Part shown: positions 1 through 64,000 of the stretch, one piece after another
How positions within the stretch are numbered: the stretch's first letter is position 1
How the letters are laid out: every line of letters begins with the position of its first letter
NCBI GenBank assembly: GCA_030650025.1
Contig: JAUSEN010000005.1
Coordinates: forward strand, 3,631-67,630
Length of the DNA stretch: 64,000 nt
Direction: 5' to 3'
DNA from: Candidatus Magasanikiibacteriota bacterium
Lineage (GTDB): Bacteria > Patescibacteriota > Patescibacteriia > Magasanikbacterales > GWA2-37-8
Notes under the pieces: generated by a model
What the model was told of the DNA's origin: nothing
Databases searched by the model: none
What the model saw: only the letters and a program-made list of their open reading frames with translations
Program-made: the position numbers and the translations under genes

Positions 1-1149
1 GAGAGGCTTGTATTGGTCGGGTTCAGTAGCAGGGGGTGGCTGGCAGGCCGCGAAAGCCGTACAATCTGAATCAGCACAATCGATTTTTGTATCCTGATCA
101 TCATCTACTCCATTGCCACAGATTTCTGGAGTAGCGCCTAAGAGCTGGCAGAAGGGGCTGGCGGCGCAATCAAGATCAGCGCAGTCATTCTGGCTGTCAG
201 CGTCATCGTCTTGGCCATTATTACAAATTTCGGAGGGCGGGGCGACGCAAAGCGGGCTCCCTACGCAAGCGGCGTCTAAACAATCTGTTTGGCCGTTGGC
301 GTTATCATCAACGCCATTATTACAAATTTCTACGCCCGGAGGTGGCAAGATAATGGCGTCCGCTACCGCGCCGGTACTATATAAAACAGAAGTATTATAA
401 GAAAATACCGTATAAAAATAATGGATATTTTTTAAGACGTTGCTGTCCACAAAAGATTGCCCGGCGCCGGTATAAACTACAGTGCCGTTTGGGTCGGTCA
501 CATTGGCGGCCGGCTGCCCAATCGTGCGTAAAATTTTGACTCCGGAAAAATCGGGGATATCGTTAGGATTCGGATTATTCCAATTAACATTAAAAGCTCC
601 CCCACTCTCCACCACTAAAACATTTTGAACATTAGGGGGCGGCACAGTGCTCTTCTTGGTAGTAAAAATACTGTCAGCGGTGGCGGCGCTATTGCCGGCG
701 GCATCAGTAGAAATTATTTTAAAATGGTAAGTGGTGTTAGGGAGTAGGCTGAATAAAAAAATACCAGGCGCTCTTGAGAAAGCTCCGTCCAAGGCAGTAC
801 TGCCATACCCAGCCGTTAATCCATAATTTATTTGGCTGGAGGCAGGTTCGCTGTTTAACCAAGCGAGGCTCGAGGTAGTGATGCCAACGGTGACACTGAT
901 ATTAGATATAACGGGCGGGGTGCTATCAGGAGAACTCGTCGGGGATTTGTTGGTATCATCAGGTGGGGGTGGGGGTGGGGGTGGCGGAGGTGGAGGAGAG
1001 CCACCTCCGCCGCCAACTTGATTCACAATGCTAGCCGTAACGCCTATGGCTCCGGATTCTGTGATGGCTTCGGCTCTGGCTGATAATAAAAACTCTAACC
1101 CGATAAGCAGAGAGACAAACAATAAAATTAAGGAGAATTTGCGTTGCAT
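1..1149 (-). CDS. Secreted Fn3-like / Cys-Asp-rich repeat surface protein; only the N-terminal 383 aa are visible and the C-terminus runs off the window start
   Basis: ATG at 1149-1147 on the minus strand, 5 nt after the stop of the 1154..2074 ORF, open to the window edge (absent from the ORF track because truncated). Own translation: signal peptide MQRKFSLILLFVSLLIGLEFLLSARAEA; a poly-Pro linker encoded by the ggtggg repeats at 958-1010; two fibronectin-III-like modules; then three copies of EICNNGxDDDxDxxxDCxDxDC, which resembles the MopE-type putative metal-binding Cys motif. Confidence 0.6.
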   Translation of the reverse strand, partial: MQRKFSLILLFVSLLIGLEFLLSARAEAITESGAIGVTASIVNQVGGGGGSPPPPPPPPPPPPDDTNKSPTSSPDSTPPVISNISVTVGITTSSLAWLNSEPASSQINYGLTAGYGSTALDGAFSRAPGIFLFSLLPNTTYHFKIISTDAAGNSAATADSIFTTKKSTVPPPNVQNVLVVESGGAFNVNWNNPNPNDIPDFSGVKILRTIGQPAANVTDPNGTVVYTGAGQSFVDSNVLKNIHYFYTVFSYNTSVLYSTGAVADAIILPPPGVEICNNGVDDNANGQTDCLDAACVGSPLCVAPPSEICNNGQDDDADSQNDCADLDCAASPFCQLLGATPEICGNGVDDDQDTKIDCADSDCTAFAACQPPPATEPDQYKPL

Positions 1150-1153
1150 ATAA

Positions 1154-2074
1154 CTAATTAAGACGCCGAGCCAGGCGCTTGGTTCGAAATAATAATCCTG
1201 TGACTAGGAGGAGCCCAGCGCCAACTAAAACCACCAACCATTTGGGGGTATAGAATATGGCAGAGTTTTTGACGATAACACTTTGGCTTTGGCCATACTG
1301 CACAAAAAAACGCGCCGAATAAAATCCCGGCCAGCGAGCGCCTTCTAAAGAGAGGGGCACGGAAATTTGGCGCCACGCGCCCGGGATTAGATTATTACCA
1401 AGAGTAAGCGGCGCCGAGTAAATTTTTTTATTATTAGCAGTAGTAACTTCGATTTTACCAGTAAGAGGCACGGGAATAGTGCCAATATTATTAATAGCCA
1501 CGGGCCAAGCACGCGAAACTTTCCAGGGGTATATGGGCGTGGCACTACCGGGCGAAACCGCGAGCTCCTCCCGAACTAAACCAGCTACTTGAATATAAAT
1601 AATACTGACCAGGCGGCCGCTTAAACCAACCGCGCTTTGAGGGGTAGCCGCCTCGTTGATAGCCAACCCAACATAATGAGCGCTCGGCACGGCGTCTTGG
1701 GGCACGGAAATAACATAGGGCACGTCTCTAACCTCACCGGGGAGAATAGTGGCCGTCTCGACGTCTAGTTTTACCCAACTCTCCGCGATATCAAAACCCA
1801 CGCCAAATTCGGGGGCGCCATTTTGGCCAAGGCGTGCCCCTAAAACCGAAATAGCAAATTTTTTTGTGACCGGGCTGTCGTTATGAATGGTAATAGTATT
1901 GCTCGCTTGAGAACTCGGATCAATAAAAAAAGTGGCTTTGGCCGGGCTCAAACTCAACGCGGAAGCATGGCTCGGAATGAGGCTGGCAGAGGCGAGAAAT
2001 GAAAAAACCAAAAATAACGCCGTATAGATAACAGAGCTAAAAATTATTTTAAATATGCTTGGTGAATTTATCAT
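1154..2074 (-). CDS. Surface-anchored hypothetical protein with N-terminal signal peptide, ~240-aa ectodomain and a C-terminal TM helix plus basic tail (architecture like DUF916/CscA-type anchors)
   Basis: 306-aa ORF. N-terminus MINSPSIFKIIFSSVIYTALFLVFSFLASAS is signal-like. C-terminus PKWLVVLVGAGLLLVTGLLF followed by RTKRLARRLN. Packed in the same orientation between the neighbouring genes. Confidence 0.55.
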   Translation of the reverse strand: MINSPSIFKIIFSSVIYTALFLVFSFLASASLIPSHASALSLSPAKATFFIDPSSQASNTITIHNDSPVTKKFAISVLGARLGQNGAPEFGVGFDIAESWVKLDVETATILPGEVRDVPYVISVPQDAVPSAHYVGLAINEAATPQSAVGLSGRLVSIIYIQVAGLVREELAVSPGSATPIYPWKVSRAWPVAINNIGTIPVPLTGKIEVTTANNKKIYSAPLTLGNNLIPGAWRQISVPLSLEGARWPGFYSARFFVQYGQSQSVIVKNSAIFYTPKWLVVLVGAGLLLVTGLLFRTKRLARRLN

Positions 2075-2080
2075 AACAAG

Positions 2081-2727
2081 CTAAAAATTAGCCGAAGCGG
2101 TTAAAGTAACAACGTGGCTAAATGTAGAATCGGAGTCGCCAGAGGCCCGAGAGGCTTTAAAGTTTAAAATCACACTGTCATTGGCTATGGCAGAGGTCGA
2201 AGAAGCAACGAGCTGACCAGCTACTACCGCGCGATCATCTGAAAAAGCGGCGTGAGGCCCAGTGATGGAAAAACCATATTCCTGAACACCGGGGGAGACA
2301 GAGCCGTCCGCTACCGCTGTTGGCATTGTTCCAGAGACTCCGCCAATCGTCAGCGCATAACCATCGACAACATCGCTGGTAACAGACACGGTGGTCTCTT
2401 TAATACTAACAATCGTGTAACTTAACTGCCCTAAATTGATCGCGTTGTTACTGATGGTCAAAGTCAGGCTGCCCCGTTCCATAGCCTGATAGCCGCCGCG
2501 CACTTCGTAGCTAGTACTGGTAGTAAAACCAACGGGCGATTCTCCCGTGGTGTCTTCTATAGAATACGAAGCGCTTTGTGAGAGGATGCCGCCATTAACA
2601 CCAACAGAATCCGCGAAAATAAAATAATTAGTAGACGACATCGCGGCCAGAGCCACAAGAGGCGCGGCGAAACCAGCTATGAAGCCAGCCAAGGTTAAAA
2701 TAAATTTTATTTTCTGGTGAATCATAT
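2081..2727 (-). CDS. Small secreted Ser/Thr-rich hypothetical protein
   Basis: ORF-track ORF 2081..2767. The likely start is the internal Met of MIHQKIKFILTLAGFIAGFAAPLVALAAM, which is a signal peptide. That start abuts the stop of the upstream gene at 2730. Confidence 0.5.
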
Positions 2728-2729
2728 TT

Positions 2730-5042
2730 TTAAGGGGTGCTGGTGGCCGGGAGCGCGGGGCCGCCAACTAAGGAATTAATTTTGGTAATAACATCTTGAT
2801 TCTGGGGATTCAACTTCTTTACCTGGTAGTAATACTCGAGCGCTCTGGCTTTGGCGCCGCGGGATTCGCTTAAAAGCCCGAGGCTGTAAAGAGCGTTAGA
2901 ATTGTCCGCCTGCAGAGCTAAAACCTGCTGCCATAATTTTTCGGCATTGTCTCTGTCTCCATTCTTAGCGCGGTTATATAAAAGGCGTCCAAAATTGTAT
3001 AAAATATCCACGTCGTTTGGCAGTAGCGCATACACGGTTTGGTAGGTGGTAATAGCTTTATCTAAATTATTAGCCTGCTCATAAGCAACCGAGAGGCCTA
3101 CATAAGCAGGAGCGTAATCCTTTTTTAAATTAATGGCTTCTTGAAACAATTTTGTAGCGTTACTCCACTCGGAGGCCAGGGCATAATTGTTACCTAGGCG
3201 CCAGGCTAAAAATGGGTTGGTCGGTTCTAGGTCGCGGGCCTCAATAAGAGTATTAATCGCCAAAGAGCGCGCGCCCGGGACAAATAGCGCGGCGTTTTCA
3301 TACATCACAGTTAAGTTTTCCCAAAGAGCCACTGTCCGCGGACTCAAGGCAGTGGCGAAACGGGCAGTGACCACAGCCTGGCCGAGTAACTTACCGACTT
3401 TCTCTAAATCTGGCTTGGCAACGCGGCTCTCAACTATGGCCTGAAGCAAATAAGCTTGGGCTAACCCCGTGTGATAAGCGGCATAATTGCCGCGATAGCT
3501 AATGGCAGTTTTAACTTCTTCCTCGGCGATTTTATAGTCCTGGCTCGCTAACGCCTTAGTATAATGCCGTTCGGCAAAATAGAGGCGAAGGCCGTAAATA
3601 CCGCTAATTATCACCGCGCAGAGCACTACTATCATAACAAATGAAAACATTAAGCGATACTGGGGAGTGTCGGCAATAGCAAACTCATGGCCGCGCAGGG
3701 GCTCACCACCGGAGAGGGCGATGCCAATTGCCGTAAGAGCCAGGAGTACAAACCATAACCACCATAGCACCACGCCAAAAAATGTTACCAATAAACTGAC
3801 TGATAAAACAATCCAGGCTAAAGCTACTAAAAACACATCGAGCTGACTGCTAGGCTCTAAAATACTGCCACCGTCAGAACCCGGAAGTTCGCGGGTGGCT
3901 TTTTTAAGCTGGCGGAAACGAGCCGCTATATGCCCCAAAACCAACAAAATTATAATTAAAAGCGGAAACAAGGTAAGCACGCCACCCTCGGCCAAAATAG
4001 CGACTAGGCTACTTTGCGGACGGTGAAAACGCAATGACCAGGCAAGAGCGTCGTTATTAACGCTAACATCGCGAAACTGAGAAAAATCGATGCCAAAAGT
4101 TCCGAGGCCACTGCCGAGTAAAAAATTCTTCACTCCAAACAGCACGGTGTCGCGGGCAATCAACCAAGAAGATGCGCCATTCAACACAACCTCGGAGGGA
4201 ACAATGTTTTGAAAATTTTTCGGCGGCCCAAAGGCCAAAAGGAGCGCGGTGATTAGAAACAAAATAAACAGGACTGATAACCAACCAACGCGGCTAACCT
4301 TGATGAGAGTGATGCCGAGCGCAAGCAACAGAGCCAGAGCCAAGAGCAGTAACCACCAAATTATGGTAAAACCGAGAAGTACCAAACTGACAAAAGTGAG
4401 GAGGGCGATGAAGAAATATATCAATAACCAGGCGGCGGGCAAGGAACGGCTAATTAATTTGCCGGCCGCTAAAACAAAGATTACGATGAGCCAAACGCCA
4501 AAGGCACTATTCGCGATATCAACCGGGTTTAGCGCCGAGCCAACTAAGTAATTTAAGACGTCCCAATGCCACACGGCCTTAAGGATAAACACCAGGGCAC
4601 TGGTGCCACCGACTAAAACGATAGCGTGGACTAAAGATTCCCACCGCCTCACAGTCGAGATGGTATTAAGGCAGACAAAATACCAAATGACTGAAGAAAG
4701 AAGGAGAGCAAAACTAATAACTAAATAACTGTTGTTACCCCAAAAACTGTCGCCTCGAGCCACGGACCAAAGAGCGGATAAAAAGGCGGCAACCAACAAG
4801 CCCAGCAGGGGGAAGTCGAGAAACGAACGAACCAAAATTATTTTTTTGGAAAAAACTATTTTAACAGCAAAAACTAACAGGGCCAAAAGGCAGAGGCCCG
4901 CGCTTACTAATAACTTGCTAAGGGCAAAACTGTTAGTGACGCTGTTATCAACCGCCCAGGGCACGAGTATGGCCGCGGCGATTAAAAGGCCAAAGGTGAT
5001 CGCGTCAATTACGCGAGTGGCGTGATGGTGGATACTGAACAT
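2730..5042 (-). CDS. O-antigen-ligase-like (Wzy_C-type) polytopic membrane protein with C-terminal TPR repeats
   Basis: 770 aa with more than 10 hydrophobic segments. Contains the FGVKNFLLGSGLGTFG motif region. The C-terminal ~300 aa are TPR-like (YYYQVKKLNPQNQD, AYVGLSVAYEQANNLDKA). Confidence 0.6.
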   Translation of the reverse strand: MFSIHHHATRVIDAITFGLLIAAAILVPWAVDNSVTNSFALSKLLVSAGLCLLALLVFAVKIVFSKKIILVRSFLDFPLLGLLVAAFLSALWSVARGDSFWGNNSYLVISFALLLSSVIWYFVCLNTISTVRRWESLVHAIVLVGGTSALVFILKAVWHWDVLNYLVGSALNPVDIANSAFGVWLIVIFVLAAGKLISRSLPAAWLLIYFFIALLTFVSLVLLGFTIIWWLLLLALALLLALGITLIKVSRVGWLSVLFILFLITALLLAFGPPKNFQNIVPSEVVLNGASSWLIARDTVLFGVKNFLLGSGLGTFGIDFSQFRDVSVNNDALAWSLRFHRPQSSLVAILAEGGVLTLFPLLIIILLVLGHIAARFRQLKKATRELPGSDGGSILEPSSQLDVFLVALAWIVLSVSLLVTFFGVVLWWLWFVLLALTAIGIALSGGEPLRGHEFAIADTPQYRLMFSFVMIVVLCAVIISGIYGLRLYFAERHYTKALASQDYKIAEEEVKTAISYRGNYAAYHTGLAQAYLLQAIVESRVAKPDLEKVGKLLGQAVVTARFATALSPRTVALWENLTVMYENAALFVPGARSLAINTLIEARDLEPTNPFLAWRLGNNYALASEWSNATKLFQEAINLKKDYAPAYVGLSVAYEQANNLDKAITTYQTVYALLPNDVDILYNFGRLLYNRAKNGDRDNAEKLWQQVLALQADNSNALYSLGLLSESRGAKARALEYYYQVKKLNPQNQDVITKINSLVGGPALPATSTP

Positions 5043-5072
5043 GCACTAAAATTAAAGGTAATTAAAAAAATT

Positions 5073-8000
5073 TTATTCAGGAGCCGGTGCCAAGGTTGGG
5101 CTAGGGGTGGGTTCGGCGGGCGGCAAACTAATGGCTTCAACAATCGAAGCGGCTATTGGCTCGGCAGGAGCCGGAGCCGCGGCCTCCTCTGGCGCTATTA
5201 CCGGTTCGGTTGGTTCAGGCGGCAAAGAGGGCGCGGTAGGAGCCGGCGCCGCAGTATCGGTAACAATGATTACGGTTTCAGTGGTGGTGGCGACATTGGG
5301 GGAATCCAAATCAACACTAGGGTCAGCGGTCGTCGGAGCGGGTTGGCTGTCCAAAACAGGAGCCGGAGCCGGAGAAGATGGCGGTAAAGTAACCAGAGGG
5401 TCAAGAACAGCAGGCGAGAGCGCGGAATTATTTAAAAGATCTTTTAATTTACTTTCATCAACACAAGTGTCGCCCACACACAAAATTTGCGTATGGATTT
5501 TATCCGCGAAAAATTCTTTAACCCGCAATACGCCTTGTTCAATTTCAATGCCAAACTGCTTCAGCCACTGTAAAATTGTGCCCCAAAAACCGTCTGTGCG
5601 CGGAGGAGTGTTGGTGGCCTCTAATACTCCGTTCGGAAAGGCCCAACTGTTATTTACAAAAGCCAAGATAGTGCCATCTTCGAAGGAAGTCTCGCTCGGG
5701 TAATCTTCAGCCGCGATCGCAATGGTCGGCCCAGGCTCGGAAGCTTTTTGCGCAAAACCTGGGATGTCTGATGTGGTGAGCCTGTCACCAGCGCGAATTA
5801 CTTTATTTGCCGCCAAAATCTTGAGCGGCACTCGGCCGGCGAGCGCTACTTTACGCGTTGTGGACGAATCTAGCCCGCCTAAAGTGAAACCGGGATTGGC
5901 AGAAACAATGCCGATGGCTTTGGGGCTGTAGGCAGTACCGCATTTTTCTATTCTGGCCGGGAGGCCGCCGGTTAAACAAACCGCGTCGCCTGGCTCGGGA
6001 CAAGAATTAGTCTCATAGCAAGCCATACTAATCGGGTACAATTCAGCAAGATCTAGACTGGCTGAAGCCGTAATAAAACCGCTGGCTTGAATATACCCTC
6101 TGACTCCAAGGCCAGGGGAAGTATCAGCACCGCCATCAACATATACCTGGAAGGTGGTGGTAGGCAGAGTGGTAGTGCCAAAGAGTGAACGACCGCCGAC
6201 GACGGCGAAGGTGTTGGCGGCGGAAAGAGAATAGACCGTGGAACTAACGCCGATGCCAAATGAATTTTCTCCTGATACAGTAATACGGTTGCCAAGCGCC
6301 ATTGAACCAGTAGCACTGGCAGTAAGGTTTGTCCCTAAACCCACGCTGTTTACTCCGCTCGCGGTAACGGCATAGCCAATCGCCGTCGCTACAGTGTTGT
6401 TGGCGAAAGTCAATGCTCCTATGGCCACGCTTGAAATCCCGCTCGCAGTGGAAGAAGATCCAATCACCACTGCCGAATTGCCGCTGGCCAGTGTATTATA
6501 ACCTAGGGCAGTGGAAGACGCCCCAATATTACCATCGTCCCATTGATCCCCGGTGACTTGGCCAGCGCGAAAAGCGGCTTTGGCTGGAATCCACATGAGG
6601 CGGGTGCCGATGCCGCTCCCCGGAGTAGCGCCCGTAGTGCCGCTCGCCATAATGGCGCCATCAATAACTTCTAATTTCGCGGCCGGGGTACTAGAAGTCC
6701 CGCCGATGGTGACACTGCCATCAAAGCGAGAGGTGTCAGCATCAACCCAAAACGCGTAAGGGCCGTTGGTAAAAGTAACATTAGCAATATTGCTAGGAGC
6801 GCCGAGAATGTACGCAGAGGCTACATTCGTGATTGTTCTGGTGCTTGAGGCTGCCAGCCCTACAGAAGCAATATACAGAGGAAAGAAGCCGGTGAGAGTT
6901 GAGGTTTGGTTGCCAAGATTAATGCTTGACGCCCCGGGGGCAACTACCGCCAACCCAATGCGTAGGTCGGCCGCGCCTTTGCCAGCGGCAATACCAGGAG
7001 GCACGATGGCCGCGCCGATAGCAGCTTCAGCCGCCGAATTATCCCCACTAGAATTAATACCGAGGGTATACGCCAGTGTCAAAGTGGCAAAAGAGCCAAC
7101 CACCGGGGAGCGATCAACAGCAAAAGTGGCGGCTTCGGAAATAGTGGAAGAAGCGGTGAACGAATAAGTGGGGGCGCGCAACAAAGCGGCGCGTTGCAAA
7201 GCAACATTCCCGGCGGCCCACTGCAGGGTGCGATTAAAAGCCAGATCAAGATCAATTACTTCGGCGGTGGCAGTAAGGCTGGTATGGGCGCCGCCAATAA
7301 CAGTCAGAGCGGTACTGGTGCCAGAAGTACGAGCGGCTTGCGTAAGAATAGCGGCGGAATCGGTTATGCTGAAACGCTCGGCGCCATTGGTGGTAATTCC
7401 GACTGCAGTAGCAGAGGGGAAATAAATGCCCGTATCAGTATCAGTGGCGTTGCGCATTACCGGGGATGAAACCAGCCCTAATGAGCTAAAAATCAAGGTG
7501 CCAATATTAGCAGTGGTAATGGTAGAACTAGCTTGAGTGGTGGTGGTAAAAGTCGTAGTGGCCGTAAACGTCGTGGTATTGGAAAAAGTATTAAGTCCGG
7601 TAAATGTCTGGTCAATGGCAAGACCCGCCAAAGTGGCCGAGACAGTGGGTAGCGTCATGGTGGTGCTGTCTGTCCCGGTGAAAGCAATGGAGTTGTTGGC
7701 AGTCAAAGTTTTGCCGGCCGCGATGGTTAAGACATTAGTGCCGTTGTTCGTGATGGTGAGGCCGTTGAAGGTGGTGCCTAAGATGGTGGTGCCATTAAGA
7801 GTGGAAATATTGGCCGTGGTGATGGTCGAAGAAGAAAAAGTCGAAGTGCGGAAAGTGGTGGTGGCCGTGAAGGTGGTGGTATTGGAAAAAGTGTTGAGTC
7901 CCGAGAGCGTGTTGTTGCCCGTGAAAGTCTGGTTGGCGTCTAAAAGCGCGATGTTCGCGGTGTCTGATAAATCAGCCGACGCCAAACCTGTGACTGTGGC

Positions 8001-11000
8001 CGAACCAAAGTCAGCCAGGGTGGTGATGTGGAGGTTGGTGATGGTAGAACTGGCTTGAGTGGTGGTGGTGAACGTCGAAGTAGCGGAAACCCCAAGCGTC
8101 CCCTGAATATCAAGAGCATAGGCCGGGGTAGAGCTAGCGCCAATCACTAAACTGCCGCGTACATATGAATTGCCTGTGCCAATGCCAGCTGTCCATTGAG
8201 TACCACCAACGCCAGGCGCGTCAATCAAGAAGCCATAGCTGGTACCGATAAAACCACCGGAAGAAGTTATGGCGGGAATATATAAACCAGCCATCTGGGT
8301 GCTGGTTCCGGCGGAAATAATTTCTTGCGCGCGCAACGCGTAACTGCTGGTAACAGTGCCGCCGGATATATTTACCGTACCTCTTAACCCCTCAAGACTG
8401 CCAATCAATGAAGCAACATCTCCGGCCGAGGCAGCTGTCCCTCGCGACCCGATCAAACTGCCAGACAATTCAACTGCCCCCAAACCAGCCGTGGTTAAAT
8501 TAGAAGAATCAGCAATATAGGAGCCGCTATTAGCCGCTGAATTTACTGTGACCGTATTAGAAATACCTGGAACATTTGTGCCGCCAGTTAAGGCAGTCGT
8601 TGTCGCGATACGAAAAATAGCGGAAGTAAGAGGGGCTGTCCCTAAGCCTAGAGCTCCGTTTATTTGTTCATTCCCTGTTACTACAAACGTGGTCGCTGTG
8701 GCATTAGTTAATATGGTGTTGGTACCCGTGGCGTTGGTCCAAGTGAGGTCAGTGGGAGTTAAACTTGAAATATTAAGAGTAGTAATGTTCGCGGTGGTAA
8801 TAGTTGAACTAACCTGGGTGGTGGTGGTGAACGTCGAAGTAGCGGAAACCCCAAGCGTCCCCTGAATATCAAGAGCATAGGCCGGGGTAGAGCTAGCGCC
8901 AATCACTAAACTGCCGCGTACATATGAATTGCCTGTGCCAACCCCGAGTGTCCACTTGGTAGTGCCGGTAGCCGGAGCCTCAATACGTGCCCCATAGACG
9001 TTAGCGATGGTGCCGGCCGTAGCGCTAATTGGCGCTATATATAAACCATAGGCATTAATATGCGTGCCGCCAGACGATGAAATTGAACCATTCAGAGCTA
9101 TGGATGTTGTTACTGCCCCGCCAGACAAACTAACTTGACCTAAAATCCCGGTCGCATCATTTACCGAAGCTCCCAGGGTGGAAACATACGCATTGACACC
9201 GATAAGACTTGATACGCTGCCAGTAGATGGGGCCTGGGCAATAAATTGTCCGCCTGTAAATCCTCCCGTGTAGGTGGCGCCGTCGCTAACCCGGCCAACT
9301 TGCATAAAAAGTCCTGTTAAACTGTTTGCTATTGTACCGCTACCGTCAGTTAACTGGTAAACTACCATGCCATAGTCATCTCCGGACGTTAATACAGGCG
9401 TAGTATTAATATACAAATCGGAAATTGCTTCAAAACCATCTGGGTTCGCCACTACATCGCTGCCAATAGTAATATTCGTTGAGCTGATGTTCATAAATGG
9501 CACACCATTCGCAGAAAAACGAAATCCATTATTAACTGCCGGGACGTTAAATTGTAAATTACCATCAGTGTTGCGCCCAATTTGATAACGAGAGCCGGTA
9601 AGTGCCCGGCCGGTGGTAAAATCAAGCAGAGCGTCTGATGTAAAACTAGTTCCTGAAACATGGAGGCGAGTGGAAGTGGCGTTGGTGAGAATAAGGTTGG
9701 TTCCGGTGGCATTTGTCCAGGTGAGGCTGGTGGGGTTGAGCGCGGAAATATTCAAAGTGGTGATGTTGGCGGTCGTAATGGTACTTGAAGTTTGGGTGGT
9801 GGTGGTGAAGGCAATATTGCCGCCTCCGAAAGAAGTGATGGTTTGGTCGCCCGCCGCCGTAAGATTGAAGTCAAGGCCACGCACGTTGGTGCTGTCGGCA
9901 AAACGAAGATTATTTGCCGCGTTAGCGTAAATATTGGCGCTTCCTCCCATTCGGATTGCATTGCTTACCCCAACTCCACTTAAATTTATAGCGCGTGTCG
10001 TAGTGGCGTTAGCGGATTGTGTATCTATATGTATTCCATAACTTGTTGCGCCACCAACAGTTGATAGATTGAATATTTGCAACCCAGCAGTGTTAGTAAA
10101 TATCCCAGCTCCAGTTTGGTTTTGAACCACCAGGTTATATCCATTTGTAATCGTCCCAGCCGTAGGCACTAAATTGAACGCGCCAGCCACCATAGTTGTT
10201 AATGTTGTGGCGGCAGTCGCTTTTCTGGCATAAACATCAAGACTATAAAGAGATGCGGCCGCTCCGTTTTGCTGAGCATTTATTCTGACAGCATTATGTG
10301 ATTCGTCTTCTGCTGAATAAATTGGGCTAATATCAACAGCCGTATGTGTTCCACCTGGCGAGAAGGTTTGATTTTGCAAGGTAATACCAGTGGCAATAGC
10401 ATCGGTTGAAAGAATCCGATTTACCAAAAGAGGTTTAGAGGCAGTAATAGTCGTAGTGGCCAGGGTGGAAGTGCTAGAAACGCCAAGCGTCCCCTGGACA
10501 TCTAGCGTGTAACCAGGGGAAGCAGTACCGATACCAACTGTGCCACTAGCTGTGATTATCATTCGGCGAATGTCGTTGGTATATATATCAACTGTAGAAC
10601 TAGGAGCATTAGAGTTGGCTTTAAGCTCTAAAGCGTTCGCACCAGAATCCCAAGCCACATTAGCGGCAAATGGGATACTGGGGGTGCCCAGAGTTAAAAT
10701 GGCATAGGTGGGATCATTGATGCGAACGCGCGTACCGGCACCGCCGCCATTTCCCCAAATATCCAAACTATATCCTGGTGTGGTAGTCCCGATTCCAACT
10801 TTGCCACTACTTCCCCAGACTCCACCAATCCCCCAAATTCCACTACCGGGAAAAGTTGAGGTGCCAGTGATAGCGAGCCCAGTCGATGTGACATTCCTCA
10901 AACTAAAATTTCCACTACTGTCTGATATGGGTATGTAGGTAGAAGTCGAAGCTGAACTCGTGGCCGCCACTCCATCTAGATATTTTGAATTGAATGAAAA

Positions 11001-11504
11001 AGGTGAAGCGGTGATTTGTTTTCTAGGGGTAAGAGTTTCACCAGCGACAGAAATTTCTAAATAAATGGTTTGGTTGTTTTGAAAAATACTAGAGTCGAGT
11101 GAATTAGTACCCGTGTCGCCAAGATTTATTGAAAATAGTCCGTTGGTTGGGGTGACATTGATTGTGCTGGTGGTAGGAAGAGTCCCGGAAGCCGTGTAGA
11201 GAGCCGTGCCGCCAGATGAAGCGCTGTATAAAACAAACTTCATGGCGACAGTAGTCGTGATAGCGAAGTTGCTCGAGTTTAACATTTTCCCTTGGTAAGT
11301 GATGAGGGCCGGGGCCGTGGCGGCGCGAGCAACAGAAGAATTGAAAATTGTCCCGCCGCGAGCGGGATCCCGCAGTGGCGGGAAAAATTGAAAAATTACA
11401 AATAACAAAATCACACCGATACCAAAAAATGACCGGCTTAACTTAACTTTTGCCCGACTTTTTTTCTGCATAAATATAACCTCAAAGCATTTTGCCAGAG
11501 GCAT
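5073..11504 (-). CDS. Giant (2143 aa) Thr/Ser/Gly-rich repetitive cell-surface protein, adhesin or fibre-like
   Basis: Single ORF. N-terminal signal/TM MQKKSRAKVKLSRSFFGIGVILLFVIFQFF; an alternative start is the ATG at 11471. Many internal protein repeats (TTTQxSSTITTANITTLNISxLTPTxLTWTNATGTN..., GNSYVRGSLVIGASSTPAYALDIQGTLGVS...). Cys-containing C-terminal domain followed by a Pro/Ala-rich tail. Confidence 0.8.
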   Translation of the reverse strand: MPLAKCFEVIFMQKKSRAKVKLSRSFFGIGVILLFVIFQFFPPLRDPARGGTIFNSSVARAATAPALITYQGKMLNSSNFAITTTVAMKFVLYSASSGGTALYTASGTLPTTSTINVTPTNGLFSINLGDTGTNSLDSSIFQNNQTIYLEISVAGETLTPRKQITASPFSFNSKYLDGVAATSSASTSTYIPISDSSGNFSLRNVTSTGLAITGTSTFPGSGIWGIGGVWGSSGKVGIGTTTPGYSLDIWGNGGGAGTRVRINDPTYAILTLGTPSIPFAANVAWDSGANALELKANSNAPSSTVDIYTNDIRRMIITASGTVGIGTASPGYTLDVQGTLGVSSTSTLATTTITASKPLLVNRILSTDAIATGITLQNQTFSPGGTHTAVDISPIYSAEDESHNAVRINAQQNGAAASLYSLDVYARKATAATTLTTMVAGAFNLVPTAGTITNGYNLVVQNQTGAGIFTNTAGLQIFNLSTVGGATSYGIHIDTQSANATTTRAINLSGVGVSNAIRMGGSANIYANAANNLRFADSTNVRGLDFNLTAAGDQTITSFGGGNIAFTTTTQTSSTITTANITTLNISALNPTSLTWTNATGTNLILTNATSTRLHVSGTSFTSDALLDFTTGRALTGSRYQIGRNTDGNLQFNVPAVNNGFRFSANGVPFMNISSTNITIGSDVVANPDGFEAISDLYINTTPVLTSGDDYGMVVYQLTDGSGTIANSLTGLFMQVGRVSDGATYTGGFTGGQFIAQAPSTGSVSSLIGVNAYVSTLGASVNDATGILGQVSLSGGAVTTSIALNGSISSSGGTHINAYGLYIAPISATAGTIANVYGARIEAPATGTTKWTLGVGTGNSYVRGSLVIGASSTPAYALDIQGTLGVSATSTFTTTTQVSSTITTANITTLNISSLTPTDLTWTNATGTNTILTNATATTFVVTGNEQINGALGLGTAPLTSAIFRIATTTALTGGTNVPGISNTVTVNSAANSGSYIADSSNLTTAGLGAVELSGSLIGSRGTAASAGDVASLIGSLEGLRGTVNISGGTVTSSYALRAQEIISAGTSTQMAGLYIPAITSSGGFIGTSYGFLIDAPGVGGTQWTAGIGTGNSYVRGSLVIGASSTPAYALDIQGTLGVSATSTFTTTTQASSTITNLHITTLADFGSATVTGLASADLSDTANIALLDANQTFTGNNTLSGLNTFSNTTTFTATTTFRTSTFSSSTITTANISTLNGTTILGTTFNGLTITNNGTNVLTIAAGKTLTANNSIAFTGTDSTTMTLPTVSATLAGLAIDQTFTGLNTFSNTTTFTATTTFTTTTQASSTITTANIGTLIFSSLGLVSSPVMRNATDTDTGIYFPSATAVGITTNGAERFSITDSAAILTQAARTSGTSTALTVIGGAHTSLTATAEVIDLDLAFNRTLQWAAGNVALQRAALLRAPTYSFTASSTISEAATFAVDRSPVVGSFATLTLAYTLGINSSGDNSAAEAAIGAAIVPPGIAAGKGAADLRIGLAVVAPGASSINLGNQTSTLTGFFPLYIASVGLAASSTRTITNVASAYILGAPSNIANVTFTNGPYAFWVDADTSRFDGSVTIGGTSSTPAAKLEVIDGAIMASGTTGATPGSGIGTRLMWIPAKAAFRAGQVTGDQWDDGNIGASSTALGYNTLASGNSAVVIGSSSTASGISSVAIGALTFANNTVATAIGYAVTASGVNSVGLGTNLTASATGSMALGNRITVSGENSFGIGVSSTVYSLSAANTFAVVGGRSLFGTTTLPTTTFQVYVDGGADTSPGLGVRGYIQASGFITASASLDLAELYPISMACYETNSCPEPGDAVCLTGGLPARIEKCGTAYSPKAIGIVSANPGFTLGGLDSSTTRKVALAGRVPLKILAANKVIRAGDRLTTSDIPGFAQKASEPGPTIAIAAEDYPSETSFEDGTILAFVNNSWAFPNGVLEATNTPPRTDGFWGTILQWLKQFGIEIEQGVLRVKEFFADKIHTQILCVGDTCVDESKLKDLLNNSALSPAVLDPLVTLPPSSPAPAPVLDSQPAPTTADPSVDLDSPNVATTTETVIIVTDTAAPAPTAPSLPPEPTEPVIAPEEAAAPAPAEPIAASIVEAISLPPAEPTPSPTLAPAPE
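8059..8182. repeat. 124-bp exact intragenic direct repeat, copy 1 (copy 2 at 8818..8941)
   Basis: Identical string gtggtggtggtgaacgtcgaagtagcggaaaccccaagcgtcccctgaatatcaagagcataggccggggtagagctagcgccaatcactaaactgccgcgtacatatgaattgcctgtgccaa found at both positions inside the giant gene. Confidence 0.85.
8818..8941. repeat. 124-bp exact intragenic direct repeat, copy 2
   Basis: See copy 1. The copies are 759 bp apart and in frame. Confidence 0.85.
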
Positions 11505-11772
11505 ACATTATTATAACACTTTTTCCGCCTTTAAACGACTTTAGTTTATCCACTTTTTGACGCTGTAAAATTTATACCGCTCACGGGAGATTTTTGGCTT
11601 AAAATAAAGAGACTTTGTGGAAAAAATTTAAATAAAATAAAAAATATCAATACGCCAATAATGATACAGCGCCCAGCCAGACCGCCCTCACTCTGGCCAG
11701 AATTATTTCTGGACAAAGTGAGATGCCCATTTTGAACGTGTTGGGCGCACGAGAAGAATTACGTGGATAAGG

Positions 11773-12465
11773 CTACGACCCGGCCTCGCGGGCAAGCGCC
11801 GACCACCACTCTTCCATCGCCGCCATCACTGCCATGAAGCCGGCCTGGAAGTCGTTCTTGGCTGACGGCGCGCCGAGCAGAGGCGCGGCGGCGAGCCGCA
11901 ACTCCTTTTCGTGGCTCGGCTCCCAGACCTTGAGGTGGTGGTCAAAAAAGGCCTTGGTTTCTGCCGCGAGCGGCCTCCCCGCCGCCAGGTACCGCACGAG
12001 GCTAAGCACTACCTCGAGTTCCGGAACCGCCGTGTCTTCCAAGGCATAGGCGGCGCCCACGGCGCGGTACGCGTTCTTGTTCCCAAGTTCCGCCAGCAGC
12101 CGCCGGATGAACCGATCGGTCGCGGCCGACTGGGTGTGCGCGTGCACATCGAACAAAAACTCCCGGCGCAGGGCGGTGGCGAGCAACTGATGGTGCGGCA
12201 CACCCTCCGAATCTGACCCCAACTCCTGCCCGATGTTGCGCGCGAGCTCGCGCGCCACGCCGTCCCAGCCCTGCCGAACGGCACCCTGCCGGGCGAGCCC
12301 GAGGAGGTGCGCGACGTGGCGCGTGAACGTCTGGTACTGCACGAGCGCGTGCTCCAGGTTGACCACGGCCTTGCCGCTCGCCACCGGGTTGGTCTTCAGC
12401 TTGAGAAACAGCACCGTCTTGAGCGTGAGCTGAAGCGAGCGGAAAAAGCTCTGGAGAGCTTCCAT
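11773..12465 (-). CDS. GC-rich hypothetical protein, possibly a haem-oxygenase-like/iron-containing redox enzyme fold (low confidence on function)
   Basis: ORF-track 11773..12540. The likely start is Met26 (MEALQSFF...), which is preceded by AGGAGA. Markedly higher GC than the flanks: about 65-70% by eye versus about 25% in the adjacent intergenic region. Confidence 0.5.
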   Translation of the reverse strand: MEALQSFFRSLQLTLKTVLFLKLKTNPVASGKAVVNLEHALVQYQTFTRHVAHLLGLARQGAVRQGWDGVARELARNIGQELGSDSEGVPHHQLLATALRREFLFDVHAHTQSAATDRFIRRLLAELGNKNAYRAVGAAYALEDTAVPELEVVLSLVRYLAAGRPLAAETKAFFDHHLKVWEPSHEKELRLAAAPLLGAPSAKNDFQAGFMAVMAAMEEWWSALAREAGS

Positions 12466-12663
12466 TGGTTTTTCTCCTGTCAAACAACCATCCCGCAGTT
12501 GCGGGCGCCACGACTGCATCGCACCATGCGACACTATCATCGTAACTTACGAGTCTACACTAATTTCTCTATTCTGTCAATCATTTCTATATCATTTTAT
12601 TGACATTTTAGTTTTTTACTTGACTATTAGCTAAAAGAATGATATAAAATAAATTGACAAACT

Positions 12664-13395
12664 ATGGTTTTGCAGGACCAACTAAAACAACTTGGCCTTA
12701 ACCACTCGGAAATTGTGGTCTATTTGTTTTTGTTAGAAAATGGCCTATCCACTCCCCCAATTGTTTCACATGGAACAAAAATTGCCCGGACTAACTGCTA
12801 TAACATTTTAAAAGAATTAAAAAATAAAGACCTAGTAACCGAACAAGCGGCTGGCAAGCGTAAGGCCTATTTAGCCCATGACCCAGAGTCTTTGCTACAC
12901 GGGCTGGAGAGGAAACGCGAAATTATTAGCCAGATTCTGCCCGATCTGCGCGGCCTGTTTACCACCCAAAAAAACAAGCCAAAAATAAGGTTTTTTGATG
13001 GCATAGAACAAGTGCGGCAAATCTACTTAGCCAGCTTGGAGGCTAAACAGATTTATGGCTTTACTTCCATGAACCAGTTCCTAGATGTCTTCAAAAAACC
13101 TGGTCTGGATTATCTAACAGAACTGGCTAAAAGAAAGATATTTTTTAACGATGTCCTGTCTCATACATCCCGGGCATATGGCGCTCCCGAGATGAAAAAA
13201 ATTCTTGGAGGGCTTTATACATATCATTTTTTGCCCCCAGAATACAAAGAATTCCCAACTGATATGATAATTTGGGACGACAACATCGCTTTGTTAACAC
13301 TTAATGAGCCTGTGTTTGGTACCATTTTAACTAACAAAACCATGGCTAACACCTTTAAAATTATCCACCAAGTTATGTGGAATGCGACTAATTAA
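12664..13395 (+). CDS. TrmB-family (winged-helix) transcriptional regulator, paralog 1
   Basis: N-terminus LGLNHSEIVVYLFLLENGLSTPPIVSHGTKIARTNCYNILKELKNKDLV is a TrmB-type HTH. Three further paralogs lie in the window. Confidence 0.65.
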   Translation: MVLQDQLKQLGLNHSEIVVYLFLLENGLSTPPIVSHGTKIARTNCYNILKELKNKDLVTEQAAGKRKAYLAHDPESLLHGLERKREIISQILPDLRGLFTTQKNKPKIRFFDGIEQVRQIYLASLEAKQIYGFTSMNQFLDVFKKPGLDYLTELAKRKIFFNDVLSHTSRAYGAPEMKKILGGLYTYHFLPPEYKEFPTDMIIWDDNIALLTLNEPVFGTILTNKTMANTFKIIHQVMWNATN

Positions 13396-13593
13396 ATTGT
13401 TCGTTGTGAAACATTTAGCGAGAATTTATTTGAAATAGGCTAATATTAGAAAAATACACATTTTATTTGTATAGAATAGTGTATACAATATCCACAGTTA
13501 GGGTGGTTTATGCACTAAGTTATCCACAGGGTCATTCGACCCTGCAAGCAGGCTACTCTGAATACAGAAGATGCATGTTGAAAAATTAACTGA

Positions 13594-13622
13594 TTGACAA
13601 AACGTGTTTTTTGTGCTATACT
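13594..13622 (+). promoter_or_regulatory. Sigma-70-like promoter: TTGACA, 17-nt spacer, TATACT
   Basis: ttgacaaaacgtgttttttgtgctatact at 13594-13622. Confidence 0.5.
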
Positions 13623-13719
13623 TACTCTTGTAAGCTTATATTCCCTGGATACAGGGAAGTAACCCTGGGGCAAAGTTTGTAGCGCCAATGCTATAGACAT
13701 TAATTTTTAACATGGCAAT

Positions 13720-13854
13720 ATGTCGCAATTAGTAAATCATGTTAATCAAAGCCTCAAAGCCGCCGAGTATCAACTCTCGGTGACAGTCTACGCCATCTCA
13801 ATGGCATGGGTTCTCGGGTTTTTAGTGCCAACCGTGGCACTGATGTACTCGTAA
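13720..13854 (+). CDS. Candidate 44-aa small membrane protein (MSQLVNHVNQSLKAAEYQLSVTVYAISMAWVLGFLVPTVALMYS)
   Basis: Short ORF below the ORF-track cutoff. It sits between a consensus promoter (13594) and a hairpin+T terminator (13903-13928). Hydrophobic C-terminal half; no clear RBS. Confidence 0.3.
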   Translation: MSQLVNHVNQSLKAAEYQLSVTVYAISMAWVLGFLVPTVALMYS

Positions 13855-13902
13855 CTTGTGCTGATATGAGATAAGCAGAAAAATAAAATTTATACCGCTA
13901 CC

Positions 13903-13928
13903 AAAAATCCCGACAGAATCGGGATTTT
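13903..13928 (+). terminator. Rho-independent terminator-like hairpin (tcccgacagaatcggga followed by tttt)
   Basis: 6-bp stem with 5-nt loop and a T-run; a preceding A-run makes it potentially bidirectional. Confidence 0.45.
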
Positions 13929-14034
13929 CGTGTATATGCGTGTGAATAAATAATGTGAACCAATTATTTTGAGTTTACCCCGCGTAACAGAGTGAAGCAG
14001 GAGGATTTTCGTGTTTTTAGCCAAAAAAATGACC

Positions 14035-14063
14035 TTGACTTTTTGGCTAAAATATGCTATAAT
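14035..14063 (+). promoter_or_regulatory. Sigma-70-like promoter (TTGACT, 17-nt spacer, TATAAT) embedded in an 11-bp inverted repeat
   Basis: ttgactttttggctaaaatatgctataat. The flanking ttagccaaaaa / tttttggctaa arms surround the -35 box. Lies 129 nt upstream of the 14192 gene. Confidence 0.5.
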
Positions 14064-14191
14064 ATCTTTGTTAGATTAAGATCTTAGTCGTCGCAAGCGC
14101 TATTTTTTGAATTAGGGAGGGGCCTCTAAATGGGAGGAATCTCTGGTTTGAGATAGGGCGGAACTTCGATAAAATTGATCTTAATTTTTTT

Positions 14192-15700
14192 ATGTCTTCA
14201 TTTATAAATTCACTTGAAAATTGGCTTAAAACTCACCACACATATATATCAACGAGCGTACTGGCTCTTTCTGTCATTGCCACTCTGGGGCTGATCTCGC
14301 CAACCTTTTTGGTTCTGGCTCAAGAACTGCCGGCTACGACAGCGCCTACTGTTTCGTTGGATTCTACAGCCGGTACAGCGCCTCTGCCAGCGCCCGAAAC
14401 TGGAGCCGGCACAGCGACCCAACCGACTCTGGTTGATAATGTGCCACCCTTCTCGGAACCAATATCGCCAGAAGCGGCTGACCATGGGCGTACTGAAGAA
14501 GCGCCCCAGCCTGACCAGCCGTGGTCAGGAGAGAAGCCGCCAGAATCGTCTTTTAATAACAATCGGCCTCCTATAATGCCGGGAACACCGGAACAAAAAG
14601 ATTCTCGCGGAGAATTCCGCGGGTCACAACCAGGCATGAGTGGGCAACAAAATTTTGGCCCTCCCAATGGTGGTGGCCGAAGCGGCCCGGGGGGTGAAAT
14701 GGATGAAGCCAAAATGGCAGCGGAACAAAAACGCCGCGAGGCCCAGCAACTTAAAGGCATGAAGCAGGGTTTGCGGGGTATGGAAAATGGTTTAAAAATG
14801 TTTAAACGGCAAGTGGACCGCCTTGTGAAACAAAAATTAGGCGTGCCTCTAGAAATTAGCGCGACTATCAGCAAAATTGAAACCGCTATAGCCGCGGTAA
14901 AAGCCGCGGAAACATTAGAAGACGCTCAAGCCGCCGGATTAGAGGATATTATGGAGGAAATGCAGAAACTCCATGAGTATCAGGAGATTCTGGAAAAATT
15001 GTCGCGTTGGCCCCAGGCTGTGCGCCAGGTTGACCAGCAGGTTAAACAGCTGGAACGCCAGTTGCGCCAAGATAAAATTTTAGCTACTCGTCTTACCAAA
15101 AGTGGGTTTGATGTCAGTGATGAGCTGGGTAAATTTGAGTCTGGTATTCATGATATTAAGGCTCGGCGCGACCAAGCTAGCGCTCTTATTAGCACTAGCC
15201 CAGACGAAGCTTTTGAGACCTTAGAAAGTGTTTACGAAAAGTTTGATGAGGTCTTAGAGCCAGATCGCGTTATAAAAATGCTCTCTAACCTCGGCCGCTT
15301 TAATGCGGACTTCAAACGCGGCATTACCCAAGCCGAGAGGGATATTAAAGTTCTCAAGGCCAAAAAATTAGACACGACTGTTTTGGCTGGCTATTTAGCC
15401 GAAGCCAAAAATAAGGGCAAAGAGATTCTGGCTCTCATGAAAACCCGGCCTCTTGATGCGGACGCGATTATGATAGCGTTCCAAGAGCTGGATGATATTC
15501 GCCAGGCGTTTGACGAGAACAAAGCCGAGTTGACCGGCGCAGACGAGGACCTGCCTTGGGAAAAAGGCCCCGCCCAATTTAACTTTAATAATCTTTCCAC
15601 AAAGGGAATATCATCGTATGTTACTCCTAAGGCGGAAATGATGGGCGGCGGCGAAAAATTCGGGCCGTCCGGTGGAAACTTCAATAATGGTGGCTTCTAA
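14192..15700 (+). CDS. Membrane-anchored coiled-coil hypothetical protein with a Pro/Gly-rich low-complexity linker
   Basis: 502 aa. N-terminal TM helix (YISTSVLALSVIATLGLISPTFLVLA), a P/G/Q-rich region, then long heptad-like charged segments. Confidence 0.6.
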   Translation: MSSFINSLENWLKTHHTYISTSVLALSVIATLGLISPTFLVLAQELPATTAPTVSLDSTAGTAPLPAPETGAGTATQPTLVDNVPPFSEPISPEAADHGRTEEAPQPDQPWSGEKPPESSFNNNRPPIMPGTPEQKDSRGEFRGSQPGMSGQQNFGPPNGGGRSGPGGEMDEAKMAAEQKRREAQQLKGMKQGLRGMENGLKMFKRQVDRLVKQKLGVPLEISATISKIETAIAAVKAAETLEDAQAAGLEDIMEEMQKLHEYQEILEKLSRWPQAVRQVDQQVKQLERQLRQDKILATRLTKSGFDVSDELGKFESGIHDIKARRDQASALISTSPDEAFETLESVYEKFDEVLEPDRVIKMLSNLGRFNADFKRGITQAERDIKVLKAKKLDTTVLAGYLAEAKNKGKEILALMKTRPLDADAIMIAFQELDDIRQAFDENKAELTGADEDLPWEKGPAQFNFNNLSTKGISSYVTPKAEMMGGGEKFGPSGGNFNNGGF

Positions 15701-15727
15701 AAAATTAATAATACAGCACATTTAAAA

Positions 15728-15758
15728 CTCCCCTGACACAATGTCAGGGGAGTTTTTT
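15728..15758 (+). terminator. Rho-independent terminator
   Basis: ctcccctgacacaatgtcaggggag followed by tttttt, immediately after the stop of the 14192..15700 gene. Confidence 0.7.
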
Positions 15759-15760
15759 GG

Positions 15761-15850
15761 TGGACCTAGCCAGCCCCGCACCACGCTGGGTGCGGGGTAA
15801 AAATCGAACTGCCGTCCCGGCAATGCGCCCCGACGTAAAGTCGGGGTAAA
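15761..15850 (-). pseudogene. tRNA-Ala-like 3' partial duplicate (anticodon loop to CCA) with GC-rich hairpin insertions
   Basis: Minus-strand reading ...GCGCATTGCCGGGACGGCAGTTCGATT[TTTACCCCGCACCCAGCGTGGTGCGGGG]CTGGCTAGGTCCACCA matches the 3' part of the adjacent tRNA-Ala(CGC). It carries a 27-nt hairpin in the T-arm, and a second hairpin CCCCGACTTTACGTCGGGG lies just 5'. There is no 5' acceptor strand. Confidence 0.45.
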
Positions 15851-15865
15851 AATGCCTTTGTGTTG

Positions 15866-15936
15866 TGGACCTAGCCAGAATCGGACTGGCGCTTCGGCAA
15901 TGCGAATGCCGCGTCATACCACTAGACCATAGGCCC
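15866..15936 (-). tRNA. tRNA-Ala (anticodon CGC)
   Basis: Hand fold of GGGCCTATGGTCTAGTGGTATGACGCGGCATTCGCATTGCCGAAGCGCCAGTCCGATTCTGGCTAGGTCCA. It has the G3:U70 Ala identity pair, anticodon stem CGGCA/TGCCG, loop TTCGCAT and T-loop TCCGATT. Confidence 0.75.
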
Positions 15937-15980
15937 GAAAGTTTTTTCATTATACCTGATAACTGGTTTAAATCAAGTTG

Positions 15981-16052
15981 TGGCCCCGGCGCGAATCGAA
16001 CGCACATCCAACCCTTAGGACGGGCTTGTTTTATCCATTAAACTACAGGGCC
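15981..16052 (-). tRNA. tRNA-Arg (anticodon CCU)
   Basis: Hand fold of GGCCCTGTAGTTTAATGGATAAAACAAGCCCGTCCTAAGGGTTGGATGTGCGTTCGATTCGCGCCGGGGCCA. D-stem GTTT/AAAC, anticodon loop GTCCTAA, T-loop TTCGATT. Confidence 0.7.
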
Positions 16053-16057
16053 AAATT

Positions 16058-16837
16058 TTATTTTCTTATTGGTTTTGAATATCGCCACGCCATCTCAAAT
16101 AACCCTTTAAGGATGTTGGCGAGCGCTTGGCTCTCAATTAACACGCCCATACGGTTTGGCTGCTGCAACAGCGCCAGCGCGACCCTGTTATCGTAAATAT
16201 TAATTTCACCTCCGAACTCTAAAATACCAGGGAGGTCGCTCGGTTTAATCCACCGAAAGTCGGTATATTTTTTGGAACCGCGGTAGTGGTGCATCCACTC
16301 TCTCCCGGATGGCGTATCGAGAAACAAAATCCGCTCATGAATTTTTCGTGCGCTGCGCTCGCGGTTATAACCCTTTCCCCAGGCCCTTAATTCCTCGCTA
16401 TTCCAACCCTCGATATCTAGAATAGAAAAAATTTCACCTTTGGCTTCGAGCGTCTCAGAGAAAATATTTTTGATTCCGAGCACACCCTCCTGATAACGAA
16501 TAGTTGGCTTCTCCGCAATCTTATACAATGAAACTAATTCTGGCAAGAGCCGCTCCGCCTCTTTACTACGGCGCGCCCATTGGTTCTCGCGATTTTTTAC
16601 ATACTGCAAAAGGCTCCGAGGGTGGTTGGCCGAATATTTAATTTTAGCGCCCGCGCCCGACACGCGGTCCACTAAGCCGTGGAGAGCCAGGCGCTCCAGC
16701 ACATCATAGCCGAGGGTGCGGGTGATATTGGCTTTGGCAGTAATTTCCGAAACTGTTGCTGGCCCCAATGCCAAGAGAGCTTCATAGACACGAGCTTCGC
16801 TTTCTTCGAGCCCAATATTTTTTAGATTGGTCGGCAT
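16058..16837 (-). CDS. TrmB-family transcriptional regulator, paralog 2
   Basis: N-terminus LEESEARVYEALLALGPATVSEITAKANITRTLGYDVLERLALHGLV. Confidence 0.65.
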   Translation of the reverse strand: MPTNLKNIGLEESEARVYEALLALGPATVSEITAKANITRTLGYDVLERLALHGLVDRVSGAGAKIKYSANHPRSLLQYVKNRENQWARRSKEAERLLPELVSLYKIAEKPTIRYQEGVLGIKNIFSETLEAKGEIFSILDIEGWNSEELRAWGKGYNRERSARKIHERILFLDTPSGREWMHHYRGSKKYTDFRWIKPSDLPGILEFGGEINIYDNRVALALLQQPNRMGVLIESQALANILKGLFEMAWRYSKPIRK

Positions 16838-17048
16838 ACTATAAAACAGTGTACCACTGGGTGGTGAATTGTGTCAATCTAAATTTACAATAATTATTTT
16901 ATTACTAATTTATTGCTAACATTAGAGGTTGCTTATTACTAATTTTGTGTGCTGATATTCACAATATTATTAAATTTAGCTACAGTAACACTCGTTATTC
17001 TACAACTTCGCGAATTGTCGCGAGGGAGGATTAACAGGCTATCAGGAG

Positions 17049-17789
17049 GTGGCCATGCGCAAAGTTTTTAATGAAAAGAACCACGTGCGTTTCGAGCTTC
17101 TGCGCGATTGGAGGTGGCAGAGGGACTTCGTGAGGAAGCGTACCAAAACGCAGGAAGCTATGCTGGCGCATATGAGTGAGTGCGGCAAATGCATCTTAAC
17201 CTACATGCAGTGGTTCCCGTACGAGTTCAACCGGCGTCGGGTGCTCTACCCGAAGCACGGATACCGTCGCGGCGGCCACGTCATTTGGGAGGTCCTTAAA
17301 GAGAGGGTTTATTTCGCTGACACGCTTGAGCCCGCGCAGGAAGCGCAGATCGTGGAGCATCTCTCGAAATGCGTACCGTGTCGCGCCTTCGCGGAGAGTG
17401 AAGAACAGCGACAGAGGCAGAGCGCCTCATGCCTTCGGCAGGAGCCCTCGAACATTAACCACTACGCGATTCGGATCCCGTTCGAGATCGAGGGGCGATG
17501 CTTCGAGGCGGTCGGGTTCCTCCGCAACGATGAGGCTGCGGTATACAACCGAGAGGCATTCGTCCGTACGGCTGGCGAGAACGGTGGTCCCATCAAGGAG
17601 GAAGACGAAGCATTCCTCCTGAAGCATTGCGCCCAGATTCCCTGGAAGCTGCGTCCCTACTGGCTCATCACCGCCAAAGGCACCAACCTGTGCCGACACG
17701 GCACGCATAACTACTGCGATGGGCGCAATTTTAGTTGGCAAGGCGCCATGCTCAAAGAAAGAGACCTCGTGGTGCGCCGCGTTCGATAG
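17049..17789 (+). CDS. GC-rich hypothetical protein with a zf-HC2-like (anti-sigma-factor-type HxxxCxxC) motif
   Basis: 246 aa. FADTLEPAQEAQIVEHLSKCVPCRAF matches the anti-sigma zinc-finger pattern; a CGKC motif lies upstream. GC is visibly higher than the surroundings. Confidence 0.45.
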   Translation: MAMRKVFNEKNHVRFELLRDWRWQRDFVRKRTKTQEAMLAHMSECGKCILTYMQWFPYEFNRRRVLYPKHGYRRGGHVIWEVLKERVYFADTLEPAQEAQIVEHLSKCVPCRAFAESEEQRQRQSASCLRQEPSNINHYAIRIPFEIEGRCFEAVGFLRNDEAAVYNREAFVRTAGENGGPIKEEDEAFLLKHCAQIPWKLRPYWLITAKGTNLCRHGTHNYCDGRNFSWQGAMLKERDLVVRRVR

Positions 17790-17954
17790 ACAAACGTCGC
17801 TAGTGATGCCTCAACCTCTCCTCATCAAGCCCTGGTTCTTACCTGCGCCCCAGCCGCAGTTCAAGCTCATTCGAGCCTGCTGGGAATCTCTTGTTGAATT
17901 CAAAACTTGTTGGATCCAAGAAGCGAGCCCTGAACCCTACGTGGTTCAGGGATA

Positions 17955-17991
17955 ACAAAAAATCCCTTCCAAAATTGGCTGGGATTTTTTG
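17955..17991. terminator. Bidirectional terminator-like hairpin between convergent genes
   Basis: aaaaaatcccttccaaaattggctgggatttttt, with an A-run before and a T-run after. Confidence 0.45.
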
Positions 17992-18001
17992 ATTAAAATT
18001 A

Positions 18002-18268
18002 TTATTTTTCTAATACTACTTCTAGCGCCGCTTTGACCGAAGCATTGTTCGTTGACAACAAAACCACTTTCCCCGGGCGGGCGGCCATGAGCGGGGTAAT
18101 AAATTCATCGGCCCACGACGGGGTTAAAACTTGCACGCCGCTAAAATCAATTTCTATTAGTTCAGTTTTGTCTTTTGGAAAAGTATAAGCCTCTGCGGCT
18201 AAATACGCTTCTTTGCCAGCCGGGCGCGAAGTAAGATTAAGACCGAATTTTTTTAGTTCCAGACGCAT
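18002..18268 (-). CDS. Small STAS-like (DUF4325/SpoIIAA-like) protein
   Basis: 88 aa. The ELIEIDFSGVQVLTPSWADEFI core is STAS-like. It lies 21 nt downstream of the GHKL ATPase gene on the same strand. Confidence 0.4.
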   Translation of the reverse strand: MRLELKKFGLNLTSRPAGKEAYLAAEAYTFPKDKTELIEIDFSGVQVLTPSWADEFITPLMAARPGKVVLLSTNNASVKAALEVVLEK

Positions 18269-18289
18269 ATGGTTTACTTGAGACGCGAC

Positions 18290-19054
18290 TTAAAAATTAA
18301 TTACTGCCAACGTACCGGGGATAGTAGTCGGAGATTCAAAAATAGAGAGGCCGCCAGAATTTATTTCAGCCACAGCATTGCCGCTATAATAAGTTAAGCG
18401 CCAATTATTTTCTATAATTACTTTTTTTACAAATTTTAAACCGTTACCGCGTTGTTCGGGCGCGCGGCCGGATATTTTTTCTGTAAAAGCGACCTGTAGT
18501 GCTTGCATGTGGTCGGCTAGTGCTGGCCGCACGCGCTTAAGAGTGGCGAGCACGCCTTGGCCGCGATCGGCCATGATAATTATTTTGTTGACCTCATCAA
18601 GAATATAAATTAACCCGGGGAGCCCAAGCCACTGCCCAATATTATGGTCAAACGAATTGTTACCAATTTCACCGACTACCGCTGCCATCAAAAAACCTAT
18701 ATTTTCGTTGTTTAATATTTTTTTTATAACTCCCGCCAAACGATCACAACGCGCCTGAAAAACATCACGGGTTTGACAGTGCTCTCTGGAGCCAAAAAGA
18801 TTGTTGTCGCCAGAAATGGCCCAATTTATAGAATTTATGACTAGCGCAGAGTTATTTTTCATACTATTAGCATATTCATAATACCTGACCGAAGGCGGAT
18901 TGCCAACTTTATAGATAATTTTTTTCTCTTGTAAATTTTTAAGATGCCTAAATATCCCCGAGGCATTCTTGGCCAACTGGCTAATTATGTCGTGGGCACT
19001 GATGCCGCCCTGTTTCCTAATTAAATCCACTATTTTTTGCTCTGTTGTCAACAT
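18290..19054 (-). CDS. Winged-HTH fused to a GHKL/HATPase_c-like ATPase domain
   Basis: N-terminus ISAHDIISQLAKNASGIFRHLKNLQEKKIIYKV is wHTH-like. N-box-like VVGEIGNNSFDHN, G1-like DRGQGV and G2-like GNGLKF motifs follow. Confidence 0.5.
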   Translation of the reverse strand: MLTTEQKIVDLIRKQGGISAHDIISQLAKNASGIFRHLKNLQEKKIIYKVGNPPSVRYYEYANSMKNNSALVINSINWAISGDNNLFGSREHCQTRDVFQARCDRLAGVIKKILNNENIGFLMAAVVGEIGNNSFDHNIGQWLGLPGLIYILDEVNKIIIMADRGQGVLATLKRVRPALADHMQALQVAFTEKISGRAPEQRGNGLKFVKKVIIENNWRLTYYSGNAVAEINSGGLSIFESPTTIPGTLAVINF

Positions 19055-19123
19055 AATCTATAGTATATAGTTAATTATATACTATATACTATTAACTGTC
19101 AAGGCCTGTCTGCCGGTAGGCAA

Positions 19124-19153
19124 ACAAAAACCCTGCTCATTTTGGGAGCAGGG
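19124..19153 (-). terminator. Rho-independent terminator for the 19177..20580 gene
   Basis: Minus-strand reading ccctgctcccaaaatgagcaggg followed by ttttt. Confidence 0.6.
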
Positions 19154-19176
19154 CTGTGGTGAGAATTTTTGGCTCG

Positions 19177-20580
19177 TTATTGCACGGGCTGAATGTCTGG
19201 CTTGGCTCCGCTCCGGCGGGCTATAAAATATACGATGAGGACAAAAGCGACCACGGTTATTAAAGGAAGGAAACCATAACAATAGGTATTTAACATCTGG
19301 AAGGTGCTTATTTTGGTAAAGGAGAGTGAGCCCTCGACAGTTTCAACGTTAGCATCTAAGTTCGTGTCCTGCTCGGCCAGATTGTCCAGAGTTTTCTCCT
19401 TACTATTGATCTGCGTATTATAGCTATTTAATTTTTGTTGATAGCTGGAGTTTTCGGCGGCAATCTGATTTTTTAGCGAAGCGATTTGCCGACGTAATTC
19501 GGCTTTACGTGCGCTCATCGCTGTTTCATCTTCGGGCGTAATATAATCGATCGGTACAGCATTTTCTAATTCTCGTAGTTCTACTTCTTTGGCAGCCAAT
19601 TGCTTGTTGAGCAAAGCCAGCGTGGCGTTGTGCTTTTTAGTTAGTTCATTGCGTACCTTGGTAAGTTCCGCTAAGCTGGCAGTAGTTTTGTCGGTATTTT
19701 TTTCGATAACTTGTTTTTGGGGTAACAAGTTTTGCGAAGAAATATTTTCTTTAATAAATTTAGCACCAACAAAAGTTTTGATTTCTTCTCTAAACTCGGC
19801 AAACTTGTCTTTAGGGAGAGCAAAACTAATATAGCTATTCATATCCGAGATGTTGGCATTGTCCACGCGACCACCAAACCCCCGCACCGTAATGGCGGCG
19901 CGTTCGGCTAAATCACCCGGGTTCCGTGTCTTCAGGCTGGCATAGTAACTAGTTTTTAAATATTCACGGGTATCGCGAATGTCGTTTTGGCTAGAGTAGT
20001 CGGGGGGCATAGGGTAATACTCGGCGGACTCGTCTGATTTAAACATTCCGCCTACGGCACTAACCGCTCGAGCCATGGGGTTAGATACGCGGATGTCGGA
20101 AGCACCGAGGCCAGACTCTTGCGCCATCTGAAGATTCCCGCCACCCCCAGAGTAATTGCCAGGGCTACCCGCCCCGCCGCTAGTAGTGGCAGTCACCAGT
20201 TGGTTAACTACAAAAGACCCTACACTGTAAACTGCGACCACAACGATAAGCAGGCCGCCGCCTACTTTAATAAGAGTAAAAGGCGCGACTTGGCGAGCGA
20301 TCGCATTGCCGATTTTAGTAAAAATTGATTCTCGCTGTTGTGGATTGTTTTGGGTCATATTATTTTTAACAGATGAATTAGACTGGGATAGCTTGGGGAT
20401 TAATTTAGAAAAGCTCGCGCGCGCAGCGGCGTCTTCTTGGGCGTTAACAAAAATTTCGGAGGCTCGTAACAACTCTTTTGTAGGGGTCGCATATATGCGA
20501 CCCCTACAAGGCGTATCAAATAAAGCTTCGTCTAAAGCCTCGTCCAGTTCAATTTCTAATTTTTCTTCGTTGTAATCCAT
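19177..20580 (-). CDS. Membrane-spanning anti-sigma-factor-like protein (DUF4349-like coiled-coil ectodomain, C-terminal TM)
   Basis: 467 aa. TM helix FTLIKVGGGLLIVVVAVYSVGSFVV, a coiled-coil region, and a C-terminal TM LPLITVVAFVLIVYFIARR. Its start is 2 nt after the stop of the ECF sigma gene. Confidence 0.5.
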   Translation of the reverse strand: MDYNEEKLEIELDEALDEALFDTPCRGRIYATPTKELLRASEIFVNAQEDAAARASFSKLIPKLSQSNSSVKNNMTQNNPQQRESIFTKIGNAIARQVAPFTLIKVGGGLLIVVVAVYSVGSFVVNQLVTATTSGGAGSPGNYSGGGGNLQMAQESGLGASDIRVSNPMARAVSAVGGMFKSDESAEYYPMPPDYSSQNDIRDTREYLKTSYYASLKTRNPGDLAERAAITVRGFGGRVDNANISDMNSYISFALPKDKFAEFREEIKTFVGAKFIKENISSQNLLPQKQVIEKNTDKTTASLAELTKVRNELTKKHNATLALLNKQLAAKEVELRELENAVPIDYITPEDETAMSARKAELRRQIASLKNQIAAENSSYQQKLNSYNTQINSKEKTLDNLAEQDTNLDANVETVEGSLSFTKISTFQMLNTYCYGFLPLITVVAFVLIVYFIARRSGAKPDIQPVQ

Positions 20581-20581
20581 A

Positions 20582-21124
20582 TTATTTAATTTTCTCTCTA
20601 ATCTTCTTAAGCGCTCGGCACTGAATTTGGCGCACGGCCGCTTCGCTTTTATTTATTTTTAGCGCCACCTCGCGGCTACTAAAACCCTCAATGAGGCGCA
20701 GTGTTAAAATTTCGCGCTCTTCTGAATCTACTATTTGTAACAGCTGTTCGGCGGCAATTTGTGACAGTGTGGCTTCAGGAACATCATGGCTGTCAGGCGT
20801 ATCAAAATCCTCGGGCAGGTTTACCGGGGTACGGTTTTGTTTTTGCCAAAAATCGGCCAAACAATTTCTGGCGATCGTATATAAATAGTTGAGCGGGGAG
20901 CGGTTTTGATTAGAAAATTCGGTACGCGAGTTGTAAAGGCGGAGGAATACTTGTTGGGTAATGTCTTCAGAATCAGAGAGGTGTCGTAGCCGTTTTTGGC
21001 AATAGCGAAAAATAGGCAAATAAAAAGCGCTATAAACAGCGCCAAACGCCTGCTTATCACCGCTTTTGGCGGCTTGCAAAAGCTTAACTAAATCGGCGGC
21101 TGATTCTGGCATTGATTCACCCAT
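20582..21124 (-). CDS. ECF-type sigma-70 family RNA polymerase sigma factor
   Basis: 180 aa. Region-2-like FYLPIFRYCQKRL..EDITQQVFLRLY and region-4 HTH REILTLRLIEGFSSREVALKINKSEAAVRQIQCRALKKIRE. Confidence 0.8.
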   Translation of the reverse strand: MGESMPESAADLVKLLQAAKSGDKQAFGAVYSAFYLPIFRYCQKRLRHLSDSEDITQQVFLRLYNSRTEFSNQNRSPLNYLYTIARNCLADFWQKQNRTPVNLPEDFDTPDSHDVPEATLSQIAAEQLLQIVDSEEREILTLRLIEGFSSREVALKINKSEAAVRQIQCRALKKIREKIK

Positions 21125-21367
21125 ACTATTTAGAAGATCTTCAGTATCAATAACGTTTCGGGGCTGTCTTTTGTGACATGGGTCTAGCCTAGCATAGCTA
21201 AAGCGCGGCGTCCATTGTTTAAGATTAACTCATTCTAAAAACAGCAAAAACCGCCCGGTTAACAGGCGGTTCGGCGAGCGGTAGATGACTGTTTGCCGAT
21301 ATAGTGATAAAATACTAGTGAGTTTTAATTTTGCTGGGACGAGAAGAGGAGCCCTTGACAACCATTC

Positions 21368-21420
21368 TTAAAATTGATATTATTGATATTGATTTTAGTA
21401 CTTAAATTGATATTGATAAT
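21368..21420. repeat. Cluster of direct TTGATAT(TGAT) repeats in the divergent promoter region
   Basis: aaattgatattattgatattgattttagtacttaaattgatattgataatg: four TTGATAT units directly upstream of the ATG at 21428. Confidence 0.6.
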
Positions 21421-21427
21421 GTGATTT

Positions 21428-22669
21428 ATGCTCACTATTGAATTTTTAGAGCAAATAATCTTGGACCAAAAAGCGGCTTTTGAGGATAAAGGCACCGACG
21501 TGGAACGGGATATTGATTTTAAAAAATATCTTTCCGTGCCGCAAATTGTGGTTGTTTCCGGCGTCCGCCGCTGTGGCAAATCCACCCTGCTTAAACAATT
21601 TTCGCGCCGCGCCGCGCCGTATTATTATTTAAATTTTGAAGACGACCGTTTATTGAGCTTTACGGCCTCCGATTTTCAAAATTTACTTTTAGCCTTCAAA
21701 AAACAAAGGGCGGCTAAATTTGTTTATTTAGACGAGGTGCAAAATGTCATTGGTTGGGAAAGCTTCGCGCGCCGCTTGTTTGAAGCCGGGCACAAAGTAT
21801 TTATTACCGGCTCCAGCGCCAAACTATTGAGCGGCGAGCTGGCCAGCCGCCTGACCGGACGCTATCTAAAAATAGAGCTATTTCCATTTTCATTTAAAGA
21901 ATTTTTGCGCTGGCAGAGTGTCTCGACGACGGACAAGAGTTCGACCGGAGAAGCGCGTCTACTAAAACAATTTGACGAGTACGCGCGCCTGGGGGGCTTC
22001 CCGGAAATGCTAAAACTTCGTTTGCCGGAAATTGCCGTCCGTATTTATGAAGATGTGGTTTACCGCGATTTAATCGTGCGCTATAAAATTCGGGAAACGC
22101 GCGCTTTTCGCCAACTGGCCGGTTGGCTGTTTGCTAACATTGCCAAAGAAACAAACTATAATGCTTTGGCAAAAGCCCTGCAGGTAAAAAGCGTCGCGTC
22201 AATAAAAAATCATGTCGCCTTTATGGCCGAGTCATATTTGCTGTTTGAAATGGTTAAATATGATTGGTCGCTCAAGAGGCAATACATATCGGGACGAAAA
22301 TTTTATGCGATTGACGCGGGTTTGCGCGGTGAAGTGGCTTTTGTTGTTTCGGAAGATCGAGGTAGAATTTTGGAAAATATCGTATACCTGGAATTGCGCC
22401 GGCGGGGAAAGGCGCCTTATTACGCCAAAGACAAGGCGGAATGCGATTTTGTGACCGTTGAAAAAAATAAAATTACCGCCGCTATTCAGGTGGCCGATTT
22501 GTTTGATGACGGAAATCGCGAACGTGAACTGGCGGGTTTAATTGAGGCTTTGTCTTTGGGAAAATTGAAACAAGGGTTAATTTTAACTCGCAGTCAGAGC
22601 GACAATTTAATTATTAAAGGATTTAAAATTAAAGTGACCCCACTCTGGCAGTGGCTAATTGAGGAGTAA
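21428..22669 (+). CDS. AAA+ superfamily ATPase (COG1373-type with C-terminal DUF4143-like domain)
   Basis: 413 aa. Walker A SGVRRCGKST and Walker B-like FVYLDEVQ. Architecture typical of the predicted ATPase family. Confidence 0.7.
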   Translation: MLTIEFLEQIILDQKAAFEDKGTDVERDIDFKKYLSVPQIVVVSGVRRCGKSTLLKQFSRRAAPYYYLNFEDDRLLSFTASDFQNLLLAFKKQRAAKFVYLDEVQNVIGWESFARRLFEAGHKVFITGSSAKLLSGELASRLTGRYLKIELFPFSFKEFLRWQSVSTTDKSSTGEARLLKQFDEYARLGGFPEMLKLRLPEIAVRIYEDVVYRDLIVRYKIRETRAFRQLAGWLFANIAKETNYNALAKALQVKSVASIKNHVAFMAESYLLFEMVKYDWSLKRQYISGRKFYAIDAGLRGEVAFVVSEDRGRILENIVYLELRRRGKAPYYAKDKAECDFVTVEKNKITAAIQVADLFDDGNRERELAGLIEALSLGKLKQGLILTRSQSDNLIIKGFKIKVTPLWQWLIEE

Positions 22670-22677
22670 AAAAATTT

Positions 22678-23766
22678 ATGCCAACCATACTAACAATTAT
22701 TACAGCCGTTTTTCTGCTGGCCGGACTGGCGACTTGGTGGTTGATTTATAACAAGTTGCGGACGGGACAAAAACCCAAAGCCGAAGAGGAAAATCTATTT
22801 TTAATGATGCAACAGCAGATGCAGGATTTGGCGAGGTTGGTGGACCAAAAAATTGGTGACACGCATAAGCAAATGCAGAATACGGAAAAAGAATTAAACA
22901 AAACGATTCAACAGCAGTTTGGGCAAAGTATGAAAATTGTGACGGACGTGACGGAGCGTTTAACCAAGCTCGATGAAACTAATCGACAGGTGGTGGGGTT
23001 TGCCGAACAACTGGAGAGTTTGCAACAGACTCTGCAGAACCCTAAACAACGCGGCATTCTTGGCGAGTATTATCTAGAAAATGTGCTGAAGAATGTCTTG
23101 CCGCCCAATGGCTACGAGATGCAATACAAATTTAGCGATGGCGATATTGTGGACGCGGCCGTGTTTGTAAAAGACAAAATTATTCCCGTGGATTCTAAAT
23201 TTAGTTTAGAAAATTATAACCGCGCGATTGAGGAACGAGATTTAAATAAGAGAGAAGAACTGGAAAATTTATTTAAACAAGATTTAAAAAAACGCATTGA
23301 CGAAACCAGCAAGTATATTAAACCCAAAGAAGGGACGATGGATTTTGCTTTTATGTTTATTCCGTCCGAAGGGATTTACTACGACCTCCTGATTAATAAA
23401 GTAGGGGCGATGAAGACAAACACGAACGATTTAATTGATTATGCGTTTAAAGAGAAGCACGTAATTATTGTGTCGCCCACATCGTTTCTCGCTTACCTCC
23501 AAACTGTCATGCAGGGTTTGCGCGCGTTGCGTATAGAAGAAACTGCCAAAGAAATTCGGGGGCGAGTGGAAGAATTGGGGAAACACATCGTGGCCTACGA
23601 AACCTACATGACTAAACTCGGGAATAATTTGGGCACGACCGTAAATTCTTTTAATACTGCTTATAAAGAGCTGAATAAAATTGATAAAGACGTAGTGCGC
23701 ATAACCGATGGGGAACGGAAAATTGAAGTTTTGACGATTGAAAAGCCGAACGTGGAAATTGAATAA
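22678..23766 (+). CDS. rmuC: DNA recombination protein RmuC homolog
   Basis: N-terminal TM, a coiled-coil with Q-rich heptads, and a C-terminal motif VDAAVFVKDKIIPVDSKFSLENYN typical of the RmuC family. Confidence 0.65.
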   Translation: MPTILTIITAVFLLAGLATWWLIYNKLRTGQKPKAEEENLFLMMQQQMQDLARLVDQKIGDTHKQMQNTEKELNKTIQQQFGQSMKIVTDVTERLTKLDETNRQVVGFAEQLESLQQTLQNPKQRGILGEYYLENVLKNVLPPNGYEMQYKFSDGDIVDAAVFVKDKIIPVDSKFSLENYNRAIEERDLNKREELENLFKQDLKKRIDETSKYIKPKEGTMDFAFMFIPSEGIYYDLLINKVGAMKTNTNDLIDYAFKEKHVIIVSPTSFLAYLQTVMQGLRALRIEETAKEIRGRVEELGKHIVAYETYMTKLGNNLGTTVNSFNTAYKELNKIDKDVVRITDGERKIEVLTIEKPNVEIE

Positions 23767-23769
23767 TGC

Positions 23770-23798
23770 TTGACTTTACGGCGAAACTAACATATACT
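23770..23798 (+). promoter_or_regulatory. Sigma-70-like promoter (TTGACT, 17-nt spacer, TATACT) for rpsT
   Basis: ttgactttacggcgaaactaacatatact, 100 nt upstream of the rpsT start. Confidence 0.5.
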
Positions 23799-23897
23799 CG
23801 ATAAACAATTTTCAATCGGCTCTCAAATTGTTAATTGTTACTTGTCCCGCCACAGCGGGATCCCGCCTCGCGGCGGTGATTAATTGAATAAATTTTT

Positions 23898-24155
23898 ATG
23901 CCCAACAAAGCTGCGGGGCGAAAAGCCTTGCGCCAAACCAAAAAACACTTTGCGTGGAACACCGCTCGCAAAGAGGCTTTTAAAACCGCTATCAAAAAGG
24001 CGTTAAAAGCCGCCAGCGGAGACGAAGCCAAAAAACTGGTCGTGGTCGCCCAAAAGGCGCTCGACAAAGCCGCCAAACGCGGCGTCATAAAAAAGAACGC
24101 GGCGGCCCGCAAAATCTCACGCCTTATGAAGAAAGTGGCAGCCCTCAAAAAATAG
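23898..24155 (+). CDS. rpsT: 30S ribosomal protein S20
   Basis: 85-aa basic Ala/Lys-rich protein with an S20-like N-terminus. Confidence 0.8.
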   Translation: MPNKAAGRKALRQTKKHFAWNTARKEAFKTAIKKALKAASGDEAKKLVVVAQKALDKAAKRGVIKKNAAARKISRLMKKVAALKK

Positions 24156-24171
24156 GCAAAATAAAAGATTT

Positions 24172-24200
24172 AAAAACCCTCTCCGCGGAGAGGGTTTTTA
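24172..24200 (+). terminator. Rho-independent terminator after rpsT
   Basis: aaaaaccctctccgcggagagggttttt. Confidence 0.75.
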
Positions 24201-24239
24201 AATTAAGTCTCTTAAGTTAAGCGCCTTAACTAAAGCAGG

Positions 24240-25298
24240 TTAAATGGCGGCCACAAAAAAATCGAGTAGCAACTCGCGCGGAGCCAGGCTAGTTTTGATT
24301 TGCTGTTCTAGCTCTAAAAATTTGCGATACGTTTTTTGCAGTTGAGCGAGGGGGGCGCGGCGCGCCAGCCCCAAATTTTTTTTAACAACAAAAGGGTGCA
24401 AGCCGAGCTCCCGAGCGATGGCGTCGCTCGTGGCCGCGCTGTCGCCTTCTAAAAAATCCGCTATTTGCAATAAAATTCTATATTGCCAAATAACGAGGCC
24501 GACTATCCTCCCATCTTCTTCGCCCAAACCGCGCTGATGCGCCAAAAGCTGGAGCGCTTTTTTATGGTCGCCCTGTGCTACGGCATCAACCAGAGAAAAA
24601 ATATTATCATCTAACTTGGCTTTAACAAACAAGCCAACGGCTTCCGGAGTCACTGGTTCGGCGCCACAAAAAGCCAGCAAAATATCTATTAAATTGCTGG
24701 CCTCCCAGGTGTCCGAAACGCTGGCGCCAATTTTAGCCGCGGCTTCGGGAGTAATACTGCCGCCGCGCGCAGCGCCCTCGGACTTGACCCAGGCATTAAG
24801 ACTGGCGCCAGCGAGAGGCGCGAATTCGCGCGCGTATTTTTCTTTTTTTAATAACGCTTCTAGCTCTTTAGCTTCTTTAATTTTGGAGAGCGGCTCCCCC
24901 TGCCAGAAAACCACCACCGGGCTGTCGCCAAAAACCTGTTTTTTTATTTTTTCTATCATGACGGCAAGCAATTCTTTGTCTTTACTCGCTAAAATATTTT
25001 CTATTACCACCATTCTTTTTTCGGCTAAAAAGGGCGTGGCCGATAACTCACCCAGAATTTTACCTAGATCATCTCCGCCCGAGGCCTGCCTCGACCTAGT
25101 CTCATCAAGGCGGACGGATCCACCTGTGACGGGTAAAATAACCACGTTGTACCCGGCTGGGTCGCGCGTAGTTTTAAATTGCTTAATAGAGTGGCGCAGA
25201 TACTCCCGAGAACGGTAGGTATCCTCGCCGTAAATATATATAATCATAAAAATGGGCTTGATACGGTTCATCTTACCGCTTTGGAAGCTCTTTGGCAA
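24240..25298 (-). CDS. holA: DNA polymerase III delta subunit (HolA-like)
   Basis: Delta-subunit-like length and C-terminal pattern (ALQLLAHQRGLGEED..IVGLVIWQYRILLQ). The true start may be the internal Met at 25271 or 25247. Confidence 0.6.
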   Translation of the reverse strand: MPKSFQSGKMNRIKPIFMIIYIYGEDTYRSREYLRHSIKQFKTTRDPAGYNVVILPVTGGSVRLDETRSRQASGGDDLGKILGELSATPFLAEKRMVVIENILASKDKELLAVMIEKIKKQVFGDSPVVVFWQGEPLSKIKEAKELEALLKKEKYAREFAPLAGASLNAWVKSEGAARGGSITPEAAAKIGASVSDTWEASNLIDILLAFCGAEPVTPEAVGLFVKAKLDDNIFSLVDAVAQGDHKKALQLLAHQRGLGEEDGRIVGLVIWQYRILLQIADFLEGDSAATSDAIARELGLHPFVVKKNLGLARRAPLAQLQKTYRKFLELEQQIKTSLAPRELLLDFFVAAI

Positions 25299-25351
25299 TA
25301 AAAATGGCGCGATAGAGGGTAGTATGATATAATCGGGTTGTTAATTTTTTT

Positions 25352-26605
25352 ATGAAATCAATCCACACGGACATTCTAATACTAGGAGCCGGGATCGGCG
25401 GCTACCAGGCTTTTCGAAAATTATCACGAGGACTTAAAAAATACGGGATCAAAAAAACAATTACTATAATTGATAAAAATAATTATTTTACTTTTTATCC
25501 GCTCCTGCACGAAGTAGCGACCGGGGTGGTGGAGCCAGAGCATTGCACGGTGGCCTTGCGCGAGTTAGTGGCGGGGGGGCCGCACGCCTTTGTGAAGGCG
25601 GTAGTAAAACACATTGATGTAGAAAGAAAACTGGTATATTTGGACTGCGACCAAATTGAATGCGATGCTATTAGCTATGACTATTGCATCAGTTCTCTCG
25701 GCACAGGCGTTAACTTTTTTAACACGCCCGGCGCGGCCGAGTACGCTCACCACATTAAAACCCTGGAACACGCCATTACTTTTCGCCAAGCGCTGATTAA
25801 TCGTTTTGATACCGTGGATAAGCATATCACGGTAGCCGTGGTGGGAGGCGGCATGACGGGAATTGAAATTGGCAGCCATATTGCCCATTTTTTAAACTTT
25901 GATTTAAAAAAACTTTATCCGGAAAAAACTTCATCTATAAAAATAATTGAAAAAAACAAAGAGTTGGTGGAGTTTTTGCCGCCCAAAGCCCGCCGCCTGA
26001 TTGCGCGGCGCCTCCATAAACTGGGCGTTGAGGTAATACTAAATACCGGCGTGCGCGAAATAAAACCAGATAGTGTGATTTTGAGCGATGGCCGCGAAAT
26101 GGAAAGTGATTTAACCATGTGGTCGATTGGCGTGTTGAACGCGGCGGACAAAATTTTGCCGGCGGATTGGTGCGAACGCGGCTGTATACCGGTTAATGAA
26201 TTTTTGCAGACCAAAAAAAATAAATTTTTTTACGCCATCGGCGATATGATGCTGTGGGTAAACCCTAAAACTGGCAAACCCATTCCGCAAATGGGCGAAG
26301 CCGCGCACCGCGAGGCCGACTACGCGGCCAAACACCTGGTTAACACTCTCCGCGAAAAAATGACTAAGCCTTTTAGTTTTGAATCGCTTGGCACCATGAT
26401 GCCAATTGGAGAAAATTATGGGCTGTTTGTGAAAAATAATTTTGTGGTGGGCGGTTTTTTGGCCTGGTGGCTGCGCCGCACAGTGTACGTATTCTTTATG
26501 CCGGGCATGATCCGCAAAATCAAAATCATTGTGGATTGGACATTGCGCCTGTTTGGTTTTGCTGATATAGTAAGTATGAAGATTTACACGCCTACTAAAA
26601 AATAA
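25352..26605 (+). CDS. ndh: Type II NADH dehydrogenase-like FAD/NAD(P)-dependent oxidoreductase
   Basis: N-terminal GAGIGG dinucleotide-binding motif, a second GGGMTGIE motif, and the C-terminal membrane-anchoring region typical of NDH-2. Confidence 0.7.
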   Translation: MKSIHTDILILGAGIGGYQAFRKLSRGLKKYGIKKTITIIDKNNYFTFYPLLHEVATGVVEPEHCTVALRELVAGGPHAFVKAVVKHIDVERKLVYLDCDQIECDAISYDYCISSLGTGVNFFNTPGAAEYAHHIKTLEHAITFRQALINRFDTVDKHITVAVVGGGMTGIEIGSHIAHFLNFDLKKLYPEKTSSIKIIEKNKELVEFLPPKARRLIARRLHKLGVEVILNTGVREIKPDSVILSDGREMESDLTMWSIGVLNAADKILPADWCERGCIPVNEFLQTKKNKFFYAIGDMMLWVNPKTGKPIPQMGEAAHREADYAAKHLVNTLREKMTKPFSFESLGTMMPIGENYGLFVKNNFVVGGFLAWWLRRTVYVFFMPGMIRKIKIIVDWTLRLFGFADIVSMKIYTPTKK

Positions 26606-26616
26606 ACACTGACTTC

Positions 26617-26660
26617 CTCCTCCTCGGCTTTCCGCTGGGCGCGGAAAATCCTCGGAGTCG
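26617..26660 (+). repeat. Conserved intergenic hairpin motif, copy A (copy B at 36434..36480)
   Basis: cctcctcggctttccgctgggcgcggaaaatcctcggagtcgg versus cctccccttcggtcttctgctgggcgcagaaaatccttggggtcgg. The stem is tccgc/gcgga in A and tctgc/gcaga in B, a compensatory C>T/G>A change. Confidence 0.5.
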
Positions 26661-26728
26661 GAATAACCGGTATAGATAAAATTTTATTAATTTACACCTC
26701 GCCTAAAAACGGGACTAACAACTGTAAT

Positions 26729-27259
26729 ATGTGTAAAATAGACGGCAAAATGGGGTGCCATGGGTACATGAAACACTGGGGGCTCCTTGGCCTCCGGCTC
26801 GCGGTTGGTTTTATTATCGCCTACATGGGCTACAGCAAACTGTGGATACGCCCCGAGGCCACTGCCACCATGATGGCTACTATTGGCATTGGGAGCGGGG
26901 TATTTTGGGCCTACTTGGTAGGCATTTTAGAGTTTGTGGGCGGACTCATGATTATGACCGGGGTTTACGCCCCAATCGCGGCTACTTGGCAAAGCCTAAT
27001 TTTGCTGGTAGCAATATTCACCGTGCACCGGGGCAACCCCGTAACCGGATATTTTTTGCCACTCGCAGTTTTGGGTGGTTGTTTAGCATTGATGGGCACA
27101 GGCGCGGGCAAATATCGCTTGCTTAAAATGCAGTGTTGTTGCAAGTCCTGTCGCGCCGGTTGCATGATGTGTGGGACGGGTGGCGAGGGTGGTGGCTGTG
27201 GCGGGAATTGCGGTTGCGATCATGACAAACCAACCGGAAGCATGCCTCAATCCAAGTAA
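26729..27259 (+). CDS. DoxX-family membrane protein with a C-terminal Cys-rich (metallothionein-like) tail
   Basis: DoxX-like TM core (LLGLRLAVGFIIAYMGYSKLW...). Tail QCCCKSCRAGCMMCGTGGEGGGCGGNCGCDHDKPTG. Likely start is Met14 at 26768. Confidence 0.6.
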   Translation: MCKIDGKMGCHGYMKHWGLLGLRLAVGFIIAYMGYSKLWIRPEATATMMATIGIGSGVFWAYLVGILEFVGGLMIMTGVYAPIAATWQSLILLVAIFTVHRGNPVTGYFLPLAVLGGCLALMGTGAGKYRLLKMQCCCKSCRAGCMMCGTGGEGGGCGGNCGCDHDKPTGSMPQSK

Positions 27260-27284
27260 ATATCAAATAAATAATAAAAATTTT

Positions 27285-27320
27285 AAAACACCCTCTGCTT
27301 AGCAGAGGGTGTTTTGTTTT
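27285..27320 (+). terminator. Rho-independent terminator
   Basis: caccctctgcttagcagagggtg followed by ttttgtttt. Confidence 0.75.
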
Positions 27321-27342
27321 ATTTGACTTAATTTTTAGATTT

Positions 27343-27579
27343 TTATTTATGGTCAATCCTTTTAATTTCTGATTCTGCTAAAAAATTCTGAAACCAAGTG
27401 AGCAAGAGTTGGGGTTCTCCTCCCCCCACAGCGTATGAAGTCATATAGACAAGAATTTCAGTTACATGGTCTTGTGGATTATCCAAAAAATCACTAACAA
27501 AGGGGGGTTCATTTTTAAGTACCGCCCTGGAACGCGCCACAAAATCTGCTAAATTTAGAACTGGTCTAATTGGACTCAT
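27343..27579 (-). CDS. Hypothetical protein (78 aa)
   Basis: ORF only; no recognisable motifs. Confidence 0.3.
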   Translation of the reverse strand: MSPIRPVLNLADFVARSRAVLKNEPPFVSDFLDNPQDHVTEILVYMTSYAVGGGEPQLLLTWFQNFLAESEIKRIDHK

Positions 27580-27666
27580 AAAATACTAATTATTATGAAA
27601 ACTGGCTATAAGGCAAGTTCGATTAAGTATAATATAGAAAATAAAAAATGACAACATCGCCCTTCA

Positions 27667-28413
27667 CTATTCCGGCAGTGACCGCCACATAATTTCAAAC
27701 AGCTCGCGGTGCAAGCGCACCACGCTGGGGTTTTCTATCACAATAGCCATAATGGGCGTCTCCAGCTGATGGATAACCACCCGCTTGGGGATAATGACCA
27801 GGTTAGTATTAAGCGAGGTGCCGGGCGGCAGTAGTTTAATTTTCTTATTAAATGTTTGCTCCAGCCGTTTATGTTCGCGCGCTAGGGCCGAATCCTGCAC
27901 CAGGAGGCGGATTTTAATGGGGAGTTTAGCGCGGCGTTTGGTGAAGTCTAAAAAAAATTCTTTATCCAAATTTAGCCATTGTTCTCGGTGCGAGATGATT
28001 AAATAATCTTCTTTGGGACGCACATCTTTAATCAACCCCTCATAAACCGATTTTATGCCCGCCAGGCCCTCATAATATTTAATCGTACTCTCGCCGCCCT
28101 TGAGATTGTAGAGCGCCGAAAATTCTGGCAGAGCATTGGCTAAAAGTTGGCGACGATTGTCCAATATCGTTTGGAGCTGCTCCGGATCAGCTGCCGCGAA
28201 AAGCTGCTTGAATCCTTTAATTTGAACCACTACTAAACCCTTAATTTTTAGCGCTTCCACCACCGAATACACGGTGGTCCGTTTAATTTCCGCGGCCGCG
28301 GCAATTTTAAGCACCGTAGCTGGCCCTATTGCCAGCATCGCCAAATACACGGCCGACTCATGTTCGGTCAGGCCGAGAGTGGTTAAAATTGATAATAAAC
28401 GCCTTTTTTGCAT
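27667..28413 (-). CDS. TrmB-family transcriptional regulator, paralog 3
   Basis: N-terminus LTEHESAVYLAMLAIGPATVLKIAAAAEIKRTTVYSVVEALKIKGLV. Confidence 0.65.
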   Translation of the reverse strand: MQKRRLLSILTTLGLTEHESAVYLAMLAIGPATVLKIAAAAEIKRTTVYSVVEALKIKGLVVVQIKGFKQLFAAADPEQLQTILDNRRQLLANALPEFSALYNLKGGESTIKYYEGLAGIKSVYEGLIKDVRPKEDYLIISHREQWLNLDKEFFLDFTKRRAKLPIKIRLLVQDSALAREHKRLEQTFNKKIKLLPPGTSLNTNLVIIPKRVVIHQLETPIMAIVIENPSVVRLHRELFEIMWRSLPE

Positions 28414-28494
28414 ATTTTGTCGGTTGAACCGTCAACATAATATATTCTATATTAAAGCAAAAATTCTGTCAATATCACAACTATGACGACAGAA

Positions 28495-28523
28495 TTGACA
28501 TAAATGCTAATTTATACTATAAT
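28495..28523 (+). promoter_or_regulatory. Consensus sigma-70 promoter (TTGACA, 17-nt spacer, TATAAT) for the XRE regulator
   Basis: ttgacataaatgctaatttatactataat. An overlapping ttctgtcaat...attgaca inverted repeat is a candidate operator. Confidence 0.6.
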
Positions 28524-28590
28524 GTCCAGTCAAGCTAGAAACTTGACCCGCCCGATTTTCGGGGGGTGGCTCTTTTTAAAGGAGGTACGC

Positions 28591-29010
28591 TTGCCGAGAG
28601 GGAATAAGGAAGTCAATAACTTCGGCGATTTCCTTCGCCGCTGGCGAAAAGAGCGGGATTTAAAACAGTACGAGTTGGCCAAAGAGGTCGGCGTACCCCA
28701 AGGCACTATTTCGGCTTGGGAAGTCGGACGCCAAAAACCGCAGGGAGAGTCTCTCCGTAACTTATCCCAGGTTTTGGGCATCACCTTGGTTAAAATCATG
28801 GGGCTGCTGAACCAACCAACGACAGCAAACAGGTTTCTCCTTATTATGCCGCCGCAACCGGTCTCTAAGGAGGACCTGGCGTTTGTACAAACAGTGATGG
28901 AGGGGCTTGGGCGAAGTAGCATCGAACCAGAGCTGCTGATGCATCTCATTACCCTCCGCCAGAACAGCGCTCCCGCCCCCTCGGTGGCGAAACCAAAAAC
29001 CGAGGACTGA
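28591..29010 (+). CDS. XRE-family HTH transcriptional regulator
   Basis: TTG start 6 nt after AAGGAGG. HTH QYELAKEVGVPQGTISAWEVGRQKP. The ORF-track ORF 28504..29010 has an implausible N-terminal extension. Confidence 0.6.
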   Translation: MPRGNKEVNNFGDFLRRWRKERDLKQYELAKEVGVPQGTISAWEVGRQKPQGESLRNLSQVLGITLVKIMGLLNQPTTANRFLLIMPPQPVSKEDLAFVQTVMEGLGRSSIEPELLMHLITLRQNSAPAPSVAKPKTED

Positions 29011-29138
29011 GCCGGGCAGTTTCAAAAGCCGGCATTTCACCTTGCTCCTGCCACCTCGACTACGCTCAGCACGGGAGCAAATCAAGGCAAAAAATCCCAA
29101 TCATTTAGAAAGGGATTTTTTGTTAACAAAATTTTTCT

Positions 29139-31973
29139 TTATAATTTTATTGTCTCCAGCTCATTCCAATTTTTTCCTGCTTTAACTTCGACTCGAACCG
29201 GGACAAGCAATTTTACCACGTTCTCCATGATATCTTTAACCAGCGCGCCAACTTCCGTGGCGCTATTTTTATCCACTTCAAAAATTAATTCATCGTGAAC
29301 TTGGAGGAGTAATTGGACTTTGGACCCTAGACTTTGCCTGCCCGCAACGGCTTCGCCGTAGCGAAGTCGGGCGGGGACTTTGGACGCGACCGCGATCATG
29401 GCCATTTTCATGAGGTCCGCGGCGGTGCCTTGAATGGGGTGGTTAATAGCCATGCGCTCGGCCGCGGAGCGCAGTTGAAAGTTGCTGGCGGTGAGCTCGG
29501 GGATATAACGGCGGCGTCCAAAGAGAGTCTCGCAGTAGCCATTCTCTCTGGTAAATTGTAAAGTTCCGTCCAGATATTTCTTGACGCCGCTAAACTCGCT
29601 AAAATATTTTTTAATAAAATCCCGAGCCTCGGCGTGGGGGATCTCGGCGCGCCAAGCCAAGCCATAAGCGCCCATGCCATAAAGAATGCCAAAATTAACT
29701 TCTTTGGCACTGCGCCGCATTTCTTTGGATACGTCTTTAAGAGGCACGCCATGGATAGCGGCGGCCGTAGCGGTATGGACATCTTCACCAGCCTCAAAAA
29801 TTTCCATGAGGCGCTTATCTTTAGCGAGCGAGGCGACAATGCGCAGTTCAATTTGAGAATAATCGGCGCTTAATAAAACTTTGCCCGGAGGAGCGATAAA
29901 CGCGGAGCGAATGGCTCGCCCGAGAGCAGTACGAACGGGGATGTTTTGTAAATTAGGTTCAGAACTCGAAAGGCGCCCGGTGGCTGTCACCGCCTGATTA
30001 AACGTAGTGTGAATCCGACCGGTGGTTTTGTTTATTAAGGTCGGGAGAACGTCGATGTAAGTATTTTGGAGCTTGGCTAATTCGCGATATTCTTGAATTT
30101 CGTCAACCACCAGATGCACGCCACGCAATTTCTCCAATTGTTCGGCATCAGTAGAGAGGCCAGTTTTGCCTTTTTTTAAACCCGCGGTCGGAATTTGTAA
30201 TTTGTCGAATAAGACTTCGCGTAGTTGGAGAGGCGAAGCAATATTAAATTCCATGCCCGCTAATTTATAAATTTTTTGCGTTAAATTTTTGATAGCTTCA
30301 GCCACGTCTGTAGACAGCCCGCCGAGCTTGACCCGATCAATACTAATCCCGGCCAGTTCCATAGCGACCAACACTTTAATAAGAGGCATTTCCACATTAG
30401 TAAATAAACCTAAATTATTGGCGCTCTCTAATTCTTGTTTTAAAATTTTTCCAGCAGTAGCTAAATAAAATAATTCTTGCGCCGCGGCCCGGGCGTCAAA
30501 GCCAAATAAACTTTCCTGGCCACTGCCGGCTGTCAATTCTTTGCCTAAAGTTTTTAAAATGATCGCGGCGCTATCGTGGGCGCGACTGCCGGGCTGAAGC
30601 AGGTAGGAGGCGATCATGGTGTCGAAAAGATGGCACGCGAGACCCCCTCCCCGCCCGACTTCGCTACGGCGAAGCCGTTGCGGGCGGGCTGGCTCCCCCT
30701 TTGCGAAGGGGGAGGAATGAATTGTCAAAATCTTTACCAATTGTTTTAAATCGTGGCCGATGACTGTGATTTCTGGGTTGGTAAAAATTCCGTCAATTAC
30801 GTAGGGGCGGGGTAACCCCGCCCCTACGGGATATTGATTTAAATTGTTCGGGACAAAAAAACCTTCGTTACCAACGACAATCACAAACCCATTTAAATTT
30901 CCGGAAAAAACATCATTGCCAGAGAAAGCGGCGCGACAAGCAAATTCTTTGGCGATTAAAATTTTCTCAACTAAATTTTTTACTTCTGATGTCGATTTTA
31001 TTTCTGTAAAAATAAAATCGATTAATTTTTGGCTTTTTTTAATTTTTGGTTTTTTTTCTTCGGCAGTATCAGGGCTCCCCGGCAAACGTTTTAATAGCGA
31101 AATAAATTCCAATTTTTGAAATAAGGCCGTAATCGGACCACGATCCAGCTCTTTAATAGCGCAATCCTCCAATTTAAAATTTAACCCCGGCACAGCGTTA
31201 TCTAATTTGGAAAGTTCATAGCTCATCTCGGCGCTCTCTTCGCCGGCAATTAATTTCTGAAGCACTCCGGGTTTAATTTTTTTGGTTAATTGTTCTTTGC
31301 TAGTTGTTAATTGTTTATAAATATTTTTTAAACTGCCAAATTCTTTAATTAAATCAGTCGCGGTTTTGGCGCCAATGCCCGGCACGCCGGGGATATTGTC
31401 CGAAGCATCACCGCGCAAGGCTTTGTAATCGAGCATCAGCTCGGGCCCAAAACCATACCTGTCTTTTACCGCCTTTTCATCATAAATAACCGTATCAGAC
31501 AAACCTTTTTTAAGAGTATAAACTTTTATGCCATCGTGCACGAGTTGCAGGGTGTCCATGTCGCCCGTGACGATAAATATTTCTAGTTCTTTATTTTGGG
31601 CTAATTTTTTATTTATCTCCACCAATGTGCCAATAACATCATCGGCTTCGTAGCCTTCCTGCTCAAAAATCGGGAATTTAAAAGCGCGTACTAAATCGTG
31701 CACCAGGGGAATTTGCGAATACAGTTCCGGATCAGCCTTAACGCGCGTGGCTTTGTATTGATCATAGCGTTTTAAGCGGGCATGGCTGCCGCCCGCCACA
31801 TCAAAAGTAACGGCTAGATGCGTGGGCTTTAAGTCTTTAAGGGTCTTTAAAAGCATGGAAGTAAAGCCATAGACAGCATTAACCATGAGCCCGCTTTTAG
31901 TATTCATGGGCGGAATAGCGTGGTAAGCCCGATGGATAATGGCGTTACCATCGATAATTACTAATCGGTTCAT
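29139..31973 (-). CDS. polA: DNA polymerase I
   Basis: 944 aa. N-terminal 5'-nuclease (MNRLVIIDGNAIIHRAYHA), polymerase motifs A (LLSADYSQIELRI), B (RRSAKEVNFGILYG) and C (QVHDELIFEV). Confidence 0.95.
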   Translation of the reverse strand: MNRLVIIDGNAIIHRAYHAIPPMNTKSGLMVNAVYGFTSMLLKTLKDLKPTHLAVTFDVAGGSHARLKRYDQYKATRVKADPELYSQIPLVHDLVRAFKFPIFEQEGYEADDVIGTLVEINKKLAQNKELEIFIVTGDMDTLQLVHDGIKVYTLKKGLSDTVIYDEKAVKDRYGFGPELMLDYKALRGDASDNIPGVPGIGAKTATDLIKEFGSLKNIYKQLTTSKEQLTKKIKPGVLQKLIAGEESAEMSYELSKLDNAVPGLNFKLEDCAIKELDRGPITALFQKLEFISLLKRLPGSPDTAEEKKPKIKKSQKLIDFIFTEIKSTSEVKNLVEKILIAKEFACRAAFSGNDVFSGNLNGFVIVVGNEGFFVPNNLNQYPVGAGLPRPYVIDGIFTNPEITVIGHDLKQLVKILTIHSSPFAKGEPARPQRLRRSEVGRGGGLACHLFDTMIASYLLQPGSRAHDSAAIILKTLGKELTAGSGQESLFGFDARAAAQELFYLATAGKILKQELESANNLGLFTNVEMPLIKVLVAMELAGISIDRVKLGGLSTDVAEAIKNLTQKIYKLAGMEFNIASPLQLREVLFDKLQIPTAGLKKGKTGLSTDAEQLEKLRGVHLVVDEIQEYRELAKLQNTYIDVLPTLINKTTGRIHTTFNQAVTATGRLSSSEPNLQNIPVRTALGRAIRSAFIAPPGKVLLSADYSQIELRIVASLAKDKRLMEIFEAGEDVHTATAAAIHGVPLKDVSKEMRRSAKEVNFGILYGMGAYGLAWRAEIPHAEARDFIKKYFSEFSGVKKYLDGTLQFTRENGYCETLFGRRRYIPELTASNFQLRSAAERMAINHPIQGTAADLMKMAMIAVASKVPARLRYGEAVAGRQSLGSKVQLLLQVHDELIFEVDKNSATEVGALVKDIMENVVKLLVPVRVEVKAGKNWNELETIKL
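29345..29380. repeat. GC-rich palindromic element, in-frame within the polA polymerase domain; reverse complement of the 30639..30678 element
   Basis: cccgcaacggcttcgccgtagcgaagtcgggcgggg. Translated as part of VPARLRYGEAVAGRQ just before motif C. Confidence 0.7.
30633..30706. repeat. GC-rich composite palindromic element, in-frame within polA (exo-domain-equivalent region)
   Basis: ccccctccccgcccgacttcgctacggcgaagccgttgcgggcgggctggctccccctttgcgaagggggagg. The core at 30639-30678 is the reverse complement of 29345-29380. Translated as FAKGEPARPQRLRRSEVGRGGGLA. Confidence 0.7.
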
Positions 31974-32060
31974 GTTTGGAATTTTTAAAATAGACTACTC
32001 GATCATTATAACTCGTCCTGTTCAACTTGAAAAGTTGTTTGTTTTGTGGTATTTTTAGAG

Positions 32061-32099
32061 CCACGGCCCGATAGCCAAGTTAGAAAGGCAAAGGTCTGC
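32061..32099 (+). pseudogene. 5' partial copy of tRNA-Cys (4-nt leader plus positions 1-35), interrupted in the anticodon loop by a hairpin element
   Basis: ccacGGCCCGATAGCCAAGTTAGAAAGGCAAAGGTCTGC is identical to 32156-32194. After the 31-nt insert the sequence resumes with AAAACCT (anticodon stem 3' side) and then diverges. Confidence 0.6.
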
Positions 32100-32130
32100 C
32101 TCCCTACGGGAGATCCCCCGCAGGGGGACA
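32100..32130. repeat. 31-nt double-hairpin element, left copy (perfect inverted copy at 32506..32536)
   Basis: ctccctacgggagatcccccgcagggggaca. Two tandem hairpins: tccc/ggga and ccccc/ggggg. Confidence 0.8.
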
Positions 32131-32159
32131 AAACCTATTATAAACTTATTAATTACCAC

Positions 32160-32232
32160 GGCCCGATAGCCAAGTTAGAAAGGCAAAGGTCTGCAAAACC
32201 TTCATGCGCGGGTGCAACTCCCGCTCGGGCCT
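32160..32232 (+). tRNA. tRNA-Cys (anticodon GCA)
   Basis: GGCCCGATAGCCAAGTTAGAAAGGCAAAGGTCTGCAAAACCTTCATGCGCGGGTGCAACTCCCGCTCGGGCCT. Acceptor GGCCCGA/TCGGGCC, U73 discriminator typical of Cys, anticodon loop CTGCAAA. The T-loop TGCAACT is slightly non-canonical. Confidence 0.6.
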
Positions 32233-32235
32233 CAC

Positions 32236-32500
32236 TGTGTACTACGTTTACGCACTGCAAAGTCTGAAAAATAAAAATTGGCTATATATTGGCTCGTCAG
32301 AAAATTTACGGGCCCGTTTTGATGAACATACAAGCGGAAAAGTTATTTCTACAGCTAAATATAGACCACTTCGATTAGTTTATTACGAAGCATTTCTGAA
32401 CAAGAAAGATGCGACTCTACGAGAATATCAGCTTAAACATAATAGCCAGCAGAAAGAACAGCTAAAACTTAAACTTATCAATTCTCTTCAGGCTGAATAG
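32236..32500 (+). CDS. Small GIY-YIG (URI-domain, YhbQ/UPF0213-like) nuclease
   Basis: VYYVYALQSLKNKNWLYIGSSENLRARFDEHTSGK...LRLVYYEAFLNKKDATLREYQLK. The ORF-track ATG at 32204 lies inside the tRNA, so a GTG at 32236 is proposed as the start. Paralog of the 49112..49369 gene. Confidence 0.6.
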
Positions 32501-32505
32501 TTGGG

Positions 32506-32536
32506 TGTCCCCCTGCGGGGGATCTCCCGTAGGGAG
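32506..32536. repeat. 31-nt double-hairpin element, right copy (inverted)
   Basis: tgtccccctgcgggggatctcccgtagggag is the exact reverse complement of 32100-32130. Confidence 0.8.
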
Positions 32537-32596
32537 ACAAGTCCCTCCGTGGCCTCACAATTTTCTTGTTTCTTGCCTGGCAAGATTTTTTTATTT

Positions 32597-33928
32597 TTAT
32601 CTCACGTATCCGAGCGGGTTGCGACGGACGCCGTTGATAATAATTTCAAAATGCAAGTGAATGCCTGTCTTGCCGCGCACTTTGCCGGTGTTGCCCATGA
32701 GGCCAATAGTTTGGCCGGCGTCAACATAGTCGCCCGGTGAAACCAAGAGCACAGAGTTGTGGCCATAAAGAGTTTTGACGCCGCCGCCGTGGTCAATAAT
32801 AATCATACAGCCATAGCCGCTATTCCAACCACATTGCGCCTTTTCCACGGTGCCAGCTTTAGCGGCATAGTTAGGGGTTTGCCAAGAGCCGGCAACATCA
32901 AGGGCGTGGTGCTTCCAGCTATAATACTGGGTTATCATGCGCGCGCCGCTTGGCCAAATAAACCCGCTGGCCGAGGGGCCAGACAAAGAACGCGGCGGCG
33001 CGGCGCGTACCGCGGCGCTCCCGGTAGTGCGCCCTTTGGTAGCGAGAGGCACACCGCTGACTTTTTTGACACCGCCCGGGATCATCACGCGATCGCCGAT
33101 AATCAGGTTGGTCGCTTTTTGATTCAGATTATTAAAAGCAATAATATCATCGACTTTGGCAGTATACAGTTTGGCAATTTTTTGAATGGTATCTCCTTTT
33201 TTGACAGTATGCATCACGCCATCAACCGGAGGAATTTTAAGAATCAGGCCGGGACGAATTAGGGTTCTTTCAGTAAGGCCGTTCTCCCATAAAATAGTAG
33301 CTAGCTTGATATTGAAGCGCGCGGCAATTAAATTAAGCGAGTCGCCCGGGTTAACTTCGTAATTAATGGTTGTTTGGCGCGCAGTCAAAGAAACACTAAT
33401 TGCCCCGGGCAACATAATGGGCTTAAGCAGGGCACTGCCGCCAGCCACGGCGCTCATGGCTAGCTCTTCATAATTAAAAGCGGCGTCAGCACCTGAAACT
33501 CTTTGGGATTCTAAGGACCCAATTCGCCGGTTAGCCGGCACGGGGGCGAGGGGGATTTCCGCGAGAGTCACCTCTTGAATTTCGGATTTATCATCTAGCC
33601 CAATTAAGGTATAAGCCAGGGTGCGGCGGCCGGCCAGGGCCGGGTCTGTTTTCGCTAAAAGGCGCGTTTGAGGTAGAGCTACCAAAAAAAGCGCTCCAAA
33701 AAGCGCTGTTTGCATTAAACCGCGCCCCCACAGCACGGTGGCAAGGCCGCTGGCCAAACTTTTTTTGAAACGATAAAAAATCTTGTATTTTAACCACAAT
33801 ACCCCTTTGACTACAGGCCAAAGGGCCACCCCGGCTCCCTTACCCAAAACCCGCCCTCCCCACCAGAGAGCGCGCTTGAGATAGATAAAACCTCGTAAAA
33901 TTAACAAAAGAACTTGATATTTCTTCAT
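32597..33928 (-). CDS. LysM-domain M23-family metallopeptidase (cell-wall hydrolase)
   Basis: N-terminal TM; two LysM-like segments (GDSLNLIAARFNIKLATILWENGL, GDTIQKIAKLYTAKVDDIIAFNNL); C-terminal M23 motifs HHALDV and GIHLHFEI. Start chosen at MKKYQVLLL (33928). Confidence 0.8.
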   Translation of the reverse strand: MKKYQVLLLILRGFIYLKRALWWGGRVLGKGAGVALWPVVKGVLWLKYKIFYRFKKSLASGLATVLWGRGLMQTALFGALFLVALPQTRLLAKTDPALAGRRTLAYTLIGLDDKSEIQEVTLAEIPLAPVPANRRIGSLESQRVSGADAAFNYEELAMSAVAGGSALLKPIMLPGAISVSLTARQTTINYEVNPGDSLNLIAARFNIKLATILWENGLTERTLIRPGLILKIPPVDGVMHTVKKGDTIQKIAKLYTAKVDDIIAFNNLNQKATNLIIGDRVMIPGGVKKVSGVPLATKGRTTGSAAVRAAPPRSLSGPSASGFIWPSGARMITQYYSWKHHALDVAGSWQTPNYAAKAGTVEKAQCGWNSGYGCMIIIDHGGGVKTLYGHNSVLLVSPGDYVDAGQTIGLMGNTGKVRGKTGIHLHFEIIINGVRRNPLGYVR

Positions 33929-34026
33929 AGGAGAAGTTGACGTGTGGGCAATTGTACCATATAATAGAGCCCGAATCAACGGTAACAATCACCGTTTTCG
34001 TTAATTCATATATTAATTTATTAGTT

Positions 34027-36027
34027 ATGTCAGCAACTTTAGTAATCGTTATTTTAGCACTATTGCCAGCAATTTTGGCTATCGCCTATGGCGTAATATT
34101 AATCATCTGGATAATGCGCCAGAGCCCGGGGGACGACCGCATGCAAGCGATTGCTCGGGCTATCCAACAGGGGGCTAGGGCCTACCTGGTCAGGCAATAT
34201 CGCACTATTGCCTTCGTGGCGGCTGTTTTATTTGTGCTCCTCGGTATTGTGCTTGATTGGACCACGGCTGTTGGGTTCTTAGTTGGGGCAACTTGCTCTG
34301 GCCTCGCGGGGATTATTGGCATGAGCGTGTCAGTGCGCGCCAATGTCCGCACTGCCGAAGCAGCCAAAAGCGGGTTTGCCAAAGCTTTAAACATGGCGGT
34401 CCGAGGCGGATCAATTACCGGTCTGCTCGTGGCGGGCTTAGGGCTTTTGTCAGTAGCGGTCTTTTATTTAATCACTAAAAATGTGCCGGCCTTAATTGGC
34501 CTTGGATTTGGCGGTAGCTTGATCTCGGTTTTCGCGCGCATTGGCGGGGGTATTTTTACTAAAGCCGCGGATGTCGGAGCTGATCTTGTTGGTAAAGTGG
34601 AAAAGGGCATTCCCGAGGACGATCCCCGAAACCCGGCGGTAATCGCGGACAATGTGGGCGATAATGTCGGCGATTGCGCGGGCATGGCCGCGGATTTGTT
34701 TGAAACTTATGCCATTACCACGATTGCGGCCATGGTGCTCGCGAGTTTGCTATTTCCAAGCAATGAACGCGCTGTCGTGTACCCTCTAGTTTTGGGCGGG
34801 GTGTCCTTGGTTGCTTCAATCATCGGGACTCTCGCTATACGCCTCGGAAAAAATAACGACCAAAATGTGATGCGCGCCCTATACAAAGGTTTAATCGTGA
34901 CCGGTCTTATCTCGCTAGTCGCTTATTACCCAATCACTAATTGGTTAGTGGGAAGCTTGCCTTTTGCCAAAAATTTTCTCTTCTACACCACGATAATCGG
35001 CTTGGTTTTAACCGGCCTCATGGTTTGGATCACTGAATATTATACTTCCACTGCTCATAAGCCGGTCCAAAACATCGCCAAGGCGAGCGTGACTGGGCAT
35101 GGCACCAATGTAATTGCCGGCCTCGCGGTATCGATGCGCTCCACGGCCTGGCCAGTCTTGGCAATTGTCGCGGCCATGCTTGGGGCATATGGCTTAGCCG
35201 GTATTTATGGCGTCGCTGTCGCGGCTGTGGCCATGTTGTCCTTGGCTGGTATTATAGTGACAATCGATTCCTATGGCCCAATTACGGACAATGCCGGCGG
35301 CATTGCGGAAATGGCCAACCTGCCAGAGAGCGTGCGCGCGGTGACTGACCCTTTAGACGCTGTTGGCAACACCACCAAAGCAGTAACAAAAGGCTACGCG
35401 ATTGCGTCCGCTGGCCTCGCCGCGCTCGTTTTGTTCGCGGACTTCACTCACAAGCTCCCGGAGGGGACTAAATTTTTAATTAATGACCCCAAAGTCTTAG
35501 CCGGTTTATTTATCGGCGGGCTCTTGCCATATTTGTTTGGCGCGATGCTTATGGAATCAGTTGGTAAGGTAGCCGGTAAAGTGGTGGAAGAAGTGCGCCG
35601 CCAATTTAAAGAAATCGCCGGCATTATGGAAGGCACGGGCAAGCCAGATTACGCGGCCTGCTCGGACATTGTGACGCGTGACGCGATTCGCCAAATGATT
35701 GTGCCTTCGCTGTTGCCGATTGTCATGCCCATTGTGGTCGGATATTTTTTGGGAGTAGAGGCGCTCGGCGGACTGCTGGTTGGCACTATTATCACCGGCT
35801 TGTTCGTGGCTATCAGCATGACCACGGGCGGCGGCGCCTGGGACAATGCCAAGAAATATATTGAAAAAGGGAATTACGGCGGCAAAGGCGGCGAAGCGCA
35901 CAAAGCCGCGGTGACCGGTGACACGGTCGGCGACCCTTACAAAGACACGGCCGGGCCAGCCATTAACCCGATGATTAAGGTGGCGAATATTGTGGCTCTG
36001 CTCATCGTGGGGTTGCTAATAAAATAG
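34027..36027 (+). CDS. hppA: Membrane-bound proton/sodium-translocating pyrophosphatase
   Basis: [19 protein letters not shown] and [21 protein letters not shown] signature regions; about 15 TM segments. Start at MSATLVIV (34027), which avoids overlap with the upstream gene. Confidence 0.9.
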
Positions 36028-36087
36028 GCCTGCGGTTGACAGTGGTTGCTGGCGGCAGTATGATAATTAAGCAACATAATTTATTGT

Positions 36088-36309
36088 ATGCCTAAGAAAA
36101 CTATTGATGAAAAAATCGATGATTTGGCTGTAGCCATGGCCACGGGTTTTACCGCGGTTGATAAAAAAATGGAAAAACTTCCCACTAAAGAATACCTGAC
36201 GGACTATGTGGATAAAAAATTCTCCAACCTGCCGGACAAGGCATATTTAGACGACAAACTGGCCAATCTAAAAGGTGACCTATTGGAACCATCCGCGCAG
36301 CTTCTCTAA
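36088..36309 (+). CDS. Small hypothetical protein (73 aa)
   Basis: ORF followed by a terminator. Confidence 0.35.
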   Translation: MPKKTIDEKIDDLAVAMATGFTAVDKKMEKLPTKEYLTDYVDKKFSNLPDKAYLDDKLANLKGDLLEPSAQLL

Positions 36310-36321
36310 ATTTTAAAAATT

Positions 36322-36360
36322 TAAAAATCCTCTCGTGAAAACGGGAGGATTTTTATTTTT
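36322..36360 (+). terminator. Rho-independent terminator
   Basis: aaaaatcctctcgtgaaaacgggaggatttttattttt. Confidence 0.7.
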
Positions 36361-36433
36361 GATAAGCGGGTTGACAGAGACAATCTTTTTCGCTAAACTG
36401 CCACTACTTTAATTAATCTTTAGAGCATCGCCA

Positions 36434-36480
36434 ACCTCCCCTTCGGTCTTCTGCTGGGCGCAGAAAATCCTTGGGGTCGG
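36434..36480 (+). repeat. Conserved intergenic hairpin motif, copy B (see 26617..26660)
   Basis: cctccccttcggtcttctgctgggcgcagaaaatccttggggtcgg, 27 nt upstream of the tig start. Confidence 0.5.
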
Positions 36481-36506
36481 CACGGCAGAGTCTTGTACAA
36501 ACAAAT

Positions 36507-37787
36507 ATGTCCTACGAATTTAAAAAACTAGAGAAATCTCAAGCGGAGTTTATAATCACGATTAAACCAGAGGAATATAAAAAGGATTTAGAAAAAGCCG
36601 CGGTGCGCTTAAGCGAGCGGGCGGCGATTAAAGGTTTTCGGCCAGGGAAAGCGCCCTACGAAATGGTAAAACAACAGCTTGGCGAATTAAAAATTTTAGA
36701 GGAGGCCTTGCAGTCGATCGTCGCGCGGACGTTTTTTGAAGCCGTGACTACCGAAAAATTAATTACGATTGGCCAGCCGGATGTAAAAATAGAAAAATTA
36801 GCGCCGGGCAATGATTTGATTTTTAAAGCCACGGCGGCGCTCCTCCCGGTAGTAACACTTCCTAATTTAAACGAAATTAAAATAGAAAAAAAGGCAGTGG
36901 CAGTGGGTGATAAAGAAGTTGGCGAAACTCTCGACAATTTGAAAAAGATGCAATCTAAGGAAGTAATAAAAAATGGCCCGGCGACTAAAGAAGACAAAGT
37001 AATAATCGCGATGGAAATGTTTTTGGATAAAGTTCCGGTGGAAGGCGGCCAGGCGCCTAACCACCAAGTATACTTGAGCGAAGCGCATTATATCCCGGGT
37101 TTAGCCGAGCAATTAGTTGGCCTCAAAAAAGATGAGTTAAAAGAGTTTAATTTAAAATTCCCGGCCGACCACTACCAAAAACATATTGCCGGCAGAAATG
37201 TTGATTTTAAAATCAAAGTAAAAGACGTTTTTACTCTGGAGTACCCCGAAGTTGATGATGTCTTTGCCAAAGCGCTTGGCCAAGCCAGTGTGGCCAAGCT
37301 CAAAGAACTTCTGCTCGGCAACCTCACGCGTGAAGCCGAAAATAAAGAGGATCACCGCCAGGAAGAGGCCATTTTGGAGCAGATGATAGAAAAATCTAAA
37401 TTCGAGGACTTGCCCGAGATTTTAGTGGATTCGGAAAAACGCAAAATGTTTTACGAATTAAAAAATGACTTGGAACGCCGCGGCTTGGATATGGCTAAAT
37501 ATTTGCTGGACATCAAAAAAACCGAGGCCCAAATTTTTGCGGATTTTAAAGAAGGGGCCGAGAAGCGCGCCAAGGCCGCCTTAATTTCGCGCCAAGTGGC
37601 TAAAGACAATGATATAAAAGTAGAAAAGACGGAGTTGGACCAAGAAATTGAAGAAATCAAAAAAGCTTACCCGGGAGACGAAAAGGTGGCGAAAAATTTA
37701 AAACGGCCAGAAGTGATTGACACCATCGCCGCGACCGTGCAAAATAGGAAGGTAATTAGTTATCTAAAAGAAAAAATTATTACATAA
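36507..37787 (+). CDS. tig: Trigger factor
   Basis: MSYEFKKLEKSQAEFIITIKPEEYKKDLEKAAVRLSERAAIKGFRPGKAPYEMV is the characteristic trigger factor N-terminus (GFRPGKxP). Confidence 0.85.
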   Translation: MSYEFKKLEKSQAEFIITIKPEEYKKDLEKAAVRLSERAAIKGFRPGKAPYEMVKQQLGELKILEEALQSIVARTFFEAVTTEKLITIGQPDVKIEKLAPGNDLIFKATAALLPVVTLPNLNEIKIEKKAVAVGDKEVGETLDNLKKMQSKEVIKNGPATKEDKVIIAMEMFLDKVPVEGGQAPNHQVYLSEAHYIPGLAEQLVGLKKDELKEFNLKFPADHYQKHIAGRNVDFKIKVKDVFTLEYPEVDDVFAKALGQASVAKLKELLLGNLTREAENKEDHRQEEAILEQMIEKSKFEDLPEILVDSEKRKMFYELKNDLERRGLDMAKYLLDIKKTEAQIFADFKEGAEKRAKAALISRQVAKDNDIKVEKTELDQEIEEIKKAYPGDEKVAKNLKRPEVIDTIAATVQNRKVISYLKEKIIT

Positions 37788-37805
37788 AAATTTAATTCTA
37801 CTGGT

Positions 37806-38105
37806 ATGAGTGAAAACCTTGAAGCAGAGCAAATACGGGGTGCTGTCCAACAATTGTTTGCCCGCGCCGGCTATACATTTAGACGAGGAGATGCGGTTGT
37901 GGTAAAATTCCCAGATACAGGGAATGTTTTTCGAGATGCCATAGTTGCCGATTTTGGTTTTAATCCGCTGGGTAAATCTGGCGAACCGGCCATGTATATT
38001 CGTCGCCCCGAGGGGGCCCCGGGCCCAACCGACATGCTTTTTACATTACAAACAATTGGTGAGTGTATAGAAAAAAACTCTCCGGTACAGCCACAAAACA
38101 CATAA
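37806..38105 (+). CDS. Hypothetical protein (99 aa)
   Basis: ORF only. Confidence 0.35.
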   Translation: MSENLEAEQIRGAVQQLFARAGYTFRRGDAVVVKFPDTGNVFRDAIVADFGFNPLGKSGEPAMYIRRPEGAPGPTDMLFTLQTIGECIEKNSPVQPQNT

Positions 38106-38109
38106 CACT

Positions 38110-38943
38110 ATGCTCTTCGGCGCCCATGTTTCTATTGCCGGAGGCATTTTCAATGCCCCGCTCAATGCCGCGGCGATTGGCTGTGAGGTATTCCAAATGT
38201 TTACGCGTTCGCCACATGGTGGGCTCGTGAAACCTATTACACCAGAAGTGGCGGCGCTATTTAAAACCAACATGGCCTTATGCGCGCAGAGCGAATGCTA
38301 TATTCACGCGCCATATTTTATTAACTACGCGTCCGCTAACAATCGCATACGTTATGGATCAATCTCAGTAATACGACAAGAATTGGAGCGCGGAACGCTC
38401 CTCGGCGCTAAATATGTAATGGTGCACCTCGGAAGTTATAAAGATTTGGGCGCCAAAGAGGGTTTTAAACAGTTGGTGGAAGGGTTAGACAAAACCCTTA
38501 ATGGCTACCGCGGCAGTACAGAATTTTTAATTGAAATTACGGCCGGAGCGGGCCAAATTATCGGCGATACGTTTGAAGAAATTGCCAAAATTATTTATCA
38601 CTCAAAATTAAAAAAATATAATATTGGCGTGTGTTACGACACCCAACACGCGTTTGCGAGCGGATATGACTGCCGGACGCCAGCGCAGGTAGAAAAAACG
38701 CTCCGAGATTTTGATAAAATCATTGGCTTAAATAAATTAAAATTAGTACAATGCAACGATTCTAAGACCGAGTTTGGCTCGCACCACGACCGGCACGAAC
38801 ATATTGGACAAGGTAAAATTGGGTTAGCCGGCTTTAAAGCAATATTAGGCAATAAAGATTTTCAAAAAATAAATTTTGTTTTGGAAACGGAACATAATAA
38901 AGTGAGGGAGGATTTAAAAATTTTAAAAACCATTCGGGGTTGA
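38110..38943 (+). CDS. nfo: Endonuclease IV (AP endonuclease family 2)
   Basis: MLFGAHVSIAGGIFNAPLNAAAIGCEVFQMFTRSP...HAPYFINYAS...VMVHLGS: TIM-barrel AP endonuclease motifs. Confidence 0.8.
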   Translation: MLFGAHVSIAGGIFNAPLNAAAIGCEVFQMFTRSPHGGLVKPITPEVAALFKTNMALCAQSECYIHAPYFINYASANNRIRYGSISVIRQELERGTLLGAKYVMVHLGSYKDLGAKEGFKQLVEGLDKTLNGYRGSTEFLIEITAGAGQIIGDTFEEIAKIIYHSKLKKYNIGVCYDTQHAFASGYDCRTPAQVEKTLRDFDKIIGLNKLKLVQCNDSKTEFGSHHDRHEHIGQGKIGLAGFKAILGNKDFQKINFVLETEHNKVREDLKILKTIRG

Positions 38944-38953
38944 TTTATGAACT

Positions 38954-39172
38954 ATGAAAATCGCTGTACACCTCGTGCCAACGTCCGCCCAAAATAAAAT
39001 CGAGATTTTAACCGATGGTTCACTTAAAGCCTGGGTGACCGCGCCGCCGATTAATGGCGCGGCGAACGAGGCTTTAATAAAGCTACTGGCGGATTACTAT
39101 GGCGTTGCCAAAAGCCGCGTCCGGGTACGGCGCGGTTTTAAAAGCAGAAAAAAAGTTATAGAAATTATCTAA
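38954..39172 (+). CDS. DUF167 (YggU/UPF0235)-family small protein
   Basis: 72 aa. [47 protein letters not shown]. Confidence 0.6.
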
Positions 39173-39441
39173 GGCAGATCAACCCCACCTTTACCCAGGG
39201 GGTTACAGCGGAGTATTCGCCAAACAGATTTAACGAGGCCGAAAATTAGACCTTGTTTTTTTATAGCCTGATAAGCATATTCACTACAAGAAGGATAAAA
39301 CCGGCAAAACCCCGTGGGGTGGCGGGCTTTAAGCCAGCTGTGGTCGGGAGAGAGGGTGGCTTGATAAATTTTAATTAAAAATAAAACTGCGTTTTTTGGC
39401 AGAGTTAAGAGAAAAATTAATACTAATTTTATTTTTAACAT
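39169..39441 (-). CDS. yidD: Membrane protein insertion efficiency factor YidD
   Basis: [19 protein letters not shown]...[12 protein letters not shown] signature. Positioned downstream of rnpA. Confidence 0.8.
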
Positions 39442-39542
39442 GTTAATTGCTTGAGAAAGAAGGTGCGATGATTTGTAATCGTGTTTTTGAGGAGGATTAA
39501 AACGAGAAGCGAGGGAGTGGCGGGGAAATTTGGTTAAAAAAA

Positions 39543-39935
39543 CTAAAATAAATTTATTTTTTTATAAAATAACTTTACTTCTGCTCTTAGATCAGCAAAA
39601 TTTTTTGTTAAAATAGTTATTTTAGGAACGAATAATAAGTAAAGTCCGGGACGGAGCGTTTGACCAACGCTCTCCAGGCGAATGGCTTCACGCAAAAGAC
39701 GCCTGGCACGATTACGCACCACAGCCTTTTTAGAGAACTTGACGCCGGTAGAAATCGCTAATTTTAGCTGTTTAACGAATTTATCAGGATCGACTTTTTT
39801 AGGAAAATAACTTCTGTTTTTGGCTAACTCTAACACTTTACAGCTAAAACTCTGGCTGTTTACCCAAAAACCGCGCTTAGCAACTAAATCAAAATCCCGT
39901 TTTTTAGTGATGGTGATATATGACAATCCAATCAT
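39543..39935 (-). CDS. rnpA: Ribonuclease P protein component
   Basis: 130 aa basic protein with the RNR motif region [15 protein letters not shown]. Immediately downstream of rpmH. Confidence 0.8.
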
Positions 39936-40066
39936 AATATTGATTAAAATCGCTGTAATTTCAACGATAAGATTAGTGTATAAGAATTAATGTTACAAGT
40001 CAAAAAACCCCGGTAGCTAAGACGACCAGGGTGTGTGGCAATTTATAGAAGCCGGTTGCTGAACCT

Positions 40067-40246
40067 TTAGCTCTTGAAACGGCGAAGTTTGCCTTTGATC
40101 TCGTCGGAAACCGTGAGTTTTTTGCGCCCCTTGGCGCGGCGACGAGCCAGAACACTGCGCCCGCCTTTAGTACTCATACGAGAGCGGAAGCCGTGTGACT
40201 TGGCGCGTTTACGCTTTTTTGGTTGATAGGTTCTTTTGGTAGCCAT
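40067..40246 (-). CDS. rpmH: 50S ribosomal protein L34
   Basis: Own translation of the minus strand: [59 protein letters not shown]. This matches the L34 consensus. Not in the ORF track because it is under 60 aa. Confidence 0.85.
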
Positions 40247-40451
40247 AAAAATTAAGTAAGTGGGGCTAGTATATATAATTTAAGATGGATTGTCAACAGC
40301 TTTGCCAGCCAAGTAAACTTTGTCAAGAGCGGGTTTCTCCACATCTTATCCACTAAATACGCGCTTTGATGGGTATTGATGTGGAGGGGGGGCTGTGCTA
40401 AGATGCTTCAACCTATTGGCGGTTGTTTTTTGCCTCAAATTACTAATTATT
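40247..40451. other. oriC-like region upstream of dnaA with tandem and inverted DnaA-box-like 9-mers and an AT-rich stretch
   Basis: TTCTCCACA (40336-40344) and TTATCCACT (40346-40354) in tandem; inverted gatgtggag at 40379-40387; AT-rich tatatataatttaa at 40270-40285. Confidence 0.55.
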
Positions 40452-41837
40452 ATGACGAATCACGAACTGTGGCAGTCTGTTTTGGCCGAACTAGAATTAA
40501 GCATTTCTAAAGCTAATTTCGTCACTTGGTTCAAAAATACAGGGATAATATCATTTCAAGATGGTCAGGTCGCTCTCTTTGTGCCCAACGCCTTTACCAA
40601 GGCTTGGATGGAAAAAAAATATAATCAAGTATTAATTAAGTCTTTAGAGAGGGTAAGCGGGAAGCCGATCAAGCGTTTGGAGTATCGCATTGAAAGCCCC
40701 AAGAATGTGGCAGAACAGGCGCTTGAAGCGCAAAATCAGGCGGAAGGTAGGGGGCAAGGATTTTCGCCGCAAACCATACCGGAAGAAACCACGGCTCCTA
40801 ACCAAGGGTTTACTCTTAACCCCAAATACAGCTTTGAAAGTTTTGTGGTTGGCAAAAGCAGCGAATTGGCTTTCGCGGCAGCCCAGGCGGTTTGTTCTCG
40901 CCCCGGAGTGGCTTATAACCCCCTGTTTATATATGGGGGAGTGGGCCTCGGAAAAACCCACCTCCTGCAAGCGGTCGGCAACCAACTGCGCAAAGAACGC
41001 CCCAGCACTTCCATAATGTATGTTAGCGCCGAGCGTTTTTCTAATGATTTTATCAATTCTATTAAAGAGCGCGTCACTAAAGATTTTCAGTCGCGCTACC
41101 GCGGCATTGATTTACTGCTGATCGATGATATTCAATTTAGTGCCGGGAAAGAAGGCACCCAAGAGTCTTTTTTTCATACCTTTAATGAGTTGCACCAACA
41201 AAATAAACAGGTGGTAATTACTTCGGACCGCCCGCCTAAGGCAATCCCGGCTCTCGAGGATCGCTTGCGCTCGCGTTTTGAATGGGGAATGATTGCGGAT
41301 ATTAGCGCTCCGGATTTTGAAACTAGGGTGGCGGTACTGGGTAAAAAAAGCGCGGAAAAGGCCTTCCCACTCTCGGAAAAGATCTTGCAAGCCATTGCCG
41401 CGACCGTGCAAAGTAACGTGCGCGAATTGGAGGGCGCCCTTAACAAAGTTATTGTTTTCCACCAATTAAAAAATATGGCTCCTACTTTGGAGTCAGTTAA
41501 ATCGATTCTCTCCTCGTGGGGTACAGGCAGCGCCCGCCAGTCCGTAACCGCGCGCCAGCTTCTAGATGTCGCCAGCCAATTCTTTAATATCAGCCAAGAA
41601 GATATTGTGAGCAAAAATAGAGAGAAGCGCGTGGCTCTGCCGAGGCAAGTAATAATGTTTTTGATGCGAGAGGAGTTGAAAATGAGCTACCCCGCTATTG
41701 GAGACGAGCTTGGCGGACGCGATCATACTACCGCCATGCACGCGTATGAAAAAATTTTTAGAGAGGTAGAAAATGATTTGCGCTTGCGCCAAGAAATAGA
41801 ATTGCTCCGGCAGCGTTTGTATGTGAATAACGTCTAG
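40452..41837 (+). CDS. dnaA: Chromosomal replication initiator protein DnaA
   Basis: Start at MTNHELWQSVLAELE (40452). Walker A GGVGLGKTHLLQA, sensor and box motifs, and the C-terminal DnaA-box-binding HTH. Confidence 0.95.
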   Translation: MTNHELWQSVLAELELSISKANFVTWFKNTGIISFQDGQVALFVPNAFTKAWMEKKYNQVLIKSLERVSGKPIKRLEYRIESPKNVAEQALEAQNQAEGRGQGFSPQTIPEETTAPNQGFTLNPKYSFESFVVGKSSELAFAAAQAVCSRPGVAYNPLFIYGGVGLGKTHLLQAVGNQLRKERPSTSIMYVSAERFSNDFINSIKERVTKDFQSRYRGIDLLLIDDIQFSAGKEGTQESFFHTFNELHQQNKQVVITSDRPPKAIPALEDRLRSRFEWGMIADISAPDFETRVAVLGKKSAEKAFPLSEKILQAIAATVQSNVRELEGALNKVIVFHQLKNMAPTLESVKSILSSWGTGSARQSVTARQLLDVASQFFNISQEDIVSKNREKRVALPRQVIMFLMREELKMSYPAIGDELGGRDHTTAMHAYEKIFREVENDLRLRQEIELLRQRLYVNNV

Positions 41838-42078
41838 AAAACCTGTGGATTAGTTTGGGATAGTAATGGGGGTTCGGGATGGAATGATGGGGATAAGATG
41901 TTTTTAGAGAAGGATGTTATCCCCTGTGCTATGATGATTTTTAAAAAAGACTTAGGGCGGCTCACAGTTAATACCGGGCGGCTCACAGTTAAACCCACAA
42001 GAAAAATTAATAAAATCTAATAGTTTTTCACTTATCCCCACTATCCACTCGCTTATTATAGTTATTACTTAAATATAT
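41838..42078. other. dnaA-dnaN intergenic oriC-like region: DnaA-box-like motifs, a 17-bp direct repeat and an AT-rich element
   Basis: tgtggatta (rc TAATCCACA), TTATCCCCA, CTATCCACT; gggcggctcacagttaa repeated twice (41947-41987); AT-rich tgatgatttttaaaaaag. Confidence 0.55.
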
Positions 42079-43197
42079 ATGAAATTCTCCTGTACCAAGG
42101 ATAACGTGGCGCGAGCCCTCGGTTTAATTGGCGGGCTAACTAGTAAAAATGTTACCTTGCCGATTTTGAATAACGTATTAATAAAAGTAGAGGAACAGAA
42201 AATTGAATTTGTCGCCACCAATTTAGAATTGGCAGTGGTAGTGGTGGTGAGGGGAAAGGTAGACGCGACCGGGGCTTTTACGGTGCCGGCCCGGACACTA
42301 AGCGACTTTGTGGGGCTGTTACCTAACGAGCGGATTGATTTTGAATTAGTGGGAGGCGAGTTGGCCTTGGCTTGCGGAAAAACCAGTACCAAAATAAAAG
42401 GGATGGGGTCAGATGAATTTCCGGTATTACCGGCTTTGGGCAGTGGGGCTGGTTTTACGGTTTTAGTAGACACTCTAACTACGGCTCTTAATAGAGTGCT
42501 CCCGGCTATCGCGAGAAATGAGATTAGGCCAGAGTTGTCGGGAGTATACTTTGGTTTTAACACTCGCGAGGCCAAAACACTAGTGTTGGCGTCTACAGAC
42601 AGCTATCGATTAGCCGAGCAAGTAATCGCTTTAGAAAGCGGAGCCGAGGCGCTTGGCGTGGTGGTGCCGGGCCGGACTGCCCAGGAAGTGGCCCGAGCAC
42701 TAAGCGCGGCCGAAGAAGGAGAAAAATCCGTGCGTTTATTAGTGAGCGCCAATCAATTAGTGGTTAATTATGATAGTGTTCAAATTATTTCGCGCTTGGT
42801 GGCGGGCCAATATCCTGATTATACCCAAATAATTCCCCAGCAGTTTAAAACTACCGTGGTGATCGCGACTAGCCATATGCAAAAAGAAATGAAAGCCGCC
42901 GGTTTGTTTACCACGAGCGGCGTTAACGCGGTGGCTGTAGAAGCATTGCCAGAAAAGAAGGTAATTTCTTTGACAGCGTCTTCACAGCAAACCGGCGAGT
43001 ATGCCTCGGAAGTGGAATGCGAGGTGATGGGTGAGGCGGTAACAGTTTTATTAAATCACCGTTATGTATTAGATGGGCTTAATCAGATGGCTTCGCCGGA
43101 AGTTAAATTGCAATTAGCCGGCCCCGAGAGCCCTTGTCTTTTGACTGCCGAGAAAGAAGTGGGGTTTCGTTATATTGTGATGCCGATTAGGCAGTAA
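42079..43197 (+). CDS. dnaN: DNA polymerase III beta sliding clamp
   Basis: 372 aa. MKFSCTKDNVARALGLIGGLTSKNVTLPILNNVLIK is a typical DnaN N-terminus. Follows dnaA. Confidence 0.9.
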   Translation: MKFSCTKDNVARALGLIGGLTSKNVTLPILNNVLIKVEEQKIEFVATNLELAVVVVVRGKVDATGAFTVPARTLSDFVGLLPNERIDFELVGGELALACGKTSTKIKGMGSDEFPVLPALGSGAGFTVLVDTLTTALNRVLPAIARNEIRPELSGVYFGFNTREAKTLVLASTDSYRLAEQVIALESGAEALGVVVPGRTAQEVARALSAAEEGEKSVRLLVSANQLVVNYDSVQIISRLVAGQYPDYTQIIPQQFKTTVVIATSHMQKEMKAAGLFTTSGVNAVAVEALPEKKVISLTASSQQTGEYASEVECEVMGEAVTVLLNHRYVLDGLNQMASPEVKLQLAGPESPCLLTAEKEVGFRYIVMPIRQ

Positions 43198-43209
43198 AGT
43201 CACTGGGGG

Positions 43210-44055
43210 CTAGGCAGTAGATTTGTGAAGAGAGAGTGGGGCGGGACGCTTGTTAAAAAACCAAAAAGCGACACTTAAATAGGCGAGGTAACTAACAACT
43301 TCAACTAACGAAGGATTGCCGTTATACCCAAACAGCCCCTTGAGGATACTCCCTAACGCGCCTTTATCGTGCCACAGAGGAAAGGAGCCATCATCTGAAA
43401 CTGCTGGGTTAATATTCCAAACTTCTTTGATACCCTCCGGAATAAGACCGGCCTCGTGGAATTCGTGGACACCGTGCGCAACCAGGCCAGCGGCGAATAA
43501 AATTAATAGTATACTAGTAATATTAAAAAAACGTTTTAGGGGAAGGTGACGTGACCAGACAAACAGGGCTAGTCCCGTGGTTGTGGCTAAACCCATGCCT
43601 AATAAGGCCCCGATAATATTATTTTCTCCGGCGACCAAGCTCGCGGAGGCTAAAAAAATTATCAATTCAACTCCTTCTCGCCAAACCGACACCAGCATCA
43701 AAAAAAATAAACCAAATTTTTCCGCTTTCACGATTTTGGCTTCAACCCTGGCCTCAAGTTTTTTTACCGCCGACTGTTGTCTCCGCATCCAAATTATCAT
43801 GGTAGTCAGCAGGGAGGCGCCAACGAGCATCATAACTCCTTCAAAAACTTCTTCACTTTGCCCGCTGAAGCCGCCCGCTAATTTTTCAAACAGCACAGCG
43901 CTTAAGATGCTTATGAAAATACCAGCGAGCAAACCAAAATAGACCGACTTTTTGAAAGCGGTTTGGTTGGTTCGAGCGAGGTAGGAAATAACAACCCCCA
44001 CGATTAGGGCGACTTCTAAAACTTCGCGGAAGGTAATAATTAAACTGGGTAACAT
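43210..44055 (-). CDS. FTR1-family high-affinity iron permease
   Basis: Two REXXE motifs (FREVLEVAL, WREGVELIIF) in a polytopic membrane protein. Confidence 0.65.
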   Translation of the reverse strand: MLPSLIITFREVLEVALIVGVVISYLARTNQTAFKKSVYFGLLAGIFISILSAVLFEKLAGGFSGQSEEVFEGVMMLVGASLLTTMIIWMRRQQSAVKKLEARVEAKIVKAEKFGLFFLMLVSVWREGVELIIFLASASLVAGENNIIGALLGMGLATTTGLALFVWSRHLPLKRFFNITSILLILFAAGLVAHGVHEFHEAGLIPEGIKEVWNINPAVSDDGSFPLWHDKGALGSILKGLFGYNGNPSLVEVVSYLAYLSVAFWFFNKRPAPLSLHKSTA

Positions 44056-44062
44056 AAGGCAA

Positions 44063-45097
44063 TTACCAGTCTAGCGTGCCGCCGACTTTATATTCGGTAA
44101 CGCGAGTTTCAAAGAAGTTTTTTTCTTTGTTTAAGTCAATCGCTTCGCTCATCCAGGGGAAGGGGTTGGGGGTGTGGTATTGCTCCGGCAGGCCAACGCG
44201 AGTTAAACGGCGATCGGCAATATGTTCAATATATTTGCGGAACCCCTCGGCATTGAGGCCAAAGATGCCTTTGGGGAAGACCTCGGCCGCGAATTTGGCC
44301 TCGAGGTCGACCGCTTGTTTAACAAGGTCGACGGCATGCTGTTGAAATTCGGGAGTCCAGAGCTCGGGCTGTTCTTCTTTGATGGTATTAATAATGTTCA
44401 TGCCAAAGTTAAGGTGTTGGCTTTCATCGCGCATAATGTATTGAATTTGTTCGGCGGCGCCCACCATTTTGTTCATTCTTTGGAATCCAAACATAACCGC
44501 GAATGAACTGTAAAAAAAGATACCTTCTAAAACCAGGGAGAAAATTACCATGTTCTCCAAAAATTGCTGGTCGGATTTAAAAGTGCCGGTTTTAAAGTCC
44601 GGGCTAAAGATGCCCTCGTTGAAACTCAAAATAAAAGCGTCTTTATTAAAAATAGCATCAACCTCGCGATACATATTAAAAATTTCGCTTTCGTCTAGCC
44701 CCAAAGATTCGACGATGTACTGATACGAATGCGTGTGGATGGCTTCCTCGTAAGCTTGGCGGAGCAAATACATGCGGCATTCGGGCGAAGTAATGTGGCG
44801 ATACATGGCCAAGACCACATTATTGGCGGCAATGGAGTCCGCGGTGGTAAAAAAGCCCAGCACGGTTTTAAGGGCCTTGCGCTCATCATCCGAGAGGAGC
44901 GTTGGCGAGTTCCACTGTTCAATATCTTTTTGCATGCTGATTTCCGTAGGGAGCCAATGGTTGGCATTGCCGACATTATAAGCCTCCCAGGCAAAAGTGT
45001 GGCGCATGGGGTAGAGCTGAATAACATCGGCATCGGCCCCGTTAATTACACGTCGTTTGTTAATGTCAACTTTTTCGCTGGTTTTAGAAATGGGCAT
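44063..45097 (-). CDS. nrdB: Ribonucleotide reductase class I small (R2) subunit
   Basis: Di-iron ferritin-like motifs EEAIHTHSY and FFYSSFAVMF..MRDESQHLNF. Confidence 0.85.
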   Translation of the reverse strand: MPISKTSEKVDINKRRVINGADADVIQLYPMRHTFAWEAYNVGNANHWLPTEISMQKDIEQWNSPTLLSDDERKALKTVLGFFTTADSIAANNVVLAMYRHITSPECRMYLLRQAYEEAIHTHSYQYIVESLGLDESEIFNMYREVDAIFNKDAFILSFNEGIFSPDFKTGTFKSDQQFLENMVIFSLVLEGIFFYSSFAVMFGFQRMNKMVGAAEQIQYIMRDESQHLNFGMNIINTIKEEQPELWTPEFQQHAVDLVKQAVDLEAKFAAEVFPKGIFGLNAEGFRKYIEHIADRRLTRVGLPEQYHTPNPFPWMSEAIDLNKEKNFFETRVTEYKVGGTLDW

Positions 45098-45172
45098 AGG
45101 AGGGATAAATTTTTATTATTAAAGATTGCTTCGTTGGCTCGCCTAGGCGAGCCTCCTCGCAATGACGTGATG

Positions 45173-48058
45173 TTACCCCTGGCAAGATTCGCAGGACGGA
45201 TCGTCGATGGAGCAGACTTTGAGTTTCGCTATAACCGGAAGTGGTTTAGTGGTGGTGGCCATCGGAGGAGAAGAAGGGGCGGCAGAAGAGGCCGTTGGCT
45301 CGGAGGGAGAGGCTAAACCAGAAGTCACCGAGGCCGTGCTGACAGTGGCGCCGGCGGCCTCGGGCGCAAAGCGGCGGTGGTGGGTGGAACCGAATTCTTT
45401 GGTGCTAACCGTAGATTTTTCTACTTGAGAAGCGGCTAGGGTGCGCAAGTAGTAGGTGGTTTTAAGCCCCATTTCCCAAGCATAGGTGTAAACATCGGAC
45501 AGCTCTTTGCCAGAAGTGCTGCGGAAGAAGATGTTGAGGGACTGTGATTGATCAATCCATTTGGCGCGGTAGGCCGCGGCTTTAATTAGCCAGCGCGAGT
45601 CAATTTCAAATACCTCTTTATATTTAGCGCGAATGGGCTCGGGAATCTCGGAAATTTGCGCGATACTGCCATCGTGGTATTTGATTTTGCCGAGCATTTC
45701 ATAATCCCAGAGGTTAAGTTTTTTGAGATCCTCCACCAGATAGGCATTGATTACCACAAAATCGCCGGCCTGGTTGGATTTGACATAGAGATTTTTGTAA
45801 ATTGGCTCCACGGTTGGAACGCAACCAACGATGTTGGCGGTGGTGGCGGTCGGGGCTACGGCCAGGCAGTTAGAGTTGCGCAGGCCATAGAGCTTGACGG
45901 CTTGGCGGACTGGCGTCCAATCCATTTGGCCGCCCCGGGCGACATTGATGATCTCGCCGCGTTCTTTTTCTAAAAGATCAATGGTGTCTTGAGGGAAGAG
46001 GCCGCGGTCCCACTTACTGCCGCGATAAGATTCGTAGGCTCCCCGCTCGCGGGCGAGCTCGCTAGAGGCCAGGTAGGCGTAATAAGAAATGGTCTCCATG
46101 CTCGAGTCGGAGAAGGCCACGCAGGCTTCGGAATCAAAATTAATGCCCAGCTGGTAAAGAGCATCCTGAAAACCGCGGAGCCCGAGGCCCACGGGGCGGT
46201 GGCGAAGGTTAGAACGCTTCGAGTCCTCGGTGGGGTAATAGTTAATGTCAATAACATTATCTAGCATGCGCATGGCCACCGGTACCACTTCTTTAATCAG
46301 CTCCACGTCAAACTGACTGTTCGTCACAAACTTAGCGAGGTTAAGAGAGCCTAAGTTGCAAACCGCGGTTTCGTTTTCGCTGGTGTTCAAGGTAATCTCG
46401 GTGCAGAGGTTGGAGTTATGCACCACGCCTATATGATCTTGTGGGGAGCGAACATTGGCCGCGTCTTTAAAGGTAATCCAGGGGTGACCGGTTTCAAACA
46501 GCATGGCGAGCATCTTTTTCCAAAGGTCGCGGGCTTTGAGTTTTTTAAATAAAGCGATTTTGCCTTCGGCGGCGCGTTTTTCATACATAGCATAACGATC
46601 TTCAAAAGCGCGCCCATAGATATGGTGCAGGTCCGGGGTCTCCTCGGGGCTAAAGAGAGTCCAGTCGCCGTCTTCTTTGACGCGTTTCATAAAGAGGTCG
46701 GGGATCCAGTTAGCAGTATCCATATCGTGCGTCCGGCGGCGTTCATCACCGGTATTCTTGCGGAGCTCGAGAAAAGCCTCCACGTCATAGTGCCAGCATT
46801 CGAGGTAGACGCAGGCGGCGCCGCGGCGGCGGCCAGAACGGTTAATGGCCACGGTGACGTCATTGGCGATTTTGAGAAAAGGAATAACACCTTGGGATTC
46901 CACCCCCGTGCCTTTGATATAAGCGCCCGTACCGCGCAAATTGGTCCAGTCAGTGCCAATGCCGCCGCTCCACTTGGAAAGCTGGGCGTTGTCGGCATAG
47001 GTTTTGAAAATATTATCGAGCGAGTCCGAGACCGTGTTTAAGTAGCAAGAAGACAGTTGTGGCTTCGGCGTGCCAGCGTGGAATAGGGTGGGGGTGGAAG
47101 GAGTATACAAGAGCCGCGACATGATGCCATAAAACTGAATGGTTTTTTCGTGGCGATTTTCTTTTTCGAGGAGAGCCGAACCCATGGCAATGCGCATCCA
47201 AAAAGTTTGGGGTGTCTCTAAAACTAATTTAGTGGCCGTGTCACGCACAAAATAGCGGTCGTATAAAGTTTGGAGGCCCATATAGATAAACAGGTCGTCG
47301 CGTTCAATTACGAGTGCCGCCGCGAGCCGCTCTAAATCAAAAGCCAAGAGGCGCGGATCGAGGCGCTCGATTTCCACGCCGCGTTTGATGTTTTGGATAA
47401 AGGCCGCGCGGTATTGAGCGGCTAGTTTTTGCCAGTCAATTTTATCCGCGCCAATAAATTCTTTGTAGTTGGTGAAGAGGAGTAAGCGCGAGGCCACAGT
47501 GGCATAGGCCGGGTCTTGTTCAATCATGGTGCGGGCCGTCATGATAAGGGCGCGGTTAATGTCGCTGGTCGAAATGCCGTCGTAAAGTTCGGAGCGGCAC
47601 TGGGCGAGGATAATTTCGGCATCCACGGATGGTTCCAAACCGACCATCGCAAAGCTTAAGGCGTGGCGGAGTTTATCCATCGAGAACTGCTCGGTTTGGC
47701 CGTTAGCTTTTTTAACATTAATTTCATTCTTCTCAATTTTTTCGAGCAATTCTTTTTTCTTTTCCGCGCGGATCTTGGCGTGCTCATAGCGATAGAGGAT
47801 ATAAGTTTTGGCTACGTCGTAGTAGCCGTCTTGCATCAGTTGTTTTTCCACAAAATCCTGGACGTTTTCCACGCCGGGCGAGCGGTCGGTATAAATTGTT
47901 TCTAAATCCGCCAAGACGCTGTCAGTTAACAGTTTGATTTTTTCCGGGTCGAAATTTTTGCGGACATCAGAGAAGGCTTTGCCCACGGCGGTAATAATTT
48001 TTTGAGGATCAAAGTCAACGAGGGAACCATTGCGCTTTTTTATTTTAGTGATGGCCAT
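45173..48058 (-). CDS. nrdA: Ribonucleotide reductase class I large (R1) subunit with N-terminal ATP-cone(s)
   Basis: ATP-cone MAITKIKKRNGSLVDFDPQKIITAV. Catalytic-core motifs (NLCTEI, ...). C-terminal CxxC tail (CSIDDPSCESCQG). Confidence 0.9.
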   Translation of the reverse strand: MAITKIKKRNGSLVDFDPQKIITAVGKAFSDVRKNFDPEKIKLLTDSVLADLETIYTDRSPGVENVQDFVEKQLMQDGYYDVAKTYILYRYEHAKIRAEKKKELLEKIEKNEINVKKANGQTEQFSMDKLRHALSFAMVGLEPSVDAEIILAQCRSELYDGISTSDINRALIMTARTMIEQDPAYATVASRLLLFTNYKEFIGADKIDWQKLAAQYRAAFIQNIKRGVEIERLDPRLLAFDLERLAAALVIERDDLFIYMGLQTLYDRYFVRDTATKLVLETPQTFWMRIAMGSALLEKENRHEKTIQFYGIMSRLLYTPSTPTLFHAGTPKPQLSSCYLNTVSDSLDNIFKTYADNAQLSKWSGGIGTDWTNLRGTGAYIKGTGVESQGVIPFLKIANDVTVAINRSGRRRGAACVYLECWHYDVEAFLELRKNTGDERRRTHDMDTANWIPDLFMKRVKEDGDWTLFSPEETPDLHHIYGRAFEDRYAMYEKRAAEGKIALFKKLKARDLWKKMLAMLFETGHPWITFKDAANVRSPQDHIGVVHNSNLCTEITLNTSENETAVCNLGSLNLAKFVTNSQFDVELIKEVVPVAMRMLDNVIDINYYPTEDSKRSNLRHRPVGLGLRGFQDALYQLGINFDSEACVAFSDSSMETISYYAYLASSELARERGAYESYRGSKWDRGLFPQDTIDLLEKERGEIINVARGGQMDWTPVRQAVKLYGLRNSNCLAVAPTATTANIVGCVPTVEPIYKNLYVKSNQAGDFVVINAYLVEDLKKLNLWDYEMLGKIKYHDGSIAQISEIPEPIRAKYKEVFEIDSRWLIKAAAYRAKWIDQSQSLNIFFRSTSGKELSDVYTYAWEMGLKTTYYLRTLAASQVEKSTVSTKEFGSTHHRRFAPEAAGATVSTASVTSGLASPSEPTASSAAPSSPPMATTTKPLPVIAKLKVCSIDDPSCESCQG

Positions 48059-48203
48059 ATAAATTTGGCTTTAGAGAATAAGAGGCGCCGCTTTTAGCGG
48101 CACCTCTCTAAGTATAGCATACATTTCCAAATACTACATCTAGTGGGTTATCCACAGGTTTTTGTACTACCGGTAGTTTTTGGGTATTTTTAGAGTAATC
48201 AGG

Positions 48204-48914
48204 CTATTTTCCCAGGCGACGCTCAGTGTCGCCGTATTTTTTTATAATTGCTTGGAGCTCCAGGGCAGTAAAATCGGGGAATAGAGTGGGGGTAAAGGCC
48301 AGTTGGGCGTCTTTAGCCTCCCACAGCAGGAATCCTTCGGAAAAATGAGCAAACTCTGGCTCGGCCGCGGTGCGAATAACCAAGTCAACCGGAGGGAGCT
48401 CGTGAGTATAGAGCTGTTTTTTTAGACCTTCTTCAGTAATGGCCGTGGTGTTAGCGCTAGGAAGGCGCGTTAAGGCGCTGATGGCCTTTAGCATCTCAAT
48501 AATGCCGCTATAAGCTAGTAAAAAAGTAAGGTTAAATTCAGTAAAATTAGCAGTTTTTGAAATCAGCTCTCGTAAAATTTTTTGCAGGGAGGTCGGAAGA
48601 TATGTTTCCCACTCGCCAAATACGCGCACCCGAACCAGACTTTTAGAATTGTTAACTTCATTCAATAATTTGGTAAAGTATTCCTCAAAAAGGCCAAATA
48701 AAAAGTTCACCTCCGCGGAATCTCGCTTGGTAACATTGCGGACCGAGCAGCCCCAAAATGTTAAGTAAGGGACACCAGCTTCACGGGCCGCTTTAAAAAG
48801 AGTTTCGGCGCCTTCAATACCAGCTTTGTGTCCAAGCGATCCAATCAGGCCTTTGGCTTTGGCCCAGCGGCGGTTGCCGTCGGGGATAATGGCGATGTGG
48901 GTAGGGAGAGACAT
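48204..48914 (-). CDS. uppS: Undecaprenyl-diphosphate synthase (cis-prenyltransferase)
   Basis: HIAIIPDGNRRWAKAKG N-terminal motif and the C-terminal RxG region. Confidence 0.85.
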   Translation of the reverse strand: MSLPTHIAIIPDGNRRWAKAKGLIGSLGHKAGIEGAETLFKAAREAGVPYLTFWGCSVRNVTKRDSAEVNFLFGLFEEYFTKLLNEVNNSKSLVRVRVFGEWETYLPTSLQKILRELISKTANFTEFNLTFLLAYSGIIEMLKAISALTRLPSANTTAITEEGLKKQLYTHELPPVDLVIRTAAEPEFAHFSEGFLLWEAKDAQLAFTPTLFPDFTALELQAIIKKYGDTERRLGK

Positions 48915-48931
48915 AGAGTAGAAATATTATT

Positions 48932-48986
48932 TGGTGGACCCTGTCGGGCTCGAACCGACCACCTCCGCATTGCAAACGCGGCGCTC
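48932..48986 (-). pseudogene. 3' portion (D-stem 3' strand to CCA) of a split tRNA-Ala(UGC)-like gene
   Basis: Minus-strand reading GAGCGCCGCGTTTGCAATGCGGAGGTGGTCGGTTCGAGCCCGACAGGGTCCACCA: anticodon loop TTTGCAA, T-loop TTCGAGC, encoded CCA. The matching 5' piece GGGCCCTTAGCTCAT lies at 49443-49457, separated by ~456 bp. Confidence 0.55.
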
Positions 48987-49038
48987 CCGTGCACCACAAG
49001 GGTGCACGGCCATGAACCCTTGTGGTTCATGGTACCAG
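48983..49038. repeat. 56-nt double-hairpin direct repeat, copy 1 (copy 2 at 49387..49442)
   Basis: gctcccgtgcaccacaagggtgcacggccatgaacccttgtggttcatggtaccag. Hairpins ccgtgcacc/ggtgcacgg and catgaacc/ggttcatg. Copy 2 is identical except for one nt. Confidence 0.85.
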
Positions 49039-49110
49039 TGGACCTGAGGGGATTCGCACCCCTGACCTTCGCCTTGCAAAGGCGCCGCTCTACTACTGAG
49101 CTACAGGCCC
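49039..49110 (-). tRNA. tRNA-Ala (anticodon UGC)
   Basis: GGGCCTGTAGCTCAGTAGTAGAGCGGCGCCTTTGCAAGGCGAAGGTCAGGGGTGCGAATCCCCTCAGGTCCA. G3:U70 pair, anticodon loop TTTGCAA. Confidence 0.8.
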
Positions 49111-49111
49111 T

Positions 49112-49369
49112 TTATTTAGTTGACCTCAAGTATTCGTACAGCATTAATCGTAATGTTGTTTTGCCTTTGTTTGTTTTGAAATATTTTTCTCTCCTCTTGG
49201 CATCATGCTCGTGTAAAAAGGCCTCATAAAAAATAAGTTTGACCGGTAAAAATTTGCTTGTTGTTTTATCCCCACCCGCGGAGTGTTCTCTGACTCGGCG
49301 TTTAAGATCGGCTGAATAGCCCGTGTAAAATTGTTTATTGCACATCATTAATATGTAGGTATAAAACAT
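49112..49369 (-). CDS. Small GIY-YIG (YhbQ/UPF0213-like) nuclease, paralog of the 32236..32500 gene
   Basis: MFYTYILMMCNKQFYTGYSADLKRRVREHSAGGDKTTSKFLPVKLIFYEAFLHEHDAKRREKYFK aligns with the other GIY-YIG protein. The ORF-track N-terminus (to 49417) is encoded by repeat copy 2 and is probably not translated. The stop lies 1 nt from the tRNA-Ala 5' end. Confidence 0.6.
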   Translation of the reverse strand: MFYTYILMMCNKQFYTGYSADLKRRVREHSAGGDKTTSKFLPVKLIFYEAFLHEHDAKRREKYFKTNKGKTTLRLMLYEYLRSTK

Positions 49370-49386
49370 ATTTGCAGATATATATT

Positions 49387-49442
49387 GCTCCCGTGCACCA
49401 CAAGGGTGCACGGCCATGAACCCTTGTGGTTCATGGTTCCAG
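49387..49442. repeat. 56-nt double-hairpin direct repeat, copy 2
   Basis: gctcccgtgcaccacaagggtgcacggccatgaacccttgtggttcatggttccag. Confidence 0.85.
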
Positions 49443-49457
49443 ATGAGCTAAGGGCCC
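49443..49457 (-). pseudogene. 5' piece (acceptor 5' strand plus D-stem) of the split tRNA-Ala-like gene
   Basis: Minus-strand reading GGGCCCTTAGCTCAT. GGGCCCT pairs with AGGGTCC of the 48932-48986 piece, including G3:U70. Confidence 0.45.
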
Positions 49458-49602
49458 TGCTTCGCTAAAGCTTCGCAGGGTAAACCCCAGAAGCCCTGAC
49501 TTTAGTTGGTATAATTTATCAGCAATTAACAGAAAAGTCAATCAGTGCTATAATTTATTTGGAGGGAAGAAATAATTTATTTTAATTGATATAAACATAA
49601 AT

Positions 49603-50013
49603 ATGAATATAGAATTTATATTTTTGGGGCAGGTGCTTTTGGCGGCGGTACTCGGAGGGCTTTTGGGGTTCCAGCGCGAACGTTTAGGCAAGCCCGCGGG
49701 GCCACGGACATATGCTCTAGTCACAGCCGGGTCGGCCTTATTTACTATTTTGTCTATATATGGGTTTGGGCCGAATGATACGGCGCGAGTGGCCTCAAAT
49801 ATAGTCGTGGGAATGGGGTTTTTGGGAGCCGGCTTAATTTTTCAACGCGATGGCCACATTGATAATCTTACCACTGCCGCTGGGCTGTGGGCTTCGGCGG
49901 CGGTCGGGATGGCGGTCGGCACCGGGCATTATATTTTAGCGGTGGGCGGGGCGGTGATAATGTTGATTTTATTTGCCATTAACGACAGCAAGTTTCGAAA
50001 GCAAGAAAAATAA
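49603..50013 (+). CDS. MgtC/SapB-family membrane protein
   Basis: 136 aa. LLAAVLGGLLGFQRERLGKPAGPRTYALV is the MgtC-family N-terminal signature. Confidence 0.7.
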   Translation: MNIEFIFLGQVLLAAVLGGLLGFQRERLGKPAGPRTYALVTAGSALFTILSIYGFGPNDTARVASNIVVGMGFLGAGLIFQRDGHIDNLTTAAGLWASAAVGMAVGTGHYILAVGGAVIMLILFAINDSKFRKQEK

Positions 50014-50132
50014 TAAGTTTGGGTTTAAGCGGTATTCTATAAAATCAAAAAATCTCTTGTAAAAAAGAGGTTTTTTAATTTGTTTAAATTTTACAAATAA
50101 AATCGCCCCTCTCGACAGGCTCGAGGTCTTGT

Positions 50133-50654
50133 TTAATATTTTAAGTAGAAACGACCGAGCCAAAATAGCGCGGCCACCAGGACAAAATCAAAGTGGATGC
50201 GTTTGAGGAGGTTGAGGAAATATAAGATTATTACAAAGGGATAGCCAACGAGAATTAAAGGATTGCGCCAAACGCGCGAATTAGTGGTTTGGAGGAGGGA
50301 TTTGGCGTCGCCAGTTGAAGGAATGGCGTGCATGCCGATGGCAAACCCGAGCCAGAGGTAAAAATATGGTTGCCAAGAAGTAAATGGGGTTTTAACTTGA
50401 GAAAAGCAAAATAAAGTTATTAGAGAGTTGATGATGAGAGGCCCAAACGAAATTAAGACCGCTTGATAAAAATTGTGGGGTTCATCATGCACCACATAGC
50501 CGGCAGTTTTGCCAAATTGAAACAGCTTTATTTTGTGAATTTTTACGCCGGCGAGCAAACAAAAAACCAGGTGCCCAAACTCGTGGACCATAACGCCCGG
50601 CGCGGTAAAGAGAGAGTAGAAATAATACCAAGCCATAAATAATATTTTATTCAT
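50133..50654 (-). CDS. Polytopic membrane protein with an HEXXH motif (possible membrane metalloprotease-like protein)
   Basis: 173 aa. VMVHEFGHLVF sits in the first TM region. The start codon lies inside the inverted-repeat arm at 50653-50667. Confidence 0.45.
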   Translation of the reverse strand: MNKILFMAWYYFYSLFTAPGVMVHEFGHLVFCLLAGVKIHKIKLFQFGKTAGYVVHDEPHNFYQAVLISFGPLIINSLITLFCFSQVKTPFTSWQPYFYLWLGFAIGMHAIPSTGDAKSLLQTTNSRVWRNPLILVGYPFVIILYFLNLLKRIHFDFVLVAALFWLGRFYLKY

Positions 50655-50756
50655 AATGTCGTGAATACCCCCTCGCTTTTCTCGGCCCCCGCCCAGGGCG
50701 GGCTCGGGGCGACCCGCCTCGGGCGGGTCAAACCCGCTCGGGAATATTCACGACAT
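50653..50756. repeat. Approx. 105-bp palindromic element: 15-bp terminal inverted repeats flanking GC-rich internal hairpins
   Basis: ataatgtcgtgaata (50653-50667) ... cccgcccagggcggg ... gacccgcctcgggcgggtc ... tattcacgacattat (50742-50756). The arms overlap the start of the 50133..50654 gene and the last 8 codons of the 50728.. gene. Confidence 0.75.
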
Positions 50757-52047
50757 TATTTTTTGAGGCAATTACTAATCCAGCGATTATCCAAAATAAA
50801 AACGCTAGATCATTTTTAAAATAGGGCACGTCTATTAGGCCGTGAATTAAGATGGCGATGAGGCCAGCGCAAAGCGCGGCGGCGAAAATGTTTTGTTTAT
50901 TAGCGGCGCGCCAACTGTATTGTAGCAAAGTAAAGAGGAGTAGTAAAAAAGCGGTGGCTCCGAGGAGGCCAATTTCGCTCCAGAAGTTAAGCAAAATATT
51001 ATGGGGGTAAATAAGGCGCTCTAGTTCTGCGGGGTTATAGAGCGGTTTTTCGATCTTGCGAAAATATTGGCGGATGCCAGCGCCAAAAATAAAGTTTTTG
51101 GGAGTAGCGGTGAGAAAGGTGGCAGTGTGGCTCCAGAGTAATAACCGATTATTGCCAGAGCGGATTTTTGTGGAGAATTTAGCGCGCAAAGCCGAATTAT
51201 TTAACCCTAGGAAAGAAATGGCGATTATGACTAAAGCATAGACGAGGAGGTGTTTGAAAATTTTGGGGCGATTTTTAGAGTTTAAGAAAAACCAAACTGA
51301 TAAGCCAGCCACGAGGGCGATAGCGCCGCCATATGATTGGCTGAAGATAAGGGCAGCACAGCCAAGAATGAAGGCGAACAGAGTTAGGAAAAAATATTTT
51401 TTTTGGTTAGTTTGCTTAAAATTTTTAAGAAGTGAGAGGGAGAGCATTAAAATTGGAACAAGATATAAGGCGAGGGCATTGGGAGATGTAAAATAGCCGA
51501 CCGCGCGGCCGCGAGTGATGTCATCCCAAAGGCTCGGCGGGTAGAGATTGCCAGAAAGACTTTGGATAATGGCGACGATGCTAAGGGGAATGGTGGAAGT
51601 GAGAAGAGCGGCGACGATGTTTTTTGACATCTCCCCCGACTCCTCCTTGTTAGGAGGGGGGGCGAGGCGGCCGATTAACACCAAGCAAAACAACATGGGT
51701 TCGAGAAAATAGGCGCGCCACTGGCCGAGCGAGTACCACCACATGTCAGAAACAAAAATACCAGATATTGAAGCCAAAAAAAACACCGCTAGAGAAGCGG
51801 CAAAAAATTTGTTAGCCGAAAAGAATTGTTTAATCTTCGGCCAATCGGCGCGGGCGTATTTAATAAGCCAGACAAGAAAAATTATGCCAAAGCTTACTTC
51901 GAGGAGCGTGGTGGGCAGACCCACAATAGTAAAACGAATCAAATAACCGGGGAGAAGCAGGATAAAAATAAAAAGCGCGGAGCGAAAATTGCGCCAGGCG
52001 AGGTACGCAAGCAGTAAGCAGTAAGCAGTAAGCGCTAGGTAAGGCAT
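50728..52047 (-). CDS. O-antigen-ligase-like (Wzy_C-type) polytopic membrane protein, second paralog
   Basis: More than 10 TM segments with the IFGAGIRQYF motif region. Start chosen at MPYLALTAYCLLLAY (52047), which avoids overlap with the AbiEii gene; the ORF-track start is 52110. Confidence 0.55.
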   Translation of the reverse strand: MPYLALTAYCLLLAYLAWRNFRSALFIFILLLPGYLIRFTIVGLPTTLLEVSFGIIFLVWLIKYARADWPKIKQFFSANKFFAASLAVFFLASISGIFVSDMWWYSLGQWRAYFLEPMLFCLVLIGRLAPPPNKEESGEMSKNIVAALLTSTIPLSIVAIIQSLSGNLYPPSLWDDITRGRAVGYFTSPNALALYLVPILMLSLSLLKNFKQTNQKKYFFLTLFAFILGCAALIFSQSYGGAIALVAGLSVWFFLNSKNRPKIFKHLLVYALVIIAISFLGLNNSALRAKFSTKIRSGNNRLLLWSHTATFLTATPKNFIFGAGIRQYFRKIEKPLYNPAELERLIYPHNILLNFWSEIGLLGATAFLLLLFTLLQYSWRAANKQNIFAAALCAGLIAILIHGLIDVPYFKNDLAFLFWIIAGLVIASKNNVVNIPERV

Positions 52048-52066
52048 TTTTGAACAATTAATAAGA

Positions 52067-52819
52067 TTAAGATATTTCTTCAAAGGGTAAGTTTTTGATA
52101 AGGGTTTCAATGTCGCTGTCTTCTACCGGGCGTGAAAAATAGATTTGTCTCATTTCCGCCTCTTTCTGCGTGGCAATCACCAGCCAATTATTTTTGATGC
52201 TTGTTTTAGTAACCGGTCGGCGAATTTCTTTTTGTTTAATATAGCCAATGATTTCCGGCAGATTAATAGTAAAATCACGTAGCAGTGAAAATAAGTCATA
52301 AAAATCTCGGTAACGCGCCCGGTCGCTCATGGCGCGGATTTTTTCCGCCGCCACTTCTCTTATATCCATCACGTTTACCTCAAAATCAAGACCCCAGACA
52401 TTGCGGTATTTTTTCTTTTGGGGCGGGAGGAGGACGTTCTGCAAAAAATCTATGTCCACTTTTATGTAATTTGGCTGGACAAGCGGGCCGGTGTACTGCA
52501 AATTTTGAATTTTTATAGTCGCCCCGGATATATAGTCCCGTTTGATTTTTAAATAGTCTACCTCGGCAAACATGCCGCGCGCCTCCCCGAGCGTCAATGG
52601 TTTTTTGTCGGCGGAAAAATCCAAATCTTCGGAAAAACGGTATTGTTCAAGATAGCAATGGTGCAGGGCCGTTCCGCCTTTAAAGATTAGGCGCGCGCCG
52701 ACCGGGGACTCGGCGATGATTTGTAGAATTACGGCTAAAAAATAATCCTTCTCCGCAATCTGTAAAGGATACCTAAGCGTGCGGCGGTTGATAATTTCTA
52801 ATTGTTGTCTCGTAATCAT
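52067..52819 (-). CDS. abiEii: AbiEii/AbiGii-type nucleotidyltransferase toxin (DUF1814), type IV TA / abortive infection
   Basis: ARLIFKGGTALHHCYLEQYRFSEDLDFSAD is a nucleotidyltransferase motif. 250 aa, directly downstream of the AbiEi-like gene. Confidence 0.7.
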   Translation of the reverse strand: MITRQQLEIINRRTLRYPLQIAEKDYFLAVILQIIAESPVGARLIFKGGTALHHCYLEQYRFSEDLDFSADKKPLTLGEARGMFAEVDYLKIKRDYISGATIKIQNLQYTGPLVQPNYIKVDIDFLQNVLLPPQKKKYRNVWGLDFEVNVMDIREVAAEKIRAMSDRARYRDFYDLFSLLRDFTINLPEIIGYIKQKEIRRPVTKTSIKNNWLVIATQKEAEMRQIYFSRPVEDSDIETLIKNLPFEEIS

Positions 52820-52824
52820 AGGGG

Positions 52825-53607
52825 TTATAAAGTCGCGTACTTATTAAAGTACTCATCGTAATACAGCCGCCATTTAGCATTGAATTTTTTGGCGTTGGCC
52901 ACCATGCGATGGGCGCCATCTTGATTTTTTACCAACGTAAACAAATCAGAAGAGTCAATGCCGAGCAGATCAAATATAAATCCAAAAATCTTGACTGTGG
53001 TAGTGGAAAATTTTTTTAAGTGTTCAACGAGTGCGGCAAAGTCGATGTTGTTTTTGTATTCGCGCAATTTTTCAATTACCAGGTCGATCGCATAAACGCT
53101 CTTATGAAAGTTTACAATGTCAATCAGGGCCTTTTCGGCTGTGGCAACGCGCGCGGTTTTATTTTCTATCGCAACTTCTTGCCAGCCGAAATAATACGCC
53201 GCCTTAGTTTTGATGAAGCTGTATTCAATATCCTGTAATTTTGCCGTCTTGTATCGTTTGAGCGAGACTGAAACGACTTTGTTGGTAAGTTGATCGAACA
53301 TGCCATGATGATGGAGCGCCGACTCAAAGGAAACATAGGAATCCGCGTTCAGCAGGTTCGCGACAACATAGGAAGATAGCGACAAAAAGCCGCGGCCGCT
53401 AAGATCGGAAATCATGTACAACCCTTTTTTAATCCGGATAAGCCAGCCTTGCTTGGCAAGCGCGCTGATAAAATATTCCGTCTGTTTGTGGTTCAAAAGA
53501 TTACCGGTTTCGGCATAAATATTTTGAACACTGATGATTTGTCCATGCTTAATAATCAAGTTCTCCAATATTTCAGTATTTTTAGCAGAAATTTGAGTAT
53601 ATTTCAT
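52825..53607 (-). CDS. abiEi: AbiEi-type antitoxin/transcriptional regulator
   Basis: 260 aa. N-terminal wHTH-like region (ISVQNIYAETGNLLNHKQTEYFISALAKQGWLIRIKKGLYMIS). 5 nt upstream of abiEii. Confidence 0.6.
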   Translation of the reverse strand: MKYTQISAKNTEILENLIIKHGQIISVQNIYAETGNLLNHKQTEYFISALAKQGWLIRIKKGLYMISDLSGRGFLSLSSYVVANLLNADSYVSFESALHHHGMFDQLTNKVVSVSLKRYKTAKLQDIEYSFIKTKAAYYFGWQEVAIENKTARVATAEKALIDIVNFHKSVYAIDLVIEKLREYKNNIDFAALVEHLKKFSTTTVKIFGFIFDLLGIDSSDLFTLVKNQDGAHRMVANAKKFNAKWRLYYDEYFNKYATL

Positions 53608-53694
53608 ATATTCAAAACCTTAAATTATTAGGTATATCTATACATAGAATACACTAAAGTTTTGATATGGTCAATAGCCATTTGACATAGCCCC

Positions 53695-53723
53695 TTGACA
53701 AAACTCCTATTTTATGCTATACT
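53695..53723 (+). promoter_or_regulatory. Consensus sigma-70-like promoter (TTGACA, 17-nt spacer, TATACT) with no downstream plus-strand ORF
   Basis: ttgacaaaactcctattttatgctatact. Confidence 0.45.
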
Positions 53724-53729
53724 TTGCTG

Positions 53730-53975
53730 TTATGATTGTAGCGAAATAGTAGTCCTTTTTACAATTATCCCAGTTTTCCTTTTAGATTTTACAAATGGCA
53801 CCGGCTACGGCTTGTGCATGAGAAATCTCTCCACTTCGTTACTTCAGAATGCGATCGGCTAAGGTTTGCCGCAGAGCAAGGATGAAGTGAGAAAATGAAG
53901 ATACTCGGTGCAATGTGTTAGCGCGCTCAAGACGCGGAATACGATTCAACCCCAAGAGTATTCAAGGGGTGGTTT
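53730..53975 (+). ncRNA. Candidate ~240-nt non-coding transcript (orphan promoter to a weak hairpin+T region)
   Basis: No ORF above 15 codons. Ends near ccccaagagtattcaagggg followed by tggtttcggtttcc, which is convergent with the 3' end of the TrmB gene. Purely positional inference. Confidence 0.2.
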
Positions 53976-54741
53976 CGGTTTCCATGGGGCGGCTAATACT
54001 CCAGAGCAAATTAAATAGTTGCAACATCATTTGAGACAAGACCGGGCTAGTTATGACCACCGCGGTGCCTTCGGCGCGAGTAGTAAAGATGGCCACGGTT
54101 TGCTTCCAGAAAAATATTGAGGCTTCAAAAGTTAATTCGCGTGGCAAGAATTTGGCCTCGCGCAGTTCGCGTTGATGAGAGGCTCGCGAATATTTTTTTA
54201 TTTCCTCGACCTCGACGCGCAGGCTTTTCAGGCTAATATTTTTTTCCACACGGCGTTTGGTAAAATGGTACTTCTCGCCTAAAATATCCTGAATTTGGCG
54301 CGGAGCGACTATTTCGTAAACCGTGACTGGTTTGGCCGCGAACAAATCATCAAAAATATCGTTGAATCTTTCCCGATAGTAAATTTTAACCGCCGCCTCG
54401 GTAGTATGCTCTTTTTTTAGCGTTTCTAAAAGAGGCACGATTTTTTGGATTTCTTCCAATTTTTTTTCTAAGATTTTTTTAAGATGTTTCGGTTCATGCG
54501 CCGTATAAATATGGCGGGAGGCATGTTTGGTAGCAAAAACTAGTCCGTCGTTATATAGACGCTTAATAATAGACTCGGCGGTGGTGGGGCGGAGCCTGGC
54601 TTTTCTCGCGAGAGGGGTTGTGGTGCTGGGGCCGAGGCTAAGAAGAGCGAGGTAAACCAGCTGTTCTTTGTCTCTAAGCCCAAATGACGATAACACTTCG
54701 GTTATTTCTTGTTTTTGGGCGACAGATAAAGGCATGGACAA
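53962..54741 (-). CDS. TrmB-family transcriptional regulator, paralog 4
   Basis: N-terminus LRDKEQLVYLALLSLGPSTTTPLARKARLRPTTAESIIKRLYNDGLV. Confidence 0.6.
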   Translation of the reverse strand: MSMPLSVAQKQEITEVLSSFGLRDKEQLVYLALLSLGPSTTTPLARKARLRPTTAESIIKRLYNDGLVFATKHASRHIYTAHEPKHLKKILEKKLEEIQKIVPLLETLKKEHTTEAAVKIYYRERFNDIFDDLFAAKPVTVYEIVAPRQIQDILGEKYHFTKRRVEKNISLKSLRVEVEEIKKYSRASHQRELREAKFLPRELTFEASIFFWKQTVAIFTTRAEGTAVVITSPVLSQMMLQLFNLLWSISRPMETETTP

Positions 54742-54933
54742 TTATTTAAGTAGTATCTACGAGATTTTTCGTAGTTATTAAACACTAAATATAGCCTTAT
54801 TTTAGCGTTAATTTTTTAGTTAGTCAAGTTATCCACATATTTTCATGGAGAAGTTATTTGGGGAATTGTAAAGTACAGGCGTAATCGGTTACAGCGTTCT
54901 TTACAACCAAACACCAAACCAAGGAGAAGACCA

Positions 54934-55434
54934 GTGAAAAATAAGAAGAAGGTGGAGCGCTCGGGAAAGATCATTCGGACGGTTGACGTGGTGCTGTCCG
55001 ATGAGAAGCGCGTGCTTCTGATTCGGCGGGCGAAGCCGCCGTTCCTGGACAAGCTCGTTCTCCCGGGTGGCCACAAGGAAAAGGCTGACCGGACCATGAT
55101 CGCGGCGGCTCAGCGCGAGATGCGCGAGGAGGTGGGGCTCGAAATCGACGCCGGTCGGTTCCAGTTCCTTTGCACGCTCGATACGCCCGGGCGAGATCCG
55201 CGCCCGGGGAGGAGGGTGTCAACGGTGTTCTACGTCGAGCTCAAGCCCGAGGAGCTCGACCGGGCCAAGGCGGGTGATGACGCCGCCGAAGTCATTCTGC
55301 ACGAAACGGAGAATTCGCTCGACAGCGAGACGCTCGGGTTCGATCACTTCGACGCGATCGCCACCTATTACAACTACCGAAACTTGCTCGATTCGTTCGA
55401 AGAAGATGACGGCTGGCCCGGTACCATCTTCTAG
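54934..55434 (+). CDS. NUDIX hydrolase (GC-rich gene)
   Basis: GTG start 7 nt after AAGGAGA. Nudix box GGHKEKADRTMIAAAQREMREEVGLEI. GC visibly above the flanks. Confidence 0.75.
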   Translation: MKNKKKVERSGKIIRTVDVVLSDEKRVLLIRRAKPPFLDKLVLPGGHKEKADRTMIAAAQREMREEVGLEIDAGRFQFLCTLDTPGRDPRPGRRVSTVFYVELKPEELDRAKAGDDAAEVILHETENSLDSETLGFDHFDAIATYYNYRNLLDSFEEDDGWPGTIF

Positions 55435-55569
55435 TTCTAGAAAATTGTTCTTTTTTAGCCTCCCCGAGCGGCTTATAATAGCTCGGGACTAAACAAAGTG
55501 CATTTTGTCAGAACAAAAAACTTCGGTTTGAAAGCCGATGGTTTTTTGATTATAAATATTTTTAAATTT

Positions 55570-56865
55570 TTAATATCTGTAATGATCAGGTTTGAAGGGA
55601 CCGTTTTGGCCAAGGCCTAGATAGCTGGCCTGTTTTTTGGTAAGTTTAGTTAGTTTAACGCCAAGTTTTGGCAGATGTAAGCGCGCCACTTCTTCGTCTA
55701 GTTCTTTGGGCAAAACATACACCCAACCATTTTTATATTCGCCTTTATTGTTCCAAATGGCGAGCTGGGCGAGAACTTGGTTGGTAAAGCTGGTGGACAT
55801 GACAAAACTGGGGTGGCCGTGGGCATTGCCGAGGTTAACGAGGCGGCCGCGCGAGAGCAAAATTATACATTTACCATTTGGCCACGTAAATTTGTCTACC
55901 TGCGGTTTAATATTTTCTTCTTTGATTTTTTTGTCCGCGGTAAGAGTAGCGACGTCGATTTCGCTATCAAAGTGCCCAATGTTGCAGACAATGGCCCCAT
56001 CTTTCATAGCATCCAGGTGTTTTTTGGTGATGACGTCGCAACAGCCGGTGGCAGTAACAAAAATGTCAGCTATTCCCGCGACTTCTTCCATTGATAAGAC
56101 TTCGTAGCCTTCCATGGCCGCTTGGAGCGCGTTGATGGGGTCAATTTCGGTAACAATGACGCGGGCGCCATAGCCGCGCATACTTTGCGCGCAGCCTTTA
56201 CCCACGTCACCAAAGCCTGCGATGACTATGGTTTTGCCAGCGAGCATAATGTCCGTGGCGCGCTTGAGTCCGTCTGCTAAACTTTCGCGACAACCGTATT
56301 TATTGTCGAATTTAGATTTAGTAACCGAGTCATTGACGTTAATGGCCACGGTGCCGAGAGTCTTTTTTTCCATCATTTGATACAGGCGATGTACGCCAGT
56401 AGTAGTTTCTTCGGATACGCCTTTGATTTCTTTTAGCATCTTGGGGTGTTTTTCGTGGACAAGTACGGTGAGGTCGCCGCCGTCATCCAGCAATAAATTA
56501 GGGCCTTTTCCGCCCGCGAATTTAAGCGACTCTTCCACGCACCACCAATACTCTTTTTCCGTTTCGCCCTTCCAGGCGAACACCGGAATGCCGGCTTTGG
56601 CCACGGCGGCCGCGGCTTCGTCTTGGGTGGAAAAAATATTGCACGAAGACCAACGGACTTCGGCGCCGAGCGCAACTAGAGTTTCAATTAAAACCGCGGT
56701 TTGAGTAGTCATGTGGAGGCACCCGGCAATGCGCGCCCCGGCGAGGGGCTTTTGATCGCTATATTTTTTGCGTAGGCTCATGAGGCCCGGCATTTCTTTT
56801 TCAGCGAGAATAATTTGTTTGCGCCCAGCGGCGGCCAATTTTATATCGGCAACTTTGTAGCTCAT
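55570..56865 (-). CDS. ahcY: Adenosylhomocysteinase
   Basis: 431 aa. N-terminal [27 protein letters not shown] and the NAD-binding [12 protein letters not shown] motif. Confidence 0.9.
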
Positions 56866-56972
56866 AGTTTTTATTTTTTAATCTTTAAATGACCAGCATC
56901 CAGTAGTTTTTGCATATCTGTTATTGATAAATAATTGGTCATAGGTTGATTTGTTTATTCTTTTTGCCGCAC

Positions 56973-57413
56973 TTATCCTTGTTTCGCTCGCCAATCTTCC
57001 AGTAAATCTTTAGGCAAAACAATTTTGAGACCCCAGAGCTGGCATTGTTGTTTTACTTTTGGCGTGTGAAAATCTTTTCTATCTAGCGTGCATAGCGCCT
57101 CGGCGGAGCAGAACAGGGCGGCGGCCAGGATGGGCGCGTCTTTTAACGGCATCAAGTTGTGCGCGTGTTGAATAAGTCCAGTACTCGGTGGGTGAACCAC
57201 CGTAAGTAGCGGGCTCGTGATAAGCGCGCTAAACTCTTCGCGCTTGGCCGGGAGTTTGGTAGCAACATTAATCCGGGCCTCGGCAATGGCATAGGCGCTG
57301 GTTACCAATTGCCAGCGGGCGTCTTTTTCGGCCACGCGCCACAGATATCGTGAGCCACCACTCTCGCTGCCAGCGGCGGCCACTAAAATGTTGGCGTCAA
57401 GAAAAATTTTCAC
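56973..57413 (-). CDS. vapC: PIN-domain toxin (VapC-like)
   Basis: MKIFLDANILVAAAGSESGGSRY... Acidic residues at PIN positions. 4 nt downstream of the RHH antitoxin. Confidence 0.7.
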   Translation of the reverse strand: MKIFLDANILVAAAGSESGGSRYLWRVAEKDARWQLVTSAYAIAEARINVATKLPAKREEFSALITSPLLTVVHPPSTGLIQHAHNLMPLKDAPILAAALFCSAEALCTLDRKDFHTPKVKQQCQLWGLKIVLPKDLLEDWRAKQG

Positions 57414-57417
57414 ACGT

Positions 57418-57651
57418 TTATTTCAAAAGACGGTCCAAGTCACGCTTTAAGCCGGTCGGCAGAGCGTCTTTTTTAAGCAATCGGCCAATTTCTGCGTTTG
57501 AATACAACGCCGCCTCGGTGTTGGTGTAGAATGTAAATGAGTCGCGGAGCAGCCCAGAAACGCTGGTGCGGCGGCGGTTAGCTTCGTTTTTAAGGCGCCG
57601 AAAGAACGGCCGGGGAACGGTGATGGTGAGCGGTTGAAAAGCACTTTGCAT
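57418..57651 (-). CDS. vapB: Ribbon-helix-helix antitoxin (VapB/CopG-like)
   Basis: 77 aa. LTITVPRPFFRRLKNEANRRRTSVSGLLRDSF is an RHH motif. Confidence 0.6.
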   Translation of the reverse strand: MQSAFQPLTITVPRPFFRRLKNEANRRRTSVSGLLRDSFTFYTNTEAALYSNAEIGRLLKKDALPTGLKRDLDRLLK

Positions 57652-57727
57652 AAGAATAAATGACTATGTATTGAATATGTATTTATTATAGTTTAATTAG
57701 TGGGAGTTGTCAAGGGTAAACGCCTGG

Positions 57728-58672
57728 TTACAATCCCAATTTCTCTCCATACGTTTTTTCGTAGCGTTCGGCAAATTCAATCTTAGTAAACGTGTGCGCC
57801 TGGGTGCCGTAGGTTTCAATTGCGAAGCTGGCCGCCACTGCCCCCATTTGGCCGCAGGTTTTAAGCGGAAGAGAGTGTTCATAACCAGCGCAGAACCCGG
57901 CGCGGTAGGCATCGCCAGCGCCGGTGGGGTCGTCCACGGAATTTGGTTTACAAGGAGCAATGGCGATAATTTGGCCATCTTGTGTAGATATGACGGAGCC
58001 TTTGGCGCCGAGCGTGGTAATAATTAGGTCCGATGATTTTAAAATATCAGCTGTGGTTAGGCCGCTTTGTTTTTCGAGAAGCCTAATTTCGTAATCGTTC
58101 CCAATCACTATATTAGCCTGCCCTAAGCAGGCGGTAAGTTCTTCAGATTTGAAAGCGGTCAATTGTTGGCCGGGGTCAAATACAGTGGTCCAGCCCAAGG
58201 AGCGGCTCTCGCGCAAGTGTTTTATCATCACATCTTTGTTAGTGGGCGATATTAAAGCCAAGGTAACAGATTTTTGGAGCGGTCGAAAGTCCAAGCTGGC
58301 CGCTAAATCGAGCGGGCCGTTATAAAAAGCGGTTACTTGATTGTCGTCGATGTCGGTCGTGATATAGGCCGAAGCAGTCAGGCGCGCGCTGTCTTTTAAA
58401 ATATATTCCGTATTGATGTTTTTAGTTCGCAGATGCGCCAGGTATTCGCGGCTGTCACTCCCGAGCGCGGAAGCAATTAAAACCTCGTTCCCGAGGAGGC
58501 TTAAAGTATAGGCAATATTACCGGCGGTACCGCCCCAGCTTTTGGCCAGTTTATCCACAGTAAAGCAGACATTAAGAATATGGATTTGGTCCGGTAAAAT
58601 GTGATTTTTGAATGAATCGGGAAAATTCATTATATAATCGTAGGCGAGAGACCCGGAAACTAATATAGCCAT
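57728..58672 (-). CDS. PfkB-family carbohydrate/nucleoside kinase
   Basis: N-terminal di-Gly region GGTAGNIAYTL and C-terminal TGAGDAYRAGF motif. Confidence 0.8.
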   Translation of the reverse strand: MAILVSGSLAYDYIMNFPDSFKNHILPDQIHILNVCFTVDKLAKSWGGTAGNIAYTLSLLGNEVLIASALGSDSREYLAHLRTKNINTEYILKDSARLTASAYITTDIDDNQVTAFYNGPLDLAASLDFRPLQKSVTLALISPTNKDVMIKHLRESRSLGWTTVFDPGQQLTAFKSEELTACLGQANIVIGNDYEIRLLEKQSGLTTADILKSSDLIITTLGAKGSVISTQDGQIIAIAPCKPNSVDDPTGAGDAYRAGFCAGYEHSLPLKTCGQMGAVAASFAIETYGTQAHTFTKIEFAERYEKTYGEKLGL

Positions 58673-58732
58673 AGAAGTGTATTAAGTAAAGCAGGGTGAT
58701 TGTAACAGAAAAACGGTTAGAATGTCCACTGT

Positions 58733-59230
58733 TTGTTTATTCCTAGAGAGCAGGGTATAATAAAATATAGTCCAAACAATATTATGCTAGATGATATTTT
58801 TTATTTTTTATTGGGGGCTCTGGCTCTCTTAGGCATGCTGGTTTGGTTTTTAGTAAGAGAAATTAAGCGATTAAAGACGCATACGTTTAGCGGCATAGTG
58901 CGGGTAGGAGAGGGGAATGGAGAGCGCGTGGGGGCGTTGACGGCTAACTTGGACGTGGCTTTGGCAAAGCACCTGCCAAAGGGCCTGTATGTTTGCGAAA
59001 TTTTTATTGCCAAAAAGGCAGAGCGCGGAGTTTTGTATTACGGCTATAATTCAGTAACTAATAAAAATACTTTGGAGGTCCATGTGTTTGATTTTGTCGG
59101 TGATTTATATGGTAAATATTTAACAATTAAAACAAAACAATATCTGCGGGCTCCGAAACGGTTTGATACCATCGAGCGCTTGAGGGAGCAGATAAAAAAG
59201 GATTTGGTGCTGGCGAGAAAAATGGCGTAA
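58733..59230 (+). CDS. Riboflavin kinase domain protein (RibF C-terminal-domain type)
   Basis: GIVRVGEGNGERVGALTANLDV and the downstream E..V.DF motif. The start may be the internal Met at 58786. Confidence 0.65.
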   Translation: MFIPREQGIIKYSPNNIMLDDIFYFLLGALALLGMLVWFLVREIKRLKTHTFSGIVRVGEGNGERVGALTANLDVALAKHLPKGLYVCEIFIAKKAERGVLYYGYNSVTNKNTLEVHVFDFVGDLYGKYLTIKTKQYLRAPKRFDTIERLREQIKKDLVLARKMA

Positions 59231-59276
59231 AAAAATATCGGATATGTATCAACGTATTACTACGTTAATACAAATA

Positions 59277-59546
59277 TTAATTCATCTTATATAGTTGGCT
59301 GTGGGTGCCAATCATGCGGAAGTAAACCATCGCTCTACCACTATGCTCTTCAAAGATAGCCCGCCAGTCGCCGGTAACATTGATACTACGACAACCACGG
59401 TATTGACCGGTAAGCGGATGATTTCTCAAGAGCGGGTGAAATTTTTCGGTGAGAAAAAGGCGCACACGTTTTTTAAATGCCGCCTGGATGCCTGACGGAG
59501 CTTTGTCATATTCTTTAAGGAAACGGCGTGAATATTCAATGCGCAT
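59277..59546 (-). CDS. RelE/ParE-family toxin
   Basis: 89 aa. MRIEYSRRFLKEYDKAPSGIQAAFKKRVRLFLTEKFHPLLRNHPLTGQYRGCRSINVTGDWRAIFE is a RelE-fold pattern. Overlaps the upstream antitoxin gene by 11 nt. Confidence 0.7.
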   Translation of the reverse strand: MRIEYSRRFLKEYDKAPSGIQAAFKKRVRLFLTEKFHPLLRNHPLTGQYRGCRSINVTGDWRAIFEEHSGRAMVYFRMIGTHSQLYKMN

Positions 59547-59838
59547 AGCGGCGTTTTTTGGATTTTAGAGTGTCCAAAAATTTAAGCGCCTCTTCTGGGT
59601 CGTCAAAACCAATCGTCCGGCCTTTCCGCAGGTCTTCTTCTGATTCACGCAGGGCCGCGAGCAGGAACTCGCTGGGCTCTTCGGGGCGAGTGCTGACCGT
59701 AAAGGTTTCAGTGCGGATTAATTCTCGCAGGTAGCCGTTAATTACCACGCTTAAATTAAGCCCTAGGCGAGAGGCCACTTGTTTGGCGCGGGATTTAACG
59801 CGCGGATCAACCTTGACGTTTAAAATAGTAGTAGCCAC
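59536..59838 (-). CDS. RelB/DinJ-like RHH antitoxin
   Basis: Probable GTG start: (M)ATTILNVKVDPRVKSRAKQVASRLGLNLSVVINGYLRELI. The ORF-track N-terminal extension to 59907 is hydrophobic junk. Confidence 0.55.
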   Translation of the reverse strand: MATTILNVKVDPRVKSRAKQVASRLGLNLSVVINGYLRELIRTETFTVSTRPEEPSEFLLAALRESEEDLRKGRTIGFDDPEEALKFLDTLKSKKRRYAH

Positions 59839-59962
59839 AGATGAGAAACTTAATAGTAAAATACAAAGTATATACTTAGTATATACTAGAAATCGGGCAA
59901 TTGTCAAGTGGCGTCACGTCAAATTATGCACCAAATTTAATGGACTCAAACGCGCCGGTAAT

Positions 59963-60427
59963 TTAGCGCTGCCACCAGTGGTGTTTAAACGGTTCGAGTT
60001 TAGCTCCAATAGTCATGGCCAAGGCAATAATGACGACGTTTTTAATAATGTACTGGCCTTCGAGGGTGGGGATAAATAAGCCGTGCCAAGTAAGAGAGGG
60101 AAGCAATATAAGCGGACTAATAATCATGAAAAGGTGTGGAATTAAGAGGGCAATGGCAATGCGCTCGCCTTTGGGGATAAGCCACAAAACGCCAATGAGC
60201 ATTTCGTATAAGCCAAAAAATATTATGAAGGTTGGAAATGATAATGATGACACAGTACGTTCAAGCAGGGCTTCCACCAAAGGGTTCGCTGGGCTCGTGC
60301 CAAAAATTTTTAAAACTCCAAACCAGAAATAGACAATAAAAAGCGCTAGACGCGTAATCGGCCCTTGGTATTGTTTGAGGTGGTTAATAATAGCGCGGTC
60401 GAGCAGAGTTATTTTATACGAGGCCAT
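59963..60427 (-). CDS. Hypothetical 4-TM membrane protein
   Basis: 154-aa ORF with four hydrophobic segments. Confidence 0.45.
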   Translation of the reverse strand: MASYKITLLDRAIINHLKQYQGPITRLALFIVYFWFGVLKIFGTSPANPLVEALLERTVSSLSFPTFIIFFGLYEMLIGVLWLIPKGERIAIALLIPHLFMIISPLILLPSLTWHGLFIPTLEGQYIIKNVVIIALAMTIGAKLEPFKHHWWQR

Positions 60428-60442
60428 AGTTGATCTAAAATA

Positions 60443-61066
60443 CTAAAAGCCCAGAATTTCTTTGACCAGAATTACTGTCAGGCGGTGGGGTTTGGTTTCT
60501 TTATTTAAAATAAAGAGTTTATTAATGGCGCTGCCCGGGAGATTGGCGGGAATATGGTAGGCAGAGTGGGCGCGAGCGCTTTCGAGCGGTAAAACATATT
60601 CGGAAATTCTTTTCCAACCGGTGTTTAAATCAGGTACGATTTTTTGGGCGCCGACAACCCACACTACATGCGCCGAGCCGCTTGCGTAAGCCGGTAGCTG
60701 TGAACCGCTTTGTGAAGCCACCATAATTTTACCGTCTTCTGTTATGGCGTGCACACTCCCCACAGCCCATTCGGGAGCGGCGCCGATTTTTAGTTTTTGT
60801 ATCGGGTCTGTGTCTTTAGGGAGGCCAGTGAGTGTTTGGCGTACCGAATTATAATTGCCCGAGTCGTTCAGGTCAGTAGCGAGGCCGATATTTTCCACGG
60901 TTTGGGAAGTCATAGTCATAACTTCGGCGCCGTGCGGAATAATTTCGAGCACCATGGCTTTGGCCGCCGCGCTATTCTTGACAATAAAAACATCCACGCC
61001 GTTACTCTCTAAAGCCGCGGCCGTGGTTTGAATTATTTTGTCGGTGGGAATCTTATCCCAGTCCAT
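60443..61066 (-). CDS. LUD-domain (LutC/DUF162-like) protein
   Basis: 207 aa. Alpha/beta pattern with GAAPEWAVGSVHAITEDGKIMVASQSGSQL typical of the LUD domain. Confidence 0.55.
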   Translation of the reverse strand: MDWDKIPTDKIIQTTAAALESNGVDVFIVKNSAAAKAMVLEIIPHGAEVMTMTSQTVENIGLATDLNDSGNYNSVRQTLTGLPKDTDPIQKLKIGAAPEWAVGSVHAITEDGKIMVASQSGSQLPAYASGSAHVVWVVGAQKIVPDLNTGWKRISEYVLPLESARAHSAYHIPANLPGSAINKLFILNKETKPHRLTVILVKEILGF

Positions 61067-61132
61067 AAAATATATTAGAGCAAAGCCATTGGAGCTGGCC
61101 GGTATTTTAGATGATTTTGTTTATTTCCGCAA

Positions 61133-61612
61133 TTATATATTTAAAAATTGTATTTTATTGCCACAATAATCTAGAAATTTTTTTAAATCCTCGCGTTTAA
61201 AAACTAGCGAGGCAGTGTTAATAAGCGGGTGGCAATTAATTTCGTCGTGTTTCCAGAGGTCGTTGTCTATTATAATTACCACTTCTTTATTAATATCATT
61301 AATAAGGCCAAGCAGAGTGACTGAGCCGGGAGTGACGCCCAGATATTTTTGCAAACGCTCGGGCGAGGCAAAACTTAAGTTGGACTCGTTTAACAGCGCG
61401 GCTAATTTTTTTAAGTCCGCGCGTTTCTCAATTTCGAGGCACACTAAATAATGTTTATCGCCCTTTTTGTTTTTGAGGAATAAATTTTTACTCGTGGCCC
61501 CGGGTACTTTGACGCCCAGGCGTAGTTCGTCCTCGTAGCTAAACACGGCCGGGTGGTCGTACTTGGTGTAGGGGACGTTGAGCTGTCTTAGCACTTCGTA
61601 AATATCCGGCAT
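61133..61612 (-). CDS. YbaK/ProX-type aminoacyl-tRNA deacylase
   Basis: 159 aa. GATSKNLFLKNKKGDKHYLVCLEIEKRADLKKLAALL...GVTPGSVTLLG motifs. Confidence 0.7.
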   Translation of the reverse strand: MPDIYEVLRQLNVPYTKYDHPAVFSYEDELRLGVKVPGATSKNLFLKNKKGDKHYLVCLEIEKRADLKKLAALLNESNLSFASPERLQKYLGVTPGSVTLLGLINDINKEVVIIIDNDLWKHDEINCHPLINTASLVFKREDLKKFLDYCGNKIQFLNI

Positions 61613-61642
61613 ATGATTTTATTAAATTTGTCAGTTACCGGG

Positions 61643-62209
61643 CTATCTAAATAATAATTTTTTTAATTTAGCCTTGGCCCGGGGGTTATACAAGGCTTCA
61701 AGCAGTTTGGCCTTCAGGCTTGGTTCGTGAAAATCAGGGTTTAGGCCGAGCAGGATAAATTCATTAAAAGATAGTTTTTTTACTTTAATTTTTTCGCCAG
61801 CGTCGAGCATGGGAGAAGTGGTTTGGTTGATGCCATCGGCAATAAAAATGCTAATTGTCCAGATTATTTTACTATAAGGCTGTTCGGCGTACCAAAGGCG
61901 CCAATGATTGGCAGTGTAGCCGGTTTCTTCTCGTAATTCGCGCTTAGCCGCGTTTAAGGGAGTTTCTTTTTGCTCGTGACGTCCGCCCGGAATTCCCAGA
62001 AAGGGTTTTTTGGTAGGTTGTTGTTCTTCTAGAATTAGTATTTTTTTGTCTTTGGTTATGGCAATAACCTGGACAGTGTCGGGGCGCTTGAGCTTTTCAA
62101 AAATTTCAGTTGAGCCATCAAACATTGTTTGGGGCCACTGGTAGACGTCAAAGATCACGCCTTTAAAGACGCGTTTAGCATTTTTAGGAAGCCCAGATTT
62201 TTTGGCCAT
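61643..62209 (-). CDS. NUDIX hydrolase
   Basis: Nudix box GIPGGRHEQKETPLNAAKRELREETGY. Confidence 0.75.
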   Translation of the reverse strand: MAKKSGLPKNAKRVFKGVIFDVYQWPQTMFDGSTEIFEKLKRPDTVQVIAITKDKKILILEEQQPTKKPFLGIPGGRHEQKETPLNAAKRELREETGYTANHWRLWYAEQPYSKIIWTISIFIADGINQTTSPMLDAGEKIKVKKLSFNEFILLGLNPDFHEPSLKAKLLEALYNPRAKAKLKKLLFR

Positions 62210-62320
62210 AGTGATTTCATTTTATCTGTTTATACGGTCGTTGGCAAGCGGAGAGACCCCGCTACTTGAGGGCGGGGTAAACTTGATTTTTCTTCAGAGA
62301 TCTGGTATTTTAGAGCAGTT

Positions 62321-62400
62321 ATATATGGAGAGGTGGCGCACGCGCACACCGAATTAGATTACACATGGAGAGGTGGCGCACGCGCACACCGAATTAGATT
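62321..62400 (+). repeat. Two tandem 40-bp repeats, each duplicating the first ~12 nt of tRNA-Ser plus upstream -10-like sequence
   Basis: a(t/c)atggagaggtggcgcacgcgcacaccgaattagatt repeated twice, then a third copy of acatggagaggtg continues into the intact tRNA. Confidence 0.8.
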
Positions 62401-62406
62401 ATACAT

Positions 62407-62491
62407 GGAGAGGTGTCTGAGTGGTTTAAAGTACCGCTCTCGAAAAGCGGAGTACCGCAAGGTACCGTGAGTTCGAATCTCACCCTCTCCG
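62407..62491 (+). tRNA. tRNA-Ser (anticodon CGA)
   Basis: GGAGAGGTGTCTGAGTGGTTTAAAGTACCGCTCTCGAAAAGCGGAGTACCGCAAGGTACCGTGAGTTCGAATCTCACCCTCTCCG. Long variable arm, anticodon loop CTCGAAA. Confidence 0.8.
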
Positions 62492-62492
62492 C

Positions 62493-62939
62493 ATGCGACT
62501 TAGACTTCTAAAGAAATCAGATATTCCCGCGGCCGTAGCTATTATCCGGCAAAATTTTTCGCGTGAATTCGCGCGCCGCGCCCGGCGAGAACTAGCTGAT
62601 ATGTTTGGTTCGGCCGCTATTAAACCAATCTATATTGTTGCCGAAGAGGCCGGCCAAATCGTGGGCTTAGTTGCTTATATGCAGTCGTGGATGGATTATG
62701 ATGTTTATGAAATTTTTTGGGTCAACGTGCACCCCAGCTACCTAAAACGAAGCATTGGCAAGCGGCTGGTACAGGCTGCTATTAGGCAAATAAAAAAACA
62801 GCGCGGTGCGGCGCTGATACTTTTAACGGCGCGGGCGGTGGCTGGTTTACCTGTTTTTTATCAGAAACAATTTGGCTTTAAAACCGTGCAGAAATTTTCT
62901 AATCGTAAGTACCACCTAATGGCCGCTTCTGTTTTTTGA
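62493..62939 (+). CDS. GNAT-family N-acetyltransferase
   Basis: IVGLVAYMQSWMDYDVYEIFWVNVHPSYLKRSIGKRLVQAAIRQIKKQRGAALILLTAR has acetyl-CoA-binding motif A. Confidence 0.7.
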   Translation: MRLRLLKKSDIPAAVAIIRQNFSREFARRARRELADMFGSAAIKPIYIVAEEAGQIVGLVAYMQSWMDYDVYEIFWVNVHPSYLKRSIGKRLVQAAIRQIKKQRGAALILLTARAVAGLPVFYQKQFGFKTVQKFSNRKYHLMAASVF

Positions 62940-63699
62940 AGTGCTTGAGGTACGCCACGATGATGAAACTGATGATGACCAGGAGCGCCCAGGAGGTAAT
63001 TTTGCGCGTGGAGACGCTGGTCCAAGTGATAAGTTGGTCGGGATATTTCCAGGCGCCAAAGTAGGTGGAGATATTTTCGGCAATCCAGATGAAGAAGCCA
63101 ATCAGAACAAAAGAAATAATTAGAGGCATGGCGTAGCGGCGGATAGTGATGGTAAATTGCACGATAGTTTTGGCAAAAACAACGGCCACTAGGCCAAAGA
63201 GCACCCAGCGAAAATCCGGTAAAAAATGATTGGTAAAGAAATTGAGATATATAAGAATAGACAAAACAATGCTGGGGGTATAATTTTTATACCCGGTGAG
63301 CTCGAGTTTAAAAATGTTCCAGGCCTGGCTGATGTAACTCCCGACTGCGGCATACATAAAGCCGCTGTAAAGTGGCACATTAGCGATTTTGAAATAACCA
63401 ACCTCCGGGTAGCTCCACGAACCAATCGCGGGGTTGGTTTTGTAGATTTCGAGAATCAGGCCGATGACGTGAAATAAGCAGATCATCTTTACTTCGTCTT
63501 TGGTTTCGATTTTGGTCAAGTATAAAATTATTTGAATCGCCACCGCCGCTAAAAAAAGAAAATCATATCGCGCTAGGCCCGGAATGTGGATGTGGTGGGA
63601 AAGAAAGAGGAGCAGAAAAAACGAACCGGCAAAAATACAGGCGCGCGCCTGTTTGAGGCCAAAAACAAAAAATTCTCGCAGATAAAAACTCATAACCAT
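62899..63699 (-). CDS. Hypothetical polytopic membrane protein
   Basis: 266 aa with ~8 hydrophobic segments. Overlaps the 3' end of the GNAT gene convergently by 41 nt. Confidence 0.45.
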   Translation of the reverse strand: MVMSFYLREFFVFGLKQARACIFAGSFFLLLFLSHHIHIPGLARYDFLFLAAVAIQIILYLTKIETKDEVKMICLFHVIGLILEIYKTNPAIGSWSYPEVGYFKIANVPLYSGFMYAAVGSYISQAWNIFKLELTGYKNYTPSIVLSILIYLNFFTNHFLPDFRWVLFGLVAVVFAKTIVQFTITIRRYAMPLIISFVLIGFFIWIAENISTYFGAWKYPDQLITWTSVSTRKITSWALLVIISFIIVAYLKHFKKQKRPLGGTYD

Positions 63700-63799
63700 G
63701 GCACTATATAGTAATTATCAGAAAAGGTCAAAATGAGTTTGGGCGGATGGCCGGCTGTCTTGATTTTGGTCTCGGGGCGTGATATGGTATGGACGTTTT

Positions 63800-63889
63800 G
63801 GAGAGGTGACAGAGCGGTTTAATGTACCGGTCTTGAAAACCGGAGACCACGCAAGTGGTCCGTGAGTTCGAATCTCACCCTCTCCGCCA
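63800..63889 (+). tRNA. tRNA-Ser (anticodon UGA) with encoded CCA
   Basis: GGAGAGGTGACAGAGCGGTTTAATGTACCGGTCTTGAAAACCGGAGACCACGCAAGTGGTCCGTGAGTTCGAATCTCACCCTCTCCGCCA. Confidence 0.8.
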
Positions 63890-64000
63890 ATTTTCACTTT
63901 TTGTGAAATCGTAAGAAACAGCCTCGGCGCAAAGCGCCTCGGCATGGTATTTTTCCGCAATTTTAAAGGCATTTTTGAAATCCAAAACCAAAGTGCGGTC

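Follow-up and report, generated by a model that had tools for sequence, protein, structure and literature searches.

Within the window, i.e. the whole 64-kb stretch of DNA that was analysed, part of a contig of Candidatus Magasanikbacteria (uncultured Patescibacteria, CPR), an intact tRNA-Ala(CGC) gene is followed by a second, incomplete copy of itself that carries two palindromic hairpins. The question raised by this locus is what the copy and its hairpins represent: a decaying duplicate, a functional RNA, the scar of an integrative element, an unusual tRNA, or the trace of a small element that enters tRNA genes. The features on which the argument rests are collected in Table 1.

Table 1. Features of the tRNA-Ala(CGC) cluster and of the related loci in the window.
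Feature	Position	Strand	Evidence or remark
tRNA-Arg(CCT), same cluster, upstream of tRNA-Ala(CGC)	15981..16052	minus	
Intact tRNA-Ala(CGC)	15866..15936 (called at 15865/15866-15936)	minus	ARAGORN and Rfam, 59.6 bits
9-nt spacer CAACACAAA, gene to partial copy	15857..15865	minus	sequence
5'-truncated second tRNA-Ala(CGC) copy, positions ~27-73 plus CCA	about 15758-15856	minus	not called as a tRNA
Insert HPa TTTACCCCGACTTTACGTCGGGG, 23 nt, anticodon loop 33/34	15828..15850	minus	7-bp stem, loop TTTAC
Insert HPb TTTACCCCGCACCCAGCGTGGTGCGGGG, 28 nt, T-loop 60/61	15774..15801	minus	9-bp stem, type II family
Intrinsic-terminator-like hairpin with T-run	15724..15756	minus	15-nt arms, 100% complementary
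Solitary type II hairpin CCCTGAACCCTACGTGGTTCAGGG between convergent genes	17928..17951	plus	
tRNA-Cys locus	32065..32558	plus	repeat search, tRNA calls
Split tRNA-Ala(UGC) 'N', 5' fragment, positions 1-21	49437..49457	minus	
Left type II pair CCATGAACCACAAGGGTTCATGG + CCGTGCACCCTTGTGGTGCACGG	49391..49436	minus	
85-aa single-domain GIY-YIG nuclease gene	49112..49369	minus	
Complete tRNA-Ala(UGC) 'E' inside the interruption, T-loop TGCGAAT, no CCA	49039..49110	minus	67 bits
Right type II pair, direct repeat of left pair	48987..49032	minus	repeat search
'N' 3' fragment, positions 22-76 with CCA	48932..48986	minus	

Anatomy of the tRNA-Ala(CGC) locus

The intact gene has the G3:U70 pair and the T-loop TCCGATT, does not encode CCA, and is presumably the functional gene of the pair. 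The terminator downstream ends the tRNA-Arg/tRNA-Ala transcription unit, and a homologous terminator is found in the relative L211. The original prediction of a 3' copy of this gene, lying downstream on the minus strand, ending in CCA and lacking a 5' acceptor strand, is borne out. The copy contains the anticodon arm, variable region, T-arm, 3' acceptor strand and CCA, and has no D-arm either; it therefore cannot be a tRNA, and neither an ARAGORN call nor an Rfam match at E<=10 was obtained for it. It was thought to begin in the anticodon loop; its start lies instead on the 5' strand of the anticodon stem, at about position 27, and it follows that the second hairpin, which had been placed immediately 5' of the copy, is located inside its anticodon loop. 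The hairpin predicted in the T-arm is present as well, though one nucleotide longer than the 27 nt given for it, and lies in the T-loop. After the spacer, the copy thus reads GGCATT, TTTACCCCGACTTTACGTCGGGG, CGCATTGCCGGGACGGCAGTTCGATT (15827-15802), TTTACCCCGCACCCAGCGTGGTGCGGGG, CTGGCTAGGTCCA (15773-15761) and CCA (15760-15758).

The relationship of the copy to the intact gene is clear from several comparisons. A repeat search recovered two colinear matches, of 26 nt (81% identity) and 21 nt (86%, 14 nt exact), and the 12-mer ATTTTTACCCCG is duplicated between the two. Once the inserts are left out, copy and intact gene agree at 40 of 46 positions (27-72 of the gene), and ARAGORN calls a tRNA-Ala(cgc) when the 5' part of the intact gene is fused to the copy. 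Both HPa and HPb are clean insertions at loop-coding positions of this redundant tRNA copy, with predicted folding energies of -13.1 and -19.2 kcal/mol respectively. HPb belongs to the type II hairpins described below and HPa lies outside that family. The sequence TTTTTACCCCG is not repeated across the 64-kb window: its two exact matches both lie at this locus, and tolerating one mismatch brings the number to six, against 3.6 expected, which is not significant. No GIY-YIG nuclease gene was found at the tRNA-Ala(CGC) locus, and the ORFs within ~3 kb encode TrmB, zf-HC2, DUF4325 or HTH proteins, the others being without a Pfam match. A scan of 596 Gb of contigs with the gapped pattern AGGTCCAN{80,110}GGTCCACCA, whose 16 fixed bases are too few for a collection of that size, returned 120 random matches and no tRNA-Ala pairs.

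Hairpins, small nuclease genes and partial copies at other tRNA genes

The original prediction also held that a full tRNA, a hairpin and a partial copy recur in the same way at the tRNA-Ala(UGC), tRNA-Cys and tRNA-Ser loci of the window. The recurrence is real; the geometry is not shared, as the arrangement of the fragments differs from locus to locus. At tRNA-Ala(UGC), fragments flank the intact gene on both sides: the tRNA 'N' is split exactly at D-loop position 21/22 by a hairpin pair, a GIY-YIG gene, the complete tRNA 'E' and a second hairpin pair, the two pairs forming a 68-nt direct repeat of 93% identity. When 49437-49457 is joined to 48932-48986, ARAGORN reports a perfect 76-nt tRNA-Ala(tgc). 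'N' and 'E' are at roughly equal distance from relatives. In the syntenic Magasanikbacteria locus L208 (MgtC - tRNA-Ala(UGC) - uppS - RNR) there is a single plain tRNA with none of the extra parts; it is without a GIY-YIG gene, yet a distant relative (UppS 50% identical), and no within-species pair with and without the gene was found. ARAGORN additionally reports a false second tRNA-Ala(tgc) in the window. The tRNA-Cys locus begins with a copy of the 5' half (32065-32099, 100% identical), a left hairpin pair and the intact tRNA-Cys (32160-32233), and continues with the second GIY-YIG gene, an inverted hairpin pair (32506-32539) and a degenerate 3' remnant; its repeats comprise a direct one of 39 nt (100%) and an inverted one of 34 nt (97%). 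At tRNA-Ser(CGA) there are two tandem 40-nt units with tRNA positions 1-9.

The two GIY-YIG ORFs, 49112-49369 (85 aa) and 32237-32500 (87 aa), both lie outside the coordinates of the partial copy. In both, PF01541 is the only domain to reach the Pfam cut-off, with two sub-threshold matches to related nuclease domains in one of them, and the proteins consist of the catalytic domain alone. The core residues are conserved in 29 homologues. The product of 49112-49369 matches a Magasanikbacteria protein at 100%; the nearest characterised relatives are the UPF0213 proteins BH0048 and EF2693 (E ~1e-14) and YazA of Bacillus subtilis (40% identity). Scores against the NCBIfam group I intron endonuclease model fall far short of its cut-off. 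A tblastn search of the family against plasmids returned B. subtilis YazA alone, and nothing useful was found in the literature on YhbQ, YazA or UPF0213.

The type II hairpins, defined by the core ACC-N4-7-GGT, occur six times in the 64 kb, against 0.045 expected. The six copies are HPb, the two pairs around the GIY-YIG gene at 49112-49369 and the one solitary unit; the product of this gene is a candidate trans-acting partner of the family in this genome. For 20 units taken from 11 loci, pairing is intact in 98.9% of the stem cells of the alignment, and six of the nine pairs have changes in both partners; covariation scores 0.557, as opposed to 0.174 in shuffles, and none of 500 shuffles reaches the observed score. 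Small GIY-YIG genes at tRNA genes are flanked by this family, both elsewhere in the window and among other Patescibacteria. The type of hairpin follows the nuclease clade; the type with the GTCATCCGAC loop is confined to a single ORF clade. Many hairpin pairs are set in dinucleotides, as CG-HP-CG-HP-CG in T-loops or TA-HP-TA-HP-TA in anticodon loops, and in two cases as CA-HP-TG-HP-CA. We do not claim these as 2-bp target-site duplications, since the dinucleotides also lengthen the stems, of which they could equally be extensions, and the pairs in D-loops are without them. For the hairpin units, no filled site could be matched with an empty one at strain level, and the hairpin sequences had no match in viral contigs.

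The association extends well beyond the window. A tRNA lies no more than 300 nt away from 56 of 83 non-redundant homologous nuclease ORFs found in metagenomes, on the same strand in 56 of 56 cases, compared with a background of 0.07 tRNA per 600 nt; across the 83 loci the associated gene encodes a GIY-YIG nuclease of this one domain rather than a recombinase. At least 25 loci contain, between them, 35 hairpin-interrupted partial tRNA copies, with the insert in the T-loop (13), the anticodon loop (10), the D-loop (5) or elsewhere (7), and partial tRNA copies adjoining hairpins are enriched about 9-fold over random segments. In L121, L123 and L125 the order is tRNA positions 1-21, hairpin pair, positions 22-25, GIY-YIG gene and intact tRNA, the tRNAs concerned being Lys, Leu(CAA) and Leu(CAG), and the first hairpin of L123 is identical to that of the window. 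Hairpin-forming inverted repeats of 20-50 nt flank the GIY-YIG gene at the UGC and Cys loci of the window and in L121, L123, L125, L126, L128 and others. Analogues without a nuclease ORF are present in L122, L214, L210 and L215, L122 consisting of a tRNA-Arg with at least two tandem 3' copies and a hairpin pair in the T-loop. The ends of comparable copies at other tRNAs vary widely in position, and 5' fragments upstream of tRNAs are as common as downstream copies.

Origin of the hairpin-interrupted copy

The tRNA-Ala(CGC) locus was compared among relatives whose neighbouring TrmB is 70-72% identical. The 3' partial copy is present in the window and in L211 and L212, which are independent assemblies of one relative, and it is therefore not an assembly artefact; it is absent in L210 and L213, where tRNA-Ala(CGC) runs directly into the terminator. 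L215 has a 5' copy in place of the 3' copy, and in L210 and L214 the tRNA-Arg has its own hairpin-interrupted second copy. The TCCGATT T-loop and the CAACA trailer of the intact gene are also found in L210, L211 and L213 and are thus typical of the lineage, so we rejected the idea that the intact gene is an import and the copy, with its CCA and canonical T-loop, the native remnant. The partial copies of the window and L211 are 88% identical (37/42), at 70% identity of the flanking protein, and the L211 copy is just 61% identical to the tRNA beside it, which is unlike freely decaying junk. It is the tRNA-like segments that are conserved, with divergence in both spacer and inserts. The L211 copy has 49 nt of hairpins in place of the anticodon, and the window copy has an interrupted T-loop.

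With moderate confidence, we propose that hairpin repeats, in partnership with an Ssn-like GIY-YIG nuclease, have colonised a redundant tRNA-Ala(CGC) copy. Ssn nucleases are single-domain GIY-YIG proteins that bind and cut single-stranded DNA beside the hairpin repeats flanking their own genes, in the manner of an insertion sequence (PMC11893778, Nat Commun 2025). The segment at about 15758-15856 would be a non-functional duplicate with two palindromic hairpin units inserted into its anticodon loop and T-loop, and the hairpins would be members of Patescibacteria repeat families whose partners are single-domain GIY-YIG nucleases of ~85 aa. Such units, with or without the nuclease gene, may enter the loop-coding positions of tRNA genes. 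As the target genes are single-copy and essential, an insertion would survive only in a redundant copy, which could arise by partial tandem duplication or by the placing of an intact replacement allele beside the damaged one. The outcome would be an intact tRNA with a hairpin-interrupted partial copy, with or without a nuclease gene, and the tRNA-Ala(CGC) locus would be the version without it. The small tRNA-targeting element suggested by the original prediction agrees with this proposal, given the insertions in loops, the place of HPb in a covarying family and the position of that family around GIY-YIG genes at tRNAs. The link between nuclease and hairpins is purely correlative; action of the nuclease on the hairpins, mobility of the hairpins and the routes given for the tRNA duplication are all hypothetical.

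We regard it as unlikely that the copy is an ordinary decaying pseudogene left by tandem duplication, invaded by generic GC-rich palindromes of a REP- or terminator-like kind that are functionally unconnected with the nuclease; hairpins and nuclease gene would then occur together elsewhere simply because a streamlined genome has few non-coding places in which either can accumulate. The stem-breaking substitutions of the copy (A:G at 27:43 and G:G at 50:64), the lack of a nuclease gene at this locus, the exclusion of HPa from the nuclease-associated family and the ORF-less tandem units of L122, which resemble plain amplification, are all in keeping with such an origin. So is the failure of the published Ssn-related motif to match: the SRM search sequence HGTCWYN(0-2)YYVSBRHN(0-5)WNVSBRGN(0-2)RNCYNB, applied as a regular expression, had no match in the window and one among the flanks of 87 ORFs (L128 only). 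A pseudogene of this kind does not, however, account for 28 of 35 inserts falling in loop-coding positions, for a hairpin type that follows the nuclease clade, for the invariably shared strand at the 56 of 83 nuclease genes lying within 300 nt of a tRNA, for the membership of HPb in the over-represented family that surrounds the nuclease gene of the window, or for the enrichment of partial copies beside hairpins.

The conservation between the window and L211 raises the further and rather improbable alternative that the copy is a co-transcribed, tRNA-like RNA under selection, serving as a signal for 3' processing or stability or as a decoy that gives the upstream tRNA another pairing partner for its 5' acceptor strand. 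The copy is probably transcribed, because it sits between the tRNA and the terminator; its tRNA-like segments are retained at 88% while spacer and inserts diverge, and the L211 copy is unlike its own tRNA. The whole transcript folds strongly (z = -5.9), with the 5' acceptor strand of the tRNA pairing with the downstream 3' strand, but this is uninformative, as a duplicated 3' strand alone yields such a fold. Against selection for a function, the copy is missing from the equally related L210 and L213, its stems contain mismatches in the window, the copies at other tRNAs begin and end at many positions, and no single loop is preserved between the window and L211, given the hairpins that replace the anticodon in L211 and interrupt the T-loop in the window.

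A recombination scar typical of integrative elements, as the original prediction also envisaged, is very improbable. In that case an integrase-borne element would have targeted the 3' part of tRNA-Ala(CGC) and later been deleted, leaving attL and attR. The layout is the classical one, i.e. a full tRNA and, displaced beyond it, a 3' copy that retains CCA and a native-looking terminator; the direct repeat of the tRNA 3' part noted above is present, and there is an archaeal precedent of a tRNA fragment by a replacement tRNA beside a recombinase element (PMC3293823). However, no integrase or recombinase lies within several kb, the gap between gene and copy is only 9 nt, the recurrent partner at 56 of the 83 related loci is a GIY-YIG nuclease, and 5' fragments upstream of tRNAs are as common as downstream copies, a pattern that integrases targeting 3' ends do not give. 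Finally, a functional intron-containing or split tRNA with the hairpins removed at the RNA level is scarcely credible: the inserts do lie in loops, like the non-canonical introns of archaea, and the arms of the copy are largely intact once they are taken out, but the missing 5' third (acceptor strand and D-arm) effectively refutes it, neither ARAGORN nor Rfam calls the segment, a complete isoacceptor gene lies 9 nt upstream, and the genome is bacterial, where we know of no splicing endonuclease for such tRNA inserts.

Beyond the single locus, colonisation of redundant tRNA copies by nuclease-partnered hairpins opens a broader possibility, which we put forward tentatively: Patescibacteria may harbour undescribed selfish elements, consisting of a catalytic-domain-only GIY-YIG nuclease and an inverted pair of palindromic hairpins, that enter loop positions of tRNA (and probably rRNA) genes and persist by means of a duplicated or imported intact tRNA. 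The pattern of hairpins and small GIY-YIG genes at tRNAs with partial copies was not found in the literature searched. Under such a life cycle the splitting and replacement of tRNA genes, and their passage from one lineage to another, would be recurrent. An orientation-specific single-strand nuclease would find one cut site per DNA strand in the inverted pair, partial tRNA copies could provide portable homology for spread by recombination, and the tRNA-Ala(CGC) locus would be a nuclease-less satellite. If so, nucleases of the Ssn type, described only in 2025, would gain a concrete role in a large and poorly understood group of bacteria, namely the remodelling and replacement of essential single-copy tRNA genes. 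This would explain the abundance of small GIY-YIG genes in CPR genomes, the odd extra or partial tRNAs that tRNA finders report there and the exchange of tRNA alleles between lineages, and the natural nuclease/hairpin pairs, with readable target sites, would be of use for single-strand DNA tools. If the copy were a plain pseudogene, the locus would be an annotation caveat only.

Relation to known systems

Several known systems share individual traits with these loci. Phage T4 SegB is likewise a GIY-YIG gene among tRNA genes, and its locus differs between relatives in whether the gene is there, as may also hold for the tRNA-Ala(UGC) locus of the window and the distant relative L208; but SegB is multi-domain, cuts double-stranded DNA and belongs to a phage, and T4 has neither hairpin pairs nor partial tRNA duplicates (PMC2330249). 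The separate DNA-binding domain expected of a Seg-like homing endonuclease is absent from the window proteins. Integrative elements that target tRNA genes and duplicate the tRNA 3' part as attL/attR, with an archaeal case in Caldiarchaeum (PMC3293823), also leave an intact tRNA by a displaced partial copy, with tRNA function kept. By contrast, the elements described here are tiny (0-400 nt) and without an integrase; their fragments can lie to either side of the intact gene, the breakpoints are in D, anticodon and T loops, and palindromic hairpins interrupt the copies.

The REP/BIME-RAYT and IS200/IS605 systems resemble the loci in their short GC-rich palindromes, often arranged as inverted pairs. 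A small dedicated enzyme, encoded close by, is believed to process them in the form of single-stranded hairpins. That enzyme is an HUH Y1 transposase, whereas here it is a GIY-YIG nuclease, and no HUH Y1 transposase gene adjoins the tRNA loci of the window. REPs are not known to prefer tRNA loops.

Archaea possess transposing tRNA introns and split tRNAs (summarised in PMC10714607), and these too involve short structured inserts that spread among tRNA loop positions, and tRNA genes in pieces. The archaeal inserts are removed by the splicing endonuclease and the genes stay functional, whereas the interrupted copies described here lack part of the tRNA and are always accompanied by a separate intact gene. 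In CPR bacteria, rRNA genes contain insertion sequences with GIY-YIG genes at the tips or bases of stem-loops that are not group I or II introns (PMC11270868). The bacterial group, the protein superfamily and the stem-loops of a structural RNA are shared with our loci; the rRNA targets, unlike the tRNAs, tolerate the insertion, and gene duplication is not described, nor tRNA mentioned, in that work.

The Ssn system differs in that the nearest relatives found for the window protein are UPF0213 and YazA and do not include a demonstrated Ssn. The report on Ssn does not mention tRNA genes or Patescibacteria, and tRNA-loop insertion with partial or replacement tRNA copies is not described there (PMC11893778). 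One of our hairpin types, with the core GTCAT(C/T)C, resembles the 5' flank of NTS. As in the window, Ssn is a small single-domain GIY-YIG protein (94 aa, compared with ~85 aa here), its gene is flanked in an IS-like manner by hairpin-forming inverted repeats of 20-50 nt (NTS/SRM), the repeats are also scattered elsewhere in the genome, and the variants of repeat and protein co-vary.

Anatomy of the partial tRNA-Ala(CGC) copy

Proteins flanking the locus match those of a Candidatus Magasanikbacteria (Patescibacteria/CPR) MAG contig at 100%. ARAGORN predicts seven tRNAs in the window, six of which are confirmed by Rfam. The intact tRNA-Ala(CGC) is followed on the same strand by a truncated copy of itself at 15758-15856, which lacks the 5' acceptor strand and the D-arm and carries two hairpins, HPa in the anticodon loop and HPb in the T-loop. 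Direct reading, a repeat finder and ARAGORN/Rfam confirm the original prediction of a tRNA-Ala(CGC) with a hairpin-bearing 3' partial duplicate, with two amendments: the second hairpin, placed 5' of the copy, is actually inside its anticodon loop, and the T-arm insert, given as 27 nt, is 28 nt long and lies in the T-loop. With the inserts removed, the copy follows positions 27-73 of the intact gene colinearly and agrees with the gene at 40 of 46 positions; the repeat finder recovers stretches of 26 nt (81% identity) and 21 nt (86%). Its stems have mismatches at 27:43 and 50:64, and no tRNA is called in it by ARAGORN, or by the Rfam search even at E<=10; when the insert-free copy is joined to the intact gene's 5' part, ARAGORN reports tRNA-Ala(cgc). 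The feature is real, and is neither an artefact nor a functional tRNA.

Features of the tRNA-Ala(CGC) and tRNA-Ala(UGC) loci, with the type II hairpin units of the window
Feature	Position	Strand	Remarks
tRNA-Arg(CCT)	16052-15981	minus	upstream of tRNA-Ala(CGC)
tRNA-Ala(CGC), intact	15936-15866	minus	59.6 bits; G3:U70; without encoded CCA
Spacer CAACACAAA	3' of intact tRNA-Ala(CGC), before partial copy	minus	direct reading
GGCATT	start of partial copy, ahead of HPa	minus	direct reading
HPa TTTACCCCGACTTTACGTCGGGG	position 33/34 (anticodon loop)	minus	23-nt insert; -13.1 kcal/mol
CGCATTGCC GGGAC GGCAG TTCGATT	partial copy between HPa and HPb	minus	direct reading
HPb TTTACCCCGCACCCAGCGTGGTGCGGGG	position 60/61 (T-loop)	minus	28-nt insert; -19.2 kcal/mol
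CTGGC TAGGTCCA CCA	3' end of partial copy, after HPb	minus	direct reading
Terminator hairpin	3' of partial copy CCA	minus	perfect 15 bp + T-run; direct reading
GGGCCCTTAGCTCATCTGGAA, 5' fragment of split tRNA-Ala(UGC)	49457-49437	minus	outermost 5' part
Hairpin pair CCATGAACCACAAGGGTTCATGG / CCGTGCACCCTTGTGGTGCACGG, then GAGC	between 5' fragment and GIY-YIG gene	minus	UGC locus
85-aa GIY-YIG gene	49369-49112	minus	UGC locus, inside interruption
Complete tRNA-Ala(UGC), then TGGTA	49110-49039	minus	67 bits; inside interruption
Second CCATGAACCACAAGGGTTCATGG / CCGTGCACCCTTGTGGTGCACGG pair	after TGGTA	minus	UGC locus
3' fragment of split tRNA-Ala(UGC)	48986-48932	minus	GAGCG, anticodon arm, T-arm, AGGGTCC, ACCA
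Six type II hairpin units	HPb; two pairs around nuclease gene; solitary unit 17928-17951		

Interrupted tRNA genes in the window and its relatives

Joined together, the outer fragments at the UGC locus yield a flawless tRNA-Ala(tgc) of 76 nt, G3:U70 and CCA included, and therefore represent a second tRNA-Ala(UGC) gene split exactly at D-loop position 21/22. The interruption of about 400 nt is bordered by a 68-nt direct repeat (93% identity). The second tRNA-Ala(tgc) that ARAGORN predicts at 48932-49005 is spurious and arises from the 3' fragment (20 bits in Rfam). At the tRNA-Cys locus (32061-32558), positions 1-35 are copied upstream at 100% identity as a 39-nt direct repeat, tRNA-Cys and a second GIY-YIG gene (32237-32500) lie between 34-nt inverted repeats (97% complementary) of two hairpins each, and a degenerate 3' remnant lies at the downstream end. 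Upstream of tRNA-Ser(CGA), within 62319-62406, two tandem 40-nt units each combine about 17 nt of upstream sequence, tRNA positions 1-9 (GGAGAGGTG) and the GC-rich 14-mer GCGCACGCGCACAC. As a separate observation, the near-universal U55 is missing from the T-loops of three intact tRNAs, all at hairpin- or nuclease-affected loci: Ala(CGC) at 15866-15936 (TCCGATT, kept in the relatives L210, L211 and L213), Ala(UGC) at 49039-49110 (TGCGAAT) and Cys at 32160-32233 (TGCAACT). The window also contains two strong GC-rich palindromes, at 30693-30714 (CTCCCCCTTTGCGAAGGGGGAG) and 30800-30828 (CGTAGGGGCGGGGTAACCCCGCCCCTACG, 13-bp stem), and a large intergenic palindromic region at 50657-50757, in which 13-nt inverted repeats AATGTCGTGAATA / TATTCACGACATT surround two CCGCC-N3-GGCGG hairpins, a type that breaks up tRNA copies in L210, L211, L214 and L215.

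Partial tRNA copies, hairpins and nuclease genes are gained and lost among relatives. Another Magasanikbacteria genome (L208) keeps the order MgtC, tRNA-Ala(UGC), uppS, ribonucleotide reductase; at this syntenic locus a single plain tRNA-Ala(UGC) precedes uppS, and nuclease gene, hairpin pair and fragments are all absent. The relatives' genes are about as far from the split window allele as from the complete one. For the CGC locus, relatives were those with a TrmB neighbour 70-72% identical. In L211 and L212 the orthologous 3' copy reads GGCATTTTTACC, then 49 nt of three hairpins replacing the anticodon, then TTGCC AAGAC GGCAG TTCAATT CTGCC TAGGTCCA, followed by a terminator. The partial copy is missing from L210 and L213, whose tRNA-Ala(CGC) runs straight on. 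What L215 shows is a 5' copy, its D-loop holding a CCCGCCAAAGGCGGG hairpin, and the intact gene that follows this copy belongs to a different allele. A second, almost complete tRNA-Arg(CCT) occurs in L210 and L214; a hairpin pair sits in its D-loop, and in L210 it is another allele with compensatory stem differences. Since the T-loop TCCGATT and the CAACA trailer are common to L210, L211 and L213, the intact tRNA-Ala(CGC) is the lineage's own. A hairpin CTCAGTCCGCTGAGGCGGACTGAG directly after tRNA-Ala(CGC) in L213 (2305-2345) has a CTTCG direct repeat on either side, which may be a target duplication.

Recurrence across Patescibacteria and matching of hairpins to nucleases

Homologues 60-73% identical to the window nuclease (the 85-aa protein) were traced to their own contigs, and the same layout was found in L121 (tRNA-Lys), L123 (tRNA-Leu-CAA) and L125 (tRNA-Leu-CAG), in the order tRNA 1-21, hairpin pair, 22-25, short spacer, GIY-YIG gene, intact tRNA. 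The first hairpin of L123 is identical to that of the window, and the remaining hairpins vary by compensatory changes. A metagenome scan with an alignment of 29 nuclease homologues yielded 80 further loci. tRNA, hairpin and small nuclease gene are tightly linked on the same strand: a tRNA lies within 300 nt of the nuclease ORF in 56 of 83 non-redundant ORFs (20 downstream, 34 upstream, 2 both), against a background of 0.07 per 600 nt, and shares its strand in all 56. Short-word BLAST gave 49 matches between the adjacent tRNA and nearby sequence in about 30 loci, and a seed-chaining search, which missed four more D-loop cases, found 35 hairpin-interrupted tRNA copies in 25 loci (T-loop 13, anticodon loop 10, D-loop 5, elsewhere 7). 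A truncated tRNA copy with loop insertions is an anatomy seen at many tRNAs in many genomes. Two layouts recur, namely tRNA 1..X, two hairpins, about 5 more nt, nuclease gene, intact tRNA, and its mirror, intact tRNA, nuclease gene, about 6 nt, two hairpins, tRNA remainder to the 3' end. A nuclease-less analogue of the CGC case occurs in L122, where intact tRNA-Arg(TCG) precedes a tandem array of two or more 74-nt units, in each of which a copy of the stretch from T-arm to CCA has a hairpin pair in its T-loop. The L121 and L122 assemblies are 99.8% identical over 1.8 kb (NusB, RNase III, GIY-YIG, tRNA-Lys) and diverge directly after tRNA-Lys, from position 1838; their tRNA-Arg(TCG) alleles are 79% identical, and of the two only L122 has the tandem copies.

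Within a pair, the second hairpin roughly matches the reverse complement of the first, so that each DNA strand presents one unit in the same orientation. Simple patterns tell two types apart, and hairpin type is matched to nuclease clade: type I (loop GTCAT(C/T)CGAC) is found only beside one contiguous ORF clade of a neighbour-joining tree, and type II (ACC-N4-7-GGT core) beside other clades, including that of the window. Among 20 type II units from 11 loci, set to one orientation, 98.9% of cells are paired, six of nine pairs have both-sided changes, and the covariation score is 0.557 against 0.174 when shuffled (reached in 0 of 500 shuffles); pairing collapses once partner columns are slid. 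HPb fits this family and HPa does not. The window holds six type II units against 0.045 expected; the solitary one, CCCTGAACCCTACGTGGTTCAGGG, lies between convergent genes, with no tRNA fragment recognised around it, and differs at one loop position from a hairpin beside a nuclease gene in L163. Hairpin pairs may also be set in dinucleotides as XY-hairpin-rc(XY)-hairpin-XY (CG/CG/CG, TA/TA/TA and, twice, CA/TG/CA; L122 1925-1991, L143 1402-1478 and T-loop cases in L126, L133, L142, L159, L171 and L194), which might mark staggered cuts of 2 nt or be no more than an extension of the stem.

Proposed origin of the partial copy and possible relation to Ssn nucleases

Taken alone, the tRNA-Ala(CGC) locus amounts to a modest relic; it is of value for having pointed to a widespread association of tRNA, hairpin and GIY-YIG gene in CPR bacteria, of which no description was found in the literature searched. 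We lean towards a redundant tRNA copy colonised by hairpin repeats that partner an Ssn-like nuclease. The hairpin units would be mobile and, partnered with the nuclease, would insert at loop-coding positions of tRNA genes. As such genes exist in one copy and are essential, an insertion would survive only in a redundant copy, derived from partial tandem duplication or an imported allele, and the survivor would be an intact gene beside an interrupted partial copy. On this reading the CGC case is the form without a nuclease gene, and the gene at 49112-49369 probably serves it in trans. Speculatively, an inverted hairpin pair would offer one site per strand to an orientation-specific single-strand nuclease.

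An ordinary pseudogene with unrelated palindromes is unlikely. The partial copies of the window and L211 are 88% identical, whereas identity between the L211 copy and its own tRNA is only 61%, which points to common descent with surprisingly good preservation rather than pure junk; this carries limited weight, since the loops destroyed differ between the two genomes and the copy is missing from two relatives that are just as close. That the copy, lying ahead of a terminator, yields a functional co-transcribed tRNA-like RNA seems distinctly improbable. An integrase att scar is very improbable, as no integrase or recombinase was found by Pfam among the neighbouring ORFs (two TrmB-type regulators, a 502-aa protein without a Pfam hit, and zf-HC2, DUF4325 and HTH proteins); of the interpretation first proposed, the tRNA-targeting small element is the better half and the recombination scar is not upheld. 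An intron-containing tRNA, in a copy that neither program calls, is scarcely credible.

For the favoured colonised copy, the Ssn family is the closest described system to the putative partner nuclease. Both window GIY-YIG ORFs consist of the catalytic domain only (PF01541 alone reaches the Pfam cut-off); the conserved residues of the family are Tyr/Tyr, Arg, His and Glu. Among solved structures, the UPF0213 proteins BH0048 and EF2693 come nearest (E ~1e-14), with only a faint match to SLX1, and the sole plasmid match was B. subtilis YazA. Ssn enzymes are GIY-YIG proteins of 94 aa with a single domain; they bind the hairpin repeats on either side of their own genes and cleave single-stranded DNA immediately upstream of the repeat, in a single orientation; their gene and repeat layout has been likened to insertion sequences, and the paper mentions neither tRNA nor Patescibacteria (PMC11893778). 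The window nuclease probably works like Ssn, but the published repeat consensus does not match our hairpins, and we do not call it Ssn itself. Near-canonical Neisseria-type NTS/SRM elements are present in the Patescibacteria contigs L128 (1190-1217, TGTCATTCCCGCGAAAGCGGGAATCCAG, about 300 nt upstream of a GIY-YIG gene) and L206 (~1315-1410, TGTCATTCTGAGTGAAACGAAGAATCC-like units upstream of uppS). In CPR rRNA genes, GIY-YIG genes lie within non-intron insertions at stem-loop tips (PMC11270868), which may be the same phenomenon with another target.

Follow-up and report, generated by a model that had tools for sequence, protein, structure and literature searches.

A conserved two-gene operon of CPR bacteria encoding an HTH–GHKL-like protein and a DUF4325 partner

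Two linked open reading frames (ORFs) on the minus strand of a Candidatus Magasanikbacteria genome encode proteins of 254 and 88 amino acids (Table 1). They lie in a 64,000-nucleotide stretch of DNA, here called the window, and their base composition is that of the surrounding genome. Gene 1 encodes a winged helix-turn-helix (wHTH) fused to a GHKL-like domain, and gene 2 encodes a small DUF4325 protein. A GC-rich zf-HC2 ORF (17049-17789, plus strand) converges on the pair. Upstream, on the same strand as the pair, are an ECF sigma factor gene (20582-21124) and an adjoining ORF for a 467-aa putative anti-sigma factor. A terminator-like hairpin ends the 467-aa gene and forms the 5′ boundary of a two-gene operon, which is closed by two further hairpins; the first of these has an A-run/U-run stem in the style of bidirectional terminators. 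Because this terminator and the pair's own promoter intervene, the ECF sigma gene is a transcription unit separate from the pair.

The predicted promoter of the operon, TTGACA-17 nt-TATAAT, agrees with the consensus at 12 of 12 positions, and TTGACA also precedes most wHTH-type orthologues (about 16 of the 20 loci listed). An operator-like inverted repeat covers the promoter spacer, the -10 hexamer and the start-site region, ending 5 nt before the ATG. The exact 12-mer of its arm occurs in the 64 kb at this site only. A near-match at 59865-59889 was rejected as an operator, being a different palindrome.

Table 1. Features of the gene pair, with positions counted from the first letter of the window
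Feature	Position	Strand	Remarks
Gene 1, 254-aa wHTH + GHKL-like protein	18290..19054	-	2434 homologues, length about 255 aa
Winged helix-turn-helix domain, residues 1-60	18875..19054	-	Pfam HTH_24, AF2 topology, PDB profile matches
Divergent GHKL (Bergerat-fold, SpoIIAB/RsbW-like) ATP-binding domain, residues 62-254	18293..18871	-	
N-box E129-I-G-N-N133-S-F-D136-H137-N138, residues 129-138	18641..18670	-	Invariant, aligned to SpoIIAB
G1 box D163-R-G-Q-G167	18554..18568	-	Invariant; aligned to SpoIIAB D81-E-G-x-G
ATP-lid-like loop (residues 192-204) and G2 box R202-G-N-G-L-K207	18434..18481	-	
Intergenic spacer between gene 1 and gene 2, 21 nt	18269..18289	-	
Gene 2, 88-aa DUF4325 (STAS-like) partner protein	18002..18268	-	
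Ser51 codon in P-S-W-A-D-E-F motif, candidate phospho-acceptor	18116..18118	-	Invariant in 147/147 sequences
Operon promoter, -35 hexamer TTGACA	19097..19102	-	
-10 hexamer TATAAT of the operon promoter	19074..19079	-	
Operator-like perfect 12-bp inverted repeat, ATAGTATATAGT-N9-ACTATATACTAT	19060..19092	.	Arms 19081-19092 and 19060-19071
Intrinsic-terminator-like hairpin and T-run	19129..19155	-	10-bp stem, 6 GC pairs
Two hairpins closing the operon	17928..17995	-	MFE -33.6 kcal/mol, z = -6.2 vs shuffles

The two encoded proteins

A preliminary description of this locus had reported two ORFs 21 nt apart and the motifs EIGNNSFDHN, DRGQGV and GNGLKF, and its coordinates and residues are exact. 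It had read the larger product as a winged HTH followed by a GHKL-ATPase-like domain and the smaller as a STAS/DUF4325-like protein, and all three readings hold up. At the N-terminus, Pfam HTH_24 matches residues 3-47 of the 254-aa protein (22.5 bits, cutoff 21.9) and 38 of the 41 family members, with a best E-value of 1.6e-10. The AF2 model places helices at residues 4-15, 20-27 and 31-43 and strands at 47-50 and 57-60, the alpha1-alpha2-alpha3-beta-beta topology of a winged domain. Profile matches in the PDB are to wHTH/Z-alpha and MarR domains, and the closest sequence matches are to the Z-alpha domain of PKZ (profile E 3.6e-5; Foldseek TMt 0.85). In ADAR1 and PKZ, Z-alpha contacts Z-DNA through an Asn and a Tyr that are conserved in its recognition helix. 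The 254-aa protein has F35 and K39 in place of these residues, which speaks against a Z-alpha identity; the Pro-Pro wing of Z-alpha is retained.

The C-terminal part of the protein is established, at the level of profile-profile comparison, as a GHKL homologue through a chain of two alignments. In hhalign, HATPase_c_2-like paralogues align on one side with the family (98.7%, E 1.7e-16) and on the other with 120 SpoIIAB/RsbW sequences (93.5%, E 2.4e-7), against P 0.13-0.28 in reversed controls. Direct alignment of the family with SpoIIAB/RsbW brings the N-box, G1 and G2 motifs into register (P 0.0089). E129, N133 and H137 of the N-box (E-x3-N-x3-H) align to SpoIIAB E46, N50 and H54, and the invariant G203-N-G205 to G107-x-G109. 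Against single SpoIIAB or RsbW sequences, hhalign gave no significant alignment (E 0.6 and 0.059). EIGNNSFDHN, DRGQGV (residues 163-168) and GNGLKF (203-208) are invariant or nearly so among the 41 family members; across 103 representatives (50% identity clusters) the conservation of these N-box, G1 and G2 motifs is still 90% or more. The AF2 model is least confident at the lid-like residues 192-204, with a block mean pLDDT of 63 and values below 50 at 198-200.

Searches against standard families place this domain below their thresholds. The window protein has no GHKL match in Pfam or NCBIfam, and none of the 103 representatives reaches the Pfam GHKL gathering threshold. Sub-threshold GHKL matches are found in 11 of the 41 family members. 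Among the representatives, HATPase_c_2 appears below threshold in 26 of 103 (best E 6e-4) and HATPase_c in 19 of 103 (best E 4e-5), and these two are the only recurrent non-HTH families. phmmer and hmmsearch against the PDB recovered the wHTH and left the GHKL part unmatched, and an exhaustive phmmer search over 1.84 billion representatives recruited zero canonical GHKL proteins. In a Foldseek comparison with the PDB, Hsp90-family GHKL N-domains make up 44 of the best 50 matches to the large protein, with probabilities up to 1.0, at low TM-scores (0.25-0.32) and E-values of only about 1e-3.

The 88-aa protein matches a single Pfam family, DUF4325 (PF14213; 24.1 bits, cutoff 23), which is also assigned in precomputed annotation to most of its homologues. 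The small ORF is well conserved: there are 400 such homologues, with a mean column identity of 57-69% in alignments. hhalign connects the family to canonical DUF4325 (87.9%, E 3.2e-6), and the best structural matches in BFVD are phage DUF4325 models (probability 0.95-1.0). The AF2 model (pLDDT 96.7) has a beta-alpha-beta-alpha-beta-alpha topology. STAS domains account for 12 of the best 50 Foldseek matches in the PDB, and 3t6o_B, an anti-sigma antagonist, gives the highest TMq (0.65, with an rmsd of 3.7 A); every E-value is at least 0.23, which is not significant. Ser51 caps the N-terminus of helix 50-63 (alpha2) in the model, and a serine is kept at this position in paralogous canonical DUF4325 proteins. 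This invariant serine could be conserved for structural reasons alone. Alignment of the 147-sequence family with three PDB SpoIIAA proteins yielded no sequence similarity (hhalign P 0.26-0.9), and homology to SpoIIAA was rejected at the sequence level; canonical DUF4325 paralogues reach P 0.007 against SpoIIAA. In non-significant alignments, the position of Ser51 relative to SpoIIAA Ser58 varies by one or more residues.

Conservation of the pair and exchange of its DNA-binding domain

The preliminary description had treated the two genes as a pair, and comparison with relatives bears this out: the DUF4325 gene lies directly downstream of the large gene in 85 of 85 loci. The distance between them is usually 0-12 nt in orthologues, and in 17 of the 85 loci the genes overlap by 4 nt. 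At least 579 species genomes, nearly all with a CPR label, contain the pair, which forms a compact, CPR-restricted family of 305 representatives at 50% identity. The same genomes also carry a paralogous, independent GHKL + DUF4325 pair.

No third gene is conserved beside the pair within 4 kb on either side in the 85 loci, and this holds for sigma factor genes over the same range and for PP2C-type phosphatase genes. The commonest recurrent neighbour is a TrmB-like regulator (12 of 85 loci), and the flanking genes are mostly of housekeeping type, among them RecA, FtsK, S20 and DNA polymerase III delta. The convergent zf-HC2 gene and the upstream ECF sigma/anti-sigma pair, to which the preliminary description had drawn attention, are present in the window and are not conserved as neighbours of the pair. 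A functional link of the pair to the ECF sigma factor, the 467-aa putative anti-sigma factor or zf-HC2 was rejected on this ground. Since no third gene is conserved, the ECF sigma and zf-HC2 genes beside the pair are incidental.

The large protein's DNA-binding domain differs by lineage and may be a wHTH, a MerR-type domain, an Xre-type domain or none. About 17 of the 85 loci are without any such domain, so that in some lineages the core pair must act through something other than DNA binding; a separate HTH gene is not evident upstream of these variants. A compact family confined to CPR, with DNA-binding domains of lineage-specific type, points to vertical inheritance.

The repeats at the promoter change with the domain. 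ATAGTnTA inverted repeats stand upstream of wHTH-type genes at 19 of 19 loci (the window and 18 orthologous loci), at a density of 36/kb against a background of 0.14/kb, an enrichment of about 250-fold. At MerR-type loci their place is taken by three direct repeats of TGCATAGATT in helical phase (14.3/kb against 0.029/kb), and neither kind of repeat is found in 16 of 17 HTH-less loci. Operator clusters elsewhere were absent from the window and from the 4-kb flanks on either side of 49 loci. Every motif cluster found sits at the module's own promoter, which is the only predicted target identified. Operator repeats therefore co-vary with DNA-binding-domain type, a result demonstrated computationally, as are the domain identities and the strict gene linkage. 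The preliminary description had proposed that a kinase-like domain fused to a DNA-binding domain makes a direct transcription switch. That idea gains independent support from this co-variation; the kinase and partner-switch chemistry that it also invoked is treated below as a proposal.

A possible partner switch and its alternatives

The reading preferred here, for which belief and doubt are about evenly balanced, is that the pair forms a self-contained, autoregulated operon acting as a sigma-factor-independent partner switch, with the kinase-like protein as its transcription factor. The wHTH of the gene 1 protein would bind the ATAGTnTA inverted repeats at its own sigma-70 promoter, and autoregulation through this HTH is very probable. 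Because the repeats cover the spacer, the -10 hexamer and the start site, repression is the likelier effect on this promoter, and is rated somewhat above activation. The DUF4325 protein would bind the GHKL domain of the gene 1 protein, and physical contact between the two proteins is probable. By analogy with the action of SpoIIAB on SpoIIAA Ser58, the ATP-bound GHKL domain may phosphorylate its partner at Ser51 and then release it; this phosphotransfer step is plausible, though somewhat less likely than not. The unphosphorylated partner would bind the HTH-GHKL protein in its ADP or apo form and alter that protein's oligomeric state or geometry, and operator occupancy would change as a result. 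What serves as an anti-sigma kinase in classical partner-switching systems would in this way be wired straight to DNA.

A second account retains the architecture and the autoregulation and dispenses with phosphotransfer. ATP would switch the conformation or dimerisation of the GHKL domain, in the manner of the GHKL ATPases Hsp90, MutL and MORC, and the DUF4325 protein would be a stoichiometric, nucleotide-dependent co-repressor or anti-repressor. The N-box has D136 at position +7 (E-x3-N-x2-D), beside H137, the pattern of GHL ATPases, and the best structural matches are to Hsp90-family ATPase domains, not kinases. The lack of a linked phosphatase gene and a partner that bears no sequence similarity to the phosphorylatable SpoIIAA fit this account as well. 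The profile affinity of the domain is nevertheless to HATPase_c_2, the group of the SpoIIAB/RsbW kinases, and not to ATPase families. GHL ATPases obtain their catalytic lysine from a transducer domain, whereas this protein stops after the Bergerat fold and has none to supply it. The serine at the alpha2 N-cap, where STAS domains have their phospho-site, is moreover invariant even in paralogous DUF4325 proteins. A switch without phosphotransfer is an unlikely explanation, although one that retains appreciable weight.

Two other explanations assign the pair a different purpose. In one, it is a toxin-antitoxin-like or phage-defence cassette with one toxic or effector product, and the HTH serves merely for conditional autorepression, which is typical of type II toxin-antitoxin operons. 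Two overlapping or closely spaced genes with an operator over their own promoter would suit such a cassette, as would the variable genomic context, with AbiEii and Fic genes near some loci, and the DUF4325 proteins known in phages and prophages. DUF4325 genes are also reported to be transcriptionally coupled to a VapC/PIN subgroup (PMC5499597), which likewise favours it. PADLOC, however, gave only wHTH-level matches (CasR/Csa3 HTH) and left the GHKL part and the small protein unmatched, zero relatives were found in 2.9 million viral contigs, and phage and plasmid collections contained no significant matches. On these negative searches a defence or mobile-element origin was rejected. The vertical inheritance suggested by a compact CPR-restricted family with lineage-specific DNA-binding domains, the very high sequence conservation of the small protein, the mostly housekeeping flanks and the unremarkable base composition also argue against a cassette, which is improbable. 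The other explanation, regarded as marginally more improbable still, makes the GHKL protein a classical anti-sigma factor. It would sequester a sigma factor whose gene lies elsewhere and be counteracted by the DUF4325 protein, with an HTH that only autoregulates the operon. The domain is homologous to SpoIIAB/RsbW, the HTH-less variants look like a plain SpoIIAB-SpoIIAA pair, and an ECF sigma gene lies upstream in the window. That gene, however, is beyond a terminator and the pair's own promoter and already has its adjacent 467-aa putative anti-sigma partner, and the surroundings of the pair in the 85 loci contain no conserved sigma gene. Three independent fusions to different DNA-binding domains also speak against an anti-sigma role, since they suggest that DNA binding is the main output.

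The pair, then, is conserved across CPR and previously undescribed, and appears to control its own promoter; a full-text literature search found no description of the module and DUF4325 mentioned, incidentally, in three papers only. CPR/Patescibacteria have tiny genomes with very few recognisable regulators, and to our knowledge their signalling is almost wholly uncharacterised. The module offers a testable logic, with a defined operator, a protein partner and catalytic residues. If the partner-switch reading is right, partner switching reaches beyond sigma control to the direct control of DNA binding, and DUF4325, a domain also found in phages and beside PIN toxins, receives a function. The exchange of DNA-binding domain and operator together, at least three times, is a natural experiment in modularity, and the resulting pairs could serve as orthogonal parts for genetics in CPR or heterologous hosts. 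In its fullest form the proposal is tentative: the family would be the founding case of sigma-independent partner switching, with a SpoIIAB/RsbW-like serine kinase as the transcription factor and a Ser51-phosphorylated DUF4325 protein that toggles operator binding. As a signalling device of the regulator-poor CPR/Patescibacteria it would be ancestral, passed on vertically and perhaps of major importance. It would also provide DUF4325 with its first functional assignment and account for the wider HATPase_c_2-like + DUF4325 gene pairs of bacteria and phages.

Comparison with known systems

The nearest models are the SpoIIAB-SpoIIAA and RsbW-RsbV systems, in which the cognate sigma target is usually encoded in the same operon and a PP2C phosphatase is the usual third component. 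The CPR pair resembles them in its adjacent genes, in combining a GHKL domain, a small single domain in those systems, with a STAS-like protein (about 90-115 aa), and in the E-x3-N-x3-H, D-x-G-x-G and G-x-G motifs, the homology being traced by transitive profile comparison. Its partner, like SpoIIAA and RsbV, has a conserved Ser at the helix alpha-2 N-cap. Unlike SpoIIAB and RsbW, the CPR kinase-like protein has no sigma target and bears its own wHTH, MerR-type or Xre-type domain; its GHKL domain has diverged too far to reach Pfam thresholds, and its N-box helix is preceded by about 55 extra residues (62-116, with helices at 70-81 and 96-114). The partner belongs to DUF4325 and not to the PF01740 STAS family of SpoIIAA and RsbV, and a PP2C phosphatase is not linked to the pair.

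Partner switching with a non-sigma output is known from Pseudomonas SiaA/B/C/D and HptB-HsbR-HsbA and from Bordetella BtrU/V/W, which combine a GHKL-type kinase with a STAS-like substrate. In these systems the STAS-like partner binds another protein that provides the output, for example a diguanylate cyclase or a secretion regulator. In the CPR pair, by contrast, the output HTH is fused to the kinase-like protein, and no phosphatase belongs to the conserved module. A closer comparison is provided by the CPR paralogues (L047, L056 and L022), in which an HATPase_c_2-like protein of about 290-320 aa is paired with DUF4325. They share the gene order, the 4-nt overlap, the GHKL motifs and the 'S-[FW]' motif of DUF4325. 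They differ in having, in place of an HTH, about 110 unrelated residues at the N-terminus, as well as a C-terminal tail and far better Pfam matches (DUF4325 E 1e-11 to 1e-14). No characterisation of these paralogue pairs was found in the literature searched.

In its regulatory layout the pair also recalls one-component transcription factors and type II antitoxins, with an HTH protein, repeats over its own promoter and an exchangeable DNA-binding domain. Unlike in one-component transcription factors, the place of the small-molecule domain as 'sensor' is taken by an ATP-binding GHKL kinase-like domain together with a dedicated protein partner.

Identity of the winged-HTH–GHKL protein

The window, which derives from a Candidatus Magasanikbacteria (CPR/Patescibacteria) genome, carries two ORFs 21 nt apart whose products are identical to NCBI entries: the 254-aa protein (100% identity) to a 'winged helix-turn-helix transcriptional regulator', and the 88-aa protein to a 'DUF4325 domain-containing protein'. 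The arrangement in the preliminary description was found as claimed. The N-terminal winged HTH (wHTH) is recognized by Pfam as HTH_24 at residues 3-47 (22.5 bits against a cutoff of 21.9), and the quoted C-terminal motifs, E129-I-G-N-N-S-F-D-H-N138, D163-R-G-Q-G167 and R202-G-N-G-L-K207, are invariant in the GHKL-like family. Among solved structures, the wHTH comes nearest to the Z-alpha domains of fish PKZ (profile E 3.6e-5; Foldseek TMt 0.85), with which it shares a Pro-Pro wing. Z-alpha domains contact Z-DNA through Asn and Tyr; F35 and K39 stand in their place here, and therefore Z-DNA binding is not expected.

Features of the window and of homologous or related loci
Feature	Sequence	Position	Strand	Basis
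254-aa ORF (wHTH + GHKL-like)	window	18290-19054	-	ORF call
wHTH, residues 1-60	window	18875-19054
88-aa ORF (DUF4325)	window	18002-18268	-	ORF call
Upstream terminator bounding the operon	window	19155-19129	-
ECF sigma factor, then 467-aa ORF	window	20582-21124 and 19177-20580	-
GC-rich region	window	17000-17999
246-aa ORF (zf-HC2)	window	17049-17789	+
TrmB-family regulator	window	16058-16837	-
TrmB-family regulator	L002 (locus with the pair)	1223-1957
tRNA-Ala(CGC) and tRNA-Arg(CCT)	window	15865-15936 and 15980-16052	-
AAA_14 + DUF4143 ATPase, 413 aa	window	21428-22669	+	PADLOC candidate defence model PDC-S01, E 5e-104
Decamer pair	window	59865-59889
Paralogous pair	L047 (CPR locus)	1295-2538
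Paralogous pair	L056 (CPR locus)	1349-2598	-
Paralogous pair	L022 (CPR locus)	16-975
HATPase_c_2-like gene, then 192-aa wHTH gene	L086 (Cytobacillus plasmid NZ_CP097350.1)	2605-4119
STAS + HATPase_c gene	L087 (Gordonia phage Phishy)	1455-2306

Pfam returns no GHKL match on the 254-aa protein, and PDB sequence and profile searches matched its wHTH and not its GHKL domain. None of its 305 phmmer matches, drawn from 1.84 billion representatives, is a canonical kinase, and all are at most 320 aa long. The domain is unannotated because it lies below curated Pfam thresholds: sub-threshold matches to HATPase_c_2 occur in 26 of 103 family representatives and to HATPase_c in 19 (best E 4e-5), these being the sole recurring non-HTH families, and GHKL-type matches of this kind occur in 11 of 41 members of a smaller set. 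Distant paralogues of 212-321 aa in some CPR loci match both the family HMM (1e-9 to 4e-6) and HATPase_c_2 or HATPase_c (about 1e-4 to 1e-3). By hhalign, the family C-terminal profile aligns with these paralogues at 98.7% probability (E 1.7e-16, 131 columns), and the paralogues align with a SpoIIAB/RsbW profile of 120 sequences, every one annotated PF13581+PF02518, at 93.5% (E 2.4e-7); reversed-sequence controls give P 0.13-0.28. Direct comparison of the family with the SpoIIAB/RsbW profile gives P 0.0089, with N-box, G1 and G2 in register: E129/N133 pair with SpoIIAB E46/N50, D163-x-G-x-G with D81-x-G-x-G, and G203-x-G205 with G107-x-G109, while H137 aligns with SpoIIAB H54. The AF2 model (pLDDT 89.6) has its elements in Bergerat order, with lowest confidence in the lid-like stretch 192-204. 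Hsp90/Grp94/TRAP1 N-domains account for 44 of its 50 top Foldseek PDB matches, at probability up to 1.0 but with low TM-scores (0.24-0.32, for a two-domain query) and E-values of only about 1e-3. It is concluded that the C-terminal domain, described earlier as GHKL-ATPase-like, is a highly divergent GHKL superfamily member nearest the SpoIIAB/RsbW (HATPase_c_2) branch; its ATP-site motifs are intact, and the nucleotide-binding site is predicted to be so.

The DUF4325 partner

The 88-aa ORF matches DUF4325, a 'STAS-like domain of unknown function' (Pfam, 24.1 bits against a cutoff of 23), and hhalign joins its family to canonical DUF4325 (E 3.2e-6). The same method gives no link to SpoIIAA, and membership of the SpoIIAA/RsbV sequence family is rejected on that ground. 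The AF2 model (pLDDT 96.7) has the topology beta(2-4)-alpha(15-28)-beta(38-41)-alpha(50-63)-beta(68-70)-alpha(76-87). Among viral structure models its top matches are phage DUF4325 proteins (probability 0.95-1.0). Foldseek against the PDB returned no significant E-value; STAS domains, including RsbS, the RsbV homologue TM1442, and stressosome and SLC26/SulP STAS, make up 12 of the top 50 of these non-significant matches, and the anti-sigma-factor antagonist 3t6o gives the highest TM-score (0.65, rmsd 3.7 A). The protein is a genuine DUF4325 whose fold is probably STAS-like, as first proposed, and its family is very conserved: R15, F42, P50, S51, E55 and N75 are each missing from no more than one of 147 sequences. 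Ser51, kept even in paralogous DUF4325 proteins ('S-[FW]'), caps the N-terminus of the second long helix in the model, a topological position that would correspond to the STAS phospho-serine, with the residue-level alignment register not fixed.

Linkage, DNA-binding domains and operators

At least 579 genomes encode a relative (scan of one genome per species), among them Magasanik-, Roizman-, Woese-, Gottesman-, Moran-, Peregrini- and Saccharibacteria, Kazan and others. Nearly all carry a CPR label; among those listed, two are assigned to Elusimicrobia, and some TPA MAGs go under names like 'uncultured Gammaproteobacteria' or 'Pseudomonadales', assignments suspected to be unreliable. Linkage is strict: a DUF4325-family ORF lies directly 3′ of the GHKL-like gene in 85 of 85 loci examined, mostly at 0-12 nt and with a 4-nt overlap in 17. 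Clustering of all flanking ORFs in these loci found no conserved third gene, and no sigma factor, phosphatase or zf-HC2 gene recurs beside the pair. Since there is no such third gene, and since the window operon is enclosed between an upstream terminator and two strong hairpins (z = -6.2) at its 3′ end, the ECF sigma, 467-aa and zf-HC2 genes are incidental neighbours; the context described earlier is present in the window but not conserved.

The ECF gene (Sigma70_r2/r4) precedes the 467-aa ORF, which has coiled-coil and hydrophobic stretches, weak SMC-type matches at residues ~260-420 and a weak DUF4349 match; together they are a probable sigma/anti-sigma pair whose own transcription unit ends at the same terminator. 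Convergent with the operon is a gene for a zf-HC2 anti-sigma-type zinc finger (PF13490, 25.3 bits), in a region whose GC content (0.54-0.59 against ~0.43 around) suggests foreign origin. The commonest neighbour, in 12 of 85 loci, is a TrmB-like regulator; such genes (~250 aa), about 1-2 kb or less from the pair in the window, L002 and others, probably reflect synteny within lineages and not a functional link. ORFs listed over the two tRNA genes are spurious, being artefacts of those genes.

In lineages other than Magasanikbacteria, this GHKL domain is joined to other DNA-binding domains: a MerR-type HTH (PF00376/PF13411, E 1e-8 to 1e-11) or, in three representatives, an Xre-type HTH_3. The N-terminal domain is absent in about 17 of 85 loci, with no separate HTH gene evident upstream. 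Given these HTH-less variants, the conserved switch is the GHKL-DUF4325 core; it acts most commonly through DNA binding, and other outputs exist.

Upstream repeats change with the DNA-binding domain. In the window, a perfect 12-bp inverted repeat, ATAGTATATAGT-N9-ACTATATACTAT, overlaps a perfect TTGACA-17-TATAAT promoter and ends 5 nt 5′ of the ATG; its 12-mer has no other copy in the 64 kb. In the window plus 18 wHTH-type orthologues (protein identity about 38-66%), the 19 x 70 nt upstream hold 48 copies of ATAGTnTA or its complement (36 per kb versus 0.14 elsewhere), and 19 of 19 loci have the motif; the usual layout is a tandem set spaced 7 nt apart, then copies in inverted orientation. MerR-type loci instead have TGCATAGATT as a direct repeat in two or three copies (variants TGTATAGATT, TGGGTAGATT; 14.3 versus 0.029 per kb), which in most three-copy loci begin at x, x+10 and x+30, over the -35, the spacer and the post -10 region. 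Both motifs are absent from 16 of 17 HTH-less loci, and a divergent wHTH member (L066) has a distinct perfect palindrome, ATTGTAGTCAAT/ATTGACTACAAT. Throughout these loci and the whole window, all motif clusters sit at the promoter of the module itself. That repeats and DNA-binding domain co-vary across these three classes of loci is strong evidence, from comparison, that the fused HTH would bind its own promoter, and fits the earlier idea of a direct transcription switch. Autoregulation is accordingly rated highly probable from sequence comparison; as the putative sites cover the core promoter, repression is its likeliest form, a view held with somewhat better than even confidence. Elsewhere in the window, in apparently intergenic DNA, the self-complementary decamer AGTATATACT stands twice in tandem (AAAGTATATACTTAGTATATACTAG); this pair resembles ATAGTnTA, yet is a different motif, and could be a site for another regulator.

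A predicted partner switch and its relatives

The pair is predicted, at roughly even odds, to be a sigma-independent partner switch. Like SpoIIAB, the GHKL domain would bind the STAS-like partner and phosphorylate its Ser51 using ATP; the phosphorylation state would set whether the partner remains bound, and binding would alter the DNA-binding competence of the HTH-GHKL protein, so that ATP and partner may jointly control operator occupancy. Physical interaction of the two proteins is likely; phosphotransfer to Ser51 is more tentative, falling somewhat short of an even chance. The main rival keeps the same architecture and makes the GHKL domain a nucleotide-driven switch without phosphotransfer, which is rather unlikely. 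That the pair is a toxin-antitoxin or defence system is very improbable: PADLOC, viral-contig, phage and plasmid searches were all negative, the distribution is lineage-coherent and limited to CPR, and the neighbours are housekeeping genes. A classical anti-sigma role for the GHKL protein is marginally less probable still, as no sigma factor is linked and HTH fusions arose three times independently.

The module belongs to a wider, likewise uncharacterised class of HATPase_c_2-like + DUF4325 pairs. At L047, L056 and L022, in three CPR genomes, a paralogous pair without an HTH (320-aa HATPase_c_2-like and ~95-aa DUF4325 proteins, 4-nt overlap) is found no more than 3 kb from the HTH-type pair, which suggests possible cross-talk between two GHKL-DUF4325 switches. 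Other arrangements of the three parts surfaced as weak, non-significant tblastn matches: a plasmid HATPase_c_2-like 'ATP-binding protein' followed by a protein with a C-terminal wHTH (L086), and a single-chain phage protein with STAS and HATPase_c (L087). No description of the module was found in the searchable literature, where DUF4325 is mentioned in three papers, each time incidentally, for instance a VapC/PIN subgroup coupled to DUF4325 (PMC5499597) and a Francisella prophage that includes it (PMC7924643).

For the specialist, the direct kinase-HTH fusion, CPR-wide conservation and co-swapped operators are notable, and the partner-switch hypothesis is immediately testable. The module appears to be of partner-switching type, with an HTH output domain fused to the kinase-like component. 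SpoIIAB-SpoIIAA and RsbW-RsbV, the closest characterised systems, resemble it in outline; unlike them, it has no linked sigma target or PP2C, its partner is not a PF01740 STAS protein, and its GHKL domain falls under Pfam thresholds.

Follow-up and report, generated by a model that had tools for sequence, protein, structure and literature searches.

Four GC-rich hairpin insertions at three sites in the polA gene of a member of the Patescibacteria

Results

The polA gene and its hairpin insertions

We analysed a 64-kb stretch of a Candidatus Magasanikiibacteriota genome, here referred to as the window, in which the gene for DNA polymerase I (polA) carries four GC-rich hairpin insertions at three sites, read in frame as surface loops that are predicted to be disordered (Table 1). 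The encoded protein is 100% identical to the NCBI protein "DNA polymerase I, Candidatus Magasanikbacteria", contains the Pfam 5'-3' exonuclease and DNA_pol_A domains, and matches Taq polymerase with E = 2.6e-161.

Table 1. Coordinates of polA, of the insertions within it and of the other hairpin-containing loci in the window.
Feature	Position	Strand	Description
polA (DNA polymerase I), host of the insertions	29139..31973	minus	944-aa ORF
Core copy c, 42-nt hairpin unit	29336..29377	minus	14 codons, V866 position 2 to Q880 position 1; loop before motif C
Core copy b, 42-nt unit in opposite orientation to copy c	30648..30689	plus	A429-G442; vestigial 3'-5' exonuclease region
hp2, 24-nt insertion (S420-E427)	30693..30716	minus	22-nt hairpin CTCCCCCTT-TGCG-AAGGGGGAG at 30693-30714
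Insertion a, perfect 29-nt palindrome	30800..30828		13-bp stem, TAA loop, GTAG/CTAC ends
tRNA-Cys and 87-aa GIY-YIG cassette	32097..32539	plus	tRNA-Cys 32160-32233; GIY-YIG ORF 32237-32500
tRNA-Ala(UGC) and 85-aa GIY-YIG cassette	48983..49454	minus	GIY-YIG ORF 49112-49369; tRNA-Ala 49038-49110
Intergenic cluster of CCCGCC/GGCGGG hairpins	50653..50756		lies between AT-rich inverted repeats, AATAATGTCGTGAATA / TATTCACGACATTAT

Two of the insertions, b and c, are inverted copies of a 42-nt core located 1270 nt apart; they are identical at 41 of 42 positions (98% complementary) and differ by a single G/A substitution. An earlier note on this DNA had described near-exact reverse complements within polA. 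The description holds over the full unit, but the coordinates were 9-11 nt off, and the 40-mer quoted in it is present at 30649-30688 rather than at 30639-30678. Both copies are read in frame exactly as written there, EPARPQRLRRSEVGRGGGLA and VPARLRYGEAVAGRQ, and in the places that it named, one in the vestigial exonuclease region and the other in the loop directly before motif C. The nested architecture, a hairpin within a hairpin, is also real, with an inner CTTCGC/GCGAAG stem closed by a tetraloop and an outer stem formed by CCCGCCCG and CGGGCGGG. The core is open in five of the six reading frames.

Allowing up to 3 mismatches, the core had 2 matches in the window versus 0 in 100 shuffles, and no third copy was present in the 64 kb. 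Scans with exact 20-mers found no copy in a collection of one genome per species or in viral contigs, and the match in the JGI metagenomes was one unrelated chance hit to an ORF that lacks the outer stems. We searched for an insertion target common to copies b and c and found none; at their 5' ends the units have only the dinucleotide TC in common, and visible microhomology at the junctions does not exceed 1-2 nt. Nor does the core carry a conserved unpaired GTAG or CGTC tag.

The second hairpin beside the upstream core, hp2, sits 3 nt from copy b. It had previously been given only as an extension of that core, and the palindrome at site a had been missed altogether. Palindrome a (CGTAGGGGCGGGG-TAA-CCCCGCCCCTACG) is translated as PVGAGLPRPY and lies within an insertion of about 33 nt (about Y381-Y391); its GTAG is paired with CTAC and so is not an unpaired tag.

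Relative to shuffled sequences, the DNA fold z-scores of the polA units were -2.9, -3.2 and -4.4, the last for hp2, while palindrome a reached -5.6 and the 67-nt pair of core b and hp2 (30648-30714) -6.2. The RNA-fold energies of the polA elements were -25 to -30 kcal/mol, as compared with a mean of -7.3 +/- 4.3 kcal/mol for 44-nt segments across the whole window. The elements have the form of intragenic repeats of the REP or Rickettsia palindromic element (RPE) type, that is, short GC-rich imperfect palindromes with a stable stem-loop.

Comparison with orthologous PolA proteins

For this analysis, we collected about 100 PolA orthologues in two sets (20 + 80); 21 sequences were placed in one alignment and 81 PolA genes were included in a survey of insertions. 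The inserted segments at the three sites are absent from most of the orthologues. All 5'-nuclease and polymerase residues that are invariant in the aligned orthologues are kept in the 944-aa protein, including the polymerase motifs DYSQIELR and QVHDE, which are among the columns invariant across the 21 sequences. Since the invariant residues are kept and the segments are missing from most orthologues, the comparison identifies the segments as lineage-specific in-frame insertions of palindromic DNA in a gene that is apparently functional. Both the lineage specificity and the lack of disruption had been proposed in the earlier note, and both are supported by the comparison.

The loop lengths at the three sites were compared with and without the inserts. 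At site a, the loop is 20 aa long as against a mode of 9 aa in the orthologues, and removal of 33 nt brings it to 9 aa. The 33-aa loop at site b is reduced to 11 aa if hp2 (8 aa) and core b (14 aa) are removed, which is the mode and the length found in 57 of the 81 orthologues, whereas removal of 42 nt at site c leaves 15 aa, within the orthologue range of 11-25 aa (mode 18). Without the inserts the protein is 897 aa long (944 - 47), compared with a usual orthologue length of 888-905 aa. None of the inserts shifts the reading frame of polA, as would be expected of translated sequence.

In the AlphaFold2 model, pLDDT values <50 were obtained for residues 383-390, 422-443 and 872-883, with confident helices or strands on either side, and the remaining low-confidence segments are residues 61-65, 74-79 and the linker 301-317. 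The inserted peptides are thereby predicted to lie in tolerated surface loops.

Insertions of this kind recur in other PolA genes. In the survey of 81 genes, 15 of 56 lineage-specific insertion blocks were GC-rich with a fold z < -2.5. These 15 blocks came from 11 genomes and 10 of them were located at the same two loops, although every sequence was different. Ten genomes other than the one studied here contain PolA with GC-rich palindromes that differ from ours, mostly at the same two loops. A GC-rich palindrome in an ORF is not in itself indicative of an insertion, a rule that we rejected using a NUDIX gene as a negative control: the palindrome at 55186-55208 encodes PGRDPRPG, which is (nearly) invariant in all homologues. 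An intein or intron, with splicing motifs, a ribozyme fold or excision, does not fit the polA elements, since these are only 22-42 nt long and the Rfam search of the window returned six tRNAs and nothing else.

Other hairpins and GIY-YIG cassettes in the window

The window contains further hairpin families, each with a pair of copies; these are located within genes, between genes or at the flanks of cassettes, and they include copies 12 kb apart in unrelated contexts. The intergenic cluster has the strongest fold in the window (dG -34.3). Two further loci are cassettes in which a tRNA gene is combined with a gene for a small GIY-YIG protein. The tRNA-Cys cassette lies within an older, broken tRNA-Cys, some 120 nt upstream of the polA start, and has a double hairpin of 30-34 nt on each side, the two copies being inverted (32097-32130 and 32506-32539). 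The tRNA-Ala cassette has a 46-nt double hairpin on each side, here in direct orientation and as part of a 68-nt repeat (48983-49050 and 49387-49454); this double hairpin is located in the D-loop of an outer tRNA-Ala, which is likewise broken. The tRNA-loop hairpins interrupt the tRNA sequence without duplication. A group I intron or other RNA family was considered for these loci and rejected, as Rfam shows tRNAs alone.

The 87-aa protein matches PF01541 (E = 5e-14) and is identical to an 87-aa "GIY-YIG nuclease family protein" at NCBI. The best PDB match for the GIY-YIG protein is the UPF0213 protein 1ZG2 (E = 6e-7), and no NCBIfam model specific to these proteins was found. The layout of hairpin, gene and hairpin around a GIY-YIG gene was observed also at three other loci (L005, L065 and L082), with covariation in the hairpins. 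At one orthologous locus (L004), a GIY-YIG gene lies between inverted repeats of about 47 nt that begin with TTGTCATCCCGA, and the polA insertion at this locus has termini (GTCATTGCGAGG...CCTCGGGATGAC) of the same kind as these flanking repeats. Pfam scans of ORFs of at least 110 aa and of a 98-aa GIY-YIG ORF gave no transposase, RAYT or Y1 (HUH) gene in the 64-kb window.

The earlier note was correct in placing GC-rich hairpins at 50653-50756 and at the tRNA loci, but, contrary to its proposal, they are not related in sequence to the polA core. No sequence similarity was found between the polA hairpins and the repeats that flank the GIY-YIG genes of the window. The hairpins at the tRNA loci represent different sequence families, which bracket the GIY-YIG nuclease cassettes. 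By eye only, a TCCCCC/GGGGGA stem and CCCGTAGGG are common to the polA hairpins and those flanking the GIY-YIG genes.

Discussion

Origin of the insertions

We consider it probable that the polA elements are lineage-specific inserts of REP/RPE-like palindromic repeat DNA, kept by selection as tolerated passengers. Elements of this type are thought to spread via single-stranded hairpin intermediates, and insertion into polA seemingly occurred without target duplication. Most landings in a gene-dense CPR genome would fall in genes, and selection would retain those with a length divisible by three, no stop codon and a flexible surface loop as the target. Such a filter would lead to different palindromes at the same two PolA loops in other genomes, and the inserted peptides would be passengers that add no function. 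The enzyme may be a hairpin-specific single-strand nuclease, for which the small Ssn-like GIY-YIG proteins of the window are candidates, or a RAYT-type transposase encoded elsewhere in the genome. The mobility of the elements, its mechanism and its enzyme are what we infer from this scheme. With two known copies, both in polA, and none in the collections scanned, the core is a putative rather than an established member of a dispersed and mobile repeat family.

The elements had been called "REP/MITE-like" in the earlier note, and of the two labels we prefer REP-like because there is neither a transposase in the window nor a convincing target-site duplication. A classical MITE, that is, a non-autonomous element with terminal inverted repeats, a DDE transposase and a target-site duplication, is very unlikely. 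A counterpoint comes from copy c, which lies between 9-bp direct repeats, TCCAAAGTC (SKV...SKV in the protein), that could be a target-site duplication and hence the product of a MITE-type mechanism; moreover, the outer stem of the core could act as terminal inverted repeats, and the unit at 50653-50756 has AT-rich ones. At first sight the direct repeat is a convincing duplication, but the loop lengths speak against it. An insertion of 51 nt with a 9-nt duplication would imply an ancestral site-c loop of 9 aa, which is below the minimum of 11 aa in full-length orthologues, whereas a clean excision of 42 nt gives the 15 aa mentioned above. Copy b has no matching duplication, and the removal of core b and hp2 yields exactly the modal length. 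Copy b does not share the 12 nt between core c and the direct repeat. The hairpins in the tRNA loops also lack a duplication. Nor is it likely that an inverted duplication within the gene, by template switching or break repair on a template 1.3 kb away, generated one core from the other, with no dispersed element involved. This would account for the fact that the only two known cores both lie in polA (2.8 kb), 1270 nt from each other and oppositely oriented, for the absence of the core from the public collections scanned, and for the double hit on one gene, which two random placements in 64 kb would by our estimate produce in about 4% of cases (2.8/64). It would leave the origin of the first core unexplained, as well as the two unrelated palindromes in polA and the different ones at the same loops in 10 genomes. 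Copying of this kind is further disfavoured by the junctions, with no visible microhomology beyond 1-2 nt, and by the other hairpin families in the window, with copies 12 kb apart in unrelated contexts.

It is highly improbable that the Arg/Gly/Pro-rich loops, or the hairpins in the mRNA, were selected for a changed activity or expression of PolA, for example in DNA binding or through a mutator phenotype, as has been speculated for REP-tagged repair genes. The peptides are rich in Arg, one of them adjoins motif C, many genomes carry insertions at the same loops, and Di Nocera et al. (PMC3733652) consider it unlikely that REPs came to lie in replication and repair genes by chance. However, the sequences at the same loops are wholly different between genomes and absent from most, the peptide content is explained by GC-rich palindromes in an open frame, and a filter for tolerated insertions would be expected to give recurrence at two loops. 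The exaptation that the earlier note had raised is unsupported because the peptides are unconserved and predicted to be disordered. Errors in the short-read metagenome assembly, either in the palindromes or in their arrangement, are an extremely improbable cause. The PolA protein is known from a single contig, Logan contigs of the same sample end exactly at these repeats, which marks them as hard to assemble, and the inverted 42-mers make the orientation of the intervening 1.27-kb segment ambiguous at small k. Yet the ORF is intact and collinear with its orthologues over all junctions, every insert has a length divisible by three and without the inserts the loops are of typical or modal length, the junction between the 3' part of polA and core c, including the copy-specific base, is present at 100% identity in an independent Logan contig (L090), and the same phenomenon is seen in many independent MAGs.

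Tolerated inserts of REP/RPE-like DNA would have practical consequences: they lengthen proteins, interrupt matches to Pfam domains and cause short-read assemblies to break precisely where the repeats lie.

Comparison with known palindromic elements

RPEs are reportedly selfish palindromes located inside genes, a phenomenon that was initially described in Rickettsia (Ogata et al. in 2000). Selfish palindromes in coding genes are known from Rickettsia, Opitutus and others, and the insertions in polA add CPR bacteria, whose genomes are reduced and gene-dense, to this range. They are recurrent within the lineage, with palindromic inserts in 11 of 81 PolA genes, mostly at two loops. A search of the literature on palindromic or hairpin insertions in CPR/Patescibacteria found nothing relevant. 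Fungal mitochondria, with an AT-richer genome, contain GC clusters and double-hairpin elements, some of which are in frame in genes and some adjoin mobile endonuclease genes. These are similar small GC-rich hairpins, although organellar, and we know of no sequence relation to the polA elements.

REPs inside polA and repair genes have been published, and the addition made here is a CPR example. Di Nocera et al. (PMC3733652) described REPs within genes, notably those for DNA polymerase I and repair proteins, encoding 20-30 aa, and defined the REP super-families by a tag, GTAG or CGTC, that is left unpaired at one end. Like intragenic REPs and RPEs, the polA elements are short GC-rich palindromes in frame in functional genes, missing in orthologues, that add 10-30 aa and sometimes occur twice in a gene. 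Unlike these, they are found in Patescibacteria, the core has no unpaired GTAG/CGTC tag and consists of a nested hairpin, and two copies are known as compared with tens to thousands. The REP/REPIN-RAYT and IS200/IS605 systems are similar: they have hairpin-forming repeats that also flank the gene for the enzyme, the target is not duplicated, and a single-stranded DNA intermediate is presumed. They differ in that the window contains no Y1/HUH transposase and the cores are 1270 nt apart and hence not a REPIN doublet.

Chenal et al. (PMC11893778) showed that small GIY-YIG nucleases, Ssn, cut single-stranded DNA beside hairpin repeats flanking their own genes; the NTS repeats are rarely intragenic (2%), and the main text of the paper makes no mention of "tRNA". 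The two proteins in the window are single-domain GIY-YIG proteins of about 90 aa (85-87 aa), each encoded between hairpin repeats of 30-46 nt, which is within 20-50 nt on both flanks and corresponds to the repeat-gene-repeat layout of ssnA. Judged by this architecture, they are candidate Ssn nucleases. The repeats that flank the gene at L004 and the polA insertion at that locus end in GTCAT...ATGAC, resembling the CGTCATTCC start of NTS. By contrast, the published SRM search motif does not match anywhere in the window and matches 3 times in the 80 polA loci, the hairpins in polA differ from those flanking the GIY-YIG genes, and the cassettes of the window carry a spare tRNA and lie within tRNA genes. 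It is conceivable, if doubtful, that the polA hairpins are ORF-less offshoots of Ssn-like GIY-YIG cassettes that invade tRNA loops in Patescibacteria (TG|CAAA in the anticodon and T loops of tRNA-Cys, and the D loop of tRNA-Ala), supply a tRNA to replace the one they break and have double hairpins of conserved structure at their boundaries. The cassettes would then represent a class of hairpin-guided elements, driven by a single-strand nuclease, that seeds in-frame palindromes into essential genes. The small GIY-YIG cassettes in tRNA genes nearby are in any case a concrete and testable candidate for the movement of hairpins, and as a lead they are newer than the insertions in polA.

Palindromic elements in polA

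The polA gene of this Candidatus Magasanikbacteria (Patescibacteria/CPR) MAG encodes a protein that is 100% identical to a "DNA polymerase I" from NCBI on a 67.6-kb contig. The palindromic repeats in polA described in an earlier note are confirmed: the inverted GC-rich repeat is real, although its two copies lie 9-11 nt from where they had been placed, and the second hairpin beside the upstream copy is present. The count of two elements was too low, since palindrome a had been missed and there are four elements at three sites, referred to here as a, b and c (Table).

Both copies of the 42-nt core fold into a 6-bp hairpin with a tetraloop inside an 8-bp outer stem, with energies of -15.6 and -15.9 kcal/mol when folded as DNA (z = -2.9 and -3.2). 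Core b and hp2, the hairpin beside it, jointly form a double hairpin of 67 nt (z = -6.2). At -25 to -30 kcal/mol, as compared to -7.3 +/- 4.3 for 44-nt windows across the 64 kb, the polA elements rank among the stablest structures of the region. Allowing for up to 3 mismatches, no further copies of the core were found in the window, nor any in 100 shuffles. Five of the six reading frames of the core are open, so that in-frame survival in either orientation is unsurprising.

Table. Positions of the polA elements and of the tRNA-associated cassettes. L-numbers are loci from other genomes.
Feature	Position	Strand	Description
polA	29139-31973	(-)	ORF of 944 aa
Palindrome a	30800-30828		Perfect 29 nt, 13-bp stem; translated PVGAGLPRPY; z = -5.6
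Core copy b	30648-30689		42-nt unit TCCCCGCCCGACTTCGCTACGGCGAAGCCGTTGCGGGCGGGC
hp2 hairpin	30693-30714		22 nt, 3 nt from core copy b (upstream); z = -4.4
Core copy c	29336-29377		Reverse complement of TCCCCGCCCGACTTCGCTACGGCGAAGCCGTTGCGGGCGGGC with one G/A difference
GIY-YIG gene	32237-32500		Single-domain, 87 aa; ~120 nt upstream of polA
tRNA-Cys	32160-32233		Intact; adjoins the 87-aa GIY-YIG gene
Cys double hairpin	32097-32130, 32506-32539		TCCCCC-TGC-GGGGGA TCTCCC-GTA-GGGAGA; 30-34 nt, inverted; brackets tRNA-Cys and GIY-YIG
tRNA-Cys cassette, window	32062-32560
tRNA-Cys cassette, L005	1-500
tRNA-Cys cassette, L065	3270-3830
tRNA-Cys cassette, L082	1300-1830
tRNA-Cys cassette, L084	1380-1960
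tRNA-Cys cassette, L086	1330-1760
Second GIY-YIG gene	49112-49369	(-)	85 aa
Inner tRNA-Ala	49038-49110		Intact; with the 85-aa gene
tRNA-Ala cassette	48932-49460	(-)	Outer tRNA-Ala(UGC) split in D loop

Several other palindromes occur in the window. A ~100-nt intergenic unit (50653-50756), with three CCCGCC/GGCGGG hairpins inside AT-rich inverted ends (AATAATGTCGTGAATA and TATTCACGACATTAT), is the stablest structure of all (-34.3 kcal/mol), and on the right it overlaps an ORF (50133-50654) at the start codon. A second two-copy family of double hairpins (TCCCGC-loop-GCGGGA, twice) has one copy downstream of rmuC in an intergenic position (23845-23876) and one in frame near the N-terminus of a 2143-aa ORF (11348-11386 in 5073-11504), where it is read ..PPLRDPARGG... 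This ORF has internal repeats of 63-209 nt at 7488-10522 and no Pfam match. A perfect palindrome with a 13-bp stem, TTGTAGGGGTCGC-ATATAT-GCGACCCCTACAA (20478-20509), falls in frame within the N-terminal part of a hypothetical ORF (putative coding sequence, 19177-20580) and has GTAGGGG/CCCCTAC ends in common with palindrome a. Another with an 11-bp stem, GGCGGAGGTGG-AGGAGAG-CCACCTCCGCC (977-1020), is located in a (-) ORF that runs past the window start and encodes GGGGGSPPPPPPPPPPPP, in which a Pro run mirrors a Gly run. The rnpA, dnaA and dnaN genes cluster at 39543-43197, for which reason the window probably covers the region of the replication origin; even so, the cumulative GC skew climbs steadily and does not turn anywhere in the window.

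Evidence for lineage-specific insertions

PolA was aligned to 20 homologues from the databases (57-62% identity) and to the polA genes, DNA included, of 80 species-representative genomes. Segments a, b and c were absent from most of these orthologues, which are typically 888-905 aa long; for b and c this agrees with the earlier note, which had taken them for insertions. The loop at site a is 20 aa long versus a mode of 9 aa in the orthologues, corresponding to an insert of 33 nt. At site b the loop is 33 aa versus a mode of 11 aa (57 of 81 orthologues), and the excess is accounted for exactly by hp2 (8 codons) together with the core (14 codons). The loop at site c is 29 aa, or 15 aa without the 14-codon core, with orthologues usually in the range of 11-25 aa (mode 18). 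The extra sequence totals 141 nt (47 aa), the removal of which leaves a protein of 897 aa.

Columns that are invariant in the 21 aligned PolA proteins, polymerase motifs among them, are by definition of invariance present here. Comparison with the Taq polymerase placed sites a and b in the vestigial exonuclease region, which is poorly conserved, and site c in the loop directly preceding the motif C strand, in agreement with the earlier placement of b and c. In an AlphaFold2 model (mean pLDDT 79.6), pLDDT values below 50 were obtained for residues 383-390, 422-443 and 872-883, each with confident helices or strands on either side; confidence was otherwise low in the linker between domains (301-317) and at residues 61-65 and 74-79.

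The 81 PolA genes together contained 56 internal insertion blocks that were lineage-specific and 7 aa or longer. Of these, 15 (in 11 genomes) were GC-enriched and folded at z < -2.5 when measured against segments elsewhere in that gene. No two were alike in sequence, and 10 were located at the same two loops as sites b and c, which is the pattern expected from a tolerance filter. Many were long nested palindromes with ends of the GTCAT...ATGAC type (e.g. L004, L008, L031), and a comparison of the two core copies revealed no shared target sequence. As a control case, the GC-rich palindrome CCCGGGCG-AGATCCG-CGCCCGGG in a NUDIX gene (55186-55208) was rejected as an insertion; the encoded PGRDPRPG is (near-)invariant in all homologues, and we consider it a conserved motif that is palindromic by happenstance.

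Assembly support and mode of insertion

To assess misassembly we used an independent assembly, represented by two Logan contigs of run SRR13727527 that match window positions 49408-62354 (L089) and 24174-29369 (L090) with 100% identity and no gaps. L090 extends from the upstream genes through the 3' end of polA and 34 nt into core c, including the copy-specific base, and then ends; L089 begins within the tRNA-Ala double hairpin. One junction, polA/core c, is thus independently confirmed. The contig ends fall in palindromes, namely core c in polA, the Ala double hairpin and a terminator hairpin at 24165-24208; assemblies break at such repeats, which fragment k-mer assemblies. Since the polA ORF is intact and collinear with its orthologues over both inverted cores, the intervening segment is correctly oriented.

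The elements had been called REP/MITE-like. Core c is flanked by a 9-bp direct repeat, TCCAAAGTC, which could be taken for a target-site duplication, but the ancestral loop would then be 9 aa, shorter than in every full-length orthologue. Moreover, copy b lacks a repeat of this kind and does not share the 12 nt that separate core c from TCCAAAGTC. Given the short loop and the lack of a repeat at copy b, a clean 42-nt insertion without duplication provides a better fit. At the hairpins that interrupt tRNA sequences in the window, the tRNA resumes exactly past the insert, also without duplication. Hairpin structure and insertion without duplication are hallmarks of REP-type elements, and this part of the description stands. 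Every window ORF of 110 aa or more was scanned against Pfam, together with a 98-aa GIY-YIG ORF, and neither a transposase nor a REP-associated transposase (RAYT) was found. Taken together, the analysis supports and extends the earlier interpretation of in-frame palindrome insertion, and the polA elements are supported as REP/RPE-like insertions filtered by selection.

GIY-YIG cassettes in tRNA genes

The most interesting feature of the window is the tRNA-embedded GIY-YIG cassettes. In the Cys cassette, the left double hairpin interrupts a duplicated 5' half of tRNA-Cys at its anticodon loop, between ...TCTG and CAAAACC, and the right one is located in the T loop of a remnant tRNA 3' part (GGGTG/CAAGTCCC). 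The double hairpin (94-100% identity over 31 nt) and its layout recur upstream of polA in two divergent genomes, L005 and L065, for which PolA is 59% and 46% identical to that of the window. We found 36 homologues of the 87-aa protein and examined the contigs of four. At three of the four, tRNA-Cys adjoins the gene in differing neighbourhoods and a double hairpin interrupts a broken tRNA-Cys copy (gtcTG/.../CAAAAc); at the fourth locus (L088) no complete tRNA gene was seen. The insertion point is always TG/CAAA of a broken outer tRNA-Cys, either in its anticodon loop or in its T loop. Nine distinct copies of the double hairpin were 99% paired with compensatory changes in 7 of 12 pairs, values reached by none of 500 shuffles. 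The Cys unit looks like a tRNA-gene-invading cassette that brings a replacement tRNA.

The 85-aa gene and inner tRNA-Ala are flanked by direct copies of a 46-nt double hairpin, distinct from the Cys one and inserted in the D loop of the outer tRNA-Ala, the combined halves of which retain the G3:U70 pair. A tRNA-Ala called by ARAGORN at 48932-49005 was dismissed as a chimera of hairpin and the 3' part of the outer tRNA. Downstream of a tRNA-Ala(CGC), a tRNA-Ala 3' remnant (15753-15852, (-)) holds a hairpin, CCCCGCACC-CAGCGT-GGTGCGGGG, in its T loop, with a second hairpin, CCCCGAC-TTTAC-GTCGGGG, nearby. Because no nuclease gene is present at this locus, it looks like the scar of a lost cassette.

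Comparison with known systems

The genes for Ssn nucleases are small, encode a single GIY-YIG domain and lie between hairpin repeats of their own (SRM), and the enzymes cleave ssDNA adjacent to a hairpin (PMC11893778). The authors remark that the layout is IS-like and that repeat-rich symbionts, Rickettsia for example, are enriched; the word "tRNA" occurs nowhere in the main text (PMC11893778). The cassettes resemble this system in layout: a small single-domain gene with its own hairpin flanks.

A link between such genes and polA inserts can be seen directly in L004 (806-1198 and 4321-4411), a Magasanikbacteria MAG from Lake Baikal. There a GIY-YIG gene lies between inverted repeats of ~47 nt (TTGTCATCCCGA-variable hairpin-GAGGGATCTCTGTCC) and the polA insertion has the ends GTCATTGCGAGG...CCTCGGGATGAC, with GTCAT...ATGAC termini matching those repeats, which suggests a pair of autonomous element and putative miniature derivative. 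Of the four polA loci that have a GIY-YIG gene no more than 4 kb away, three carry strict palindromic PolA inserts, versus 8 of the 77 others (one-sided Fisher p ~0.007, hand-calculated), an association confounded by genome-level repeat load. The polA hairpins and cassette hairpins of the window have no sequence sameness, so that the proposed relationship of the core to the hairpins at tRNA loci does not hold, and the published SRM motif had 0 matches in the window. GIY-YIG enzymes are hydrolytic, and insertion would hence require host repair. We therefore view an Ssn-like nuclease behind the polA hairpins as a rather doubtful candidate.

REPs within genes have been reported from several phyla and are strikingly numerous in replication and repair genes, DNA polymerase I included, where they contribute 20-30 aa, at times with two per ORF; some Rickettsia palindromic elements (RPEs) were equated with CGTC-tagged REPs (Di Nocera et al. 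2013, PMC3733652). The polA elements match this description with two exceptions: no unpaired GTAG or CGTC tag is conserved among them, and the core is known from two copies in the window, both in polA, rather than as a dispersed multi-copy unit. The intragenic palindrome phenomenon is thus ordinary in kind, well documented here and new for the CPR.
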